DNA from: Marsupella aquatica
Lineage: Eukaryota; Plantae; Marchantiophyta
Direction: 5' to 3'
Length of the DNA stretch: 64,000 bases
Assembly (NCBI GenBank): GCA_973895155.1
Contig: OZ316897.1
Location: 12,585,375-12,649,374 of the forward strand
In this document: positions 1 to 64,000 of the stretch, piece after piece
Numbering within the stretch: position 1 is the stretch's first letter
Layout of the letters: each line of letters starts with the position of its first letter
The notes under the pieces: generated by a model
The model's database searches: none
Told to the model about the DNA's origin: nothing
What the model saw: only the letters and a program-made list of their open reading frames with translations
Position numbers and translations under genes: made by a program

Positions 1-716
1 GCCAGGTAACTATACTGCCAACTGAGGAGGGCTTTCAGAGATGGAACAACCAAGGACAAGTGCACAACACAAACTCTTGATTCACCCCACACATATCATT
101 TTCGTTTTCCACACCCAAAGCATGGAAGAATTGCAGAATACCATACATAAACACGTCTCCTTACATCCTCCTTACTCCCACCAAAAAATTCATGCCTCAT
201 AAAGTTTGTCAACTTGGGAACCTTTGTACTCGGCCAAATATAGTAGTCCAGGAGTAGTGAGCAAGTTTCCGAGCAAACTTCACTTTAAAGTGCATTTTCG
301 GTGGAAAGTCTGGCTTTGAGAAATTTGTGAAGATTTAGTAAAGAGCCTAATGCATTGATGAACTGTAAGACCTTGGCTGGCTACCGGTAGTCCTTTCCAA
401 GTAGGATTGGTGTAGTGGGCTGATTCCCTGATTTGTATCGTACTACATTGACGACTTCTAAGGTTTGTGTAAGATTTCTGTATTGAAGAATTGTGGGTCT
501 AATTTGTTGGTTTAGGAGCGACTCAGGTTCTGTTGGTGTCCAACAGACTCATCAATGGGTCTAGTCTGTTGATTTAGAGACATTCTACATCGACGGAGAT
601 GCTGTGTGTTGAGACACTGGACAGTTCGCACTCCCCTACGCTAGGAGGGCAGGAAGTTGTTTGTTGTGGTTCTCATAAGGTCTGAGGGACTCAGCCCCAG
701 CTTGAGAGGCTGAACA

Positions 717-840
717 TTTGACTATTAAACCACAACTGCCCCTATAAAGAAAGGGCTACGGGTTACTATTAAGGTTTTGACTATTAAACCTTAGACTATT
801 AACCCCTATACAGAAAGGGCTACGGGTTACTATTAAGGTC
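717..840. repeat. Short tandem duplication (CCCCTATA.AGAAAGGGCTACGGGTTACTATTAAGGT x2, plus TTTGACTATTAAACC x2)
   Basis: Direct repeats are visible in the sequence. Confidence 0.8.
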
Positions 841-1798
841 TATCAGAGAAGCTGCAAATTTGGACTTCGGGACATCAGAACGGTGTGCTGGGCGAACGCT
901 TATTATCAAGGTGGGTTGCAACAAAAGCGTTGTGCTTCTGCGGAGCTTTTATCTAAAGAGCATAGTTTAAATTTGGAAACCCTGAAAGTCTATGGTGCTG
1001 AGTCCCTCACCTTCTCAGCACCATCACAGAAGCACAAATTGAGCATAGTATGTATATCCGGACGCACACAACCAGGCAGCCGCCAGCCAGCAATCCTACA
1101 GCTAAGACGATCCTGGATTCTAATCTAATCCACAAATCTAATGCAGCAGGGCGAATACAGCAGTGTTAGATTTGATGTCCTTTATTTTCGTCACTGAATA
1201 CGAGCGATACTTTTCTTTCGTGCTCATTAGGAGCTGAGGGTTTAGGGAAAAACGGGGTTGAAGTTTCAGTGAGTGAATCGGACGTAGTAGAGCATATCCA
1301 AATAATGCACACAAACACGGGAAGAAACAAGGGAAATGAACCATTCTGGATGAGAAAGGAGAGCTCTGAAGTGAGATCACCAGATGAACCGACCTAGCCC
1401 TAGGTATCGATCTGAACGAGTTACATATCATGAACCGACCAGAACCGTGCCAGATACAAAATGTGAAATGCGTTGATGCAGCTTTGGTGAGATCTATCTA
1501 CTGCCAAGCTTTCATCTACCGGTTCTCCCGTCAATTGTAATTAAACTTAATGGTGACGTACAGGGAGAATTACCTTGTTCCAGCTGAGACAAAAAGCCCT
1601 CACTATCCAAGCTCGTACCACTAAAGTAGCTGCCACTGAGGTCATTACTGCGACACTGTAATGTGGGAATTAAGGCTGCAAGCACTTATGCAACAAAGTC
1701 GCATATGAATTATAGGAGAATCCACCATAACTTTATCAATACACTTCAATGCCATGAAGTGGAAGGGGACAAAATTTGTAAGCCTACATAAAAACCAC

Positions 1799-3293
1799 CT
1801 AAGCGCCTGGAACTTCCACAGCCTCAGCAGGCTCTCCTTCGACCTCGTCACCTACAGGCCTCTCAATCTTGGTACCGACCTCCTCGCTGTAGTCCCCATG
1901 TACCTGAATCAGAAATGTAAAATTAGGGTTCCGTCATGGTACTGCACTTTGGTGCAGGACACTTCGTGCCAGATGAAATGCAACATCTGCAGTGCAGAAA
2001 TGACCTAAGAAAAAACTCTGATATCATTTCAAGTATACATTAAAAATGTCTTTCGGAGTAGATAACATTTGCAATTTAGAATTTCATGACGTGCAACAGA
2101 GTAGAATGGGCTTTGTGTAAGGTTCTCACCTCCATGAGTTTCGTCAGATCAAACTTGGGAGCCTTCAAAATCTTCACCTTGCGCACAACAGTGTTCTGCA
2201 GAGGGTAGATACCTGCGGTTGCCTTCTCAATTTCCTTTCCGATAACCTCGGGAATGAACTTGGAAACCAGTTCCTTAAGGTCACAGCTCTGGGCTTCCTT
2301 AGTCATGATCTCTCTCATCTTTCTGCGAATCTGTTGAGCGGCAATACAATCAAACATATCAGCAAAACTGCCCATTCCAATTACCCACATTTGAAAGATC
2401 ATTCATAGAATGTGAACGACGTCATTACGGAGAACGAGGATGAACTTACAGTTCTGATCTGGCTGGACTGAGCGTAGCAAGTCCTCTTTATCTGGTTCGG
2501 CCTCTTCTTCGTGAAGCCAATACAGAACAATCTCAAGACATAGTTGTCTGTTGTCTTGACATCAACGTAGGCCTCAATAAGAGACTGCCATTTGCGGACA
2601 AGGGACCGAAGCTTGTCGGTGGTGAAGTCCATACCCTGTAAGCAAAACAACGGCAATGTCAGATTTCCGGAATGTCACTGCAGAGCAAACAGAAGAATCA
2701 AGTTTAACAGAACAGGCGGTCCACGAAGAGAACTTAAAACTTACCCAGAAGTTGGTAAGAACATTTCGCCCTTGCACATCCTCAGCCCTCAACTTGATCT
2801 TCCTGAAAGCCTGGTCTTCGTCTTGCTGAAGATCAGCGAGGGAGACCTCAAACACACGACCTTTCAGGCCATCGGCAGCGATCTTCGTTCCTTGTGTTCT
2901 GGTCACGAGGGTCTTGCCCAAGCTCCGCTGAGTAAAGGTTGAAGGCGCCTTGATATCATACCAATCCTTCTTCGAGAAGGGGTCAACACTGCAGCCAAAT
3001 AAACCACCATTAAACTTCCCATCGTCGAATTCCCACCCAAACAACTACTTCTCAACCCTAAGCGAAACAATTCCGAAGGGATTGAGAGGGCTGAGACTCA
3101 CGTTTTCTTCTTTCCTCCTTTCTTCCCCTTGGAGATGCGTTTGTTTTTCCTGCAGGAGCCGCCATCACCATCAGTACCGCAATTCCATTCACAACGACAG
3201 AACGAAGGAACGATATACTACGTGACGAAAAGCAATAGTTTCACCGAAAGAACGAGTCGCATCGAACAAACGAATGTCTTACCCTACGGCCAT
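1799..3293 (-). CDS. RPS3A: 40S ribosomal protein S3a (eS1), 6 coding exons: 3283-3293, 3102-3149, 2745-2988, 2450-2635, 2130-2330, 1799-1903; 264 aa
   Basis: The spliced translation reads [35 protein letters not shown]...[17 protein letters not shown]...[20 protein letters not shown]...VPGA*. All five introns are GT-AG, and the exons sum to 795 nt with an in-frame TAG. Confidence 0.97.
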
Positions 3294-6200
3294 GGCTGCG
3301 AGCTTGCCGGAGAGAGCAGCAGCAGCAGTGCAGGAGCGGCGGCAAGGTACCGAAAGAACGAGAGCGAGGGTTTTCTCGTCCCCTTAGCCACAGAGAGAGA
3401 GAGCAGCAAACGGAGGCTCGACCGCGAGGAGAAACCCAAAGAGTCGAAAGAGTGAACGAGAGCGGACCAATGTTCCCACTCTGCCTTGCTCTGGAGCCCT
3501 AGTCCCAACGGTCTAGATTTCTCTCAATACGGACGTTCCAGATCACCTTCGGATTTCGTTCAGCGTTTCTATTTTTATAGAGCGCGAATATTCATTTTAT
3601 TGCCTTTTTTATTTAAAGTACGCGACAATTTTGACGCCGATGGACCAAATGTCTCGTCTAAGACTGCCATAGATCGTGGTTTGTGAAAATTAGAATAATT
3701 TCAAGATGATGGTTCGTTACCCCAACTCGTCTTTCATTTTTCTCGGGTCCTTGTGCCATTAAGTTTTTTGATTAGGATGTCAGAAAGACATATCAGCCCC
3801 AGCAAAATGAAAGGGACCGTTCTATTAATTTTGGAATTTATGTTTGCCACATAGATTGTGGAGTATTCTCACATCCAAAAATTACGCCTTATCATAAATG
3901 CACATAAGGTAGCTAAATTTAAATATAGCATATATAACTTCTTATAGGCCCTCGCGGTCTACAGCCAGACTTTATGCCATATCACATATCTACAGCTATA
4001 TAATAAGGGATCTCACCTTTTTTGGTCCTTTGTTTTTTGTCCCAATACAAAAACGCTCCTGGGCAGGAAAGATCCACAGTCATTGGATTCAATTAGTTAT
4101 TTTCCCTGACCATTGACGGAGGAAATGTGCACCACTGGCACATATGTGCTTCTTGCTGCCCCATAAATGCCCCGGCCCAACTCCTTATGGGCCGGCCCTC
4201 CTTGCACAGTGCAACGCACTGGCATAGGGCTCGTATGCTATATCACCATGACATCTGCTATTTCCATGAGTCACTCAGTATTTGTCCCCATGGAAAGAGT
4301 GACCAAGAAACAAACTGAATTTTCCTAGAGTCTTTACTAAATCAGGAATATTAGACCCTGCAAAGTTGCATGAAAAGGGACCCTCATCTGTTAGTTTTGA
4401 TGTCTATGTTTGTCATATATGCAATGGAGTATGTAACTCTCACATCCAAACATTGTGCCTTACCATAAAATTATGCAATCCAGACCCAAGCTTGTAGCCC
4501 TTTATGAACCTCACATCCAAGCATTATCTGTCTGATCACATTCCTTATATCACTCACATCCTTTATGTTTGTGGGTACATGTTCCTATGGGCAGACAACA
4601 GATAGAAGGGACAACTTTGGTTTGTCTAGAGCCGTCAGACACTAGCTTAGTAACAATAAGAGTTTAGGGTTTGTATATTTTTAGAAATAACCCAAATTTC
4701 AAGTAAGTTGATGTTGCTTCGTTTCTATATTATAACTCAGACAATCATTTTCATGTAATCCATCCCTTAAACCGCCTCTGCAATCTTGATGTGATGGTGG
4801 CTTTCAGATTCATAGATTTCTCAATTACAGAGCCCCTTGAGATGAGCCCTCTTGTTGTCAGTTGTCAATTAATCAAATGCTGGACTGCTACCTGAAGGTA
4901 AATTAGTACCAAATTTTGTTATTTACATTTGATGTTAGTAATTCTGATTCTTGGAGAATCACAAATTTTGAAGAGAGTTACTGACATGCATAGTGAAGTC
5001 CATTTGGTAGATGTACAAAAGTGCATGTGCCTTGTTGCTGGAAATATATACCTGTGGCTTACTTATGTGGCTTACTTATGTGGCTTACTTGTCACCTTAG
5101 TCTAGCCTGGAATAAATTTAATATCCCCCACCTCTTCTTGAGTGATTGAAATGCAGTCATGTGGCGGATTGAGGGTTCTGCACCTGTCCCGCCTTTCACA
5201 CTCACCAAAAGTGTCCATAAGCAGTTCAAACACAAAAAAAGCTGAAGCAACAAATGCACTCACCAGAGCGGCTGCAGGGACGTTCGATCGAAGAAGGTTG
5301 ATCACCACCATCAACCAGTCTTGCCAGGATCTATCCATATGGTGGATGATTGGATGATTGCCAGTCTTGGAACCGAAAATGTTGTGGCCCAACACTAGGG
5401 TGCACATACCCGGGCATCGCGGGGGCTTGAAAATGGGCCCATGGGCTTGTATCCCTCCCCAGCCAGGCCCAATAGTAGACTGGTGGGAGTGCTATGAAGG
5501 GCTTACTGAAAGCTAGGGCCTGAAATTTCACACTAGGGTGTCAAAAAGCGTCATAGTTAGCAATCATGACATTTGGCTGTAAACAAATGGCCATAGCTTT
5601 TCACAGGGTCATCTAATTTTAAAGTTTTTTTTCACTTGCCTCATTCTGACTTATCATCATGGTATATGACCAATATGGCAAAAGCTTATGGAACATGAAT
5701 TTGGCAGTCTATAATGTTTTTCTCCTGACCTGAACTACTAAATTAAGGTCTACTAAGTTAAGCTTTATTAAATAATAACTAACTTACGGTCCATCAAATT
5801 TTGAGGTTTGAAACCCCCCCCTTACTTTTTTCTCTCTGTCAAATAACTTACAACTGCTGTACTAAGTTAAGGTCTATCACATTTTGAAGTTTGAGATACT
5901 AAGTAGTGTACCGGATGGATCAGTTTAGAGTAGTGATCAGCCCTGAGAACATCATTCTGCTTCAATGCTCTTATGATGATGTTTCTGCATTGCTGCGATG
6001 ATTTTTCTGCATAGAATGGTGTTTGATTGTCTAGGGGTCGGGGTTTAGGGTGACAGGTTTATGCCTGAATTCACCCCATTATGCATGAACTCTGCTGCGA
6101 ATGCCTCCTTCTGAATTCATGCATAGACAGTTGAATTGATGAAATACAGCCTTGCAACAGCTCAATCAAGAGCATTGACAGCGTCCAAGTCTGGTAGTGC

Positions 6201-7265
6201 AGCTTCCAGAGAAGAGAATGGAAACAAAGACCTATAAGTAAATTGATTACTGCTCTCGGAGTGGTTCCCTATCGAGGTTCTCTGTACCAGTCATGCGGAT
6301 TTTGTGATAAATTTTCCCTTCTTGCATATATTTCACAAGTGCGATTATCGATAGGTTGGTTGATTTAGGGTTTAGAGTCTTAACCCGAAACTCTAAATCA
6401 CGTTTGTACGTGCATTTGTGGCAAGATGGTTTCTTTCAGCGAATTCTGAGTGTGTGACAATGAGCGCCAATGATGTAGTCTTTCGGAGTTTCTTTCGTGT
6501 CGAGAAATAATATAGAACGATTGTTGTGGACGCGCGAACAGGCCCCAAATAGTTACTTGGCGTCGATGAGATTGCTATGCGATCCATATATTCGCCGAAG
6601 TTATCGCGTTCTCTTCATCGTTCTGATCGATCGCCTGAGTTACTGCGTGATTTCATCGGACTACTTGTATGATTCCGCATCCTTGTGCTTTGGATGAGGT
6701 CAAGGTCGATGTCTACGTCAACCTGAAGGTCATGGTATAACTACGTCCAGTTCAGAAGCCCGGATGGAAATCATCGCCAACCAGAGTGACATTGAACGTT
6801 CACTCGGAGCACTCGTTAGAAATGTCACAAAAAGGATGGTTACGCGGGGATACCATGAGTCCCAACACAGCTAGTCATCAGGTAACGAGGATCAGTCAGT
6901 TCACAATTTCGTGTTCCACTAACGAAGCACATTGCAACTCAACAAAGTTTTGCCATAGGGAAGGCCATTATTGGGAGTGGAGAACTCCAGCAACTTGTCA
7001 TGTAGGGATGGTAGACAAATGAACGGGCTTGGCTATTCGTATCATTTTGATACCATCTATCGCCGCTAGTAAGACCAAGTCCCTGCTCAAGTCTGTCGCC
7101 CCTACGAAGACCGTCACTCTGTATATATTCACACCACGAATAGATATCTGCTAACTCAAGTGCAGGTTTGATTGGGATGGAAGTTCGGATATGTTGGCAG
7201 CTGAAACTGTACTGCAGATTGCTGAATATGTAGAGTTTACTTCCAGCTATGTTCTCTGGCCTATG

Positions 7266-7405
7266 TACTCTTTGCCACATCAAAGTTGGAGACTGTTTGA
7301 GGTGGTGAATACTATGATCGGTCCATACTCTCAACTCTTTGCCACATCAGAGTAGGAGACTGTTTAAGGTGGTGAACACTTGTGAACTGTCCTTACTGTC
7401 AACTG
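7266..7405. repeat. Two-copy tandem duplication of about 66 bp (ACTCTTTGCCACATCA...GGTGGTGAA.ACT...)
   Basis: A direct repeat with a few substitutions is visible. Confidence 0.75.
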
Positions 7406-7668
7406 ATAGCATCATGCAATTAATTAAACTCAATTCCAATCCGTCCAAGTAAGTACTGCACCTCTAAGCGTGCTTGACTTAATGCAGTATTTGTGGACAA
7501 CAGTGCCTCAGAGACACGTAGCTGGAAAAGTAAGTAAAGATAGGAAGCCTTGTACAGACAGACAAAATAGTGACTGTAGCTACGAATACTTTGTTAGTAT
7601 CTGGGCTCAATCCTCTGCTGTACTGAAGGGTCATGTGGCACTATAATCTCATATTGTGAGTTAGCTAG

Positions 7669-8464
7669 ATGGTAAATGACCAAGTGGTGAAGTCACATTC
7701 TGTCACCATGAAGGTATACTCTGAACAGTCGTTTTGAACTTGTTAGGTGCACAACGTTTGTCTAACTGGGAATTCTTGCTTCTTTCATGGCGCACTTACA
7801 GAATTAGGAAAAGCTCATATGTATTGAATCCGAAGTATTGACCTTTTCAGTACACACGTATAAACATTGAATTCCTCTATATGGCATGTTACAGGTTCCA
7901 GAACTTTGCTTTGAATTGCCTCCTGAAGCTAGCAACAGGCCTAGCTTCTTGATTCATCCATGAACAGATGTCGGATTTGATTGGAAGAGCATCGTTTCCA
8001 TCTCGATCTTTATCAATCTGGGCCCTAAAACAAAAGTTGATTGTGGGAACAGACGGTACTCTGGTATGAAAAAGTTGATATGCCCGGTGGTTAAGTTTTG
8101 CATGGGACTGTGGGACAAGACTCTCCCTGGTTGAAGTCTATACAACATGAAGTAAATGAAATGCCTGGACGCTCGCGGAAATGAAATTTGGAAATAGTCG
8201 TTGAATTTGACGTTACTTGATCTGAATAGAGCAGACACTTCTTCTACACTGCAATAAAAAGATGTTGGCGAGCTGATAAACGACTTTAATTGTCAAGATT
8301 GTGACACTAATGAAGAAAACATTGAAACTATCCAAGGATAGATTTAAAAAACACTGAGGTGATAACGCGTTTCTGCTTCAGGTGAAGGCGTGTGCTTCTG
8401 GTGAGAAACCCTTCACGTTTGCTATAATTGATGATCCATCATGCAACAGCTTCATCGAGAACCC
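7669..8464 (+). pseudogene. ZPR1: ZPR1 zinc-finger protein pseudogene fragment (three exon remnants: 7669-7713, 7895-~7930, ~8338-8464)
   Basis: The remnants translate to MVNDQVVKSHSVTMK | VPELCFELPPEA | IDLKNTEVI-(frameshift)-AFLLQVKACASGEKPFTFAIIDDPSCNSFIENP. This matches, in order, the ZPR1 A-domain pattern RQVVKS.SATIK/IPELDFEIPPEA/...PFTFILDDPAGNSFIENP (recalled, not searched). AG/GT splice sites are kept at 7667-68, 7714-15, 7893-94 and 8465-66. Confidence 0.8.
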
Positions 8465-9292
8465 GTAGATCTTTATGAAGAGCATCTATCTCATATTTGT
8501 AAGGCTGGCAAGGGGATTCAGGGTTACCACTACTACGTAATAAAGACATCTTAGCGTCAGCGTTAGCTGTGCAGTTATTTGCACGGAAGTCAGACACGCC
8601 TACGTCTATTAATTGAGGCTGAAGAGTACAGTAAAATAGTAAGCTCATCCCTCATTACCATGTTTGTCACTTCAAAAACTTATTAGCTCGGACCCTAATA
8701 AAACCTCTTACTACAAGTTAGCATGTTCAAGCCCAATTGTCGTCCATACACTTGTAGAGATTTAGGTACACTCAACGCAAGCCCGTGAACAATTGAACGC
8801 CGCCGGCTCCCATCTGGATCCCCTTCTTGCCCTTCTCGTCACTGTCCGCGATCGGATCCAATTTTCTTTGACCACTAGCTGCGTGGGAACAGAGTGACAA
8901 TTAGACTTCTTACCCTTAATCACTTAATCAATAAGTGCCCCTCGAGCAAGAGCACTTTAGTGCACAGAGACAACTGACAGATGATAATAGATCGAAGCTG
9001 ATGAATGGCGAACTTTGGAGCTGCATATCGTGAACATGTTCCAAGAATTTCGATTGTTCGATTGCCAACACTTACCTACTTATTTGCTTAGTATCAAGAT
9101 CTCAACGAATGGCATCTTTCTCCCGAGCAAGCTTCCTTCTTTGTTAATAATTGCCTCCGTCGGGTTCCAAGTACTAACTAAAGATACTGTTTGTGCACCA
9201 GAACTTTTTCAGGTCCTGCTAAAACATGCAATTCTTTATCCACCAACCAGGGGCAAGGCCTTTGATAGAGGGTCGTAGACCAGGCGGCTTGC

Positions 9293-9420
9293 TTGTAATT
9301 GAATATTGCATAGCTACTGCAATTAGCTATGCATAGGATGTTTGTAATTGAATATTGCCCAATTAGCTTTGCATAGGATATTTGTAATCGAATATTGCAC
9401 AATCAGCTAAGCATAGGATG
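9293..9420. repeat. Degenerate tandem repeat of about 40 bp (TTGTAATTGAATATTGC...AATTAGCT.TGCATAGGAT) x3
   Basis: Three diverged direct copies are visible. Confidence 0.7.
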
Positions 9421-12400
9421 CCAAGTTGCGTACAGTAAGCCTTTGCCGGACAATCTTCCGCTCATCCTATTGGTAAGTGTTATGCCATTGTTAGGAAATT
9501 CAGGCAAAGGTCGGCGGGCGGCTGATGGCCAGGTCCACTGAAATCCATGCCGACGATTTTCTTGAAGCGTGAAGAACTCGTACCTGCCATCACGCGCCAT
9601 ATACGGAAGCTGGTCGAAGGTGCGGGTCGCTAAAAGCCTGACATGTAGACCAGCTACCATTTATTTATGTGAGATCATGCTTGGATTGCAAAAGCTTCTC
9701 CATGACTTCGTTGGAGGGTGCCACATTCCAGTCATGCTCAGCCAAGACCTCAATCATTTCACTGTTCCACCAGCACTTTTGGGTGCTCCAATGACTGGAT
9801 CTAAAGATTTTCGCTGAAATTTTGCGTATTCTTCGTGATTCGATTTGCTGGTGTATAAATTGGAAGTTTAAATGTAGTCTCTGCTAGCTTGGATGCGCTG
9901 TATACTTCTGCCAACGCCATCAGGGAGAATTATACATGGTTTAGAATCCGGATGTACAATCATTGAGAAAACAGAGTATTTCTATTTTCCTGGAATGGGG
10001 TTCTAGAATGAAAACAGGAAGTATCTCAAAGGAGAATGCCGCTTCGGTTTTCCAGAAGAATTTTAGTAGCGGCTTCGATATCTATTGGTTCAGTAATAGA
10101 TTACTAGCTAGGTGGCCCTGTGACCTCCTCGCCCCCCTATACCTTACTAGCGGAAGCTAGCGATGCCTGCCATCGATCGATCAGCCAAACCTTTAATCGT
10201 TACCTTATGTGTGAGTGAAACCAGCCCTTAGCTATAGGCTAGCGGGATGTGCTAAGCATTACTATATATTACAGTACCACTGTGTAGGTGTATTACGGTA
10301 GATTCTAGACACGGGCCGGGCATCAAAACAAAGATCGTCACTGATTCCGAAGGACGGGACAACTGACGGCAGAAGCGAGCCATCAGAGAAGGAAAGATTG
10401 GACGCTGGGGAGCCGCCCCTGTCATCGTGTCTAAGTATTGGAATCCTGGCCCCCCATTACATTACAATCAAGTTTCTAGTGCTAGATTCTGTAGATCTCA
10501 AATCGATTTTGTGGTCCAAGAAAAGTGCAATGATATTTCCCGAATGTCCTTGGGCATTGTACAGCTTAACTTCTACTAAGATACGCTCCTGCTGTAGCTA
10601 CAGGCTATAATTAAGCTGTCAAAGGCCAAATTCACTTCAAATGCAGGTTACGTTTCCATATAATCTTTAAATACAAATTAAATACGCTGATTCGAGCAAT
10701 CAAATTCCGGTTTCGAACTGTACTGACAAGTGCTCCTCTATGCTGGATCTTTGCGTCCCTCTATGCTGGATCTTTGCGTCGTCTCTACGATCGGTACGAA
10801 AATTAAGTTGTGGTCCCATCTCTTCAAACGATTGGAATTAAACAAAGCATTCATTGTCCAGGTTCTCAGCAAAACGTCCAGAACTTTCAGTAAGAACAAT
10901 TAGTAATATTTATTTATTCACTTATTATATGTGATTGATATGATATGATATGATATTGATATCATGAGGTCGTATCCGCCAGGGAAAACAACAATGGAAT
11001 CTTCATTTTGTTGACAAAATTTCGATGATCCGTTCAGAGTAGAGCAACCTTCGACGCCAGTAAGTAAAACTAGTACCTTGCCAAGTACCTGGCCAAAGTG
11101 AGAACCAAAACAGACCATGTCGACGATTGCACTCAGAGTGGGCTCTCTGAACTAACAAGACAGAAACGCAGAAATGAATACGTGAATGTGAATCCGAATT
11201 CCTCTACAGTCGTCGGGGATTTGTTTTTTCTTCTATAATATTTTTCCTGATCTCGTGCAGTGAAAATGCTTCATACGAAGTAGCAATTTGTTAATGGAAC
11301 GCCTTGTCACTGATCAGCTGATACACATCTCAAAGTGCGGGAAGCGCATGAACTTCTAGATGCGTTGTATATTCATGGTCATTCCTCAAGTTGGAATTGC
11401 TCCAAGCCCATACCAATCCGCACTGTCATGCTAGGTATTGATCGACCCAGTCTGAGCTGGTGATTCTAAATCTACTCGCAAATACGAAATTCACAACAGG
11501 AATCTTAGGCCCTAGAAATGAATACATAAATCTTGAATTCGCTGTCTGTTATGATCTGCTGCAACAGAACTCATCTCAAAAGTATAATTGGACTAGCTTG
11601 ATTATAATCGATCGATGGACGTGTCATGTTTCTTTCATATTAGGGAAGGGGAAAGCTCGAACATTTGCAAGTCGCAAAAAACTACGAAGTACTGTAACAA
11701 TGCAGTACTGCCCCAAAAGTAAAGGAGGTGAATGGAAGGGTCTCTAACCTAGCAAACAGATCTAGTTGAATTAATTACCTTAAATTCGAAGCATCAAATT
11801 CACACTGAATTGACACGTGAATCCTCAAGCTTGCGCTCACACACGTACATGTACATAGCTCTACCATGATATCTTTCACCGAGCTAGTTCGCCACCTCCC
11901 GCCGCCACCTTTGCTCCAGGCAAGCACTCTGTATGGCGAGAAGGCCTGGTGAGAATTTCCGAATCCTCTTAGCCTCTGTCATAGTGATCCGATTCTTTCA
12001 GTAGTCTCGTATCTAGTATTCGACATAAGCTGTAAGACAATCTTAGTACAAGGGATCTTCCAACAGAATATTACCGTGAGAATAGTCGTACTAAGATCGA
12101 TCCCTCCACTAACAACAGACGTAAGACTATAATGTTTAAAAAACCAATCAACTTAATTATTCACATATCCGCGGACAAAGCTACGACGCGTTTTAATACA
12201 ATAGGTCATACGCGGCGCACAGCTGGTTTCGTACGTAGCAAATGGACGATACCAGCACATGAGGGTCAAGCTTTCATATACAGTCCGCTGAAGATGCCTG
12301 GCTTTCTGTGACTCCAAACAACCGTTACATTTCATTGCCTGTCCAAATGGCAACAACCTTACAATGGCGCATCCTGCCTGGTCGGCTGGGTGATGAGCTA

Positions 12401-13095
12401 GCTAGATATACCGTACAATGCAATTACGTCGCATATAATTAGGGACCATGTACATTAGAGGTTCGCAGATCATGTCAAACACGGTACACAAATCAAAAGT
12501 TCGAGACAAGCGCGCGAGTTAATTCTTCCCTAAATTATTTTGAAACTTCACACGTTAAATTCCCAGGTATTAACCATCTGTTCATCTGAAATTTAGTCCA
12601 ATTGCAATGAGAGAAAGCCTCAAATTTCTTTACGACTAGTTACCTTAGCTTTGAACAGTCGCTCAGTGTTCATGAGCTGAATAGAAATAGAATCTTACTT
12701 TGAAACTGAAACATTACAGAATCGCAAGTCATCGTGCATGTGTATCCTCAAAGAAATCTAAGTAACGGAAGTTGGGCTTTCGTCAGGAACATACGCAGTG
12801 CAAAAGAAATTACGCCTCTAGTTCCCTGCTCAAAAGTAAATCCCAGTTCTGACAAAAATGCCCAGCGTTTGAAATCTGCACGCAACGTACACAACTGTCC
12901 ACATCGTAGTCTAATCTAGGAATTTAACAAATGGGATATAGCTGTTGGACGCGCAATCCTGTCCAAGAAGCCCATCTAGGCGGGTGCAATGGTGATTCTA
13001 GAAGAGTCGAATCATAATTCGGTCGATGCCATGTTTTCATGATGGAAACAAAATTTGAGCTCTCAACGTACACCTCGCCAGTTCGAGTAAAGTCG

Positions 13096-13154
13096 GTCAT
13101 TTGGAGGGCAATTCCGACTGGTTAAGACCGTTGTGGAATTGCCCTACAAATGAC
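13096..13154. other. Near-perfect hairpin (20-bp stem, 19/20 complementary)
   Basis: GTCATTTGGAGGGCAATTCC (13096-13115) pairs with GGAATTGCCCTACAAATGAC (13135-13154). Confidence 0.7.
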
Positions 13155-15946
13155 GGAAACATGTCTAGCTCACTGCCAGAATGCGTATTATGTCTCCAGA
13201 AGTATCAACTGAACAAAATGATAAGAAATGCAATTCCATTTTTGAAAGCAAGTAGCTTGTGTATGTATTGACCTTAAGATTTGACAAGCTATATAAGGCC
13301 AATGAGATCATTCCTGAACGGTGCGATACTCCCCAGTTGCAGAAAATCTCCTTAATAGTAACGAGACGTATGTATGAATCATTTTCACTCTCAAAGGGAG
13401 AGCTGCTTCGCTGTAGCTAGAAGAAGTGTAGAGGTGAGAAACTGGCCTCCAGCAGTTGCCAGTGCATTTCCACTGTCAAAGAGAAGTGCAGCTGCTTCGC
13501 TGTAGCTCGCGAACGAGGAAAGATGACTGGTAAAAGGCCTCCAACATTTGCGACTGTGTAGACGTAGACCATCTGATCAGCCATCGCACTTGTGGTCCAA
13601 TCTGGGATTGCGTCGAGTGAAACGCTCACAGCACCGAAATGCTTGATCCTTCGCCACAAACCCAGACTCGAACCGCAAGTATGAAGCCATTGTGAGATCG
13701 AGCTAAGCGTTCCAAGTGTCTGTGCATATGTAATATCAAGGAGATTTGTTGCAATGTTTCCTTAAAAAAGAAGCACGACAAACAAACAACATGATGGACG
13801 AGACTTTTCCCCTGCCATGAACATGCTATTATACCGTTTCGGACTATCGCAATGATGAGATCTGGGCAGAGTGGTGGAGGTCAAGTGCACGCACAAGCTC
13901 AGACTGTAACCGAAGCATAGTAGTCACTTCATACTCCGGTATACATTCCTCGCCAGCATTCTGACGGCCTTCAGATCCTAGAGGTGGTGCTACGAGCTAG
14001 AAGCCTTCGATCTAGCTAGCACCACCGATCAACCTCTCTCCTACTGGAGCTTCTGAGCGTTAAGGTGGGTTCAATTGGGTGACTGAAAAGCTGAAGCTTA
14101 TATATGTCCACTGCTGAATCCCTAACCTACGTGACTGGCCAGCAATTAGCCACTGGGCTAGTGATGCATTTTGCCTACGCTCTACAGGCAGCCACTGCAC
14201 TACCTATGCATGCTAGAGAAGAATTTCATTGGTAGCCACATTCTCTCGAGCCTTAGCATCGGGCCGGGCCGACGGGCTAGATCTCATCCACTACGACACT
14301 ATAGCTACGAGTCACTCGAAAACATGCAATCTTTATTCGGAACTGAGGCTTCACCCGCCATAGCCCTACCATTAGGGCCAAGACCTCGTGTGACGTGGAT
14401 GCCAGGCCAAATTTTCCCTCACATCGACGGCCACCACTGGTCATTTCAATACCAAAGTCGGCGACTTGGTGACAGCAGAAACAACATGTAAAGCAGCTAT
14501 TTATGCTGATGGATCGATCGAGCTGGGTGGCCCCTAGGTAGCTACGGTAGGTCCGTGAGCGTCCTGTAAAATAATATCAGTTGCCCCACTGCGGAGTGAA
14601 GTACGACATGATCGAGGTAGCAGCTATCACAATTGCAGACGACATTGTCGGCTCTTGTGAAGTGAGTCCGTAACGATGAAAGTGACTCGACTGTGAATGT
14701 ATCGTTCGAAAAAGTACCACGAAACAAGTGCGGCACGAACGATACGGCTTTGATGTCTCACGGGCGGTTTTTTTGGGACGTGGTTAAAAGTTCCAAAAGG
14801 CGAAGGTAACATTCCCCATATAATGATTAGATAAAATATATGGATGTTTCCACCTTTGAATTCCGTAAAGTTGAGCTAGCTACGAGTCTAGAACCCTTCG
14901 TTCGTTTGATCGAGCAGGACTGCATGAGTTGGCTATAAGCAATAAACTAGCTAGTAGTGTTACTGCAGGCAAAGAAGGGCCGCTCACCAATGTTCTAAAA
15001 AGGACCAAAATAGATGGACAGAAGCGCGCTCTTGGTAAATTAATCCACAGTTTTAGTATTTTGCTCTCAGACTAAGACTCGATCACAGGAAATTGCGAGG
15101 TTCTACTGTAGCTAGTAATTTGTTTATTGATTGATTTCGACAACAGCCTACTCAAACTCAGCTATATATGAAACAGCTCCTATTGAACGGACAAGACGCG
15201 ACGGACATGCTGACTGAGTGGTCAGCTGAATCAAATGAGTTCTATTAATCGAGGTAGAAGTCGTCGGACTAGAAGTCCTAGCATGAATAATGATTTTCAC
15301 AGGGTGGTTCCACAAAACGACTTCAGTTGGCTCCATGGCTTCTGCGGGGCTCTACAAAATGTTTTGGGGTCCATTCATTTGCTTTTTATTGGATTAAATC
15401 TGATATATGAATATCATGTATTGAATGGAAACAGTTTTAGTTGGCTTGATTTACGAGAACTCTGGGGCCATTCAATGTTTGATGCCTAACAAATACTACA
15501 TATGGACCCAAATAAATGCTGAGATGGAGAGATTATTTTATCTAGAATTTTAGATAATAGTGTCAAAGCTGAGATGAAGTGAATATTTTATCTATAGACC
15601 ATCTCTAGAGATCTGAGAATCGCCATTTTATTAAAGGGATTTATATTTATTTAACTCATTACAATTTTTTTTGGTTTGGAATCTATCTTTGAACCAAAGT
15701 GGTCAATTCGAGGGTCAATTTCCTTTGGTAAAAAACATCACAAGTGCCCCAGACAATGATATTTGAAGAGGTGTAAATTTGACATTTCTATTAAATCAGA
15801 GAGCTCTTTGTGACCGGTACGTAACTGTTTGAAGGTTACATCCATGCTAGTAGCAATCGTGCCAAGCTGACGTGTGGTTCATGCATTGAAATAGGAGTTG
15901 CCCGCTGTCCCTACAAAAGCCTATTGTTCATTTTTCCGGATGGCAC

Positions 15947-16950
15947 CACCCTGAGTTAAATCTACATCAAGTTAATGCTCCCCCACTTTCCCGGGGCGCC
16001 GTACACTGCCCGTCCCAATCCCCGATGCTGCTGCCCGCTTCGGCCCAAGTTTGGCAGAACATAAACCAATACTCTAAGATTTAACGCATGCGCCCCGGCC
16101 CGATCGACTTTGCGCCATCGACTGCGGGTTTATGTTTTGGCACATTCGCTCGCTCCAGCCCGAACGACTTAAGTTTGTGTCATCGACTTCTTCCTTGTGG
16201 AGTCGTGGTTTATGTTCTGGCAACTCTTCTTTCCAACAGAGTTATATTTTCTTTGTAAAAGAGTCTAAGTGTTCAAGGCAAGCCTAGTACTTTGGTTAAG
16301 AGTCATGATTTATAGAGTCTTGGTTTATGTTGTGCCAAATACTTATCCTCTATGGACTTGTAATTAATGTTTTGACAAAAGTTCTTTCCAAGGGAGTGAT
16401 GTTTGTTTAGTAAGACAGTCTAAGCATTTAGGCACAACCTAGTATTTTGGTTAAGAGTCATGATTCTAGAGTCTTGGTTGATGTTTTTCCAAATGCTTCT
16501 TCTTGATTGAGTCATGGTTTATGTTCTGGCAACACTTCTTTTCGATGGAGTCATATCTATTTTGTAATAGAATCTAAGTGTTCAAGGGGAGCCTAATACT
16601 TTGGTTGAGAGTCATGATTGTTAGACTCTTGGTTTATGTTATGCCAAGTACTTATTCTCTATGGAGTTGTGGTTTATGTCTTGGCAACACTTATTTTCAA
16701 AAAGTTGATGACACAAAGTAGACCGGGCTGGAGCGGCCGACAAAAAGTGATGGGTGCCAAAACATAAACCCGAAGTCGATGGCGCAAAGCCGATCGGACC
16801 GGAATGCATGCGTTAAATCGTAGAGTATTGGTTTATGTTCTGCCAAACTTGGGCCGGAGCGGGCAGCAGCATCGGGGATTGGGACGGGCAGTGCACGGCG
16901 CCCCGGGAAAGTGGGAGAACATTAACTTGATGTAGATTTAACTCAGGGTG
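15947..16950. mobile_element. Non-autonomous foldback/MITE-like DNA transposon, ~200-bp TIRs, 7-bp TSD ATGGCAC, internal ~155-bp tandem repeats
   Basis: The left end CACCCTGAGTTAAATCTACATCAAGTTAATG... is the reverse complement of the right end ...CATTAACTTGATGTAGATTTAACTCAGGGTG. ATGGCAC lies at 15940-15946 and 16951-16957. Three or more internal diverged units share GGTTTATGTT.TG.CAA motifs. Confidence 0.9.
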
Positions 16951-19065
16951 ATGGCACCCCGGATGGCACAAAGAATTTTGGGAATCCATTTATCCTTAAC
17001 CGATTGCAACAGCGAAAGGGCGTTCATCATTAATTGGGATGCAACCCGAGGTGTAACTGTAAAATTGTTTTTTGCTGACCACAATCTGGGCCTCAAATAT
17101 AATCCTCGAACTTGAATATATATATATATATATGACTGGGCCACAACCATGCAGAGGTCAGAAACTGCCGTCGTGGTTAATCGATAAGTACCAACAATCA
17201 ATGAACGTCATGCAGACGTAGTGAAGATTTTGCCATCTTGATATTGCAGGTCTACACCAGCTACAGTTCTACATGCAAAAACAAAACTGTCAATGCCTCC
17301 ATTTTCTTTTGCGTAAGTCCACTCGATTCTCTCATGATTGAACCTCATAATTTTGCAGTGTTCAAGTGACAATTTCAGAATACAGCTTTAAGATTGATAC
17401 CATTCTTATATTTCACTTGAATCATTTGTTTGTTTTGAAAACCTTTTAGTTTCCTACAAAATGTGATACTCTTAAATATCGATCACCATATATGCTCAAC
17501 CTCTAATTAACTGATCTCAAGAATTCATCCCGGTTTGCTGATGGCCTCGTACATTCCAGAAAATTCGGGGATAACAACGCGAATGGACAGTACTAGCAAT
17601 GTGCTCCTCAAGGTTGAGGGAAACGAGAATGACCCTTCTTGACCATCATGTAAATGGCGCCGAACCTCAACAAAAATCGTTTCTGCTGGGCACTTGGTTT
17701 AACCCAACACAATCGTCTACATTGGCCCAGGCACTAAGGATATATTCTATCTAAACGAATATACAACGCTATACAGATATGACAAACCAGGGCGCCCTGA
17801 CTGAATCTTCGGTGCTCAGTGTTCACCTTAATGATGAACCTTTCAGGTCCGACGGTCAGGCGAGTTACTCTGAATCTCTGACTAACACACGTAGGGGAAG
17901 TTTTTTAACCAAGGTCTTTAAATCTGACAAGAATTATTGAATGATTTGAGATTGCATACTGTACTCTGGGAACCCAGTTCATGATGAGACAACATCGTTT
18001 GTATTGTTTAATATATGTGTCCACTCCTCCCCGCGTGGGAACTAATTTACGTAACGAGCGGGGGCACCTCGTCAGCATCGAGGTTATTTCACCATAGATT
18101 AGTCTGGTTTGCCCCAAAGTCGCAGTAGTCCACTCCGCCGGCCATTTGAAATTTGCGGGTGCGGAGCTAGTGGAAGTATGGAACCCCTCTCTGATGCCTC
18201 CTCCACATTTACAGGCGTGGCCTCTCGTCTGTCAGGCAACAAGACAGTGGCGATATTTTGAGAGTAGTGTTGAGTCTAGAAACTGGCAAACAGTCATAAT
18301 AATATCGTGAACGTGGTGTTTCGCCTGATTCCCAGCCGTTACCCAAATGTCCGGGCAGACTGTTGACATAATTGAACGCCTGATAATGGGCGTCGACGTT
18401 TGTATCGCCATATCAACGGATGTCCAATCACGCTTTTAACTCAACGCAAGCAATAATAACACTTCTCCCATGATCTCAATAACATTTCGAAGACGGAGAT
18501 AGTAACCGCAATGTTGCAAGTACAAGCGATCGTTTATTAATCGCAAACCACCCCGGTGCAGTACATACATGCATTTCGAGCATCAAGCCAATCTGCCGAC
18601 CGACCGATGTCTAACGAGTCAAATTCCAGTACCCTTTGCGCCATTTGAAAGCCTTTAGGACGGAGTGTCTGGCGAGGCCAAAGGCACGGGCATTCTAAGC
18701 AGCAAGTAGTACAGTACTACTCGATGCCTCCTGCCTGGCCTGCCAGCCAGCAAGAAAGCAAGCCAGCCAGCAAGACTTCACTGATCTGAGTGGTCTTCAT
18801 GAAGCGCTACATGTACCACTCACGGATTGAATCTAATCTCTCTCATACGGAGAAACCAAGTGCTCGGGAACGAGTGAGTGGTTACGTACCCTTTTTGGTC
18901 GGCTTTGATTTTGAGCTCTGGGTACCTCTATGACTAGCTCGTGTACGTGTCAACTGAAATGTGAATGCCCCATGCCCACTCGGTGCTGCCAGCCCACTCT
19001 GGATCCAACAACCTTGTTCTTCTTCTTAATTTCCTTTGTATTAAACAAATGAACACTTTAATGGC

Positions 19066-19460
19066 GTAGGATTCTAGAAACAAAAGCCCGGATGGACGAG
19101 ACGGATTGCTTTTATAGAGAAAAGAAAAGATAAAACCCGTCGTGGATTAACCTTGACTACCTTGGGGAGAAAGTATTCAAGACATTATGGTGATCCTGAG
19201 TAATGACATGACGCCTTGACTACTTTCAGGTTGAAGGTCATCAAGTAGTCAAGAACTTACCAAGGAAACGGGTTTGAAAATGTAATTGAAACCGGCTACA
19301 AACAAACAGTAAGGAGACCATTTACAGGTCAAATTTCAATCAAAAGTGTAAAAATGTTATCTAGTTTAAATGTTCTGGGCAAGTCCATCCAAGCTTTGCC
19401 AGTCCATCCGGGCTCATAGATAGTGGAGGTCCATCCCAACTTTAGTTTCTAGAATTCTAC
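19066..19460. mobile_element. Probable MITE (~395 bp) with ~21-bp imperfect TIRs, possibly TA target
   Basis: GTAGGATTCTAGAAACAAAAG versus CTTTAGTTTCTAGAATTCTAC (2 mismatches). The inner GCCCGGATGGAC/GTCCATCCGGGC pair is also inverted. Confidence 0.55.
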
Positions 19461-20850
19461 TATGTACCCTTCTTCAATCTTCTTTTTTCCCTCGAAACTG
19501 ATTTTTGTAAAGTAACCCATTATTGTGTGCTTCCAGTTCTTGACCAGGCCCCAATCCACACTTGTTTAGCCTGTACTGAAACCACCACTCTCCCTGTCAA
19601 ACTTGGTAATAGCATGTTTCACTATCATTAACATCTTTTTTCTGCAATTGTTGGAGTAAGAAGAGGAGAGATCTTATTGACAAATTGGTAAAATATGAGA
19701 AAAGTAGGAAGGGGTGTAGTAAGAAGAGGAGACAATCAGGCATCTTGTTGACAGACTAAGGAAAAATGTGAAACGGGGGGAGATTTGCCTAGACTGTTCC
19801 CCTTTATAGTGATATTAACCATATGCCCACGTGTTACACAAAAGATGTTGAGCCGAGGCAAAGAAATGCAGGTGATCGAGGCAAGGAAGTTGTTGAGACA
19901 TCTTATCTATCATTGTGGCCATGTTATCGATTATTGGAGTTGTGCAGTCGTCCCAACCATGTTGTCATTTCGACCAAGGGCTGTTTTAATTGGCCATGCA
20001 TGCCGGGTGGTCATGTTGGCATGTATCTATTGTTGAGTGCGCAAGTTTACTGTGAGGGATTGAGTTGAAAGAATATAAATCAATCATCACAATGAAGACA
20101 TAATGTGTATTTAAGATGCTTATATTCAACTATGAGGAAATGGTATTCAATGACCACGGGATACAAAGTCAATATACAATGACCCTTCATTATATATGCG
20201 TAAATCAATATATTCATTAAAAGTGAATTATTATTCAATTTATGAACATTTGGGTAACAAAGTGTACATTTGGCTTTCAAAAAGTGCACAATTGGACAAG
20301 AAATAAACATATTGGCCATCAGATGTACCACCATTTTCATCCTTTGTAAATGAACTAGAATGAGACTCCTTAGATCAATTTTGTGCACTCAAGTTTACAA
20401 TTGACCATTTAGGTGTAGAGTATTGTACTATAATGTACCTTTGGGGTTAAAAAGTGTACATTTCGAAACCAAAAAGTGTATATTTATAGACCTAAAAGTG
20501 AACAAAATAAAATACACTTTTAATGAATAGGGTGATGTAAGGGATCTACAAATAAATATATAAACAAGCTAATGGAATATGATTATAAGTAAAAGACTAA
20601 TTATATCACATGCAGTCTTTATTTATGCCCAATTAGAAACCTCATCACATACAACATTTATTTTGGTAAACTTGCTTGACCCTCTTAATTTGGATTCTGC
20701 AACCACATAGTTACTCCAACGCACGTACTCCAATAGATATATGAGAAACAAGTTAGGAGATTGTGAGGGACATGTTTGTACTCATTTGAACATTGCTGAT
20801 GAATTTGTTTTCAGCCAAAAGCCATGATGCATATTATAAGTGTTTGCTAG

Positions 20851-22680
20851 CTAGCAAAAATGCCCGTGCATTGCACAAGTGTTCTTGGGGCCATATTGTT
20901 AATTGTTGGTGCAATAATACCTGTGCATGACACTAAAATGTCAAGACAAGGCCAAATTGCAAGTGAGGAGAATTGCAAGTGAGGAGTGTACGTAGTTCTG
21001 ACCATCATGAGATTATAAGTTGTGCCATGAACTCTTAGTTTAGTGTAACAATACCCAACCATGCATTGCACATAACAGCTTTTTACTAACCTGTCCCCCA
21101 AATCACCCAAATTTACTGACGTGCCCCCAAAACAATTTTATTTATCACCTTGCCCCCCATTTCATATGTGGGTTAACTTTTAACTGTGATTGGGTTTAGG
21201 GTTCAACGTGGCGAGTCGCCATAGGCTGTCTGAGCTTAACTCACCGGGCTCTCCTTTAGCCCCCCTTCCATTCTCCCCTGCCCGACCCCATCGCTGGCCC
21301 AGGAGGAGTTAAACGCGACCCCACTAAAGAGTCGCCCTTCCATGCCGTCCCAAAAATGAGTGGCTGCCTACCGAGGGTCACTTTTAAAGGGGCGACCAGT
21401 TTTCAGGAGGGATGACGGGGAGGGGGAAGGCCTACGATGGTGGTCGGGCAGGGGTGAAGGGAAGGGGGGCTAAAGGAGAGCCTGGCAACTCAGTCTATGG
21501 TGACTCGTCACGTTACACTCTAAACCTGATTGATCGTGAGTTAAGAGTTAACCCAATACAAAATGGGGGCAAGGTGATAGATAACTTTCTTTCAGGGGCA
21601 CGTCAGTAAATTTGGGTGATTTGGGGGACAGTTAGTGAAAAGCTGTTGCACATAAATGCCATAGTAAGGTAAAGAATTGCAAGTGAGATAAAAGAGTGTC
21701 GTTGTGCTGATAATTATGTTCTTTGTTCAGTCATGTCCATGGGTGCAGAAGCTAGTCTCACTTTTTTGGTGAACATTGTTGTTGTGATAGTGTTATTGTC
21801 AAGGAGACTGAGGGTACAATGTGAGGATCCAAGAAGGGTGACAACCCAGTGTCGCTCACAGCCATGACATTGCAAAGTCCAACACAGTTAATTGTGGGAC
21901 AGCCTAGGAGAAAATGTTTTCAGGTAAAATCTTTTCCTCTTTTCTCGTTTTATGTTACATTTAATGTTTATACTAAAAAAATTTATTTTACAATTTACAA
22001 TTTATTTCTTAATTCTGTTGTCATTGCAAGCAGGTGCCAGAAGACGTAGGGTAGCTTGGGCAGACAAGTAAGATGAAGCTTTTTGATGAAGGGCCAAGAT
22101 TGGCTCCCACCTTTTTGGTAGGGATCATTTATTATAGGGCTGCTTAAATCCAATTTTGAGACTTCTAAGAAAAACAGGGTGTAAAAAACCAAATTTATGT
22201 ATATTCCAAGAATATTCCAAATTAATAGGGGTAAAAACATTTAAAAAACCCTTTTTTCTTAAGTGCTAAGGTCGCAGGTGATGGGGGGTTACCATAAACT
22301 TAGTGAGGGTTTATTGGGTTTAGTGAAATACTTTTTAATTTTGTTGAAGAACATTAGGGTTATTTTAATCCAATTTTGAGAATTATAAGAATCATCTTTA
22401 TGGTTTTTTAAAATCGAATATGGGAATATTCTGGGAATATTCCATTAAGTTAGGGGTAAAACTAAAAAAAATTATTGACTTAAATTTTAGGGTGTTTATT
22501 CCCCCAAAACTTTGAGAGTGATATGGGACCCCTTGGAATCAATACTAAGATAATGTCATTGTAGAGGAAAACAGCCCAAAAACAACAAAACAGTAGGCAA
22601 CAAGAGAGAAAACTGATTGAAGCAAAGATAATCTTTTTTACATGTAAATGAATGAATGTCTTACTCTTATTCTAGAGAGA
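20851..22680 (-). mobile_element. Probable non-autonomous Helitron (3' end at 20851; 5' end tentative at 22680)
   Basis: CTAGCAAAAATGCCCGTGCATTGCAC is the reverse complement of a typical plant Helitron 3' end (GC hairpin, ~8-nt spacer, CTAG). The candidate 5' end reads TCTCTCTAGAATAAGAG on the minus strand. The A|T target is not cleanly preserved. Confidence 0.45.
21076..21645. mobile_element. Mutator-like MITE (570 bp) with long TIRs and 10-bp TSD TTGCACATAA
   Basis: CAGCTTTTTACTAAC-CTGTCCCCCAAATCACCCAAATTTACTGACGTGCCCC... mirrors ...GGGGCACGTCAGTAAATTTGGGTGATTTGGGGGACAGTTAGTGAAAAGCTG. TTGCACATAA lies at 21066-21075 and 21646-21655. Long TIRs with a 9-11 bp TSD are diagnostic of MULEs. Confidence 0.9.
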
Positions 22681-24129
22681 AGCAACTTGCGCGGCACCAG
22701 AGAAAACTAAACCAGGAGCAAGTGACATTGAAATATGGTCTCCCTTAATAAGCGGTTCCAGCGAAGCTTCAAAGAGCCTCCTAGTTAGCCTGATTGGCAG
22801 TCAAATCTTGTATGAAACCTATCGAGTCCCTAAGTGTAGTGCACTGACCCCAACCTGAGTCCGCTCCAGACCGTCTCCATTGGTAGCCCTTGTCTTCCAT
22901 GATGCAACACATCCATTAGCTCCTTGAGATCACTTGTTTCCTGTCTCCCGTGATGAACGCATCCACTAGCTCCTTAGGATCACTTGTTGATCTCATGTAC
23001 CTATAGCCTGCCCCCGTCCCCCCGCCCCCCCCAAAAAAAAATAAAAAATAAAAAATGGTGACAATGCACCACCAGCAAGCCGTGGAAGTGGCACGCCCGG
23101 ACCACCCACTCCACTGAAGGGGCACTTCAAGCCAAAAGCCCATCAATCACCTCCCCAGTAGTCCACTTGAATGCATCAGCGGGCACTCTGGTGCTACCCT
23201 GTGTTCCCTTAGCCCAAAGAGTAGCAACACATCATAGCGACCCCTAGGGAATCACCTCTAGTACAAAACCCCCTAAGATACATGCAAACAAAATAATAAA
23301 TTTTGAGAAAAACATATCAAGAATGGAAAACCCTTGTATCCTTTATTATATTACTTTGACATATTTTCAAAAATACCTTGTTTTTGCCAATCATGGGATG
23401 TTTAATTGCGTTTATATAAGAAAAATATGACGAATAGAATTTTATGGTTTTAAGTAGATACATCACATTTTTGATAAAAAGACCGTTTTGTAGTCATTAG
23501 TGAACTCCATGACAAGGCTTTGCAAAATTCATGGGACGTGGTTGCATCACATCATTCAATGCTTTTTGCCACAAACACAAACTTACAATGATTTTTGTGG
23601 TGACAACCAAACATGATCATTTGTTTTTGTTGTAACACCAACAAAATGTTAGACCTGGGAATGATAAAAATTCAAGCAAAATAAAATTAACATGCCAAAA
23701 CCCTAGACTGTTTTATTTATATTTAATCAGATTACTTAAGCTACAACAACAATTTACTCTAGCCATTCAATCTGATTGATCAATTTATAAGATCAATCAT
23801 TTGCTAACAAAGAGTAGGGTGGATGACAGTGCACAACAGTCACAAGAAAAGATGCAAGTTGCTCGATTTCTTAGATGGACTAACAAGATCAAATGTTGAT
23901 AACTAACAATGATGGTGTGCACTTTAAACCAACAATACTTTAAGTTAGTTAATTGTTCTTTTGAGGTTTTCATGATGCCATTTCTATGCTACTGGGGTAC
24001 ATTAGCATCCTAAGCTACATCAAAAGATTTTTGTAGCCATAATGTTGTCATCTCAAGCCTGTTTGGGCTGAGAATATATATTACATCTAGGGAAATTTAC
24101 AGCCTACTTTAGCTTTAGGACTACTTACC

Positions 24130-24204
24130 AAATAAAATGAAAATAAAATGAAAATAAAATGAAAATAAAATGAAAATAAAATGAAAATAAAATGAAAATA
24201 AAAT
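24130..24204. repeat. Minisatellite (AAAATAAAATG)n, 11-bp unit, about 7 copies
   Basis: A perfect tandem array is visible. Confidence 0.95.
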
Positions 24205-24872
24205 AGACTTCCAAAAATTTTCTGATGACCCTCATGAAACCAATCACATGAAAGAGATAGAACGGAATGAAAGAAAAAAAGAGAAAAGTGACATAGGATC
24301 GGGAACCAAAAATAAAGTAAAACAGATCAAAGGTTAGGGTGGGCAAGAGGAACAAAAAATTAAGGGTTGGAAGTTTTGGTTTAATAAACATATAAATACA
24401 AGTCCCTCATTCAGCTGGCTACAATAGCCTAACATGGAAACAGGATCAATGCCTCTTGCCTGTCGAGTTAGTTCATGAGCTCGACCGTGAGCTCATCTCG
24501 TTGGTTGTTGGATATGTTTCACTGGATGTGCCACTAGATGACATATATCAGGCATGCATAACAACGTACGAAATAGGTATAGTTACTCGGTTTACATTCA
24601 CACTGAGACAAAGGGTGCTGCTCGAGCCCCGACTCAAGCCAGGGGTAAAAGTGAGACTCATGACCTTTGTGGGAGAGCATGTATTAGCTTACTCACAAAC
24701 ATTAAAGGGTCCACGTACAAACACAGTATTTGCTTGATGGGACCCCAAAATGCAAAATGTTACTTCATAGGACCCCTGAGATTCTGGGTACATTTTTTAA
24801 AGTTTTGGGTAACTTTATTGGAGGTTAATCAACTGTCTGGATCACTCAAAGGTCCTACTAAGTAACAATTTT

Positions 24873-25220
24873 CCTTTTTGGATCCCATCAAGCAAATAAC
24901 TCTCCACAAACTAATTGCTCTAGTCATACTGAACTACCATGTTTTGTACTAAGTGGAGGGAGAGGAGGGAGGTTGGGTGACAATCATCAAGTTTGGGGGA
25001 ACACTAATGGAAGATTGGACTATGGGAGCGGGGACAGACTAGAACAGATCCTTTTTGGATCCCACCAAGCAAATACCTCTCCACAAACTAATTGCTCCAG
25101 TCATATTAAATTACCATATTTTGTACTAGTGGAGGGGGATGAGGGAGGTTGAGTGAGAATCATCAAGTTTGGGGGAACACTGATGGAAGACTGGACTGTG
25201 GGAGTTTGGACAGACTAGAA
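24873..25220. repeat. Two-copy tandem duplication of about 177 bp
   Basis: CCTTTTTGGATCCCA.CAAGCAAATA.CTCTCCACAAACTAATTGCTC...GACAGACTAGAA occurs at ~24873 and ~25050. Confidence 0.85.
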
Positions 25221-25569
25221 TTGATAGACAAGTTGTGAGAGGGCCTGAGAATAATTTAGAGTTTCAGAGGGTTGGGATGGTAAAGCCTTTAGCCATTCAC
25301 CTTGTCATTCAGCCCAACAGCCAAGATGCATTCATTTTGCTCAATCAGCTTTTAAGTTTTTTGTCACTAAAGATGTTCTGATTGACAATATTGCCACTGT
25401 TTTTTTTTTAGTTATAAAAATGCCTTCATTTATGGATGACAAGTTCACCAAATTAACCAGGGAAACTATATAACTAAAACGTGATATTTTTGTAAATACG
25501 AAAAAGCTAGGTATTATTGTAAATTCAAACATCTTAGTGGCAATGTACATTGTTTGCTCAATAGCGCGT

Positions 25570-26070
25570 TTAGAGGTATGTTTTGCTTTCTGTGCCTCAC
25601 TGGTGCTCATTCTCTCGTTGGTTCTCATTTGTTGGCCTCGGTTGAACTCTCATTCTCTCCAGGTTTTGGTGGTCATTTTTTGGCCTCAGCTGCGCTTTCT
25701 ACTTGGGCAGGCTCTCATTTGTTGGGCCTCGGCTGTGCTCTTCCCTTGCGCTCTGGCTAGATTGGCTTTTACGCTGCTGCGCTCTTGTTTTTCACCCATT
25801 TTTGGCCGTGGCTGTGCTCCTTTTTTGCCCTGGGTTGTGCTGTGGTACATTTGCTTCCCTAGCTACTGTGCTCTGTTTTTTGGGCCTCGCCTATGCTGTG
25901 CTGTGTTCTCATTTTTTCTCCCTCAGCTATGCTGCTCTGTGCTTTGTTTGCCCTCGGCTGTGCTCTCGTTTGCGCCCTCAGCTGCTGATGGTTTGTATTT
26001 TGCTGATTGGATTGATGAGGTTTGGGTGTTACAAGGTATATCAACATAGAAGGTGCTGTGCTATTCTCTT
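25570..26070. repeat. Degenerate short-period repeat array (GCCTCGGCTGTGCTCT.TTTT-like units)
   Basis: GCTGTGCT / GGCCTC.GCT motifs recur. The overlapping Cys/Phe-rich ORFs are a by-product. Confidence 0.55.
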
Positions 26071-28447
26071 CTGTGCTCCCATCAGTAGAACTCAGGCTGC
26101 CTTTAGTTTCAGTTCGACTGTGGTTTGGCACTCAGAAGTTTCATTTTTGCATATGATTCTTTCTTGCGTTTACCGTGCCCTCCTTCAGTTTGAAACTTGC
26201 TGATTGTTCATCTCCTAGCTCCATTTGAGCGCTTTATGACGGATCATTTCCCTACTCTGCGAAAGCTGACTTAAAACGTAAATGGCACTGTGAAAGTTTC
26301 GATGAAGACTGTTCATGTTCTTTGCTTCTTCCAAAATCTGAGTATATGTGTTATATCGCTCATGCTGCAAATTCATTGCGGTTGGAAGAGTCGGAGATAT
26401 ACAGGCCTGTGCATGATCGGTGTGCGTTCCCGGATGTTTCCGCTTGATCGATCCCGAGGTTCAGCATCTAAGTTCCTTGGTCGAGGGTTAACCGCATTAC
26501 AAGTCAAAGTTTCCGTAGTTGGAGCCCTTAGGATCGTGCATATTCTCTCCGCGTTAGCTGTTCAAATTCCAATCACTTTCAGGTCCGTGGCATGCCTTTT
26601 GCTCTTCGTTCATCGATCCATCTCACATCATGAGCTTTAGCCCGAGTGGATAACACATTTGACATTGGTTCCGGCTGATGTTTGCGTTCCCGGAACAACC
26701 CCGCCGGAAGCGCAGGGATCAATTCCTTTCTGTCACCTTTCTGTCACCTAGGTGCAGCAAACATTCTCGGACCCAGTTGAGTCTTGTCTCAGTTGAATAC
26801 TCCATGCAGGTAATTAATCACAAAGCTGAGGTTCTAGGTTAGCCTTAATGTCATAGAAGTTTGATGAAACTCTTCTCATGCATGGGGACATTTTGCTTGA
26901 AAAACTGCCTTTCTACAGTCTGGAGTTGAATTCCCCATTCAAGATTTGAGGTGTTCAAATTATAATGTTATGTTGTATCATCTGCTGTCAGTGAATGAGC
27001 CAAGCTTGGAAGGGCAGTCTCTCTGAAGTGTCTAGTGTCTTTTCCTTCTATCAGCCATTAATTGGGTGCATTTTGTTTCTTTTACTTGAGCTCATTAACT
27101 TTATTGTGGTTCAGAGGTTGAGCAGGGTTCACCTTTGTCTACAATCCCAGTCCTTTTGTTTGCAAGAGGGTCTGGTTCCGAGTTGTGGGTGTGAGAGAGA
27201 GGGAGGATTGAATGTTGGTGTGGTCCATCCTTGCTTTTCCTAATCATACGTGATTCTCAATAAATTATTTCCCTACTGACGGTATGTTGAAGTTTTAGTT
27301 TGATCTAGAATCTCATGGGTTTGAAACCTCTTACTACTTGGAAGGCTGTCTATTTTGACAGTTCAGGGTTCAATTCCCTTACAGAGTTTTGAGTAAGAGT
27401 AAGTTTGAAGAGAGTGCTTGGGTTTGCTGCTGAATGGCATTTGTTGCATTTTCTGCCCTGGGAAAAATTCCGCCATTGTCTCTAGAAAAATTCTGCCCTT
27501 GCTTTCATGGTACCTGGTTTCTTCGAATAATGGAAAAATTGATGTCATTTGCCAATTGCAGGGCTCGGCTGTTGGGAAAAACAATCTGTCATTGCTGGGT
27601 CTTGGGTTAAATGCTAACTTACATTGTACTCAAGGGGCAACAAAATAAATCTAAAGTAATTGTTCCAATTTTTCTGCAAAAGGGTTTTGGAAATCACGTC
27701 CCTGAGTTAATTATTTTGTTAAATAAAAATCTTATTGGAAGAACATATTACGACTCTAATTTATGCTAGCGTAAAACAGGAAAAAATAATGTTACTCCCT
27801 TTTAGTGAGATAACAGAGGTCCAATAGCTAGTCGATGACATATCAAAGTTAGATTGTCACCTATTTCAAAAATCTATACATTCAAGAAAAGACAGTTCAC
27901 TCTGGAAATTCATAGGTGCATTAATGCTCAACAACATTTGGCTATAAGTGCACTGATTCTCAATAGAAATTGGCTAATTATGCTCAGCTCCCTGGAAAAC
28001 ACATCCGAAGGCACTTCCACTTAATGGTACTAGGATTGAATATTACTCTCCAGCTGCTGGGAAAAATCAAAGTCCAATTGTCTATCTCAAACTTTCACGA
28101 AAATTTGTATGTCCATTCATGCTCAAGTAAAATTGGTAATGTTGGGCTCACTGGAAAGCATAGTCACCTCAAGAAGCTTCTAATGGTACCATGATCAGCA
28201 TTGAGCGATAACTTCCAGATGAACTCTTCACTGGTTGCCTCAAGAAAGAATATAATCTTTTGATTTATGTGTCACTAAGAAATGTTCTGACTTCAAGACT
28301 TGAAACTTTCTAGTGCAATTAAAGGAGACATTCGTGGAACCCTATTCTCAAGAACGAACCTATAAACCGGAATGATCCCGGGACTGATCTCAGATGTCAA
28401 TTTTTTCTTTCCAGCGGTTCAATTCCCCCGATCTGAATCAGAAATGT

Positions 28448-30685
28448 TCATAGATGTTCCTCAAGATTCCATAACTGCAGAGAATTAGAGTTGTCGCCGA
28501 TCGACGGTATACTTTGTGTCGACCTCAACACAAAGTCAGGCTTGGAGTTGGGAATCGAAGGGACTTGAGCTTCTCCAGCGAGTACCTGAACGACATGTCT
28601 CATAGAAGGACGAGATTCTGGGTCTGGATGAGAACAAAGCAACCCCAAAGTCAACACCACCTCCATCCAGTGGGTGTCATACTCACCCTCCAGCCGCCTG
28701 TCCGCCGTACTAAGCAGATCATTTTCACTGAACTTCTTCCACACCCAATCCACCAGAAGGACTTCCTCTTTTGGGACACGATGTAAGAGAACTTTCCTCC
28801 CACAAGCAACCTCCAGGACTACGGCGCCGAAAGCAAACACATCTGTTTTATCTGTGAATCTGCCCGAAATGGCAGCCTCTGGAGCAATGTATCCATATGT
28901 TCCAGCCACCAGAGTGGTAGAAGCTGCCCTTTGATGATCCACCAAACGAGCAAGACCAAAGTCCCCGAGCTTAGGATTCCACTCATTGTCTAGCATGATA
29001 TTGGAAGACTTGACATCCCTATGGATGACTTGTTGCTTCCAACCTTGGTGCAGGTAGTCCAAGGCAGCTGCAGTGCCAGTCACAATCTTGAACCTTTGCG
29101 ACCATGACAAACATGGCATTTTGATCTGGACAGCAGGCTCAAACAACACCTTGTCCAGACTTCCATTTGGCATTAGCTCATACACAATCACAAATTTCGC
29201 TTTGGATGCATCCTTACACCATCCACACAGCTGGATGAGATTCCGATGTCTGAGCTGGCTTATAATTGAAACCTCAGCCATGAACTCCTTCTGGCCCTGG
29301 GTTGAGTCAGCTTTGATTTTCTTCACTGCTACTTCGATACCAGACGAGCTTAAAACTCCTCGATACACACTCCCAAATCCTCCTTGCCCCAATTTTGTTT
29401 CCTCGCTAAAGCCTCGAGTTGCAGCACTGAGCTCCTTGTAGCTGAATCTCTCAGGCATGCCTATTAAAATTTCAGTGGTTGAATCTTCTTCACTACTTGA
29501 TCTTCTCCCTAGTAGACCGCCCCTGTACCTTCCTTTACGATAAGCTCTTCTCTGTACAAAAAATGGAACAATCCAAATGCAAGCTAGGAGAACATTAACA
29601 GGTATACCCACAGCTATTCCAAGTAGAAGGCCCCAATTTGTACCTCGTGATTTAACTGGAGGTGAGCTGGACGGAGGTGTGCTAGATGGGGCTGGGCTAG
29701 ATGGAAGGATCCCGTATGATCCAAATGTCCAGTTTCCGACATAGAAGTTGCTCCTGGCGCCACCATTTCCACTCGAGAAACCCACCCACATGTATTCGTC
29801 CAACATATTGAAAAGGTTAACTGTGTAGCTCAGCAGGGGAATGACGGGTCTAGAGTTGTTTCTGCTTACTCTCGCCTCCAGCTGGTTGGTCGAGCCGCTG
29901 TACTCCACCCACGCATAAATCAGATAATCTGGATCAGGCAGGTACACGCCCGCATCTGACGCATTTGCAGCTACACTGTAAGTAAGGTTCGAGTTGAGGT
30001 TGAAGCTTAGATGGTTTTCACTTATATCATAAGCGGGATATTCCGGGTTGTAAAACGTATCGAACTCCACGACGACGGCTTTGAAATCCGGCAACGCACT
30101 GTTATTTGCGTTGAATATCCAGAAAGATTCCCCATGACCACCATGTCGTGAGTTATTTGAACTGATCACGAAGGTCATGCCATCCCCGGACCCCCTCGTG
30201 GTTTCATTTCTGACTTGCGTTATTGTGAAGCTCGTGTTGAAGGAAGCCGACTGCGCTGTTCTAGGGTCCTTCAATCTCACTGGTTCGTGGTAGTATGCGA
30301 GTCCACCTAGCCCTCTAGAAGCCGAAAGATCCTCATATGTTAAGGACAACATTCCAGAGTGCACTTGGCTGATTGGATCCCCTGGGTACACGTGAGCACC
30401 ATCACGGCAGATGATATTGCTCGAACAATCGTAATCAATGCCTGCGAAGTGGAAGGTGACGCCGGTCTGGCCAGAAACTTGTCTGAAGGATTTTACTGCG
30501 AAAAGGACGAGAAAGAAGTAATATGTGCAGAAGGTCTTCGTGATGCATGGCTGGAGGATAGATGAAGTTCGTGATTTAGCTGATTTTGGATTCTTGGATG
30601 CATCACCAACGTTCTTCCTGCTGCAACCAACGAAGCCGAATTGGCCCAATAATGCCAAGTTGTCGATCGTTCTGGTGTAGATCAT
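28448..30685 (-). CDS. L-type (legume) lectin receptor-like kinase, intronless, RD kinase
   Basis: The ORF is uninterrupted, with the first ATG at 30685. It has a hydrophobic signal-like segment (YYFFLVLFAV), lectin motifs (SFNTSF, GDGMTFVIS, VVVEFDTF, MWVGFSSG), a Ser/Pro stalk and a TM helix (GLLLGIAVGIPVNVLLACIWIV). Kinase motifs are LGQGGFG, VAVKK, HRDVKSSN, DFG, GYIAPE and DVFAFG. Confidence 0.95.
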   Translation of the reverse strand: MIYTRTIDNLALLGQFGFVGCSRKNVGDASKNPKSAKSRTSSILQPCITKTFCTYYFFLVLFAVKSFRQVSGQTGVTFHFAGIDYDCSSNIICRDGAHVYPGDPISQVHSGMLSLTYEDLSASRGLGGLAYYHEPVRLKDPRTAQSASFNTSFTITQVRNETTRGSGDGMTFVISSNNSRHGGHGESFWIFNANNSALPDFKAVVVEFDTFYNPEYPAYDISENHLSFNLNSNLTYSVAANASDAGVYLPDPDYLIYAWVEYSGSTNQLEARVSRNNSRPVIPLLSYTVNLFNMLDEYMWVGFSSGNGGARSNFYVGNWTFGSYGILPSSPAPSSTPPSSSPPVKSRGTNWGLLLGIAVGIPVNVLLACIWIVPFFVQRRAYRKGRYRGGLLGRRSSSEEDSTTEILIGMPERFSYKELSAATRGFSEETKLGQGGFGSVYRGVLSSSGIEVAVKKIKADSTQGQKEFMAEVSIISQLRHRNLIQLCGWCKDASKAKFVIVYELMPNGSLDKVLFEPAVQIKMPCLSWSQRFKIVTGTAAALDYLHQGWKQQVIHRDVKSSNIMLDNEWNPKLGDFGLARLVDHQRAASTTLVAGTYGYIAPEAAISGRFTDKTDVFAFGAVVLEVACGRKVLLHRVPKEEVLLVDWVWKKFSENDLLSTADRRLEGEYDTHWMEVVLTLGLLCSHPDPESRPSMRHVVQVLAGEAQVPSIPNSKPDFVLRSTQSIPSIGDNSNSLQLWNLEEHL

Positions 30686-33600
30686 ATTCGCTGCCAAGGG
30701 GTTGGTCCTTACTCAATTCCCGGGGATCTTGCATATATATATGGACTGTGAGTTTGTCACCCAGCCTGCACCCCAATCCATGCATATAATTATGCTACAC
30801 TAATGGAAGCATTGACGGTCCTGAGGGTTGAACACCGGATACCAATTTAGTGTTCCGGAGTGGAGCTTTTACCATATATGTCTATTTGTCTATTCGTCCG
30901 AGACATCACCTCGCCTGCCTACGACGTATCCATCGTAGAAAATATCAAACCAGTCGTTCACTAGTTCTACCAAGGAGAGAAGAAGACGCTAGCCATCGAT
31001 CTGCTGCAAGTCGAGATCTCCTCTTGCGGCTCGAATTGAAAGAATCGTGGCAATGGTTCCATCATCACAGTGTACACAGATAAGACCCCTGAACGAAAAA
31101 CGAGAAGTGGAGTAGAGTAGGACAGAGGGAAGCACACTACAAACCTGATCCGCTTGATCAGTCATTGCGATAGAGGTGGTGGCCCCCACTCCATGCTCTC
31201 TCGGTTGGACTCGCATCTCCGAGGCGCGTCATCTGAGAGAAAGAGCTAGTCTGGCAAGCTCCTTGCGTCATTGTTCCCTAAACAAAGCTGCTGCAGGGTG
31301 CTCCGGATGCCGAAAGGAGCTCAAACCTTCACAGCAATTAACTGCTCTTGTTCCGTTGGCAGAAAACGACGACCATCCAGATATCTAACCCACTGGCATC
31401 CTCATCGGAAGGAGAGCGACAGATCGACGACAAGATAGTACGTTGAGCAGCAGAGGCCCAGGAAAAACGTCAATGCGTCCTCTGTCAGATGGGTTGAAGT
31501 CTTGTGACTTCAGTCTGCTCAATATATATATAACTGCAAAGGAACGAACACGCAAAACAAAAATGTACAATAGAATGACTGATCCCAGAAGACACAATGA
31601 TCTACTCGTCAACTTCTCCAAGGAAATCGTGCTGCGTACATGATGGCAAACCAGAATCGAGGACCGTCTCCTTAAGCTCCCTCTCGATAGTATGTCCTAC
31701 TGAATGCCACAGGCCCCACATAGGACTAACTCAGCTTGGCGAAAAGCGTATTTCTTCGGTGGGTTTCTTCCGTAAAACGAGACGACGCGGACTTTGACCG
31801 GAGGCTGCTAAGCTGTTTGACGAGGCCAGGGGAGATGGCAGCAAAGAGGAGAGCTCCCCCTCTTTGAGTGGGTGCCAGTAGCGCTGCCATTAATTCGAAG
31901 GTCTGGGGAGGGGGTGAACAGAGGTAGTAGCATCTACAGTAGCTTAACCGTGACCGAGTCTGCAAACGATGTTACTTAAAACCCTCTAATATTTCTAGAT
32001 TAATTTAGATCTTGGTCTCAATTTTTTTGTAAGAAAATGATGCTCCCATGGACCACAAGGTTGGTCTGCGAAAACCCCCATGGACCACATTTCCAAATTT
32101 GAGTTGAATTATAATACTTGATGTTCAGAAATATAAACATTTTCTACCTATTACGACAAGTGAATTTTTGGCCATTTTATTTGACTTATTGATCATAGAA
32201 TGGGGAGAGTTTTCATTGTGTTTGATATGAAATATTAGTGCTTGTGTATTTTTGTCTCTCCTCTTTCTCTAGCTACATTGCAGTTGGACAATTAAAAGTT
32301 ATCTTAATACTTTAGAGCCCAAAACTCTCATGGACCACCAATATGTGGTACACCTGAGCACAGCACAGTGTCCAACATGGACTTCACTATCAAGATGCGT
32401 GGATATTCCTGTGTATATTCCTACCATTACATTCTCTCATTGGGTAGATCGAGCACCAAGCCTCAATTTTTGCCTTGATTACTTCCCACATGTGATTTGT
32501 AGTCAGCCCCTACTCTCCACTACGTGCAGGGCAGGGCGATCATTGACTGAAAATACATTAACTAATTAACTTGTCTCTATGTCAGTAGCTCCTTCACGAG
32601 AGAACCTATAGTATATATAATAGCAGCCAGCATCTTTGCCTTTATTCTGGCCATCTGCCTTTATTTTTGCCACCCACAGTTGCATGGGTCATTGACAAAT
32701 TTAAAAGAAACAGTAATTTAGTTGTCCCATTATTGTAGTCAGCGAGAACCTAGCCTGCATTTTAGCCCCGGTCATTGACAAAAGAGCACAATCACCAAGT
32801 TGTCTCGTTATACATAAAACCTACTGTAGCCAGAATTTTAGCCTTCCTTCTTGTCACGTTCCTAGAGGCTCCTATGATCTATGCACCACAAGTTCTTATG
32901 ACCCTCCCCACCCCGGTTTAACCTGACAGGCAAGTTGTTGGCTTGTCGGGCACATAAAACCGTCAAATGACGGCCCCAAAACGGCCAATTTGATGTATAT
33001 TCCCTGTTATTCTTCCGAACTCCCTCGGTTCCCAACCCTGCCCCCCAAACCCGTCCCGGACCCCTCCCCGGCCTCCCGAACCCTCCCGAACCCCTTGTGA
33101 TGCCTAGCCAGGAATCACTAGGCCGTGTAAAAAGGTAAAACCAGGTGGTATACACTAAGACCACTAGTATAAGGAGGAAAACACGAGAAAATATAAACAA
33201 TTAAGGGTATCCATGGAACCCAAGCCGAGGCCGCGAGTAATAGGCACAACGGCCACTAAGGGGCACGATTAGGGTTAGGGTATGCTAAGTATCGGCGGCT
33301 GTAGGTACTCAGCGACCAAGTCAGGCAAGGCAGGCCCGGGGGGGAGGGGGTAAGGGAGGTCACCAAGAGTGATGGCTCATTCACGAACATTGATCGAGCA
33401 GATTGAGAGGAGAAGCAACGACTGTCAGCTGTGAAGGTGAACACGGTGGGCGGAAGCAGATACCAAGCAACGACATAAGGAGGGAATGAGCAACGTCAAT
33501 CAAGTTGCACACTTCTAGGGATGCCTATTCGAACGGGCAATTGAGTACATTAAGACCTACCAGGAGGAGGAGCCGGAAAGAGCAGCCCGAGAACGATAGG

Positions 33601-35449
33601 AGCTTGCTTGGCTGTGGGAATTGCAGAAGTCTGCCTTCCTAGGAGGAGAACTCATCAAGGCTCAATTCTTGTGGACGCCTACTGCCGATGAGCTCGACGA
33701 TCTTCTATTTCGAGAGAACATAATCATCGGCATCCGGCAGGCCATCAACAATTGCAACGACGAACATTGGGACCTGAATGGTTGCACGAAGGCGTCAACA
33801 AAAGCAGTAGTGTTGGGGGAGTTGTCCGGAGCGGCCAAAATGAAGAGGAAGATGGCCAACAACAAAGAAACCACACCGGCCAAAAGAACGAGGTAGGCGG
33901 CATCGAGAAATCCGGTTGAGTAAGGGAGATAGACGCGGGAGGAAGCCGAGCAACAAGAGGTCGATCCAGTCAATGCCATCCCCACCAGAGATGATACATG
34001 GAAGGGTTGGGCGACGATCCTACCGCCGGCAGTGCAGTTACATTTTGCATCGGATGAGGATGCATGCTTTACAGCCATGCAAGCCAAGAAGTACCAAGGC
34101 TTCATGGCCGGATCGGGCTTGGAAGCCTTTGTTAGATTACCGTGGCTGAAGTCGGAGGTGTCGAAATCAAACTTGTTGGAATTCGTGGGATCATGGGACC
34201 ACGAGTCCAAGTCAACCAAGATCTACGGGGGGACTTCTATCTCACTCCCAAGGTGATTGCCAAAGTGTTTGGCTTGCCGATGGGCAACAAGACCACAGGT
34301 AGACACCCGGAAGAACTTGTTGGACAAGGAGTTTAGATCGTTCCCCGGGCCATCAACAAAGAATGGCTTCTTCTGAAACACCTGCACATTGGAGAAATGA
34401 TCAATTTCTTGCGGGTAACAATGCATTGCAACATGGCGAGGCCGGAGATCGGCAAGGCACAAGTTTACCTGGCAGAGAGGCCAGATCCAAGCCGGGACTA
34501 CAACGGGTACCTCCTCACCCAACTGAAGAAGATCTTGAAGGAGGAACAACAAGTGATAGGCCAGGGGAGCGTGTCTCGGCTTGGTTATCACATGCCGTTG
34601 TTGTGCCAGTATGCCCGGAGTCAGACCTTTGCGCCAGTACTCCCCCTGCAAGCAAGGGCGCCGAAAGAGGAGTTGGAGCCAAGGCCGCCAACAAGGAAGC
34701 CTGAACCACCCGGCAGCCCCACGATAGCGTAGATCTTTTGGCCGACTCCAGAACCCATGCCATAGCAGCAACCGGCTATGCAGAGCCTCTTGTAGATGCT
34801 GTAGAAAGAGAAGCCAGTAATTGCAGCACAGGCACAAGCATAGGTACAGGGCATGGTTGGGGAAGGAGGCACCACGAGACCCACCAGAGCAGATCCCTTT
34901 GCCGGGGCCGTGGAGAAAAGGAGGCTGGAAAACGAGCCGGGGGTGCGGATGTACGTGGGAGCCTCGATTCCAGAACTTAAGGGGCAAGAACCCAAGGTTC
35001 CCAAGAGTAAAGCTACATCATCAATTATCAGTGTTTTTCATCAGTCAACCTGATATCAGTCGCCACATCATCTTGTGATGCCTAGCCAGGAATCACTGGG
35101 CTAGTTTTAGGGGAAAAGGGAAGTGTACCCTAGAAACACCTTAGTATAGTTACATAAATAAGGAAAATATAAACAATTAAGGGTGACTATGGAACCCGTG
35201 CCAAGGCCGGAAGTAAGGACGCTAGGGGAGAGAACACGATTAGGGTTAGGGCAGGCTAAGTGCCGGCGGCTAGGGGTAACCAATGGGAGGGAGAACGAGA
35301 GGAGGAGAGGGGTAAGGACCGCTCACGAGGAATAGTGGCTCATTTGCAAGTACAAACTGGGCAGGCGACTACGGGCGGCCAACTACTGTCAACTGCTTAG
35401 GCAAGCGCTCAGGGTGGGAACAGATACCGACTATCAACTCGAGAAGGGT

Positions 35450-38400
35450 ATGAGCAACGTCAATCAAGTGGCATATTTTTGGGGATGCCTGTTCAAACGG
35501 GCAACTGAGTACATTGGGACTTACGAGGACGAAGAATCGGAGAGAGCAGCTCGAGAACGGCAGGAGCGCACCCGATTGTGGGAGCTGCAGAAAGCTGCCT
35601 TCTTAGGAGGAGAACTCATCAAGGCTGAATTCCTATGGACGCCTACTGGCAACGAGCTAGACGACCTGCTGTTTTGCGAAGACAGAGTCGTCGGTATCCG
35701 AGAAGCCATCAAATGCTGCAACGACATACACTGGGAGTTGAAGGGTAGCACGGAGGGCTGGACAAAGGCAACCGTGCTAGGAGAGACATCCATGGCAGCC
35801 GAGATGAAGAGGAAGGGGAACAACAACGAAGAGGCCACCCCGGCAAAAAGAACGAGGTCAGCGGCACCAAAGAAGCCAGCAGAAAAGGAGAGCAGGAGGT
35901 AGAGAGAAGCCGAGGAGGAGGAGGTCGACCCCATCAACGCCATTCCAACAAGAGATGACACCTGGAAAGGCTGGGCGGTGATTCTCCCCGAGGAAGTGCA
36001 ATTATACTTTGCACGGGAGGAGGATGCATGCTTTACGGCTATGCAGACTCAGAAATACCAGGGCTTCATGGCTGGATCCGGCTTGGAAGCCTTCGTAAGG
36101 TTACCGTGGCTAAAGCCGGAGGTGCTGGATTTAGACTTACTAGAATTCGTGGGATCATGGGAGTCCGAGACCAATTCCACAAGGGTGTATGGGAAGGATT
36201 TCTATCTCACTCCCTAGGTGATTGCCGAAGTGTTTGGCTTGCCAAAGGGCAATAAGACCAAGGTAGATACCAGGAAGACTTTGCCAGACAAGGAGTTCCG
36301 GTCATTTCCCGGGCCTTCAACAAAGAATGGCTTCTTCCGAAACACCTGCACCAACCCGCATATAGGAGAGATGATCGATTTCTTGCGCGTGACCATGCAT
36401 TGCAACTGGCCAAGACCAGAGATCGGCAAGGCACAAGTCTATCTGGCAGAGAGGCCAGACCCAAGCCGGGACTACAATGGTTACCTCCTCACTCAACTAA
36501 AGAAGATCTTGAAGGAGGAACAGCTGGTAATCGGCAAGGGAAGCGTGTCCCGGCTTGGCTATCACGTACCGCTATTATGCCGGTATGCCCGAAGTAAGAC
36601 CTTTGCCCCGGTACTTCCCCTACAGGCAAGGGCACCAGAGGAGGTTCCGGAACAGAGGCCGGCAACGGAGAAACCCAACCCGCCCGACAGTCCTACAATC
36701 GAGCAGGTGTTTAGGCCAAGGACGGAGGACTTGCCGATGCAGCAACCAGGCATGCAGAATCTGCTGAAATTGCTGGAGAAGGAAAAGAGAATGGCAACGG
36801 CAACGGCAACGGCACCAATGCAGGACACTACTCCAGAGGTAGGCCTAAGCCGGCTTACAAGGGAAAACCCCTTTAATGGGGTCAAGGAGAGAAGGAGGCC
36901 GGAACACGAGCCGGGAGTCCGGATGTATGTAGGAGCCTCAAGTCCCGAAGCCGAGGAGAAGCAGGCCGTAGCTCCCGGCCACAACAAGGAGAACAAGAGA
37001 TCAACATGAAAGCTGGAGGAGGAACCAAGACCGGTGAGAGGTGAAGCCGTGTTCACGGCAAAACCAGGAGAACAGCGGGAGAAGCCGGTAGTCCAAGCCG
37101 AGGAGGAGGCGGTAGAGGACTACAGCAATGATGACTCCGGCTACGGGTCGGATCATCATGTTCCAGGAGTAAGGACCTGTGGCCGGTTCATCCCCACGCT
37201 CCCAAGAGTAGTTCGAGGAGACCCGAGCCAGCAGAGCAGCCCCGAGTCTCCCCCACCAGATGTCGCTCCCCCGAGCTTTGACGGCATAAAACAGACGGCG
37301 CAGGAATTTCAGGAGCAAATCAGGGAGGAAGAGGAGGCAGCCCTGGCTAGAGAAAAGGATTTACCAGGAGGAGAATGGCCAGAGGACATCAGGCAGCTTG
37401 CAGAAAAATGAAGCATCCCTCCAGCCACAATAGAAGACATCCGCAAGGCGGCTTGGGAACACAGGCCACGGTGGATGATGCCGATGACTTCTACTTCCTC
37501 CACCTATGCTAAAAATAGAGCCATGGAGTACGGGGAAATGTGTGGAGAGCTGGCACTCAGCATCTTTGGGGAGGAGTTGGAGCAAGGACCCTTTTTTCAG
37601 AGGGAGATGTTGGAGAAGCGCCAATTAGAAGAAGCGGTGGCTTTGGAAAGAAGCAAGAAGGACGAGGTCATCCGTCGGCTTAGGGCAAGGGAAGCCGAAA
37701 TCAAAGACGTGAGGGCGGCCAAGAAAGCCCAAGATGAGCTGTGGATTAAGCGGCATGAGCTAAATATCATGCAGCGCCAATTGGATACCGCACAGTCTGA
37801 TAATCGGATTGTCGAGAATAAACTGACTCAAACCCAAGGAGAGTTGGCCGATGCGATCAAGGAGCGGGAGAAGTGGAAGCGGGAGCTAAGGGATGCAGAG
37901 GAGGCCCACATAACAGCCAACAACCGGGCCATGGTGGAGACCCAGAGAAGGGAAAGGGCATTGAAGGGGGAGCTCGAGGTTATCCGCGGAGCCCTTGAGC
38001 AGAAGGAGGCCGAGTTAGGGAAATCCTATCAAGGGATTATTGCGCTGCAGCAGGAGCTTGCGTCCCTGACGGCCAGCTTCAAGGCCGACCTGCGTGAGAA
38101 GGACAATATGCTCGATCAGACTTACGCCAAGATGAACCAGATGGAGTCTGTCATCATTGCAGAGCTCGACAAGGAGTTAAGAGCAACCCGGGAGGAGAGA
38201 GCTGCGTTTAAGAAGGAATTGGAGGAAGCCCACAGGGAGCTGGAGGAAGCCCACAGGGAGCTGGAGGAAGCCCAGAAGGAGCTGGAGGAGGCGCGCAAGG
38301 ACCTGGACAAAGTGCAGGAAGAGTTGGAGGAAAGCACGTGGAAGCTAGAGAACTTACAACGATGAGCCGACAACCAAACGGAGCGGCTGAAGAAACAAGC

Positions 38401-38914
38401 CGCAGTATTTAAGTGCTTGGCTTCATCACGACCAACTCAAATTGAGGCCACTAAGATACCAGGAGTGGTACTGGCCGAAGGACAAGCCGCGCCATTTGCA
38501 CCAGTGCTGGAAGTAAGTGGGAAGGGGAAGGGGCCAGCTGCCGAACCAGAAAAGAAGAAGAAGCGGAAACCGTCAGGGTCAGGGAGTAATACGGCTCCAC
38601 AGGCCGTGGTGACCAAGGAGGTAAACCCAGCACCGACCTCAGGCAGGGTTACGGATGAAGATCCAACTACCCTAGAAGAAGGGGATGACAAAGCCGAGGC
38701 CAGGATACTCGGTAATGAAGCCGAGGTACCCAATCTGCCACTTGAGTGTGCAGGGGAGGCCGTAGCCGAGGTCGATGTCGGGGGTGGACCCAGTCAGGCC
38801 GATGGAGAGTTGACTCAGTCAAGGGCAGGTAATCTGTCAGAGAACAAACCTACGGCAGTGGTTGAGGAGGAAGCGTTGGGGGCGTCCACTAAAGAACAGA
38901 CACCGCTGCCATGA
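35450..38914 (+). pseudogene. ~1154-codon element-encoded protein: PMD/Transposase_32-like region, acidic linker, long coiled coil, low-complexity tail; five in-frame stops, no frameshift
   Basis: The ORF-track pieces at 35414, 35978, 36218, 37034, 37475 and 38417 are all in one frame, separated only by single stops (35900, 36215, 37007, 37409, 38363). GLEAFVRLPW...LLEFVGSW...TRVYGKDFYLTP.VIAEVFGLP resembles the plant-mobile-domain/Transposase_32 pattern (inference). The segment 37600-38365 is heptad-rich. Confidence 0.7.
38221..38290 (+). repeat. 21-bp tandem repeat (GAGGAAGCCCACAGGGAGCTG) x3, each unit encoding one heptad EEAHREL
   Basis: Visible directly in the DNA and in the translation ELEEAHRELEEAHRELEEAQKELEE. 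Confidence 0.9.
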
Positions 38915-41900
38915 CGGTGGTGGAGGGCCGCTCCTTTCAAGGAGGGCGGACGTGGAGGGAGAAGGCGTGAGTGGGCAGAGCGGGCTCAGATCTCTAAGTT
39001 TAGGATTAGGATCAGGACTAGGAGGCGGCCCTGACACTTAGCTTAGTGGGATGGCGGTTCCACTGGTAAGAGCAACACTTGTACTCCTGCCTCGCTGTAC
39101 ATAGGTAGATTCAGTTAGGTAGATTCAGTTAGGTAGATTAGGCTTACACTGCAAAGAATTAGGCGGATCCACTACCAGGATAAGTACTTGGGCAGCGGGG
39201 AGCTCAGGGCCTCTTCTTTAGCAAGTTTTTAGTTGCACCAGCCGGGCTGGGATCAAGTAGTAAGAGAAGCTCTCGGTTAGTCATAGAGTGACCCTTGTGT
39301 ATATTCATGTTTCCTCATGCCTAAGAGCTGAATAGAGTTGGCCTCACGGCTTAGTTCGCAGAGCTTGTGTATGAGATGTACTATTTGTATGGCAAGTGCA
39401 TGGTATGACTCAGTCAGAAGGAGTCATTTTGCTATTTGTGTGTCGGATTAACTTGTGTGAAGAGTGCCCACATCAACTAATAGATGAAAGAAAGTAAGCA
39501 AGGGAGTGAGAGTTGGATGTGTCGAGCTGAGAGCGGTCTTAGCGGCTTAACCAAGCCTATTGGGGATCATTCCGGCGGCGGAATCCAAATATACCTAACA
39601 AGAAGGAGGGGAAGACAAGGGAAGGCCTAGATTAGGCCGGCTACGTATCTCATGACCCGATGAAGGATCTGTCCAGTATATGTGTGTAAAATATTAATAG
39701 TAGTAGTAGAAGGAGGTTAGCAGCATCCCATGCCACTAAGCCGCAAAAACGGCCTCGCCAAGCGCGAAACCTGCGGGAATCGACTTGTGAAGGGGGGTTT
39801 CTGGGGTTTAGGGAGCCATGGGACGCACCACACATCTCAGAGAGGCTGCCAAGTTGGGGTGCCAAGAAAAAATGCGAAAAAAATCCAAATTTTTTTTCTC
39901 AAAATTTGATGGAGAAAAAAAAACTTTTTTTGAATTTTTTTTCTATATGTGTCCATACTGTACGGGCACCACATCTCGGCAAGGCCCACCGAGATGGCCA
40001 GGTGTCCGTATGGTACGGATGTGGAATTTTGTCGGAATCTTTTTTTCTGGAAATTTTCAAAAAAATAATTTTAATTTTTTTTCTCCTGTTTTTTTGGTCC
40101 GTACGCCAATCTTGGCGAGGTCAGCTGAGATGCGCGGAAGTGCAAAGACCCCATCTCAGCTGCTCAGCTGAGATTCAGAAATTTCAAGGCGGCAAAACTG
40201 ATAAGTGATATCAACGACTGGTATCAGTTATCCGCCACTGATAATTGATGATCCTTGCTACCCCAGGTTCCTAGTCATGTTAAGGAGAGAGGAAGCCGAG
40301 TGTGGGAGATGGAAGAGAGACCCGCACACGCATAGTTTCCGGCAAGATGCCGCGTTTGCGGCTAGTCCAAGAGAGGAGCCGCATGCACCAGTTTTCCAGG
40401 CCGGGAGGGAGGGCATGGAGGAATACAACGAAGATGACTTTGGCTACGGGTCGGATCGTTCGGTACCAGGGGTGCGGACCTGTGGCCGCTTTGTCCCCAC
40501 ACTTCCAAGAGACCCAAAACAGCAAAGAAGCCCGGAGTCTCCCCCACCAGACGTCCCTGCTCCAAATTACCATGGGAGAAAACAAGCCAACCAGGAGGTG
40601 CAGGAGCAACTCAGAGATCTGGAGAGGGCAACCCTGGCCAAGGAGAAGGATTTGCCAGGCAGAAGATGGTTGGAGGACATTCGGCGGCTTGCAGAGGACC
40701 AAGCCGGGCCCTTGCCCACGTTTGACGAGATTTGCCGCGTTGGGAGATGCCAACATCTCCTAACCACTCCACCTACGCACATTCCAGAGCCCTAGAGTAC
40801 AGGAAGATGTGCGGATTACTTGCCCTTGACGTCTTTGGCAAGGAGTTGGAGTCGGGGCCTTTTCTCAATAGGGAGAGGTCGGAGAAAAGCCGGTTAGAGG
40901 AAGCACTGGCCTTGGAGAGGATGAAGAAGGAGGAGGTCATCCGGCGACTTAGAGAGAAGGAAGCCGAGGTTGGAGATCTAAAGGCAGCCAAGCAGGCTCA
41001 GGACGAGCTGCGGGTTAGGAGGCATGAGATAAGCATCATGCAGGGGTAACTGGATACGGCCAAGGCTGATAGCCAGTTAATTAAGAGTAAACTTGCCCAG
41101 ACCCAGGGGCATTTGGCCGAGGCCCTCAAGGAGAAGGAGAAGTGGAAGCAGGAGCTTAAAAACACAGATTGAAGCAGCTCACCTAATGGTCTTCAACAAA
41201 GCCATGGCCGAGGCGCAAAGGAAGGAGCGGGCACTGAAGGAGGAGATCAAAGAATTCTGTAGGGCCTTCAATAAAAAAAGACAACTTAGATAAGGCCTGC
41301 AGGAGCGTCGACAAGTTAAAGGAGGACCTTGAAACCCTGTCGGCCAACTATCAAGCCGAACTGCGTAAGAAGGATGACATGCTTGATCAAACCTACGAGA
41401 CGATGAATAAGATAGAGTTTGATGTCGTCCATGAGCTCAACGCAAAGCTGAAAGCAACCCAGGAGGAGAGGGCGGCCTTACGGAAGGAGTTGGACAAAAA
41501 CCTGAAGGAGTTGGAGGATGCCACACAAAAATTAGAGAACATGTAGAGGCGGGCGGACAACCAAACGGAGCAGTTGAAGAAACTGTCCGAGGAGTTAAAT
41601 CGGCAAGCAGCAACAAGTGGACCCCCGGTGGCAGCAACAAGGTTGCAAGGCGTAGTACTGACCGAGTGACAAGCTGAGGTACCCTCAGCTTGTCACTTGG
41701 ACAGTACCTTTGCCGGAAGTAAGTGCAAGGGGAAGGCACCGGCTGCCATGGAAGGGAAGGACAAGAAGAAGCAAAAACCTTTCGGGTCAAGGAGCAACAC
41801 GGTTCCTCAAGCCACTGTGGTTGAGGTAGAGAGCATGGGACCAACCTTATGTGAGGTGGTGGCTGTCAAAGTGGCAGTCTTGGAGGTAGGCCAAGAAGAC

Positions 41901-42565
41901 CAGCTGGGTGAGGCCATGACGGGCACTGACTCAAGGTTGCCAACCATTGATCGGCATCAAATGCAACCTTGGGAAGATGAGACAACCCGACTCATAGGAC
42001 AAACCTATGAGGAGGACCACTACGGCAAGATGGCCGATGCCGGGACTGACTGTGCCGAAGCCGCATGAGCAGACCCCCCACTAGCAAAAGCCGGGGAAGC
42101 AGAAGTCGGGGAAGCAGAAGCCGGAGAAGCCGAAGCCAAAGTAGGAGTGGGGCCCGATCACGCCTAGGATGGGTTGACCCAGTCAGGAGCGGGTAACCTG
42201 TCAGAGGATGGGATGCCTACATTGGCTGCCAAGGAGGGATTGGGGGCGTCCATTGAGGGCCAGCCACCCGTGTTATGACAGTGGAGGGGGCCCGTACCTT
42301 TTAGGGAGGACGGATGTGGAGGTAGGAGGCGTGAGTGGGCAGAGCGGGCGCAGACCTCCAAATTTAGGATTAGGATTAGGACCAAGAAGCAGCCCTGACA
42401 CTTAGATTAGTGGGATTGCGGATCCACTGGTAAGAGCGACACTTGTGCTCTTGCCCCGCTGTACATAGGTAGATTCTAATTAGAGGTAGATTTGGCTTAC
42501 GCAACAAGGAAATAGGTAGGTGCGCTACAAGGATAAATATCTGTGCAACGTGGACTTCAGGGCCT

Positions 42566-42736
42566 TGTGGTGCGTCCCATGGCTCCATAAACCCAGAAAA
42601 CCCCCCTTCACAAGTTGATTCCCGCAGGTTTCACTCCTGGCGAGGCCGGTTTCGCGGCTTATTGGCATGGGACGCTGCTAACCTCCTTCTACTACTACTA
42701 TTAACATTTTACACACATATACTGGACAGATCCTTT
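42566..42736 (-). mobile_element. Copy C: right terminus of the same TG...CA family, inserted in reverse orientation into copy A and truncated
   Basis: 42566-42735 (TGTGGTGCGTCCCATGGCTCC...GGACAGATCCTT) is a near reverse complement of 39663-39832. Confidence 0.8.
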
Positions 42737-43025
42737 GGATATTTGTCATACTGAAACACTCGGGGTTGGTCGCATCAGTATAAGAATATCTGATATTGTT
42801 ACTTAAGGGAAATCAAAAATTGCCATACTCGCACCCTGGAGCTGATACAATAGAAGAGGCCTTGCATACCTGGGTTATCTGGGATGTTGCGCATGTTTCT
42901 AGAAAGGGCACTCTACGAGATTTTGGCATGTTTGGTAGTTCAAATATTTTCAATGATCTTCCATTAAAATATTTTACACTACGTTCCAACTGGATGGCGG
43001 AGGAGGTTGATTTGTATGACGCTTC

Positions 43026-43779
43026 CTCGGGGGGTTGACTATCAAAAATCTTAGGAACCACGTGTGATCCAAAATAGGTATTTTGGACAGAAATTAGCTC
43101 ATTTTTATTTATTTATTTATTCAAAAAAGGCGAAGCGCCAAAAACCACACAAGGGGGCAAAACCCACCCAAGCAAGACAAGGAGGCCACAACGCCAAGGA
43201 CCAAGCAGCCAACAAGAACCCCCTAGTCAGGCCACTCAACCCTAAAGATCCAGGTCATGATGGCCCCTAAAGCAAACCAATTTGGATCCGTAGTGTAAAA
43301 TTTTTATAAAGTAAAATAGGTAATGAATATTGAAAATATTCCCATTATAAAATAGGTGTGTTTCAAAATGAATGAGTATTCACAATAGCAACACCAACAT
43401 GATGTGCACCAAGAAGTTCATCGTCAACGGCACCTGTTTCAAATGGGACCGTGATAACACCTGTTGCAACCTTCCGACAATGAGAAGCGTCCTCGCGGGG
43501 TTAACTAAGTGTATATTTTGGGGTACCACGTGCAATCCTAGCCTAATATAAATAGACTTATTTTATAAAGAAAATATTCCAAGAATATTCTCTATTTTCA
43601 ATATTAATAACCTATTTTACTTTATAAAGGGTATATATTAAAGAATATTCTATAAACACGAGTTTATAATACCTTCTTTTGCCCTCCTACATTTTTTAAA
43701 AATTTAGTTAAAATCTGTCAAAAATACCTATTTTGGATCGCACGTGGTTCCTAAGATTTTTGATAGTCAACCCCCCGAG
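43026..43779. repeat. 66-bp inverted repeat pair (43026-43091 / 43714-43779)
   Basis: CTCGGGGGGTTGACTATCAAAAATCTTAGGAACCACGTGTGATCCAAAATAGGTATTTTGGACAGA occurs with its near-perfect reverse complement. No clear TSD. Confidence 0.8.
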
Positions 43780-43785
43780 ACGAGA

Positions 43786-44397
43786 TCATGGTCGTGTACG
43801 TAGGACCCTAGTAGTCACAACCTCGGGCCGAGAGACCGGTTCCCCCTCTACATGCTCATGTTTGGGCACGGGAGTGGGGATAGGAGCAGGTGGGCTAAGA
43901 GGCATCTGGGCAGGAGGAACTGCAAGCAACTCCCTGGCCCTTGCTAGAAACCCTTCCAACCACACAGCTTCAGGAACCAAAGGAGGTAGGGGCCTACGAG
44001 GCACCTATTTCAACAGACGTACAATGGTTTTACAGAAATCAATAAATTAAGTAGTGGGATGTAAATGCAAGATAATTAAGCAATACCCTAAATTGGAATG
44101 CATATATGGAATGAATAGGGGACATAAACATATATGTACCTAGCTAGGCAAATACCCTGGCATATCACCCTCGTGGCGGCCATAGTTCTCGATGTGCTCA
44201 CAAGTCTCCCACGCATGTTGAACCACAAGTCCCTTACATCTCACACACCAGCAAGGTATGGGTCCTAGTGGAGCACGAGGACGATCTGGAGGAGGGGGTG
44301 GAGGAACCTCCCCCTCAGACGAGCTCGTGTCTAAGTCTGAATCTGACGTGGAACTATCAGAAGTAGACATCTGCATGCATGAAGTACACTCATTCAT
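43786..44397 (-). CDS. Small two-exon cargo gene with Transpos_assoc-like zinc motif (exons ~44140-44397 and ~43786-44004)
   Basis: IPCWCVRCKG...ETCEHIENYG matches the CxCxxC...H...G pattern at the N-terminus of CACTA transposases. There is a GT donor near 44139 and an AG acceptor near 44005. Confidence 0.5.
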
Positions 44398-45062
44398 GTA
44401 AGCTGCGTAAAAGAAGACAAGTGTTGGAGTATCAAAATAGAATTAATTAATGCATGAGATACAAAAGTCCTGTTGTATGATACCCGCACTTTGCCAGCCT
44501 ACTATGTCGTATTTCTACACACAAGGTGTGGGACATCCAAAATCTTTGCATATATGGGTGAGCATTTTGCTAATGAGCATACATAATGTGTAAGTGCGAA
44601 AGAGTGTAGGAAGAACACACCACATAACACTAATTTGAACAATAGTGTAATATTTTATTTCCACAATTTCCCAAATACTTTTCAAAATATCATTATATAT
44701 TATTATATATTATTATAATAGTTATGACAATAATTTTCAGTCTTCTATAATTAATTTAAATTATATACACCTACATACAAAAACAAATTGTTACTAAGAA
44801 GCATGAATGAAAGATACAAATATAATATAGTTCAAATTGAATAACACAAATACTCCAAATAAAAGAGTAACCATGAAAAGGCATAGATCACAATCAAAAT
44901 ATTGCATGTGAGAACAATAATCTTGTATTATATAAATAAAATGTTACATCATTTGGCTTCTCACTCATATCTACTCCTAGTTTAAATGTACATCTAATAC
45001 TATCTATGCTACATTTAAACATTTTGATTTATAATTATAATCTCTAAATTTTGCTACATGAT

Positions 45063-45687
45063 CTATGTTTCCTTTACTTTGAAACACCGGGCAAGATTTC
45101 CATTTTCACTATTTTCTTCCCAAGTCAAAGCTAAAGATTCTTGCGACCAATCTGGATAATAATCTTGAACATAGTTCCATGAGGTATCAAACTCGCAAAT
45201 TCTAGAAAGAAATGGAATGAGTTGATTTCTTAAAAACATATCATTTTCATCTCCATGATATGAAAGTGGATATAAAGATGACCAGAAAGGATTGCGACAT
45301 GTATTAATTGGTGAATCTAGAAGGGTCACATTTTCACGTATTAGATGAGGCATTTTACTAAAAACAGTCTGAACTAGTTTCAAATACACAAACTCGTGAT
45401 TTGAATCAAGATTGATTCGCGATAATTTTTCTTTCCCAAATGAGAACTTGAGGGCACGTCTTTCACCATCCCTAAATAATTGTGCCATGTATTTTGTCAG
45501 TATTTTTTTTGACATAAGTGACCAAATTCCAATTGAATGAAATCGTTGAAAAATGGCCTGAGACACTAACATTCTCCACGGTCACGCATCTTGCATTGTC
45601 GCTCTTCTTTGATAACTCACAAGGACAATAAAGAAATGCATCCATATCAAGAACAAGCAATCTTGTCGCTTTAAACAATTTCACCAC
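45063..45687 (-). pseudogene. FCP1/NIF-family (HAD, CTD-phosphatase-like) domain pseudogene
   Basis: Motifs are LLVLDMDAFL (motif I-like), [R]PW, F.SIGIWS, YLKLVQTVF, NVTLLDSP...RNP...YPLSYHG..ND.FL...LIPFL. There is a frameshift and stop near 45590 and a CAG acceptor at 45688-45690. Confidence 0.7.
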
Positions 45688-46054
45688 CTGTTAAATCCAA
45701 AAATAACAAATCAATAAAATAAAATTAGCAAGTAGAAACATGTAAACTATTAAATTTATTAATCATTTAAAATGTTATGGTCATGAAAATTCCAATGTAA
45801 CCAAGTAATCTGGCATATTCATACTAATTTAATCTCTTCTGCATCAATCGAAGAACTAACTCTCGTCTACTTTCATTTAGACTACTCCAATTCGATAGAT
45901 AGGGTATTCCAAAACTTTCGCAATGAGCAAACATGATTACAAACATTCCACAATTATAGGAATCTACTTGTCTTGGAATGTCTTTTGGAAATGATCGGTT
46001 CCAAATATTCATGTCAACCGGTGGAAGTTTTTTATCCTTGGCTTCGTCTATGAG

Positions 46055-47849
46055 AACACGATTTCGGACCGACCGAGAAGTGTGTCGGAGTTCTCGTTTA
46101 GCCCGATCCCATTTTTTTTCTAAGGCAATGCAATGACCGATAAAACCAGTTGGCAAAAACTCTCCGAAACACCACTTTCCTCCATTGCATCGCCGCGGGA
46201 ATGCAGGGAGCGATACGTGCATCGGGTTTTACATTCCGTCAGTGAAAAAGTCCGAACTGCGAGTAACTTGGTCCAAACCGCGTAATCCAGGAACGACCAC
46301 GCACTAACCCAGGTAAAGGGGAAACTTAACCATGGTTAAGGGGAAATTAACCATGGTTTAGAGCGTCTCCTATATAAAGAGGAGCGGGCTGCCCATAAAA
46401 CGTTTGCTTTTGCCAGAGCAAATATCTCCTGACTGAGAGCGAATACCAAACTCCCATCGAGTCTTACATTCCTTCCAAGCGATTCGACTCTTTCTACCGA
46501 AAACCCGATAAATTTATCGGAACAGCCATTCCTGTTCAAGTTCTCCATGTAAGACTAACTAGTCATTTAGTGTAAAATGTCCAGATCCGAGCGGACTGCG
46601 ATAAATTTATCGCATTCTGCATTCCTCTGTTGCAATCATTTGATCCAGTGTTTAGAGAGATGTTGCCTTCATTCCGATAAATTTATCGGAGTCTTCATTC
46701 CTTTCATGGAAAGAGGAGTAATTGAGAATCCGATAAATTTATCAGAGTTGTCATTTTTGTGAAAGATTGAATTCAGGGCTTAGGTGTCTGAGGAAGTCAT
46801 ATTTTCAATTCGAATGCGGAGTGCGATAAACTTATCGCATCCTCCTGTGCGATAAACTTATCGGCGGTGGCCCTTTTATAGTGTCTGTTGAGGGGTTGGC
46901 CCACGTGTCCACTTTTGATTGGCTGTCACCCTAAACGACAAAATAGCAGAAAAGGGTATATTTCTTGGATTTCCAATTTCATTCTCACACGTGCATCGTG
47001 GCAAAATTATATAGTTTTGAAATTGAAGCGATAAATTTATCTGATGTTGGTATTGCAAAAGTGGTTCCTTCATGTGGAAGTTGCAATTTGAAATTGAAGC
47101 GATAAATTTATCTGATGTTGGTATTGCAAAAGTGGTTCCTTCATATGGAAGTTGCAATTTTGAAATTGAAGCGATAAATTTATCTGATGTTGGTATTGCG
47201 AAGAGTTTTCTTCATATGGATAGGAATTTTGAAATTTAACCGATGAACCGAAGGATCTTAGTATTATCAACTAGTATTTTTGTCGCCCGTAGTTTTCGCG
47301 ATATTTTTATCGGACTGCGCATTGCTGTTGAAAGAATGGCATGTTGACTATGGTCACTTGCGGAGGTAACTGGTCAATTGCGAAGGTAACTGCAAGGTAA
47401 GTTTGACGAACCGTGCAGTAATTCTTATCGACTGTGATGTAGAATATTTTTGGTAAATATCCAAAAACTGAGAAAATTGAGATTGGGTCGGAGCTTTCAT
47501 GGCTCAAATCCGGAGTCCGATACAGTTATCGCACTTGGCTCGAAACGTGGATATGGATTTATAGATAAGACCTTTCATATATCTTCGGAGAGCGTGAATA
47601 TGAGGTTGAGGAGAAAGTTTTTCGGATCTAATTGTTCCTTGATAATATGAATGTTTGTTAGCATGAATTTCATTGGTTTTGATCATTATTAAATTTGCTG
47701 TTTCAATCCGAACTCCAATACGAATTACATTATTTCCCCAAAAACGTGTTTTTGATGAAAAAAACTGCCGATTTTGCGAGATTCGGCGGAAAATGAAAAT
47801 ACACTTCTCGTTTAGAGGAAATACTTCTCGTTCGGTCCGAAATCGTGTT
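46055..47849. mobile_element. Non-autonomous TIR element (1795 bp), TIR AACACGATTTCGGACCGA, TSD TGAG (or TGAGA)
   Basis: It has ~29-bp TIRs, with TGAG(A) at 46051 and 47850. Excision restores the Ulp1 reading frame. It contains internal GATAAATTTATC palindromes and a ~70-bp tandem repeat x3 (47015-47230). Confidence 0.9.
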
Positions 47850-48884
47850 TGAGATACTTTGACAAATTGTCAAGTACCTCTGAATTTTCCTCATGTAATG
47901 AATCCAAATACTTTAAAGTTTTGTTTTGTGAAGTCAATTACAGCTAAACTCCAATGTGCACTTTGGTGAATTGGTACAAAAACCTTTTCACAATCAAAAA
48001 TAGTATATCCAAATCTGTTGGACTATCTTGAAATGCTCGAATTGTAACAATATCCAGTATTTGTAAGTTTACCGTAAAACCACGTATTGTAAAAATGACA
48101 TCTCATAGATGTCTCTCTTTCTTTCAATAAAGTGAAATATCCGTTAATGATCTCTGAAACAAGCCAGGATCCGGGACCAAGAGATTTCAAAATGTTATGA
48201 GTAATGTCGACCTCATTGATGGTAGTCAAAACCTCTTCACCATCCAAAGATGTACTGAGGCATTTGTCTATCAACAACTCGCTACTCTCAGATAATATCA
48301 CAGCCTCTCTCTGCAAAATCAAATTATATTTTAGCGACTCACTTATTTCAAAATAGTTAACACCAAGGAAATGTTCACTAATATCAACAAGATCGTACCT
48401 TGGGAACTCGTGATCTAGATAGTTCAGTCCTCAAGTTTATCGCTTTTAAATCTGAAGTAGAGAGAATATCTTTTGATGTCCATTCCACACCGCTATCCAC
48501 TCCCTCACACTTGGGGACTGCGGCGGAATAGTGTTCCGCCGCTCAAAATCGATTTCAACCTTCCTATCACCCAGCACGAGTTCCTTCTTGACAGGCAAAG
48601 CTATAACCGGCTCCAAGAGTTTTTGTTTCTTCAAGCGCCGGCCCCCAAAAGGAAGACGTAACTCTCTCAAGGTATCTGCACACTGTGTGTCTGTAGCAGT
48701 TTCCAAGTTGGGATTATCCACCGACAGTTCTTGATGATTCTCTCCGGCACAAGGTAGGTCTTCTCTCTCATCCCAACTACTTTCTGACCCCAAAATTTGT
48801 GCCCCAAGTCTACCTTTTCCCTTATCTTTTCTTTCCTTCAGTGTCTTATATCTATCCTGTTTTTCCTCTTTCTCCACTTCACAT

Positions 48885-49306
48885 GTCTCCCGCTCCTTTC
48901 TCTCCCGCTCGACCCTCTCCCCCTCCTCTCTCTCTTTTCTCTCCTCCTTGGCCCTCTCCCTCTCCCCCTCCTCTCTCTCCTTTCTCTCCTCCTCGGCCCT
49001 CTCGCGCTCCTTTTTCTCCCGCTCGACCCTCTCCCCATCCTCTCTCTCTCTTTTCTCTCCTCCTCGGCCCTCTCCCCCTCCTCTCTCTCTTTTCTCCCCT
49101 CCTCGGGGCCCTCTCCCCCTCCTCTCTCTCCTTTCTCTCCTCCTCGGCCCTCTCGCGGTCCTGTCTCTCCCGCTCGACCCTCTCCCCATCCTCTCTCTCT
49201 TTTCTCTCCTCCTCGGCCCTCTCCCCCTCCTCTCTCTCTTTTCTCTCCTCCTTGGCCCTCTCGCGCTCCTTTCTCTCGCGCTCGACCCTCTCCCCCTCCT
49301 CTCTCT
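48885..49306 (-). repeat. Purine-rich coding minisatellite encoding ERVERERKERERAEEERKEREEG-type repeats
   Basis: Units such as CTCGACCCTCTCCCC / CTCGGCCCTCTCCCC are repeated. The translation in the Ulp1 N-terminal frame is E/R/K-rich. Confidence 0.85.
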
Positions 49307-52300
49307 CACTAGTACATTTTCAGCATTTTTCCGATGCTCTGATATCGCGAGAGCTCAGCCGTCCGATACTAAACAAATCGGAAATGCATCGGAATTGTCC
49401 GACTTCAATAGTAACGCAATTTGCCATTATTTTTGAATCGCATGTTAACCTTCCAATACAAATGTAAACGGTCCTTCCTTCCATTAGTTTTAGAATTGGA
49501 TGTCTTCCGATAAGATTAGTAACGGAAATGTATCGGACAAGTATCCGATAACTGTTAAGAGGGGTCCAATGCAGACTGAATCGGACAAGGTTTCGGAATT
49601 AAGGTAAGATGTTTCCGACAATTATGCGATGTTCATTGTATCGGATATGGTGTGGAAAATGAATACTCATAACTTTATTAAGAAATCTGGTCCCTTTCAT
49701 AGTAGAGGGAACATGAAATACAACAATGATACATACAAAATAAACATATGGAGGGGTCCTACGCGATTAATCCCAAGTTACACTAGCTAGCAAGGACCTC
49801 AAGGCTCGGGGTCCAAATCTTCAACTACAATCGCTCCTGGATGATGGATCGTGATCGTGGCATATAAGTCATGACAATGGACCACTCAGGATCATCGGGA
49901 TACGGAAGATAGAAGGCCTACTCAAGATGGTCGGGGAATGCAAATGGATTAGAGGTTCTCCAAGTTGAGCTAATGACACTATTTGCACCTGTCTTCAACC
50001 GTGTGAACCCACAAGCATCCTCTTTGCAAGTTCGGTTATGGCCAACAAGGTTCATCCAAAACCATTTGCACTTCAACAGCACCTCCTCCAAAGTGGTGTG
50101 TGCATGATAATGCACTGTCAATATCTCTTCAATCTTGCCATAGTGGGCCACTGTAGAGCGTATTGGATTCCTATCAGATGTGCTACTTTGTGAATCTTGG
50201 GTTAACCAACCCATGACCCCACAATCCTGTGTAGCTGCCCTCTTATCATCAAGCCGCTGCACACGAAAATGCCTTCCCTTTGACCACATGGCGGTCCGAG
50301 TTGTCACCGTGAGTAATGGTCCATGAACCAAGGTGCGAAGGCTGTCTGTAACCAAAGGGAAGTCTGACACGCTCTCCCCTTGCTCCAACAAGGCATCAAT
50401 CTCGGTCAACTTTGCCCTCATGTATGGGACAAACTTGGGGAAGATACGTGGCCGATGACTATTTGCCTTTTCCTCCTCATAAAAAGTTGTCCAATCTCCC
50501 GCAATCTCAGGCAAGTTATACAACATAAATGTAGTGACTTGAAGGCGCTCAGCTGAGCCCAAAAGTCGTTCTCCCTTTGCCCCTGTAAGACGGTCATCTT
50601 CAAAGTCTGCTTCCCTTGATGCCTCGTCTATCCACCCCCTTGGTGCACTGGGATCAAGTGTAGCTACAATGTTTGTACAATAAAACATGCTCTCTGCTCC
50701 AAGATGACGCTCAGCGATGCTACCTTCCACTCTCGCACGATTTGACACATATGACTTCATCACTCCCATAAACCGCTCTACCCAGTACATCCAACGACAA
50801 TGTACCGGCCCTGCAATGCCAACCTCACGCACTAGGTGTAGGGGGAAGTGAACTTGGCCATCAAAGAATGAAGGAGGGAGTGCCCTCTCCAACTTGCACA
50901 ATACCTCCACTCCAAACAGGTCCATAGCTGCAATCTCATCCTCATTCACCTCTTTTTGACACACCCACCTCAAGAGCTTACCTAATGACCACAGGGCATC
51001 ACAAAGATCCTCACTACCCAATCCAATGATGGCCACTGGAATGACATGTTGTAGTAGACGATGGTAATCATGGGTCTTCAAGAAAGCTGGCCAACGTGTA
51101 CAGTCTGGTCCCCCAAATGCCTTGCGCAGATTGGCCCCGTAGCCCGTAGGAAACCTCATTGACCCTATACGATTGCGGAACTCAATCCGCTCGCCTCTGG
51201 TCAATACCCAAGGAGGGTGAATAGTAAGGGGGCCATTAGGGGGATCCATAGATGGCCAAAAACCATGAGGACCATGCATCCCCATCTCCTCACAACTCTC
51301 TCTCCAGTTGTTGTCTTTCTCTCCATATAGATGGCGAATCAATGACCTCCCAACATTCCCCTCAATATGCATAGGGTCAAACAAATGGTTAATTGGCATC
51401 TCAGCCCAATATGGCAGCTTTGACATTAATGCAGACAAACGAGTCATGCCACACCGGGCCAATGGTAAGGGATCATCTGGGTCTGTCACTCTATCCCATA
51501 CCTCCTTCCAATAGCGTGGATCCCTTGGCACTGGTTGAGGGCGTGTGTCTGATTGGCCATCATCCGTGTCATATAAGAATGGGTCACGCCTCCATTCATG
51601 CTCTGGGGGGAGATACTTTGTGTGACCAATGTAAACTATCTTCCGTAGGGTGGTAGACTTAGGGCGTGCCACTCCCTCCAAATCAGGACCACAAGTTGGG
51701 CAGGCTCGGTATCCTGATGTCTGCAACCCAGAGATATATCCAAACCCTACAACACACAATCAATACATTAAACAATAGCCAGGCAAACTTTTATATATAA
51801 CATTATCCTATAGTGTATTATCTACCATAAAAAACCATGCATAATATTGGGGAAGGTATATTTTAACATACCAGGAAGATCATGTATGGTCCACATAACG
51901 ATGGCTTTTAATTTAAATTCATGAGGTAAACCACCCGTCAGCACTCGACCATCATAGTAATCCACTCCCCTCCATAGTTGTTGAAGCTCCTCCAACAATG
52001 GTTGCAAGTAAACATCAATCTTTTTTACTTGCTTGGGGCCTGGGATAATCATTGAGAGCAGCAAATGACCTTTCTTCATGGCCATCCATGGAGGGATGTT
52101 GTAATTTGTAAGGACTACTGGCCAAACTGAGTATGGTTGGGCCTTCCCGGCCAATGCAAAGGGGCTGATCCCATCTGATGCCAAACCTAGTCGTACATGA
52201 CGTGGGTCTGTCTTGAAGTCACCCCATCGGTCCTCCACAAACCTATTTGCAGGTGAGTCCACCATCATACGCATGGTCGGCCGATCTAAACTCATATCTG

Positions 52301-52545
52301 ACCGGTTCTTGGAATGCCACACCATATACTCAGCCAACTCTGCACATCGGTACTGGTGTCGTAATCTGGGGATAAGAGGAAAATACCTCATGACCTTCTG
52401 TGCTACTTTTCCAGTCAGCATGTCCTCTCGATACCTCGGTTGGTCACATGTAGGACATGTAGTGGCATCTTTGTGTTCCCCCCTGAACAGAACACAATCA
52501 TTCACACAAGCATGTATGACTTCGTATTTGAGGCCTATGGATTTC
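49307..52545 (-). mobile_element. CACTA (En/Spm) element 1, left TIR CACTAGTAC at 49307, interrupted by Copia at 52546
   Basis: The CACTA terminus abuts the minisatellite. There are subterminal TCCGAT/ATCGGA repeats (49330-49650) and a transposase gene inside. Confidence 0.85.
49918..52545 (-). pseudogene. TnpD-type CACTA transposase (Transposase_21 + DUF4218 + DUF4216-like), intron 51747-51871, N-terminus cut off by Copia insertion
   Basis: Motifs are HACVNDCVLFRG, RYFPLIPRL, RLGLASDG, YNIPPW, HDLPG, DPMHIEGNV, LKTHDYH, PPSFFD and RWMYWVERFM. A TAG at 49918 replaces the expected Gln in HLE*AFY. Confidence 0.9.
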
Positions 52546-52877
52546 TGTTAAGGATTGCTCTTAGTCTTGTGACTCATAGGTTACGGCACTTAGGCTAACC
52601 ACAGTTAGGATCTTAGCTGAGGTTAGATTAGTCGTGTGTAACCTTGTATATACAAGGGCTAGTGTAAGCCACTGGTGGGTGGTGCTTACTCATTGTAACA
52701 GAACAACAGGAGGAAGAGAGAGAGCATGTGTGTTCGTCTACTCTTGAAGTAAAGCTTGAGTGTTCGTGTGGACATAGCCTTGGAGAAGAGGTGAACCACG
52801 TAGAGATTGTGTCGACTACGTGTGCATGGAATGAGTCATGGTTGTATGGTCGTTGCGAATGACGTCTTAGTTCAACA
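52546..52877 (+). repeat. 5' LTR of Ty1/Copia retrotransposon (332 bp)
   Basis: The termini are TGTTAAG...TTCAACA, a TATA-like TATATA is inside, and the PBS follows immediately. Confidence 0.9.
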
Positions 52878-52879
52878 AT

Positions 52880-52891
52880 TGGTATCAGAGC
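52880..52891 (+). promoter_or_regulatory. Primer-binding site complementary to initiator tRNA-Met
   Basis: TGGTATCAGAGC lies 2 nt after the LTR end. Confidence 0.92.
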
Positions 52892-53745
52892 AAGCCTGGG
52901 AGGTGACGTTGAGGTGATCAAAATTTTCGTGACGTGTTGGTGACGGTTTTTCCAGCGGTTAGAGTTGGTGGATTTCACGGAGATCTATCGCATGGAACTT
53001 GGAGGTGTTGGGCTCAACGGATAGATCGGGGCAAGGGCTTTTCAACGGTGCAAAGAAATCTCTGAACGGAGTTCGTGGTGCGGAGGAATTGACGTTTCCG
53101 TCGTTCTGGATTTTTTGTGATTCGTGTTCGACGGTTTTCTTCGACGGTTCTTTTTGGGGGGAACTGAGATCGTTTTCCCGACGGTGTGAGCTTTGTGGTG
53201 CGCGAGGCGTCACAACCTTTAGCTCAAATCATAGATCGGGCAAAGCTGATCATTTCGGTAGCTGGTTTGCTATCGAGGGTGTAGTGAGTGCGATGTACCA
53301 AGCAAAAGAGCCGTTCTGAGTTTCTGACTGGCTATGGAGTCTTCTTTTGACTGAAGCGGGGTTTCTAGTCGTTGCGTTTGACTCAAAGGAAGAAACGGGA
53401 AGTGCAACGGCTCAACGGAGAGATCGCGGTGCAGTGGTCGTTTTGAGTCCAAGATTGACACTTGACGCGGAGTGAAGGAGTCATGACGGGAATTTTTTAC
53501 TCTGCTAGAGTTGCAAACGGTGCCGGTGCAATTCGGTAACATTTCCCGTCGACAACTAGTCTTTATCTGGTGTAAAGTGATAACGGCAGTGTGAGTAACC
53601 CAACAATTTTTATTTTTTATTTTTTGTGCACATTTTGCCTTAGAATAGGGCCTTTTTGGTGGTGTGTATACACACCCTCCCGACCCTTGCACCCCTGTCA
53701 ATACCCCGTTGGCGACCCCCTCCTCCTCCTCGCTAATACTCCCAT

Positions 53746-53912
53746 CGCGGACGTCCCGGCCGTCCCAGACGTCACGGCCGGCGCGGACGTCGCGGCCGTC
53801 CCGGACGTCGCAACCGGCGCGGACGTCACGGCCAGCGCGGATGTCGCAGCCGGCACGGACGTCCCAGCCATCCCGGCCGGCGCGGACTTCGCGGCCATCC
53901 CGGACGTCCTGG
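53746..53912. repeat. GC-rich 18-bp tandem repeat (CGCGGACGTCGCGGCCG.-like) x~9 in the Copia leader
   Basis: Periodic GGACGTC cores are visible. The translations are RTSRPS/RTSRPA repeats. Confidence 0.85.
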
Positions 53913-54634
53913 TCGTCGCAGCTCCATCCCTGCCCATTTTGACTCGGTTTTTGACTCCCCGACCCCCTGTGCACTGCCTGGCCCGTCACACGTATAGGCG
54001 ACGCGGATGCGCCTTTTTTAAGACAGTATTTTTGTGTTCTTAAACCCCCTTAGGCCCGGTTTTTTTTAATCCTTTCCAGGCTCCTCATTGGTTAAGCGGC
54101 ATCTCGGGCCCGGTGACCCACCAAATTAACCGCTTGGACAGGGGGAACAGCCCCCTGTGAGACCTGTTTCACAGTCCAAGGAATATTCCGAAAAAACAGA
54201 GAGCTGTTTTTCGGCCTTTAGTCGAAGATTCCAAGGTCCGAACGGTAACTTTTTCGGATCTTTTTTGGCGAGAACGTAGCCACTGAAGCTAGCAACGCGG
54301 TGCACCACTCGATTTCCATTTCCGACGACGGGTGGTACTTGGATATTTTCTTATTCCCCGAGGTGGTCAAAACGGGAGAGAATTTTTGAGTTTTACCCAC
54401 CCCGACCGAAATGTGAAAAAGTTTTTCGTCGGAACTCGGTTTCAATTTTGGATTTCAGCGTTGGCTTGCTAGGTTGGTGGGCTAAGTGGCGGTGATAAGT
54501 TTCAAGGTTTTTGGAAAGTTGCAAAAAACGACATTTTTTCATGATTTGGATTTGAGTCAACGCGAAGGAAGGAAGGAAAAAGCATATAGGGAGCAGCACA
54601 GCAATAGCACGTGGAGAACGTTGGGAGGACAACG

Positions 54635-55842
54635 ATGGCATCCAAGTTTGGAGGTGTCAAGTTTGAGGTGGAAAAATATGATGGGCGCACAGATTATTTG
54701 CTATGGGAGAAGCAGGTTAAGGGAATTCTTCGTGCTATGGGCCTAGATCATCTGCTATCGACTCGGGAGGAGTCTAGCAGTGAGGAGGAGATCCCGTTGA
54801 GGAAATGGAGGCAAGAGCAAGTGATTGCTGTGAATGCGGTTATGCTGTATCTGAAGCCGCATATCATTAAGAAGCTGGACGACTACGAGGATTGCGTATC
54901 CTTATTCAAGGCCCTCAGAGAGAAGTACTACCGAGAGGATGCCTCAGATCGGTTGTACAAGAAGTCTCTCTTGATGAGCTTGAGACTAAAAGAAGGAGGC
55001 AAGCTTCGAGATCACTTGGATGAATTCGACAGCCTAGCTATAGATTTGTCAAATCTTGGCAAGGGAGTGGAAGATGAAGATAAGGCATTGCTTCTTCTCA
55101 GTTCCTTACCCCCATCATATCAAGGTTTGAAGCAGGTTCTCTTGTATAGAGATCTCAAAATCATTTCATATGATGAGGTGGTAAGCTCTTTGTTGTCAGA
55201 TGATGCACAGAAGAAACTGGGTCATGCCCAGACACCATCTTCATCTGGCAGTGCATTGAATGTGAACCGCGGGAGGACTCAACAGCGGATGACTGGTGAA
55301 AACAGGTCCTTTTCACAAAAGTACCCCTCACGGAATAGAGGCAAGGAGAAGGCTCGGTCTAAGTCTAGATCCAGGTCTAGAGAGAAATCTCTAGAAAGGA
55401 AACCAATTATATGCTGGAAATGTAACAAGCCTGGCCACATGAAACGAGACTGTTGAGTCAAGCAGACTCATCAACCATCAGCGAACGCAGCCACTGATGT
55501 TGATATGATTGACTTGCTTGATGATGAAATCTTGTGAAGTCCAGATGTTGCCCTTTGCATTTCATCCAGTAACAACGGTGATGAATGGATTTTAGACTGT
55601 GCCTGTACCTATCATATTTGTTGTATGAAAGAGTTTTTTAGTTCTTACTCAGTATCAACCGGTTCCGTGTTGATGGGGAATGATCATCCTTGTCAAATTA
55701 TTGGAATTGGATCCGTGAAAATTCGGATGTTTGATGGAGCTGTGCGAACAGTGAGTAATGTCAGACACATACCTTACATGAAAAAGAACTTGATTTCTCT
55801 TGGAATGCTGGAAGCAAATGGATGTCGGTGGAGTTCTGCTAA
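54635..55842 (+). pseudogene. Copia gag (UBN2-type, CCHC knuckle) and start of pol (protease region)
   Basis: Motifs are VEKYDGRTDYLLW, LLLSSLPPSY, CWKCNKPGHMKRDC, WILDCACTYHIC, VLMGND and VRHIPYMKKNLISLG. In-frame TGA stops occur at 55454 and 55535. Confidence 0.9.
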
Positions 55843-56669
55843 CACTAGTAGAAACTGGGGGGTATTTAGACCCCATTAAACGACTATTCAGTACCGTATA
55901 GGACTTGGAAACGACTGGGAAGGACTCCAGTCCTTTATAGGACTGCGAGTCGTATGTTTTGTTACTATAATCAAATGAGTCCTTTATAGAACTGGTTTAT
56001 AAGTCGTTTAATAGACTGGATTTTCAGTCTATTTTAGTCTTTGTGTGGGTAGCTTTGGTGAGTCGTTTTCAGTCTTTTATGGGCTGAGATGGTGAATCGT
56101 TGGGAACGACTAAAAAGGTTATGGAGGGTAGTCTTTAAATATACTTTGTGGGGTATGTATAAGTCTTTCATGTCAACTGGATATGAGTGATGAAGACCCC
56201 ACTATACTACTTGGAATGAACCCACTCTTGTGCACAAATAACATATTGCATTCATGTTTTATTGTGTACTTGAATGAACTCACTCTATAAGTTCACCATT
56301 CATCATGTTAACATTAGAATACATAGTTTCAGAAAGCCATCTTCTATACCATGTACACTAATATGAATTCACAGATTCAAACTTCATAGACTACAAAGAA
56401 GGTCACAAAGTATTCCTCTATACCATACACACTAATACTGAAATGATACAAAACAGATTCAAGTATCATAGACAATCACCATAGAGCCATAGTTTGACAT
56501 CAATCAATTGTTTCATACATACAGAATTCAGAAATATCAATGTCACACACAACGGCTCCTTCATCCTCTTTACCAAATGGAAAAATTGGTACAGATATTT
56601 CTTGGATCTTTCCAAGGCAATGTCAAAATGTGACACAATTCACATGATTCTATCTACACTTGCATTCAG

Positions 56670-59600
56670 TCACTGCAGACTAACACACTCTGATGGCCAG
56701 AGCACAAGAGATCCTACTGCATCTGCAATTATTTCCTGAGGTGGATCATCGTCTCTATTCGGAAATGGCAAATTACAATCAGATACAATCACTGTAGTCA
56801 ACAACACTACTACATGGTCATCCGGGACCACTTTGCCATGGAATTTTGCATGATCCGGTCGCAAAATGCCTGTACCCACACATACCTGCGAGTCATCCTC
56901 CCATGATAGAAGATTATGGACTGGCTCTGCTGTGGCTATCACCTCCACCTTACCCTGGCTGTTTTTCTTGGCTTTCCTGGGTGGCTTATACATGACATTA
57001 TTCATACCTTGGTTGCGAGTCATGACTTTGGCACGAGTGTTTTGTGCTGGTGATCGAGAATTGGCTACACTCTTCTTCAAAGAATCTGCATCCATATTTG
57101 ACACTTCTGATTGTGTAGCAGGATTTCCCTGCGACATCATCTCAGTATCTGCCAACATTGTACTTGCTTCAATTGAAGCATCTACAATCTTACTTGCATC
57201 CAATGTTGCTCCCAAGTTTCGACGTCGCTTCACCCTGCTCCCACTTGGTTGAGAGTCTGTCAACTCTGCATCAACTACAATTCAGTGTCATGTCCAACAT
57301 AAGTGAATCACTCATCACATGTGCTAAATGTACATGTCACCAACCACAAAGTTGTCACTATCTCCTTACCATTATGAACAGCCTTCTTCCCCTTCTTTGC
57401 CATTGCCATATGCTCCATGTTTGCTTCTGTTGATCAATAAACACACCACAATATTCACGTTGAATCTATTAACCACTGAATTGTTGCTCAACATTCATAT
57501 AGAGGAATTTAAAGCATCAGCTTACCTGATACCTCCTTGGCTATGGTCACTGAGGCACTGGGCACATCTTCTTCATTATTGCTCTTTGAATCACCTGATA
57601 CATCAATCATGATGTCACTTCAGATCCCAGTTCATCCAACCAGTTCTTACAGAAAAGATTACCTCCAACCGGCTTAAGCTTCACAAAACTCCATGCACTT
57701 TTCAAATGTAATGTACTGGATCATAGCAGGTTACCTGTCTCAGCAACCTTCTTGCCCTTCTGCTTACTGATTACAGGGTCCTTCTCTGCCTCCACTCTTC
57801 CTGCATTCAAACCATTCACTCAATTCATGAAAACTTACTTCTAACATTTGAACATAGGACACAATGAACAATGGGCCGGTGTCATTTCCATACCTGTGTC
57901 AGATTTGCCAATTCCCTTTTTTGTTAACAAGGGCACACTTTGTACAATGTTGCCCTCATTGTTTGGTTGGGAACCACCCAATTTTTCAATCACAAGCTTG
58001 AAATTAGATTCCACTGATGCAAGAAGGTTGGCTACAGATGCCTCCACAATATCCAAACGATCAGCCAATTTACTTTCCACTTGAGGGAGTCCACACTCTA
58101 ATGACTTCAACCGTTCACACATCTCTGTGAGAGTTGTAACAGTTCCCTGTCATAACACAGCTTACATATCTCAGATAATTGTCCCCAAGAACTGGTTGCT
58201 TACTTCCTACTACATTTCTTTCTAATGCTCAAGGCCAAATAGTCACAGAACATACAGAATTACAACATAATCACCTGTTTGGAAGTTACACTTGTCACCT
58301 CACTCCTTTGTTTCATGAACTCCTCTCTCACTTCTTGTGCTGATGGTTCTTCACCTGTCAATTTCTTCTGCAGTCCACATCAACATACATATGAATGAAA
58401 CCAAGTGTTGATTGTCAATGAAAATGTAATAATGGTAGCAAGATGATAAGTTTGAGGCTTACTATCAGGCATGTCACTGCCTTACCAATTGTTCTTTCAC
58501 TGGAGCATAACTTCCTCTCCCAGCCTGTGAAAGGTGTTTCACTTTGCCTCGAGCATTTGACATCAGTTCACTCTTGCTCTGTCCAGCCTCCGACATGAAC
58601 CCTTTGATTAACCGTGTCCATTGATCCAGTTCCAATGATGGGGGTGGTGGCATTCTCCTGTTAGAACCATTGTCTATCCACATCCTTTTCAACCTATGCC
58701 TCTCTTGTTTCAAAATCCTCATTGCATAATCTGATATGCAATCTTCAACTGGGCCCTTACCATCATTACCAACATACTCCCACCGTTCAAGAATGTCCTT
58801 GCAGATAGCAGCCCAATCAGCTTTGTTCTGACTCCTAAACTCTGTAATGCTCAAATCTAACCAACGCAATACTTCTCCTCTTAGGTCAGAATGCCAACGG
58901 TTCTTACCATCACATGTGGGAGTTATCCAACCTTTGGAATTCACTTCTACTTTACCAAATTTGTTACTGTCTCCTGCCTTGGTACTCCCTGAAGCGCTAC
59001 TAGGTGTCCCTCCACGGCCTGGTGTCCCCCCACGGCCTGGGGTCCCTCCACGGCCTGATCTCCCCCCACGGCCTGGATTGCATTGTCCAAACCTCCCTGG
59101 AGTCCCTGCACATTTACAGGATCCATTTACAGTCACTTACATTAGGTAAGTATGAATCATAAATCCCGCTGCCAAATATACAGTGGACTTCAGAGCAATT
59201 CTGCAATGACCAAGTTACCTCTCCCTTGGCGCATAGATGGTTTTGGACCACCTGTCCTATTGCTTTGTCTTGATGAATTAGGGGCGTTTCTCCCGCCTGT
59301 GAATGATTGCCTCCTATCTGAACGTGGATGGCCTTTGTTGTTTTCGTGATTGTCCCAATCAGAGTCTGCATACCAACAGGTACATGCCACACTCATGGAC
59401 CTGTAAGATAAACTCTTTGCCCTAGCTACACATCAGATAAGTGCATATTGAGCTAAATCTCTACTACCATCACAAAATCACTAGCACAAGGCACTTACTT
59501 GTCCAATCATCCTCCTCACCTTTCCATTGCCCTCTGTACCCGTCTCTACCACGCTCTGGGTGTTCATATTCATCCCATCCATCTTCTGCTCCATCATAGT

Positions 59601-59848
59601 CATCATCATAATTATCAGGCGTCCCTTGCCAATAACTCTGGCTCCTTCTAGGGTATGGATTATGTGATTTCTCTCTAGCTGCCCACCTACCTGGGACTTG
59701 ATGAGGGCCTTGTGCATCTTGCACAGGTGCATTTTTCTGTGAGCCCCCTGCATCTGGGTCTCCATCCATATCCAATCTTTCCTCTTCACCCCACTCTCCA
59801 AGCCCCATGTCTGTCTCCATGTCATCACCGTCTTCCCCCATAGCTTCT
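56670..59848 (-). CDS. Multi-exon TnpA/Ptta-like CACTA accessory protein (exon structure only partly resolved)
   Basis: QWTRLIKGFMSEAGQSKSELMSNARGKVKHLSQAGRGSYA is Transposase_24-like. FHGKVVPDDHVVV...LPFPN...ADAVGSLVLWP is like the Tnp1/En-Spm C-terminal domain. GRGGTP repeats and several GT-AG boundaries are present. Confidence 0.75.
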
Positions 59849-60018
59849 GCACAGCACCCACAACCAAACAGGGAGAATCAGCACACTAAATTCAAAGTAT
59901 CAATCAATTTCATGCATATCCAACTATCCTAAACATCATTCCAGGCAACAATTCCCGTTCTATGACTCTGTGCAGGTAGTCATCCTCAACCTCATACTTG
60001 CCAATCGCCAGCTGTTGC

Positions 60019-63000
60019 CTATTGCAAATCATCAACCTCATCATATTCCATTTGCCCAGGTTCATCATATGTCTCTCTCAATGTTAAGGGGATGTAGTCA
60101 GTCCCTGCCTGAGTTGGAAGTACAGTCTCATGACTAGGATGCTCGAATGCAGCATGGTCATCCAAACTGAACTCTACTTTACTTCCATCCATCCGCCTGT
60201 TCCGTGCTTGGCTATGGCATACCACCCTCCAGCCATGTGACTCCTCCACATCTGCAAAGAAAGCCTGTTCAACTTGGCTAGGGAAAACAAAAGGCTCAGA
60301 CCATTCTGGTACTCTGGACCTAAAATTGGCCAACAAGAACCCATCATGATCACGCTTCATGGTGGCCCTTGGTCTCTGCCACTCTGATTTCACCCATGAT
60401 CCCTTCATCAATATCACTGGGACACTTGTGTTACCATAATTCAACACCCAAATGTCGGTCAACTCCCCCACGTAACCCATCTTCATCCACCCCCTCTGTT
60501 CTTCAGAGGTTCTCTGCTCAAACACAGAAATCAAACCACAATCATATGATACACAATGATCACCCTGCTCATCCCTCACTCGATAATGATTTCCATAAGC
60601 TCTCATCCGTTTGTAGGTCAGAATAGACAATCGTGGTGGCACAGATAGAAGATACAAATCCTTCTCCATATCTGGGTGATGTCTACTATGCTCTCGAATT
60701 GTCACCCGAATCCACTGCTCGAACTGTGGGAAGGGATCCTGCTGCCCAGAGTGTGCAGCTTTTTGCATATCATATTCCCTGCAATATGAGGTACAGGCAT
60801 AGTTGGTCTAAACAACACATGACAACCTAAGATCACCCTTGGAACAGACAAGAAGCATCACAACAAAGGCAAGTCAATTCAATCACTCACCTCCACCATG
60901 GTTGCATAGGCTCTGTGTTTGCCAGCACATATGAATGAGCCTTGTCTCGAATCGCAACAGGCAGCTGAATAGCACGTCCCACACCTTCAACAACCTCGCC
61001 ACTCACTCCATCATCTTCACCAGATTTCCAAACTCTTGTCATAGCTTCACCAGACCCAGCCATGTACTCTGTTAGGAATCCCAACGTCTCATCCGTAATG
61101 TACCCCAATGCCATGGAAGCCTCTGGCCTGTAGTATGTTCTCACATGACCTTTCAACAACTTCATGTATCGCTCCATAGGGTACATCCATCTGGTACTGA
61201 CTGGCCCATACTGCCCTAGCTCTTCTACCACATGGATTAGGAGATGAGTCATAACATCAAAGAAAGCAGGGGGGAAGTATATCTCCAAGTCACAGAGGAC
61301 ATAAGCAGCATCCTGCTTCAACTGCTCCAATCCTTGGGGATCCCACACTTTCACACATATACGGCGAAATACATTGCACAGTCGAAGAATGACATTACGG
61401 ACTGGTTTCTGCATGAGACCTCTGAGGCATAGGGGCAGAATGTGCTGCATCAACACATGGTAGTCATGTGTTTTCATACTGCCAAGTTTATTCTTTGTAA
61501 TATGCTTCTTGAAGGCACCAGCATAGCCAGAGGGCACTTTCAGACAGCTCAATCTATACAAGAATGTCTTCCATTCATCCTGTGTGCACACATAGGGAGC
61601 TTGGAACTTGAGAAGTACATTGGGATTGCTTGCATGGGGCTTCAACCAAAGGTGAGGGCGAATCCCCTTCTGTTGCATATCAGCTCGAACTGCTCCTGTA
61701 TCTTTCTCACCCGACAAGAACTTCAGCAAGCTCTCACAAATATTTTTCTCAATGTGCATGACGTCCACATTGTGTTTGCTGGGCTCGAATTCCTGCACTC
61801 CACAAAGCAAAGAATTCAACAACAGAAACACTAATTAATCACATAGGAGGATTGTAACCAACATCAATCCACCATTGCTCCAATCTAAAATTGCAATCAT
61901 ACAGGGGCTGGAGGCTAAGTACATTACCCTCCAGTACTCCAACTCCAAGTCCATCAAGGTCTGTCTTTTCACACCGTGTTTCACCACTGGATCCTCAGGT
62001 TCTCGATCAATGGCACTTCTCTTGTCCCAATCAGCCTTCCTGGCTGCCCACCTCAGGACTTGCTCTCTGGTGACCCTCTGTGGTGGGCCACGAAGTTCTG
62101 TTTTGTTGTTGAAGTGTGCAATTTGAGACCGTGTGTGCCTGTAAGGATGATCAACAGGCAGATACCTTCTATGCCCCTGAAATTTCATACTGTGCAGGGC
62201 ATGCGACCACTCACTTGTCACATTTTTCCCACATGGTGTGCACCCCACATAGCCCTTTGTCACTCGTCCAGATATGATGCCATGGCCTGGGTAATCTGCT
62301 ATATCCAGCAAACAAATTGCATGCAGTCTAAAGGGGCTGGGTCGAAGAAGCCCCTTCAGAACATCATGGGTTAACACCCCTTCTATCCACAAAGTCTTCC
62401 ACTCTTCCACTGCTGGAGCCAACATGATATCTATGAATTGCTCGGTCACAGAAGCTGGTCCAGGGATTAACAGCACCATCATGACAAAAAACCTCTTTGT
62501 AGTCATCCATGGGGGAAGGTTGTAATTTAGCAGCGTAACCGGCCAACATGAATAACGGTTGTTTTTGTCTCCAAATGGGTTTACTCCATCCAGTGATAGA
62601 CCAAATCTAAAGTTCCGCTTCTCTGCAGCAAACTGTGGCCACCTCTCATCAACAAATTTCCAATGGTTGGAATCTCCAATGTGACGTTGCAGGCCATCAC
62701 TGCTCTTGTTATCAGGAGTCCATGTCATCAGCTTGGAAATGGCAGGGCATCTAAACAGACGTTGTAGTCTAGGAATGAGAGGAAAATGATGAAGAACCTT
62801 GGCAGGGTGTGTACATTTCCCTACATTCTTGTACCTGTGCTTACCACAATGAGGGCATGTCAATTTATCTGCATGCTCTTTGCGAAAGAGAACACACCCA
62901 TCAGGGCATGCGTCAATAGACACATAGTTCAGCCCAAGGTTAGACATCAGTTTCCTAGCCTCGTACATATTTTTTGGAATTGAATTACCATCTGGTAACA

Positions 63001-63717
63001 CATTTCGGCGCAGGAAGGTCAACAACTCTGTCACAAATATATTGGGAACATTGTGATTGCCACAGATGTTCAACAACAACACGACAAAACCCAGCTTGGA
63101 GCAGTTCGACCCCTCGTAGATAGGAATGCAAGCTTCTTTGATGTGTTTTGGGCCCCCAAACACCCACTCCCTCTTTGCTGCACCTTCCCCAATGTCAAAG
63201 TCAGGTTCAGCTTGGCCGTCGCCAATGTGTGGCTGCGGTTCATTGTCCTCTTCTGATTCCACTGTGTCGTAAAAAGCATCAAGGTCTTCAAAAATCTCTT
63301 GAACCATTCTTGGGACATCCATCCCACCGTCCTCTGTGACTGCCTCTCCATCTCCATCTTGGTCATCCACGTTCTCATGTTGGACCCCAGGACCATCCTC
63401 TGCACAGTCTATGTCCTGCTCTACATAGTCTCTACGCCTAGCTGTATTAGAATCCACAAAGTCAGCTCTCCACTCTTCATCAGAGGAGTCTTCTTCTGCT
63501 GGTACATTCCAAACCCTCCACCGAGGTGCCTTTCATGCCGCAGCAGGTGAAGGTGCACATTGTTTAAACTCAACGACTTGAATCCTTGGCACTGTGTGCA
63601 TGGGCATCTCATCCTCCTACTCCTACCTTGGGCGGCCCGGGCTTGTTCACGCATCCACAATTTAGAATCATGATGCCTAATCCTAAATGGGTTGTGAAGA
63701 GGCAACCTTGGAGCCAT
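60019..63717 (-). pseudogene. TnpD-type CACTA transposase, three exons, with one frameshift near 63525
   Basis: Motifs are MRCPCTQCQG...HLHLLRH (Transpos_assoc), DACPDGCVLF, HFPLIPRLQRL, LSLDGVNPF, YNLPPW, DVMHIEKNI, MKTHDYHVLMQ, RWMYPMERYM and EPFVFPSQVEQAFF. The ORFs 63421-63729 and 61835-63457 are in different frames. Confidence 0.9.
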
Positions 63718-64000
63718 CACTATACACACGCACTCAGCACCCTGTCATTTTATTATGCAAGTGAAAAATACACTTCCTGTTAAGGATTTCACCCCCGACT
63801 GTACTTGCCAAAATACGTAACATTCCAAAAAAACAAAAAAACAAAAAATATAGGTGCCTGAGTCATGTACCTATTCTCAAGTGAATGAGACAAAATTCCT
63901 AAATGTTTGAGGGTGTCAACTCCTCCGCTGTCCTCACATGTACTGCCTGTGCACGTACATCCATGACCATATCAGAGTCCAATCATGTATAGTCATAGAC

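Follow-up and report, generated by a model that had tools for sequence, protein, structure and literature searches.

The repeated unit and its boundaries

The window (the whole 64-kb stretch of DNA that was analysed) contains a repeated unit of 4,759 bp at 35074-39832 on the plus strand, with a single gene inside. The unit and its target site comprise the following features:

35069-35073 and 39833-39837: left and right copies of the target-site duplication (TSD) CATCT, 5 bp
35074-35097, plus strand: left end, first 24 bases, beginning TGTGATGC at 35074; putative integrase attachment site
35163-35183, plus strand: conserved block with TATAAA (35168), putative promoter of the gene
35235-35251, plus strand: conserved block of 17 bp with two TTAGGG units at its end
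35450-38914, plus strand: accessory open reading frame (ORF) of 1,154 codons, with five in-frame stops and no frameshift
38915-39832, plus strand: 3' non-coding part, 918 bp, putative end of U3 plus R-U5
39825-39832, plus strand: right end GCACCACA, a sharp family boundary whose flanks differ among other copies

An earlier note on this DNA had given the same coordinates, the CATCT duplication and the TG...CA ends, all of which proved exact on re-check, and the integrase-type insertion signature that it read from them holds as well. The termini (TGTGA / TGTGG) match in inverted orientation at seven of the eight outermost bases and nowhere further in. Local alignment of the first 700 bp with the last 1,100 bp scored 22 in direct and 25 in inverted orientation, while 100 shuffles gave a mean of 22 and a maximum of 35; since both scores lie within the shuffle range, the unit has neither an LTR pair nor a long TIR. 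Pfam matched no RT, RNaseH or integrase in the unit, a Ty3 Pol query found nothing by tblastn across the 64-kb window, and gag-pol, a PBS (scanned for with a few motifs) and a second repeat are absent inside the unit. Alignment, Pfam and tblastn thus bear out the earlier statement that the unit carries no direct repeat between its ends and no enzyme. The window contains no detected tRNA gene, and Rfam gave no match of note over 32.5-43.5 kb. The purine stretch at 35109, which precedes a TG, was considered as an internal PPT and rejected, as it is not conserved in an older copy of the family.

The boundaries are those of a family. Exact matches to the left 17-mer lie at 33096 and 35074, and to the right 17-mer at 39816 (plus strand) and 42566 (minus strand), where chance would yield ~0.15 matches, and each 17-mer is present once per unit; the recurrences at 33096 and 42566 that had been taken as evidence of family boundaries are confirmed by these exact matches. 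All 24 bases of the left end are identical in the older copy. The TATA-like stretch previously placed at ~35165 corresponds to the TATAAA at 35168 within a conserved block, and the block at 35235-35251 is a possible telobox-type element. The 3' part is better conserved than the ORF, with 83% identity over 38915-39212 and 92% over the last 170 bp. Near the right end of the unit the minus strand is pyrimidine-rich.

The gene and its predicted protein

The frame of ~1154 codons starting at the ATG at 35450, as first noticed from the letters, was confirmed; its in-frame stops lie at 35900, 36215, 37007, 37409 and 38363. Compared with the older nested copy (dS ~1.0), the ORF has an overall dN/dS of 0.28, and with a dN/dS of 0.10 in the core it was formerly under purifying selection. 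The following parts can be distinguished:

35450-35809, plus strand: N-terminal domain, aa 1-120; dN/dS 0.17; relatives P0007, P0012 and P0018
35840-35857, plus strand: basic patch PAKRTR, candidate nuclear localisation signal
35927-36619, plus strand: core domain, aa 160-390; dN/dS 0.10; helix/beta-hairpin/helix motif
37610-38374, plus strand: predicted long coiled coil, aa 721-975; 21-nt heptad repeat, dN/dS 0.23
38552-38572, plus strand: basic patch KKKKRKP, candidate nuclear localisation signal

A search of 7,989 candidates at E<=0.001 returned no relative for the full protein, and a search with the alignment yielded none from 2,748 longer proteins. The 231-aa core matched no Pfam family at E<=10, and neither the full protein nor the core nor 20 relatives had a Pfam match above the curated cut-off to PMD (PF10536), Transposase_32 (PF20167), ATHILA (PF03078) or DUF1985. 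AlphaFold models of the protein are weak (pLDDT 48 and 55), and fold searches returned no match (BFVD, best E 0.09; VIA-align, best Z 3.9; PDB Foldseek, best E 6.5), nor did a sequence search of the PDB (best E 0.82); these null fold searches do not demonstrate a new fold. Two liverwort homologues have PMD, DUF1985, ATHILA ORF-1 and Transposase_32 clusters as Atlas neighbours, with feature scores of 0.81-0.86 and TM values of 0.46-0.61 on a low-confidence homologue model; all structure rows lie under the bar of the tool. Through these two homologues the neighbours weakly suggest that the core may belong to a PMD/DUF1985/ATHILA-ORF1/Transposase_32 fold group. The description "PMD-like" in the earlier note thus has no Pfam match behind it and amounts to a sub-threshold Atlas lead from the homologues.

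Copies, depth and relatives of the family

Three further elements lie around the unit:

35017-40252: TIR element of ~470 bp, the insertion target of the unit and outside it, with a 17-bp perfect inverted repeat at 35017-35033 and 40236-40252
33096-35016, plus strand: older copy, 5' part, 74% identity
40253-42565, plus strand: older copy, 3' part, ending at the equivalent of 39212
42566-42735, minus strand: third copy, an inverted 170-bp right end, 92% identical to 39663-39832, with unrelated sequence beyond

The unit lies inside the TIR element, which in turn lies inside an older copy of the whole family that spans 33096-42565 on the same strand as the unit. Over its two parts this older copy has collected frameshifts and, in the aligned frame, 20 stop codons, and it shows the same architecture at a dS of ~1.0. 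A reading of 42566-42735 as a Penelope-type inverted pseudo-LTR was dropped because the family has fixed TG...CA termini and a 5-bp TSD.

In public run assemblies the family is highly repeated and its edges are sharp. The whole length of the unit is deeply covered in all four runs, in each of which the ORF bins are 24-91x deeper than the host TIR element, a figure for summed contig depth that does not equal copy number. The last 900 bp are another 1.7-3.0x deeper than the ORF in three of the four runs, which could reflect relatives sharing the ends without the interior, or merely better conservation. Empty-site contigs of the host TIR element are present, and their joint carries one copy of CATCT. 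One further run contains the right end of the unit and the host element as well, at a small share. The terminal patterns had no match in metagenome or viral contigs, and a single 20-bp match in a bacterial genome was set aside as chance, with ~1.1 expected and nothing aligning past 20 bases.

The sequences that adjoin the ends are unlike one another. Loose right ends (86 contigs, three runs) share no consensus among the 10 rows listed, and flank agreement of 0.39 (n=28), 0.40 (n=13) and 0.43 (n=10) compares with 0.36, 0.41 and 0.43, respectively, for simulated unrelated flanks. Foreign sequence is visible next to three ends in the window (33096, 35074/39832 and 42566), and none of these adjoins a PBS, a PPT or gag-pol. 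In De Bruijn contigs a PBS junction that copies have in common is reduced to few records, so that unlike flanks are expected of a solo-rich LTR family as well, and a junction present in a minority of copies may escape such a comparison.

The only enzyme that could be connected to the protein family comes from Calypogeia. Against a profile built from 11 close sequences with no Calypogeia row, P0020 and P0029 of this genus scored 50 and 48 bits, where 500 shuffles reached at most 5.8; a wider profile gave 110 and 109 bits. In Calypogeia fissa P0030, an RT-RNaseH-integrase continues into a stretch 96% identical to the last 471 aa of P0029, homologue and pol having the same orientation; the best solved-structure match of P0030 is the Ty3 Gag-Pol (E 3e-53). 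This Pol link is a single automatic gene model from a distant relative (~25% identity), and the core domain is missing from the fused model. The fusion could be a nested insertion, and it is compatible equally with an internal extra ORF or an ORF in the LTR. Locus searches seeded with homologues confirmed 0 of 74 and 0 of 4 candidates.

Origin of the unit

The ends of a retrotransposon terminal repeat and an insertion scar surround the whole gene, and the unit is therefore likely to be a leftover end-repeat. We consider it, on balance, probable that it is a solo LTR left by a Ty3/Gypsy element of bryophytes whose long U3 holds an accessory gene in sense orientation, together with a predicted promoter for that gene. 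As in solo LTRs, short inverted TG...CA ends and a 5-bp TSD enclose a single unit; TSDs of plant LTR elements are described as mostly 5 bp (PMC11963269), and non-chromovirus LTRs as reaching ~5 kb (PMC6317226). The giant solo LTR with a gene that had been proposed before gains support because a homologue is fused to a Ty3 Pol and because 4,759 bp falls within the ~5-kb limit, but the neighbouring PBS, PPT or gag-pol to be expected of it was seen at none of the three ends in the window.

The gene would at first have been an additional ORF in sense orientation, placed after pol and before the 3' LTR. Priming of the plus strand at a polypurine tract upstream of the gene would have shifted it into U3, and reverse transcription would then have copied it into both LTRs. 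The 5-bp TSD would stem from integrase. The two 4.76-kb LTRs would have recombined with loss of gag-pol, so that one LTR and one gene remained, and R-U5 would occupy the conserved final few hundred bases of the unit. The protein may be a nuclear trans factor of the element, as suggested by its PMD-group-like core, coiled coil and two basic patches. It is most plausibly predicted to act on the chromatin state of the element, which is the weakest step of the proposal; the chromatin or anti-silencing factor suggested in the earlier note is likewise a candidate role.

A likeness to this arrangement is found in MMTV sag and HIV nef, U3 ORFs that are doubled into both LTRs through reverse transcription, but these belong to animal retroviruses, have ~200-320 codons and encode unrelated proteins. 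Rice Retrosat2/FRetro3, which is chromovirus-related, is a second parallel. It is described with inverted termini of 10 bp on LTRs of >3.2 kb, with solo LTRs outnumbering intact elements (429:162) and with an extra ORF, which differs as an ORF0 upstream of gag-pol that is handled apart from the LTR (PMC3485330). A further parallel is given by solo LTRs of non-chromoviruses of the OTA superclade (Athila, Tat, Ogre, Retand), for which TG...CA ends, a 5-bp TSD, lengths of up to ~5 kb and PMD or Athila ORF-1 extra ORFs are reported, and in Ogre, Retand and Athila the extra ORFs mainly carry PMD, Transposase_28 and Athila ORF-1 domains; the non-chromovirus clades Phygy (moss) and Selgy (lycophyte), in contrast, are given as short, with interiors that are nearly all coding (PMC6317226). 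Grande gene23 and Retand TRP28 are likewise accessory genes of retrotransposons with their own promoter and a nuclear product, both of which are predicted here, and ORF2 of PvRetro13 has an SMC domain; gene23 and TRP28 differ in being antisense, internal (pol to 3' LTR), angiosperm-specific and lost on solo-LTR formation (PMC7264820, PMC11963269). The Gypsy-encoded PMD-A and the host proteins MAIN/MAIL1 may share a fold group with the core, and host PMDs act in silencing, but those described are angiosperm PMDs and the protein of the unit has no Pfam PMD match (PMC5418596). The extra ORFs of plant elements in these accounts sit internally, which counts against a location in the LTR (PMC11963269, PMC7264820, PMC6317226, PMC3485330); unlike them, the ORF here is enclosed by the terminal motifs of a single unit that has no LTR pair.

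A non-autonomous single DNA unit moved in trans by an integrase-type enzyme, be it that of a transposon that has LTR-like ends but lacks long TIRs, or the integrase of Ty3 itself, is a less likely alternative, in which the gene would be cargo retained for its benefit to the family. It would account for the unlike flanks at every visible end, for ends better conserved than the interior (24/24; 92%) and for the 1.7-3.0x deeper last 900 bp in three of four runs, but a solo-rich LTR family in De Bruijn contigs would show such flanks too, no transposase partner was found in the unit or the 64-kb window, and the protein family is linked to a single enzyme, a Ty3 Pol that includes an RT. Ginger1, Ginger2/TDD and GingerRoot have TGTNR-type ends and a similar size range, and TDD-4/5 produce 5-bp TSDs (PMC2836005, PMC6839031); GingerRoot-like sequences have also been reported from mosses (PMC6839031). 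The unit follows TGTNR with its TGTGA and TGTGG termini, but TGTNR ends are common to Gypsy LTRs and therefore do not discriminate for Ginger (PMC2836005). The "Ginger-like" option of the earlier note fails on the defining TIRs, which are 40-270 bp in Ginger1, 45-297 bp in Ginger2/TDD (PMC2836005) and 100-150 bp in GingerRoot (PMC6839031), hence at least 40 bp throughout, versus 8 bp here. Ginger-type TSDs are mostly 4 or 6 bp and autonomous copies bear a transposase gene, neither of which is seen in the unit (PMC2836005, PMC6839031): its 5 bp, from the one site with both ends, fits the TDD-4/5 exception only and not the 4 bp of Ginger1 and Ginger2, and it matches neither the 100-150-bp TIRs nor the 6-bp TSD of GingerRoot. 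It is rather improbable that the unit was never paired at all, as a retrotransposon-derived gene cassette turned into a mobile element in its own right, which a trans integrase would have amplified to high copy number as one TG...CA unit that lacks both TIRs and an LTR pair. Were this true, the family would be a living intermediate from LTR retrotransposons to Ginger-type DNA transposons that spreads a chromatin-type factor.

We regard as very unlikely a solo LTR of an element on the opposite strand, with the gene as an antisense ORF in a very long R/U5 in the manner of the Retand and Grande antisense ORFs. A multi-kb R/U5 requires a multi-kb minus-strand strong-stop DNA, which speaks against this reading, as does the Calypogeia homologue, which is oriented like pol. 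In plant non-chromovirus elements, however, extra ORFs that run antisense and have a promoter of their own are described as common (PMC7264820, PMC11963269), and the minus-strand pyrimidine-rich tracts close to the right end would suit such an orientation. An ordinary LTR element reduced by deletion, with the internal position usual for extra ORFs and with short LTRs decayed or partly lost, is barely credible and already largely refuted by the lack of any repeat trace between the ends, by terminal 17-mers that are single per unit, by the same layout in a copy at dS ~1.0, and by deep coverage of the full length in 4/4 runs.

Solo-LTR formation is the main host route for disarming LTR retrotransposons. 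If, as in the solo-LTR reading that we prefer, a gene of 1,154 codons and its promoter lie inside the LTR, recombination strips away the enzymes and keeps the trans-acting gene, and many stand-alone copies could thus persist. A gene copy would then stay wherever the element once was, and U3 would be able to grow through the uptake of an extra ORF. Units of 4.8 kb of this type would escape LTR-pair finders and be annotated as host genes. Such units would also offer PMD-group genes a direct path out of the retrotransposon context and into domestication, a question described as open for MAIN/MAIL1 (PMC5418596).

Boundaries of the unit and its nest

The observed unit is genuine and clearly delimited. 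It extends from 35074 (TGTGATGC) to 39832 (GCACCACA) with CATCT on each side, and has integrase-type ends and a target-site duplication without an LTR pair: its termini form an inverted repeat of only 7 of 8 bases, and alignments of the first 700 bp with the last 1,100 bp (direct 22, inverted 25) are no better than those of shuffled sequence (mean 22, maximum 35). Further matches to the terminal 17-mers lie at 33096 (+) and 42566 (-); chance alone would give about 0.15. When contigs from four public sequencing runs were aligned to the unit, their depth rose sharply at its left end and dropped at 39832. A tblastn search with Ty3 Pol across the window gave no match. The earlier note had described an enzyme-free unit with a 5-bp duplication, no repeat between its ends, and recurring ends that mark true family boundaries, all of which these observations uphold.

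Features of the nest and of the window around it
15938-16959: inverted-repeat pair (266 bp, 86%), likely a MITE or foldback element
21074-21647: inverted-repeat pair (232 bp, 79%), likely a MITE or foldback element
28448-30712 (-): unbroken 754-codon frame 2.4 kb from the nest, which we take to be an L-type lectin receptor kinase
33096-42565: older same-family copy, same strand as the unit, 65-75% identity
35017-40252: host element, split by the unit
42566-42735: right end (170 bp, inverted) from a third copy of the family
43026-43779: inverted-repeat pair (81 bp, 91%), likely a MITE or foldback element
49918-52547 (-) and 58474-63532 (-): presumably two CACTA-type transposase regions
54608-55456 (+): presumably a Copia-type gag fragment with a zinc knuckle at its end

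Self-comparison of the window revealed three layers in the nest. The older copy was split by the host element, a non-coding element of about 470 bp with 17-bp perfect terminal inverted repeats, into which the unit was then inserted. The older copy ends at the equivalent of 39212, where it is joined to the inverted 170-bp right end (92%); because it breaks off there, the inner copy alone shows both ends and the duplication. The third copy stands tail-to-tail with the older one at this break, an arrangement consistent with insertion on the opposite strand and a later deletion. GCTAC lies directly left of the host element and again 4 bp to its right, and the older copy's ORF holds a hairpin with 25-bp arms (92%) at 41655-41707 that is not listed for the inner copy.

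The accessory gene and its relatives

The unit has a single frame, 35450-38914; it comprises 1,154 codons and contains five in-frame stops and zero frameshifts. Against the older copy (1,095 of 1,154 codons aligned), dN/dS is 0.28 at a dS of about 1.0. By part, it is lowest in aa 160-390 (0.10), followed by aa 1-120 (0.17) and the coiled coil (0.23), and highest in the C-terminal tail (0.76). As judged from this comparison of copies, the gene was selected. At two or more of the five stops, most contig depth reads another letter among the matches listed (40 of 737 rows), and these stops therefore look private to the inner copy. Among the conserved islands upstream of the ORF are two TTAGGG units and a block with TATAAA, and non-coding DNA 3' of the ORF is more conserved than the ORF itself (83% and 92%).

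The full protein gave nine weak Pfam matches, all under the cut-off and nearly all within the coiled-coil region. Residues 1-400 matched 20 of 1.84 billion representative sequences, and none of these 20 relatives carries a relevant Pfam family. Records were consulted for 18 distinct proteins, namely P0029, P0030 and 16 of the 20 matches; the four that carry an organism label all come from the liverwort Calypogeia fissa, which makes a bryophyte host probable. Two of these, P0020 and P0029, score 50 and 48 bits on a profile of 11 close rows (maximum of 500 shuffles, 5.8) and 110 and 109 bits on a 15-row profile, both built without Calypogeia rows. A profile search of 7,996 candidates returned three matches, including P0030, in which an RT-RNaseH-integrase is joined to the final 471 residues of P0029 (96% identity). 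By this fusion, P0030 would place a homologous gene downstream of Ty3 pol in the same sense; the gene model is automatic, is missing the core domain and may have merged nested elements.

AlphaFold models, a check proposed in the earlier note, were poor except for a helix/beta-hairpin/helix motif (pLDDT 76-84), and fold searches gave no match. In the ESM Atlas, the P0020 domain lies nearest to three unnamed clusters (0.88-0.90; two Streptophyta, one without taxa), followed by DUF1985 (0.86) and, at 0.85, a cluster named PMD in which 20% of members carry PMD. By features, the closest neighbour to the domain of P0011, another homologue, is DUF1985; by structure, PMD, ATHILA ORF-1 and Transposase_32 clusters come closest (TM 0.46-0.61), and all of these fall below the naming bar. 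The PMD likeness claimed at the outset therefore stands as a consistent lead, not a result.

Copies in public sequencing runs

Seven public runs matched, two of which contain at least half of the unit's words. The ORF bins are 24-91x deeper than the host element, a depth ratio and not a copy number. Host elements that lack the insertion and have a single CATCT are represented by joints linking 35032/35051 to 39833 and by loose ends ahead of 39833; the host element itself occurs repeatedly in public contigs, including as empty sites. Joints from 39832/39833 to 37187, 37230 and 38981 suggest that the family often inserts into itself. Family and host element both occur under three organism labels (runs X1-X5), and both may therefore predate those lineages.

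The many copies have differing flanks: at the right end, contigs continue into unlike sequence among the matches listed (10 rows, 86 contigs, runs X2-X4). Flank agreement there was 0.39 (n=28), 0.40 (n=13) and 0.43 (n=10), against 0.36, 0.41 and 0.43 in a right-end simulation of unrelated flanks that assumes unweighted contigs. Two values, that for n=28 and one of 0.51 for n=7, slightly exceed the random band, which leaves room for about 3-5 and 2 shared flanks, respectively. Agreement is thus near the unrelated level, and therefore most sampled right ends adjoin no common PBS or PPT, in a test that is weak because common junctions collapse into few contigs and short-overlap contigs, judging from low counts, seem to be missing.

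Origin of the unit and role of its gene

We favor the reading that the unit is a solo LTR from a Ty3 element, left behind by LTR recombination after the gene had moved into U3; its membership in this class is probable. LTR borders are set by priming sites. On the view that the unit is a single LTR, a sense extra ORF would therefore have moved into U3 once priming took place at a purine tract upstream of it. The gene would then be present twice in every element, and solo units such as this one would arise when the 4.76-kb repeats recombined. U3 ORFs are known in MMTV and HIV.

In the main rival reading, an integrase-type enzyme would move the unit directly in DNA form; with a Ty3 pol link in a relative, we consider this possible but distinctly less likely. 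The Ginger-like identity proposed initially did not hold: in the accessible text of the sources, TIRs measure 40-270 bp in Ginger1 (TSD 4 bp) and 45-297 bp in Ginger2/TDD (TSD 4-5 bp; PMC2836005), and 100-150 bp in GingerRoot (TSD 6 bp; PMC6839031), so that inverted ends of 7 of 8 bases rule out membership in all three. Both remaining explanations are less likely than these two: a gene lying antisense within an LTR element is improbable, with P0030 pointing to the same sense, and a decayed ordinary LTR element, in a unit whose end alignments stay at shuffle level, is the least credible.

The accessible text of PMC6317226 gives about 5 kb as the upper length of non-chromovirus LTRs and lists PMD, Transposase_28 or Athila ORF-1 as the domains in the extra ORFs of these elements. 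Extra ORFs sit outside the LTR in the parts consulted of PMC7264820, PMC11963269 and PMC3485330, whereas that of the unit lies within the inferred LTR. The accessible part of bioRxiv 10.64898/2026.09.17.752431 contains nothing on the unit's family, and we found no description of a gene within a plant LTR in the literature searched, which comprised few subscription journals and no supplements; how novel the arrangement is could depend on the extra-ORF tables of PMC6317226.

The protein is predicted from two basic patches to be nuclear, and from its coiled coil to oligomerise. The accessible text of PMC5418596 describes PMD-A as encoded by Gypsy elements and assigns host PMD proteins a function in silencing. 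By analogy with PMD proteins, our guess is that the protein may affect the chromatin of its own element.
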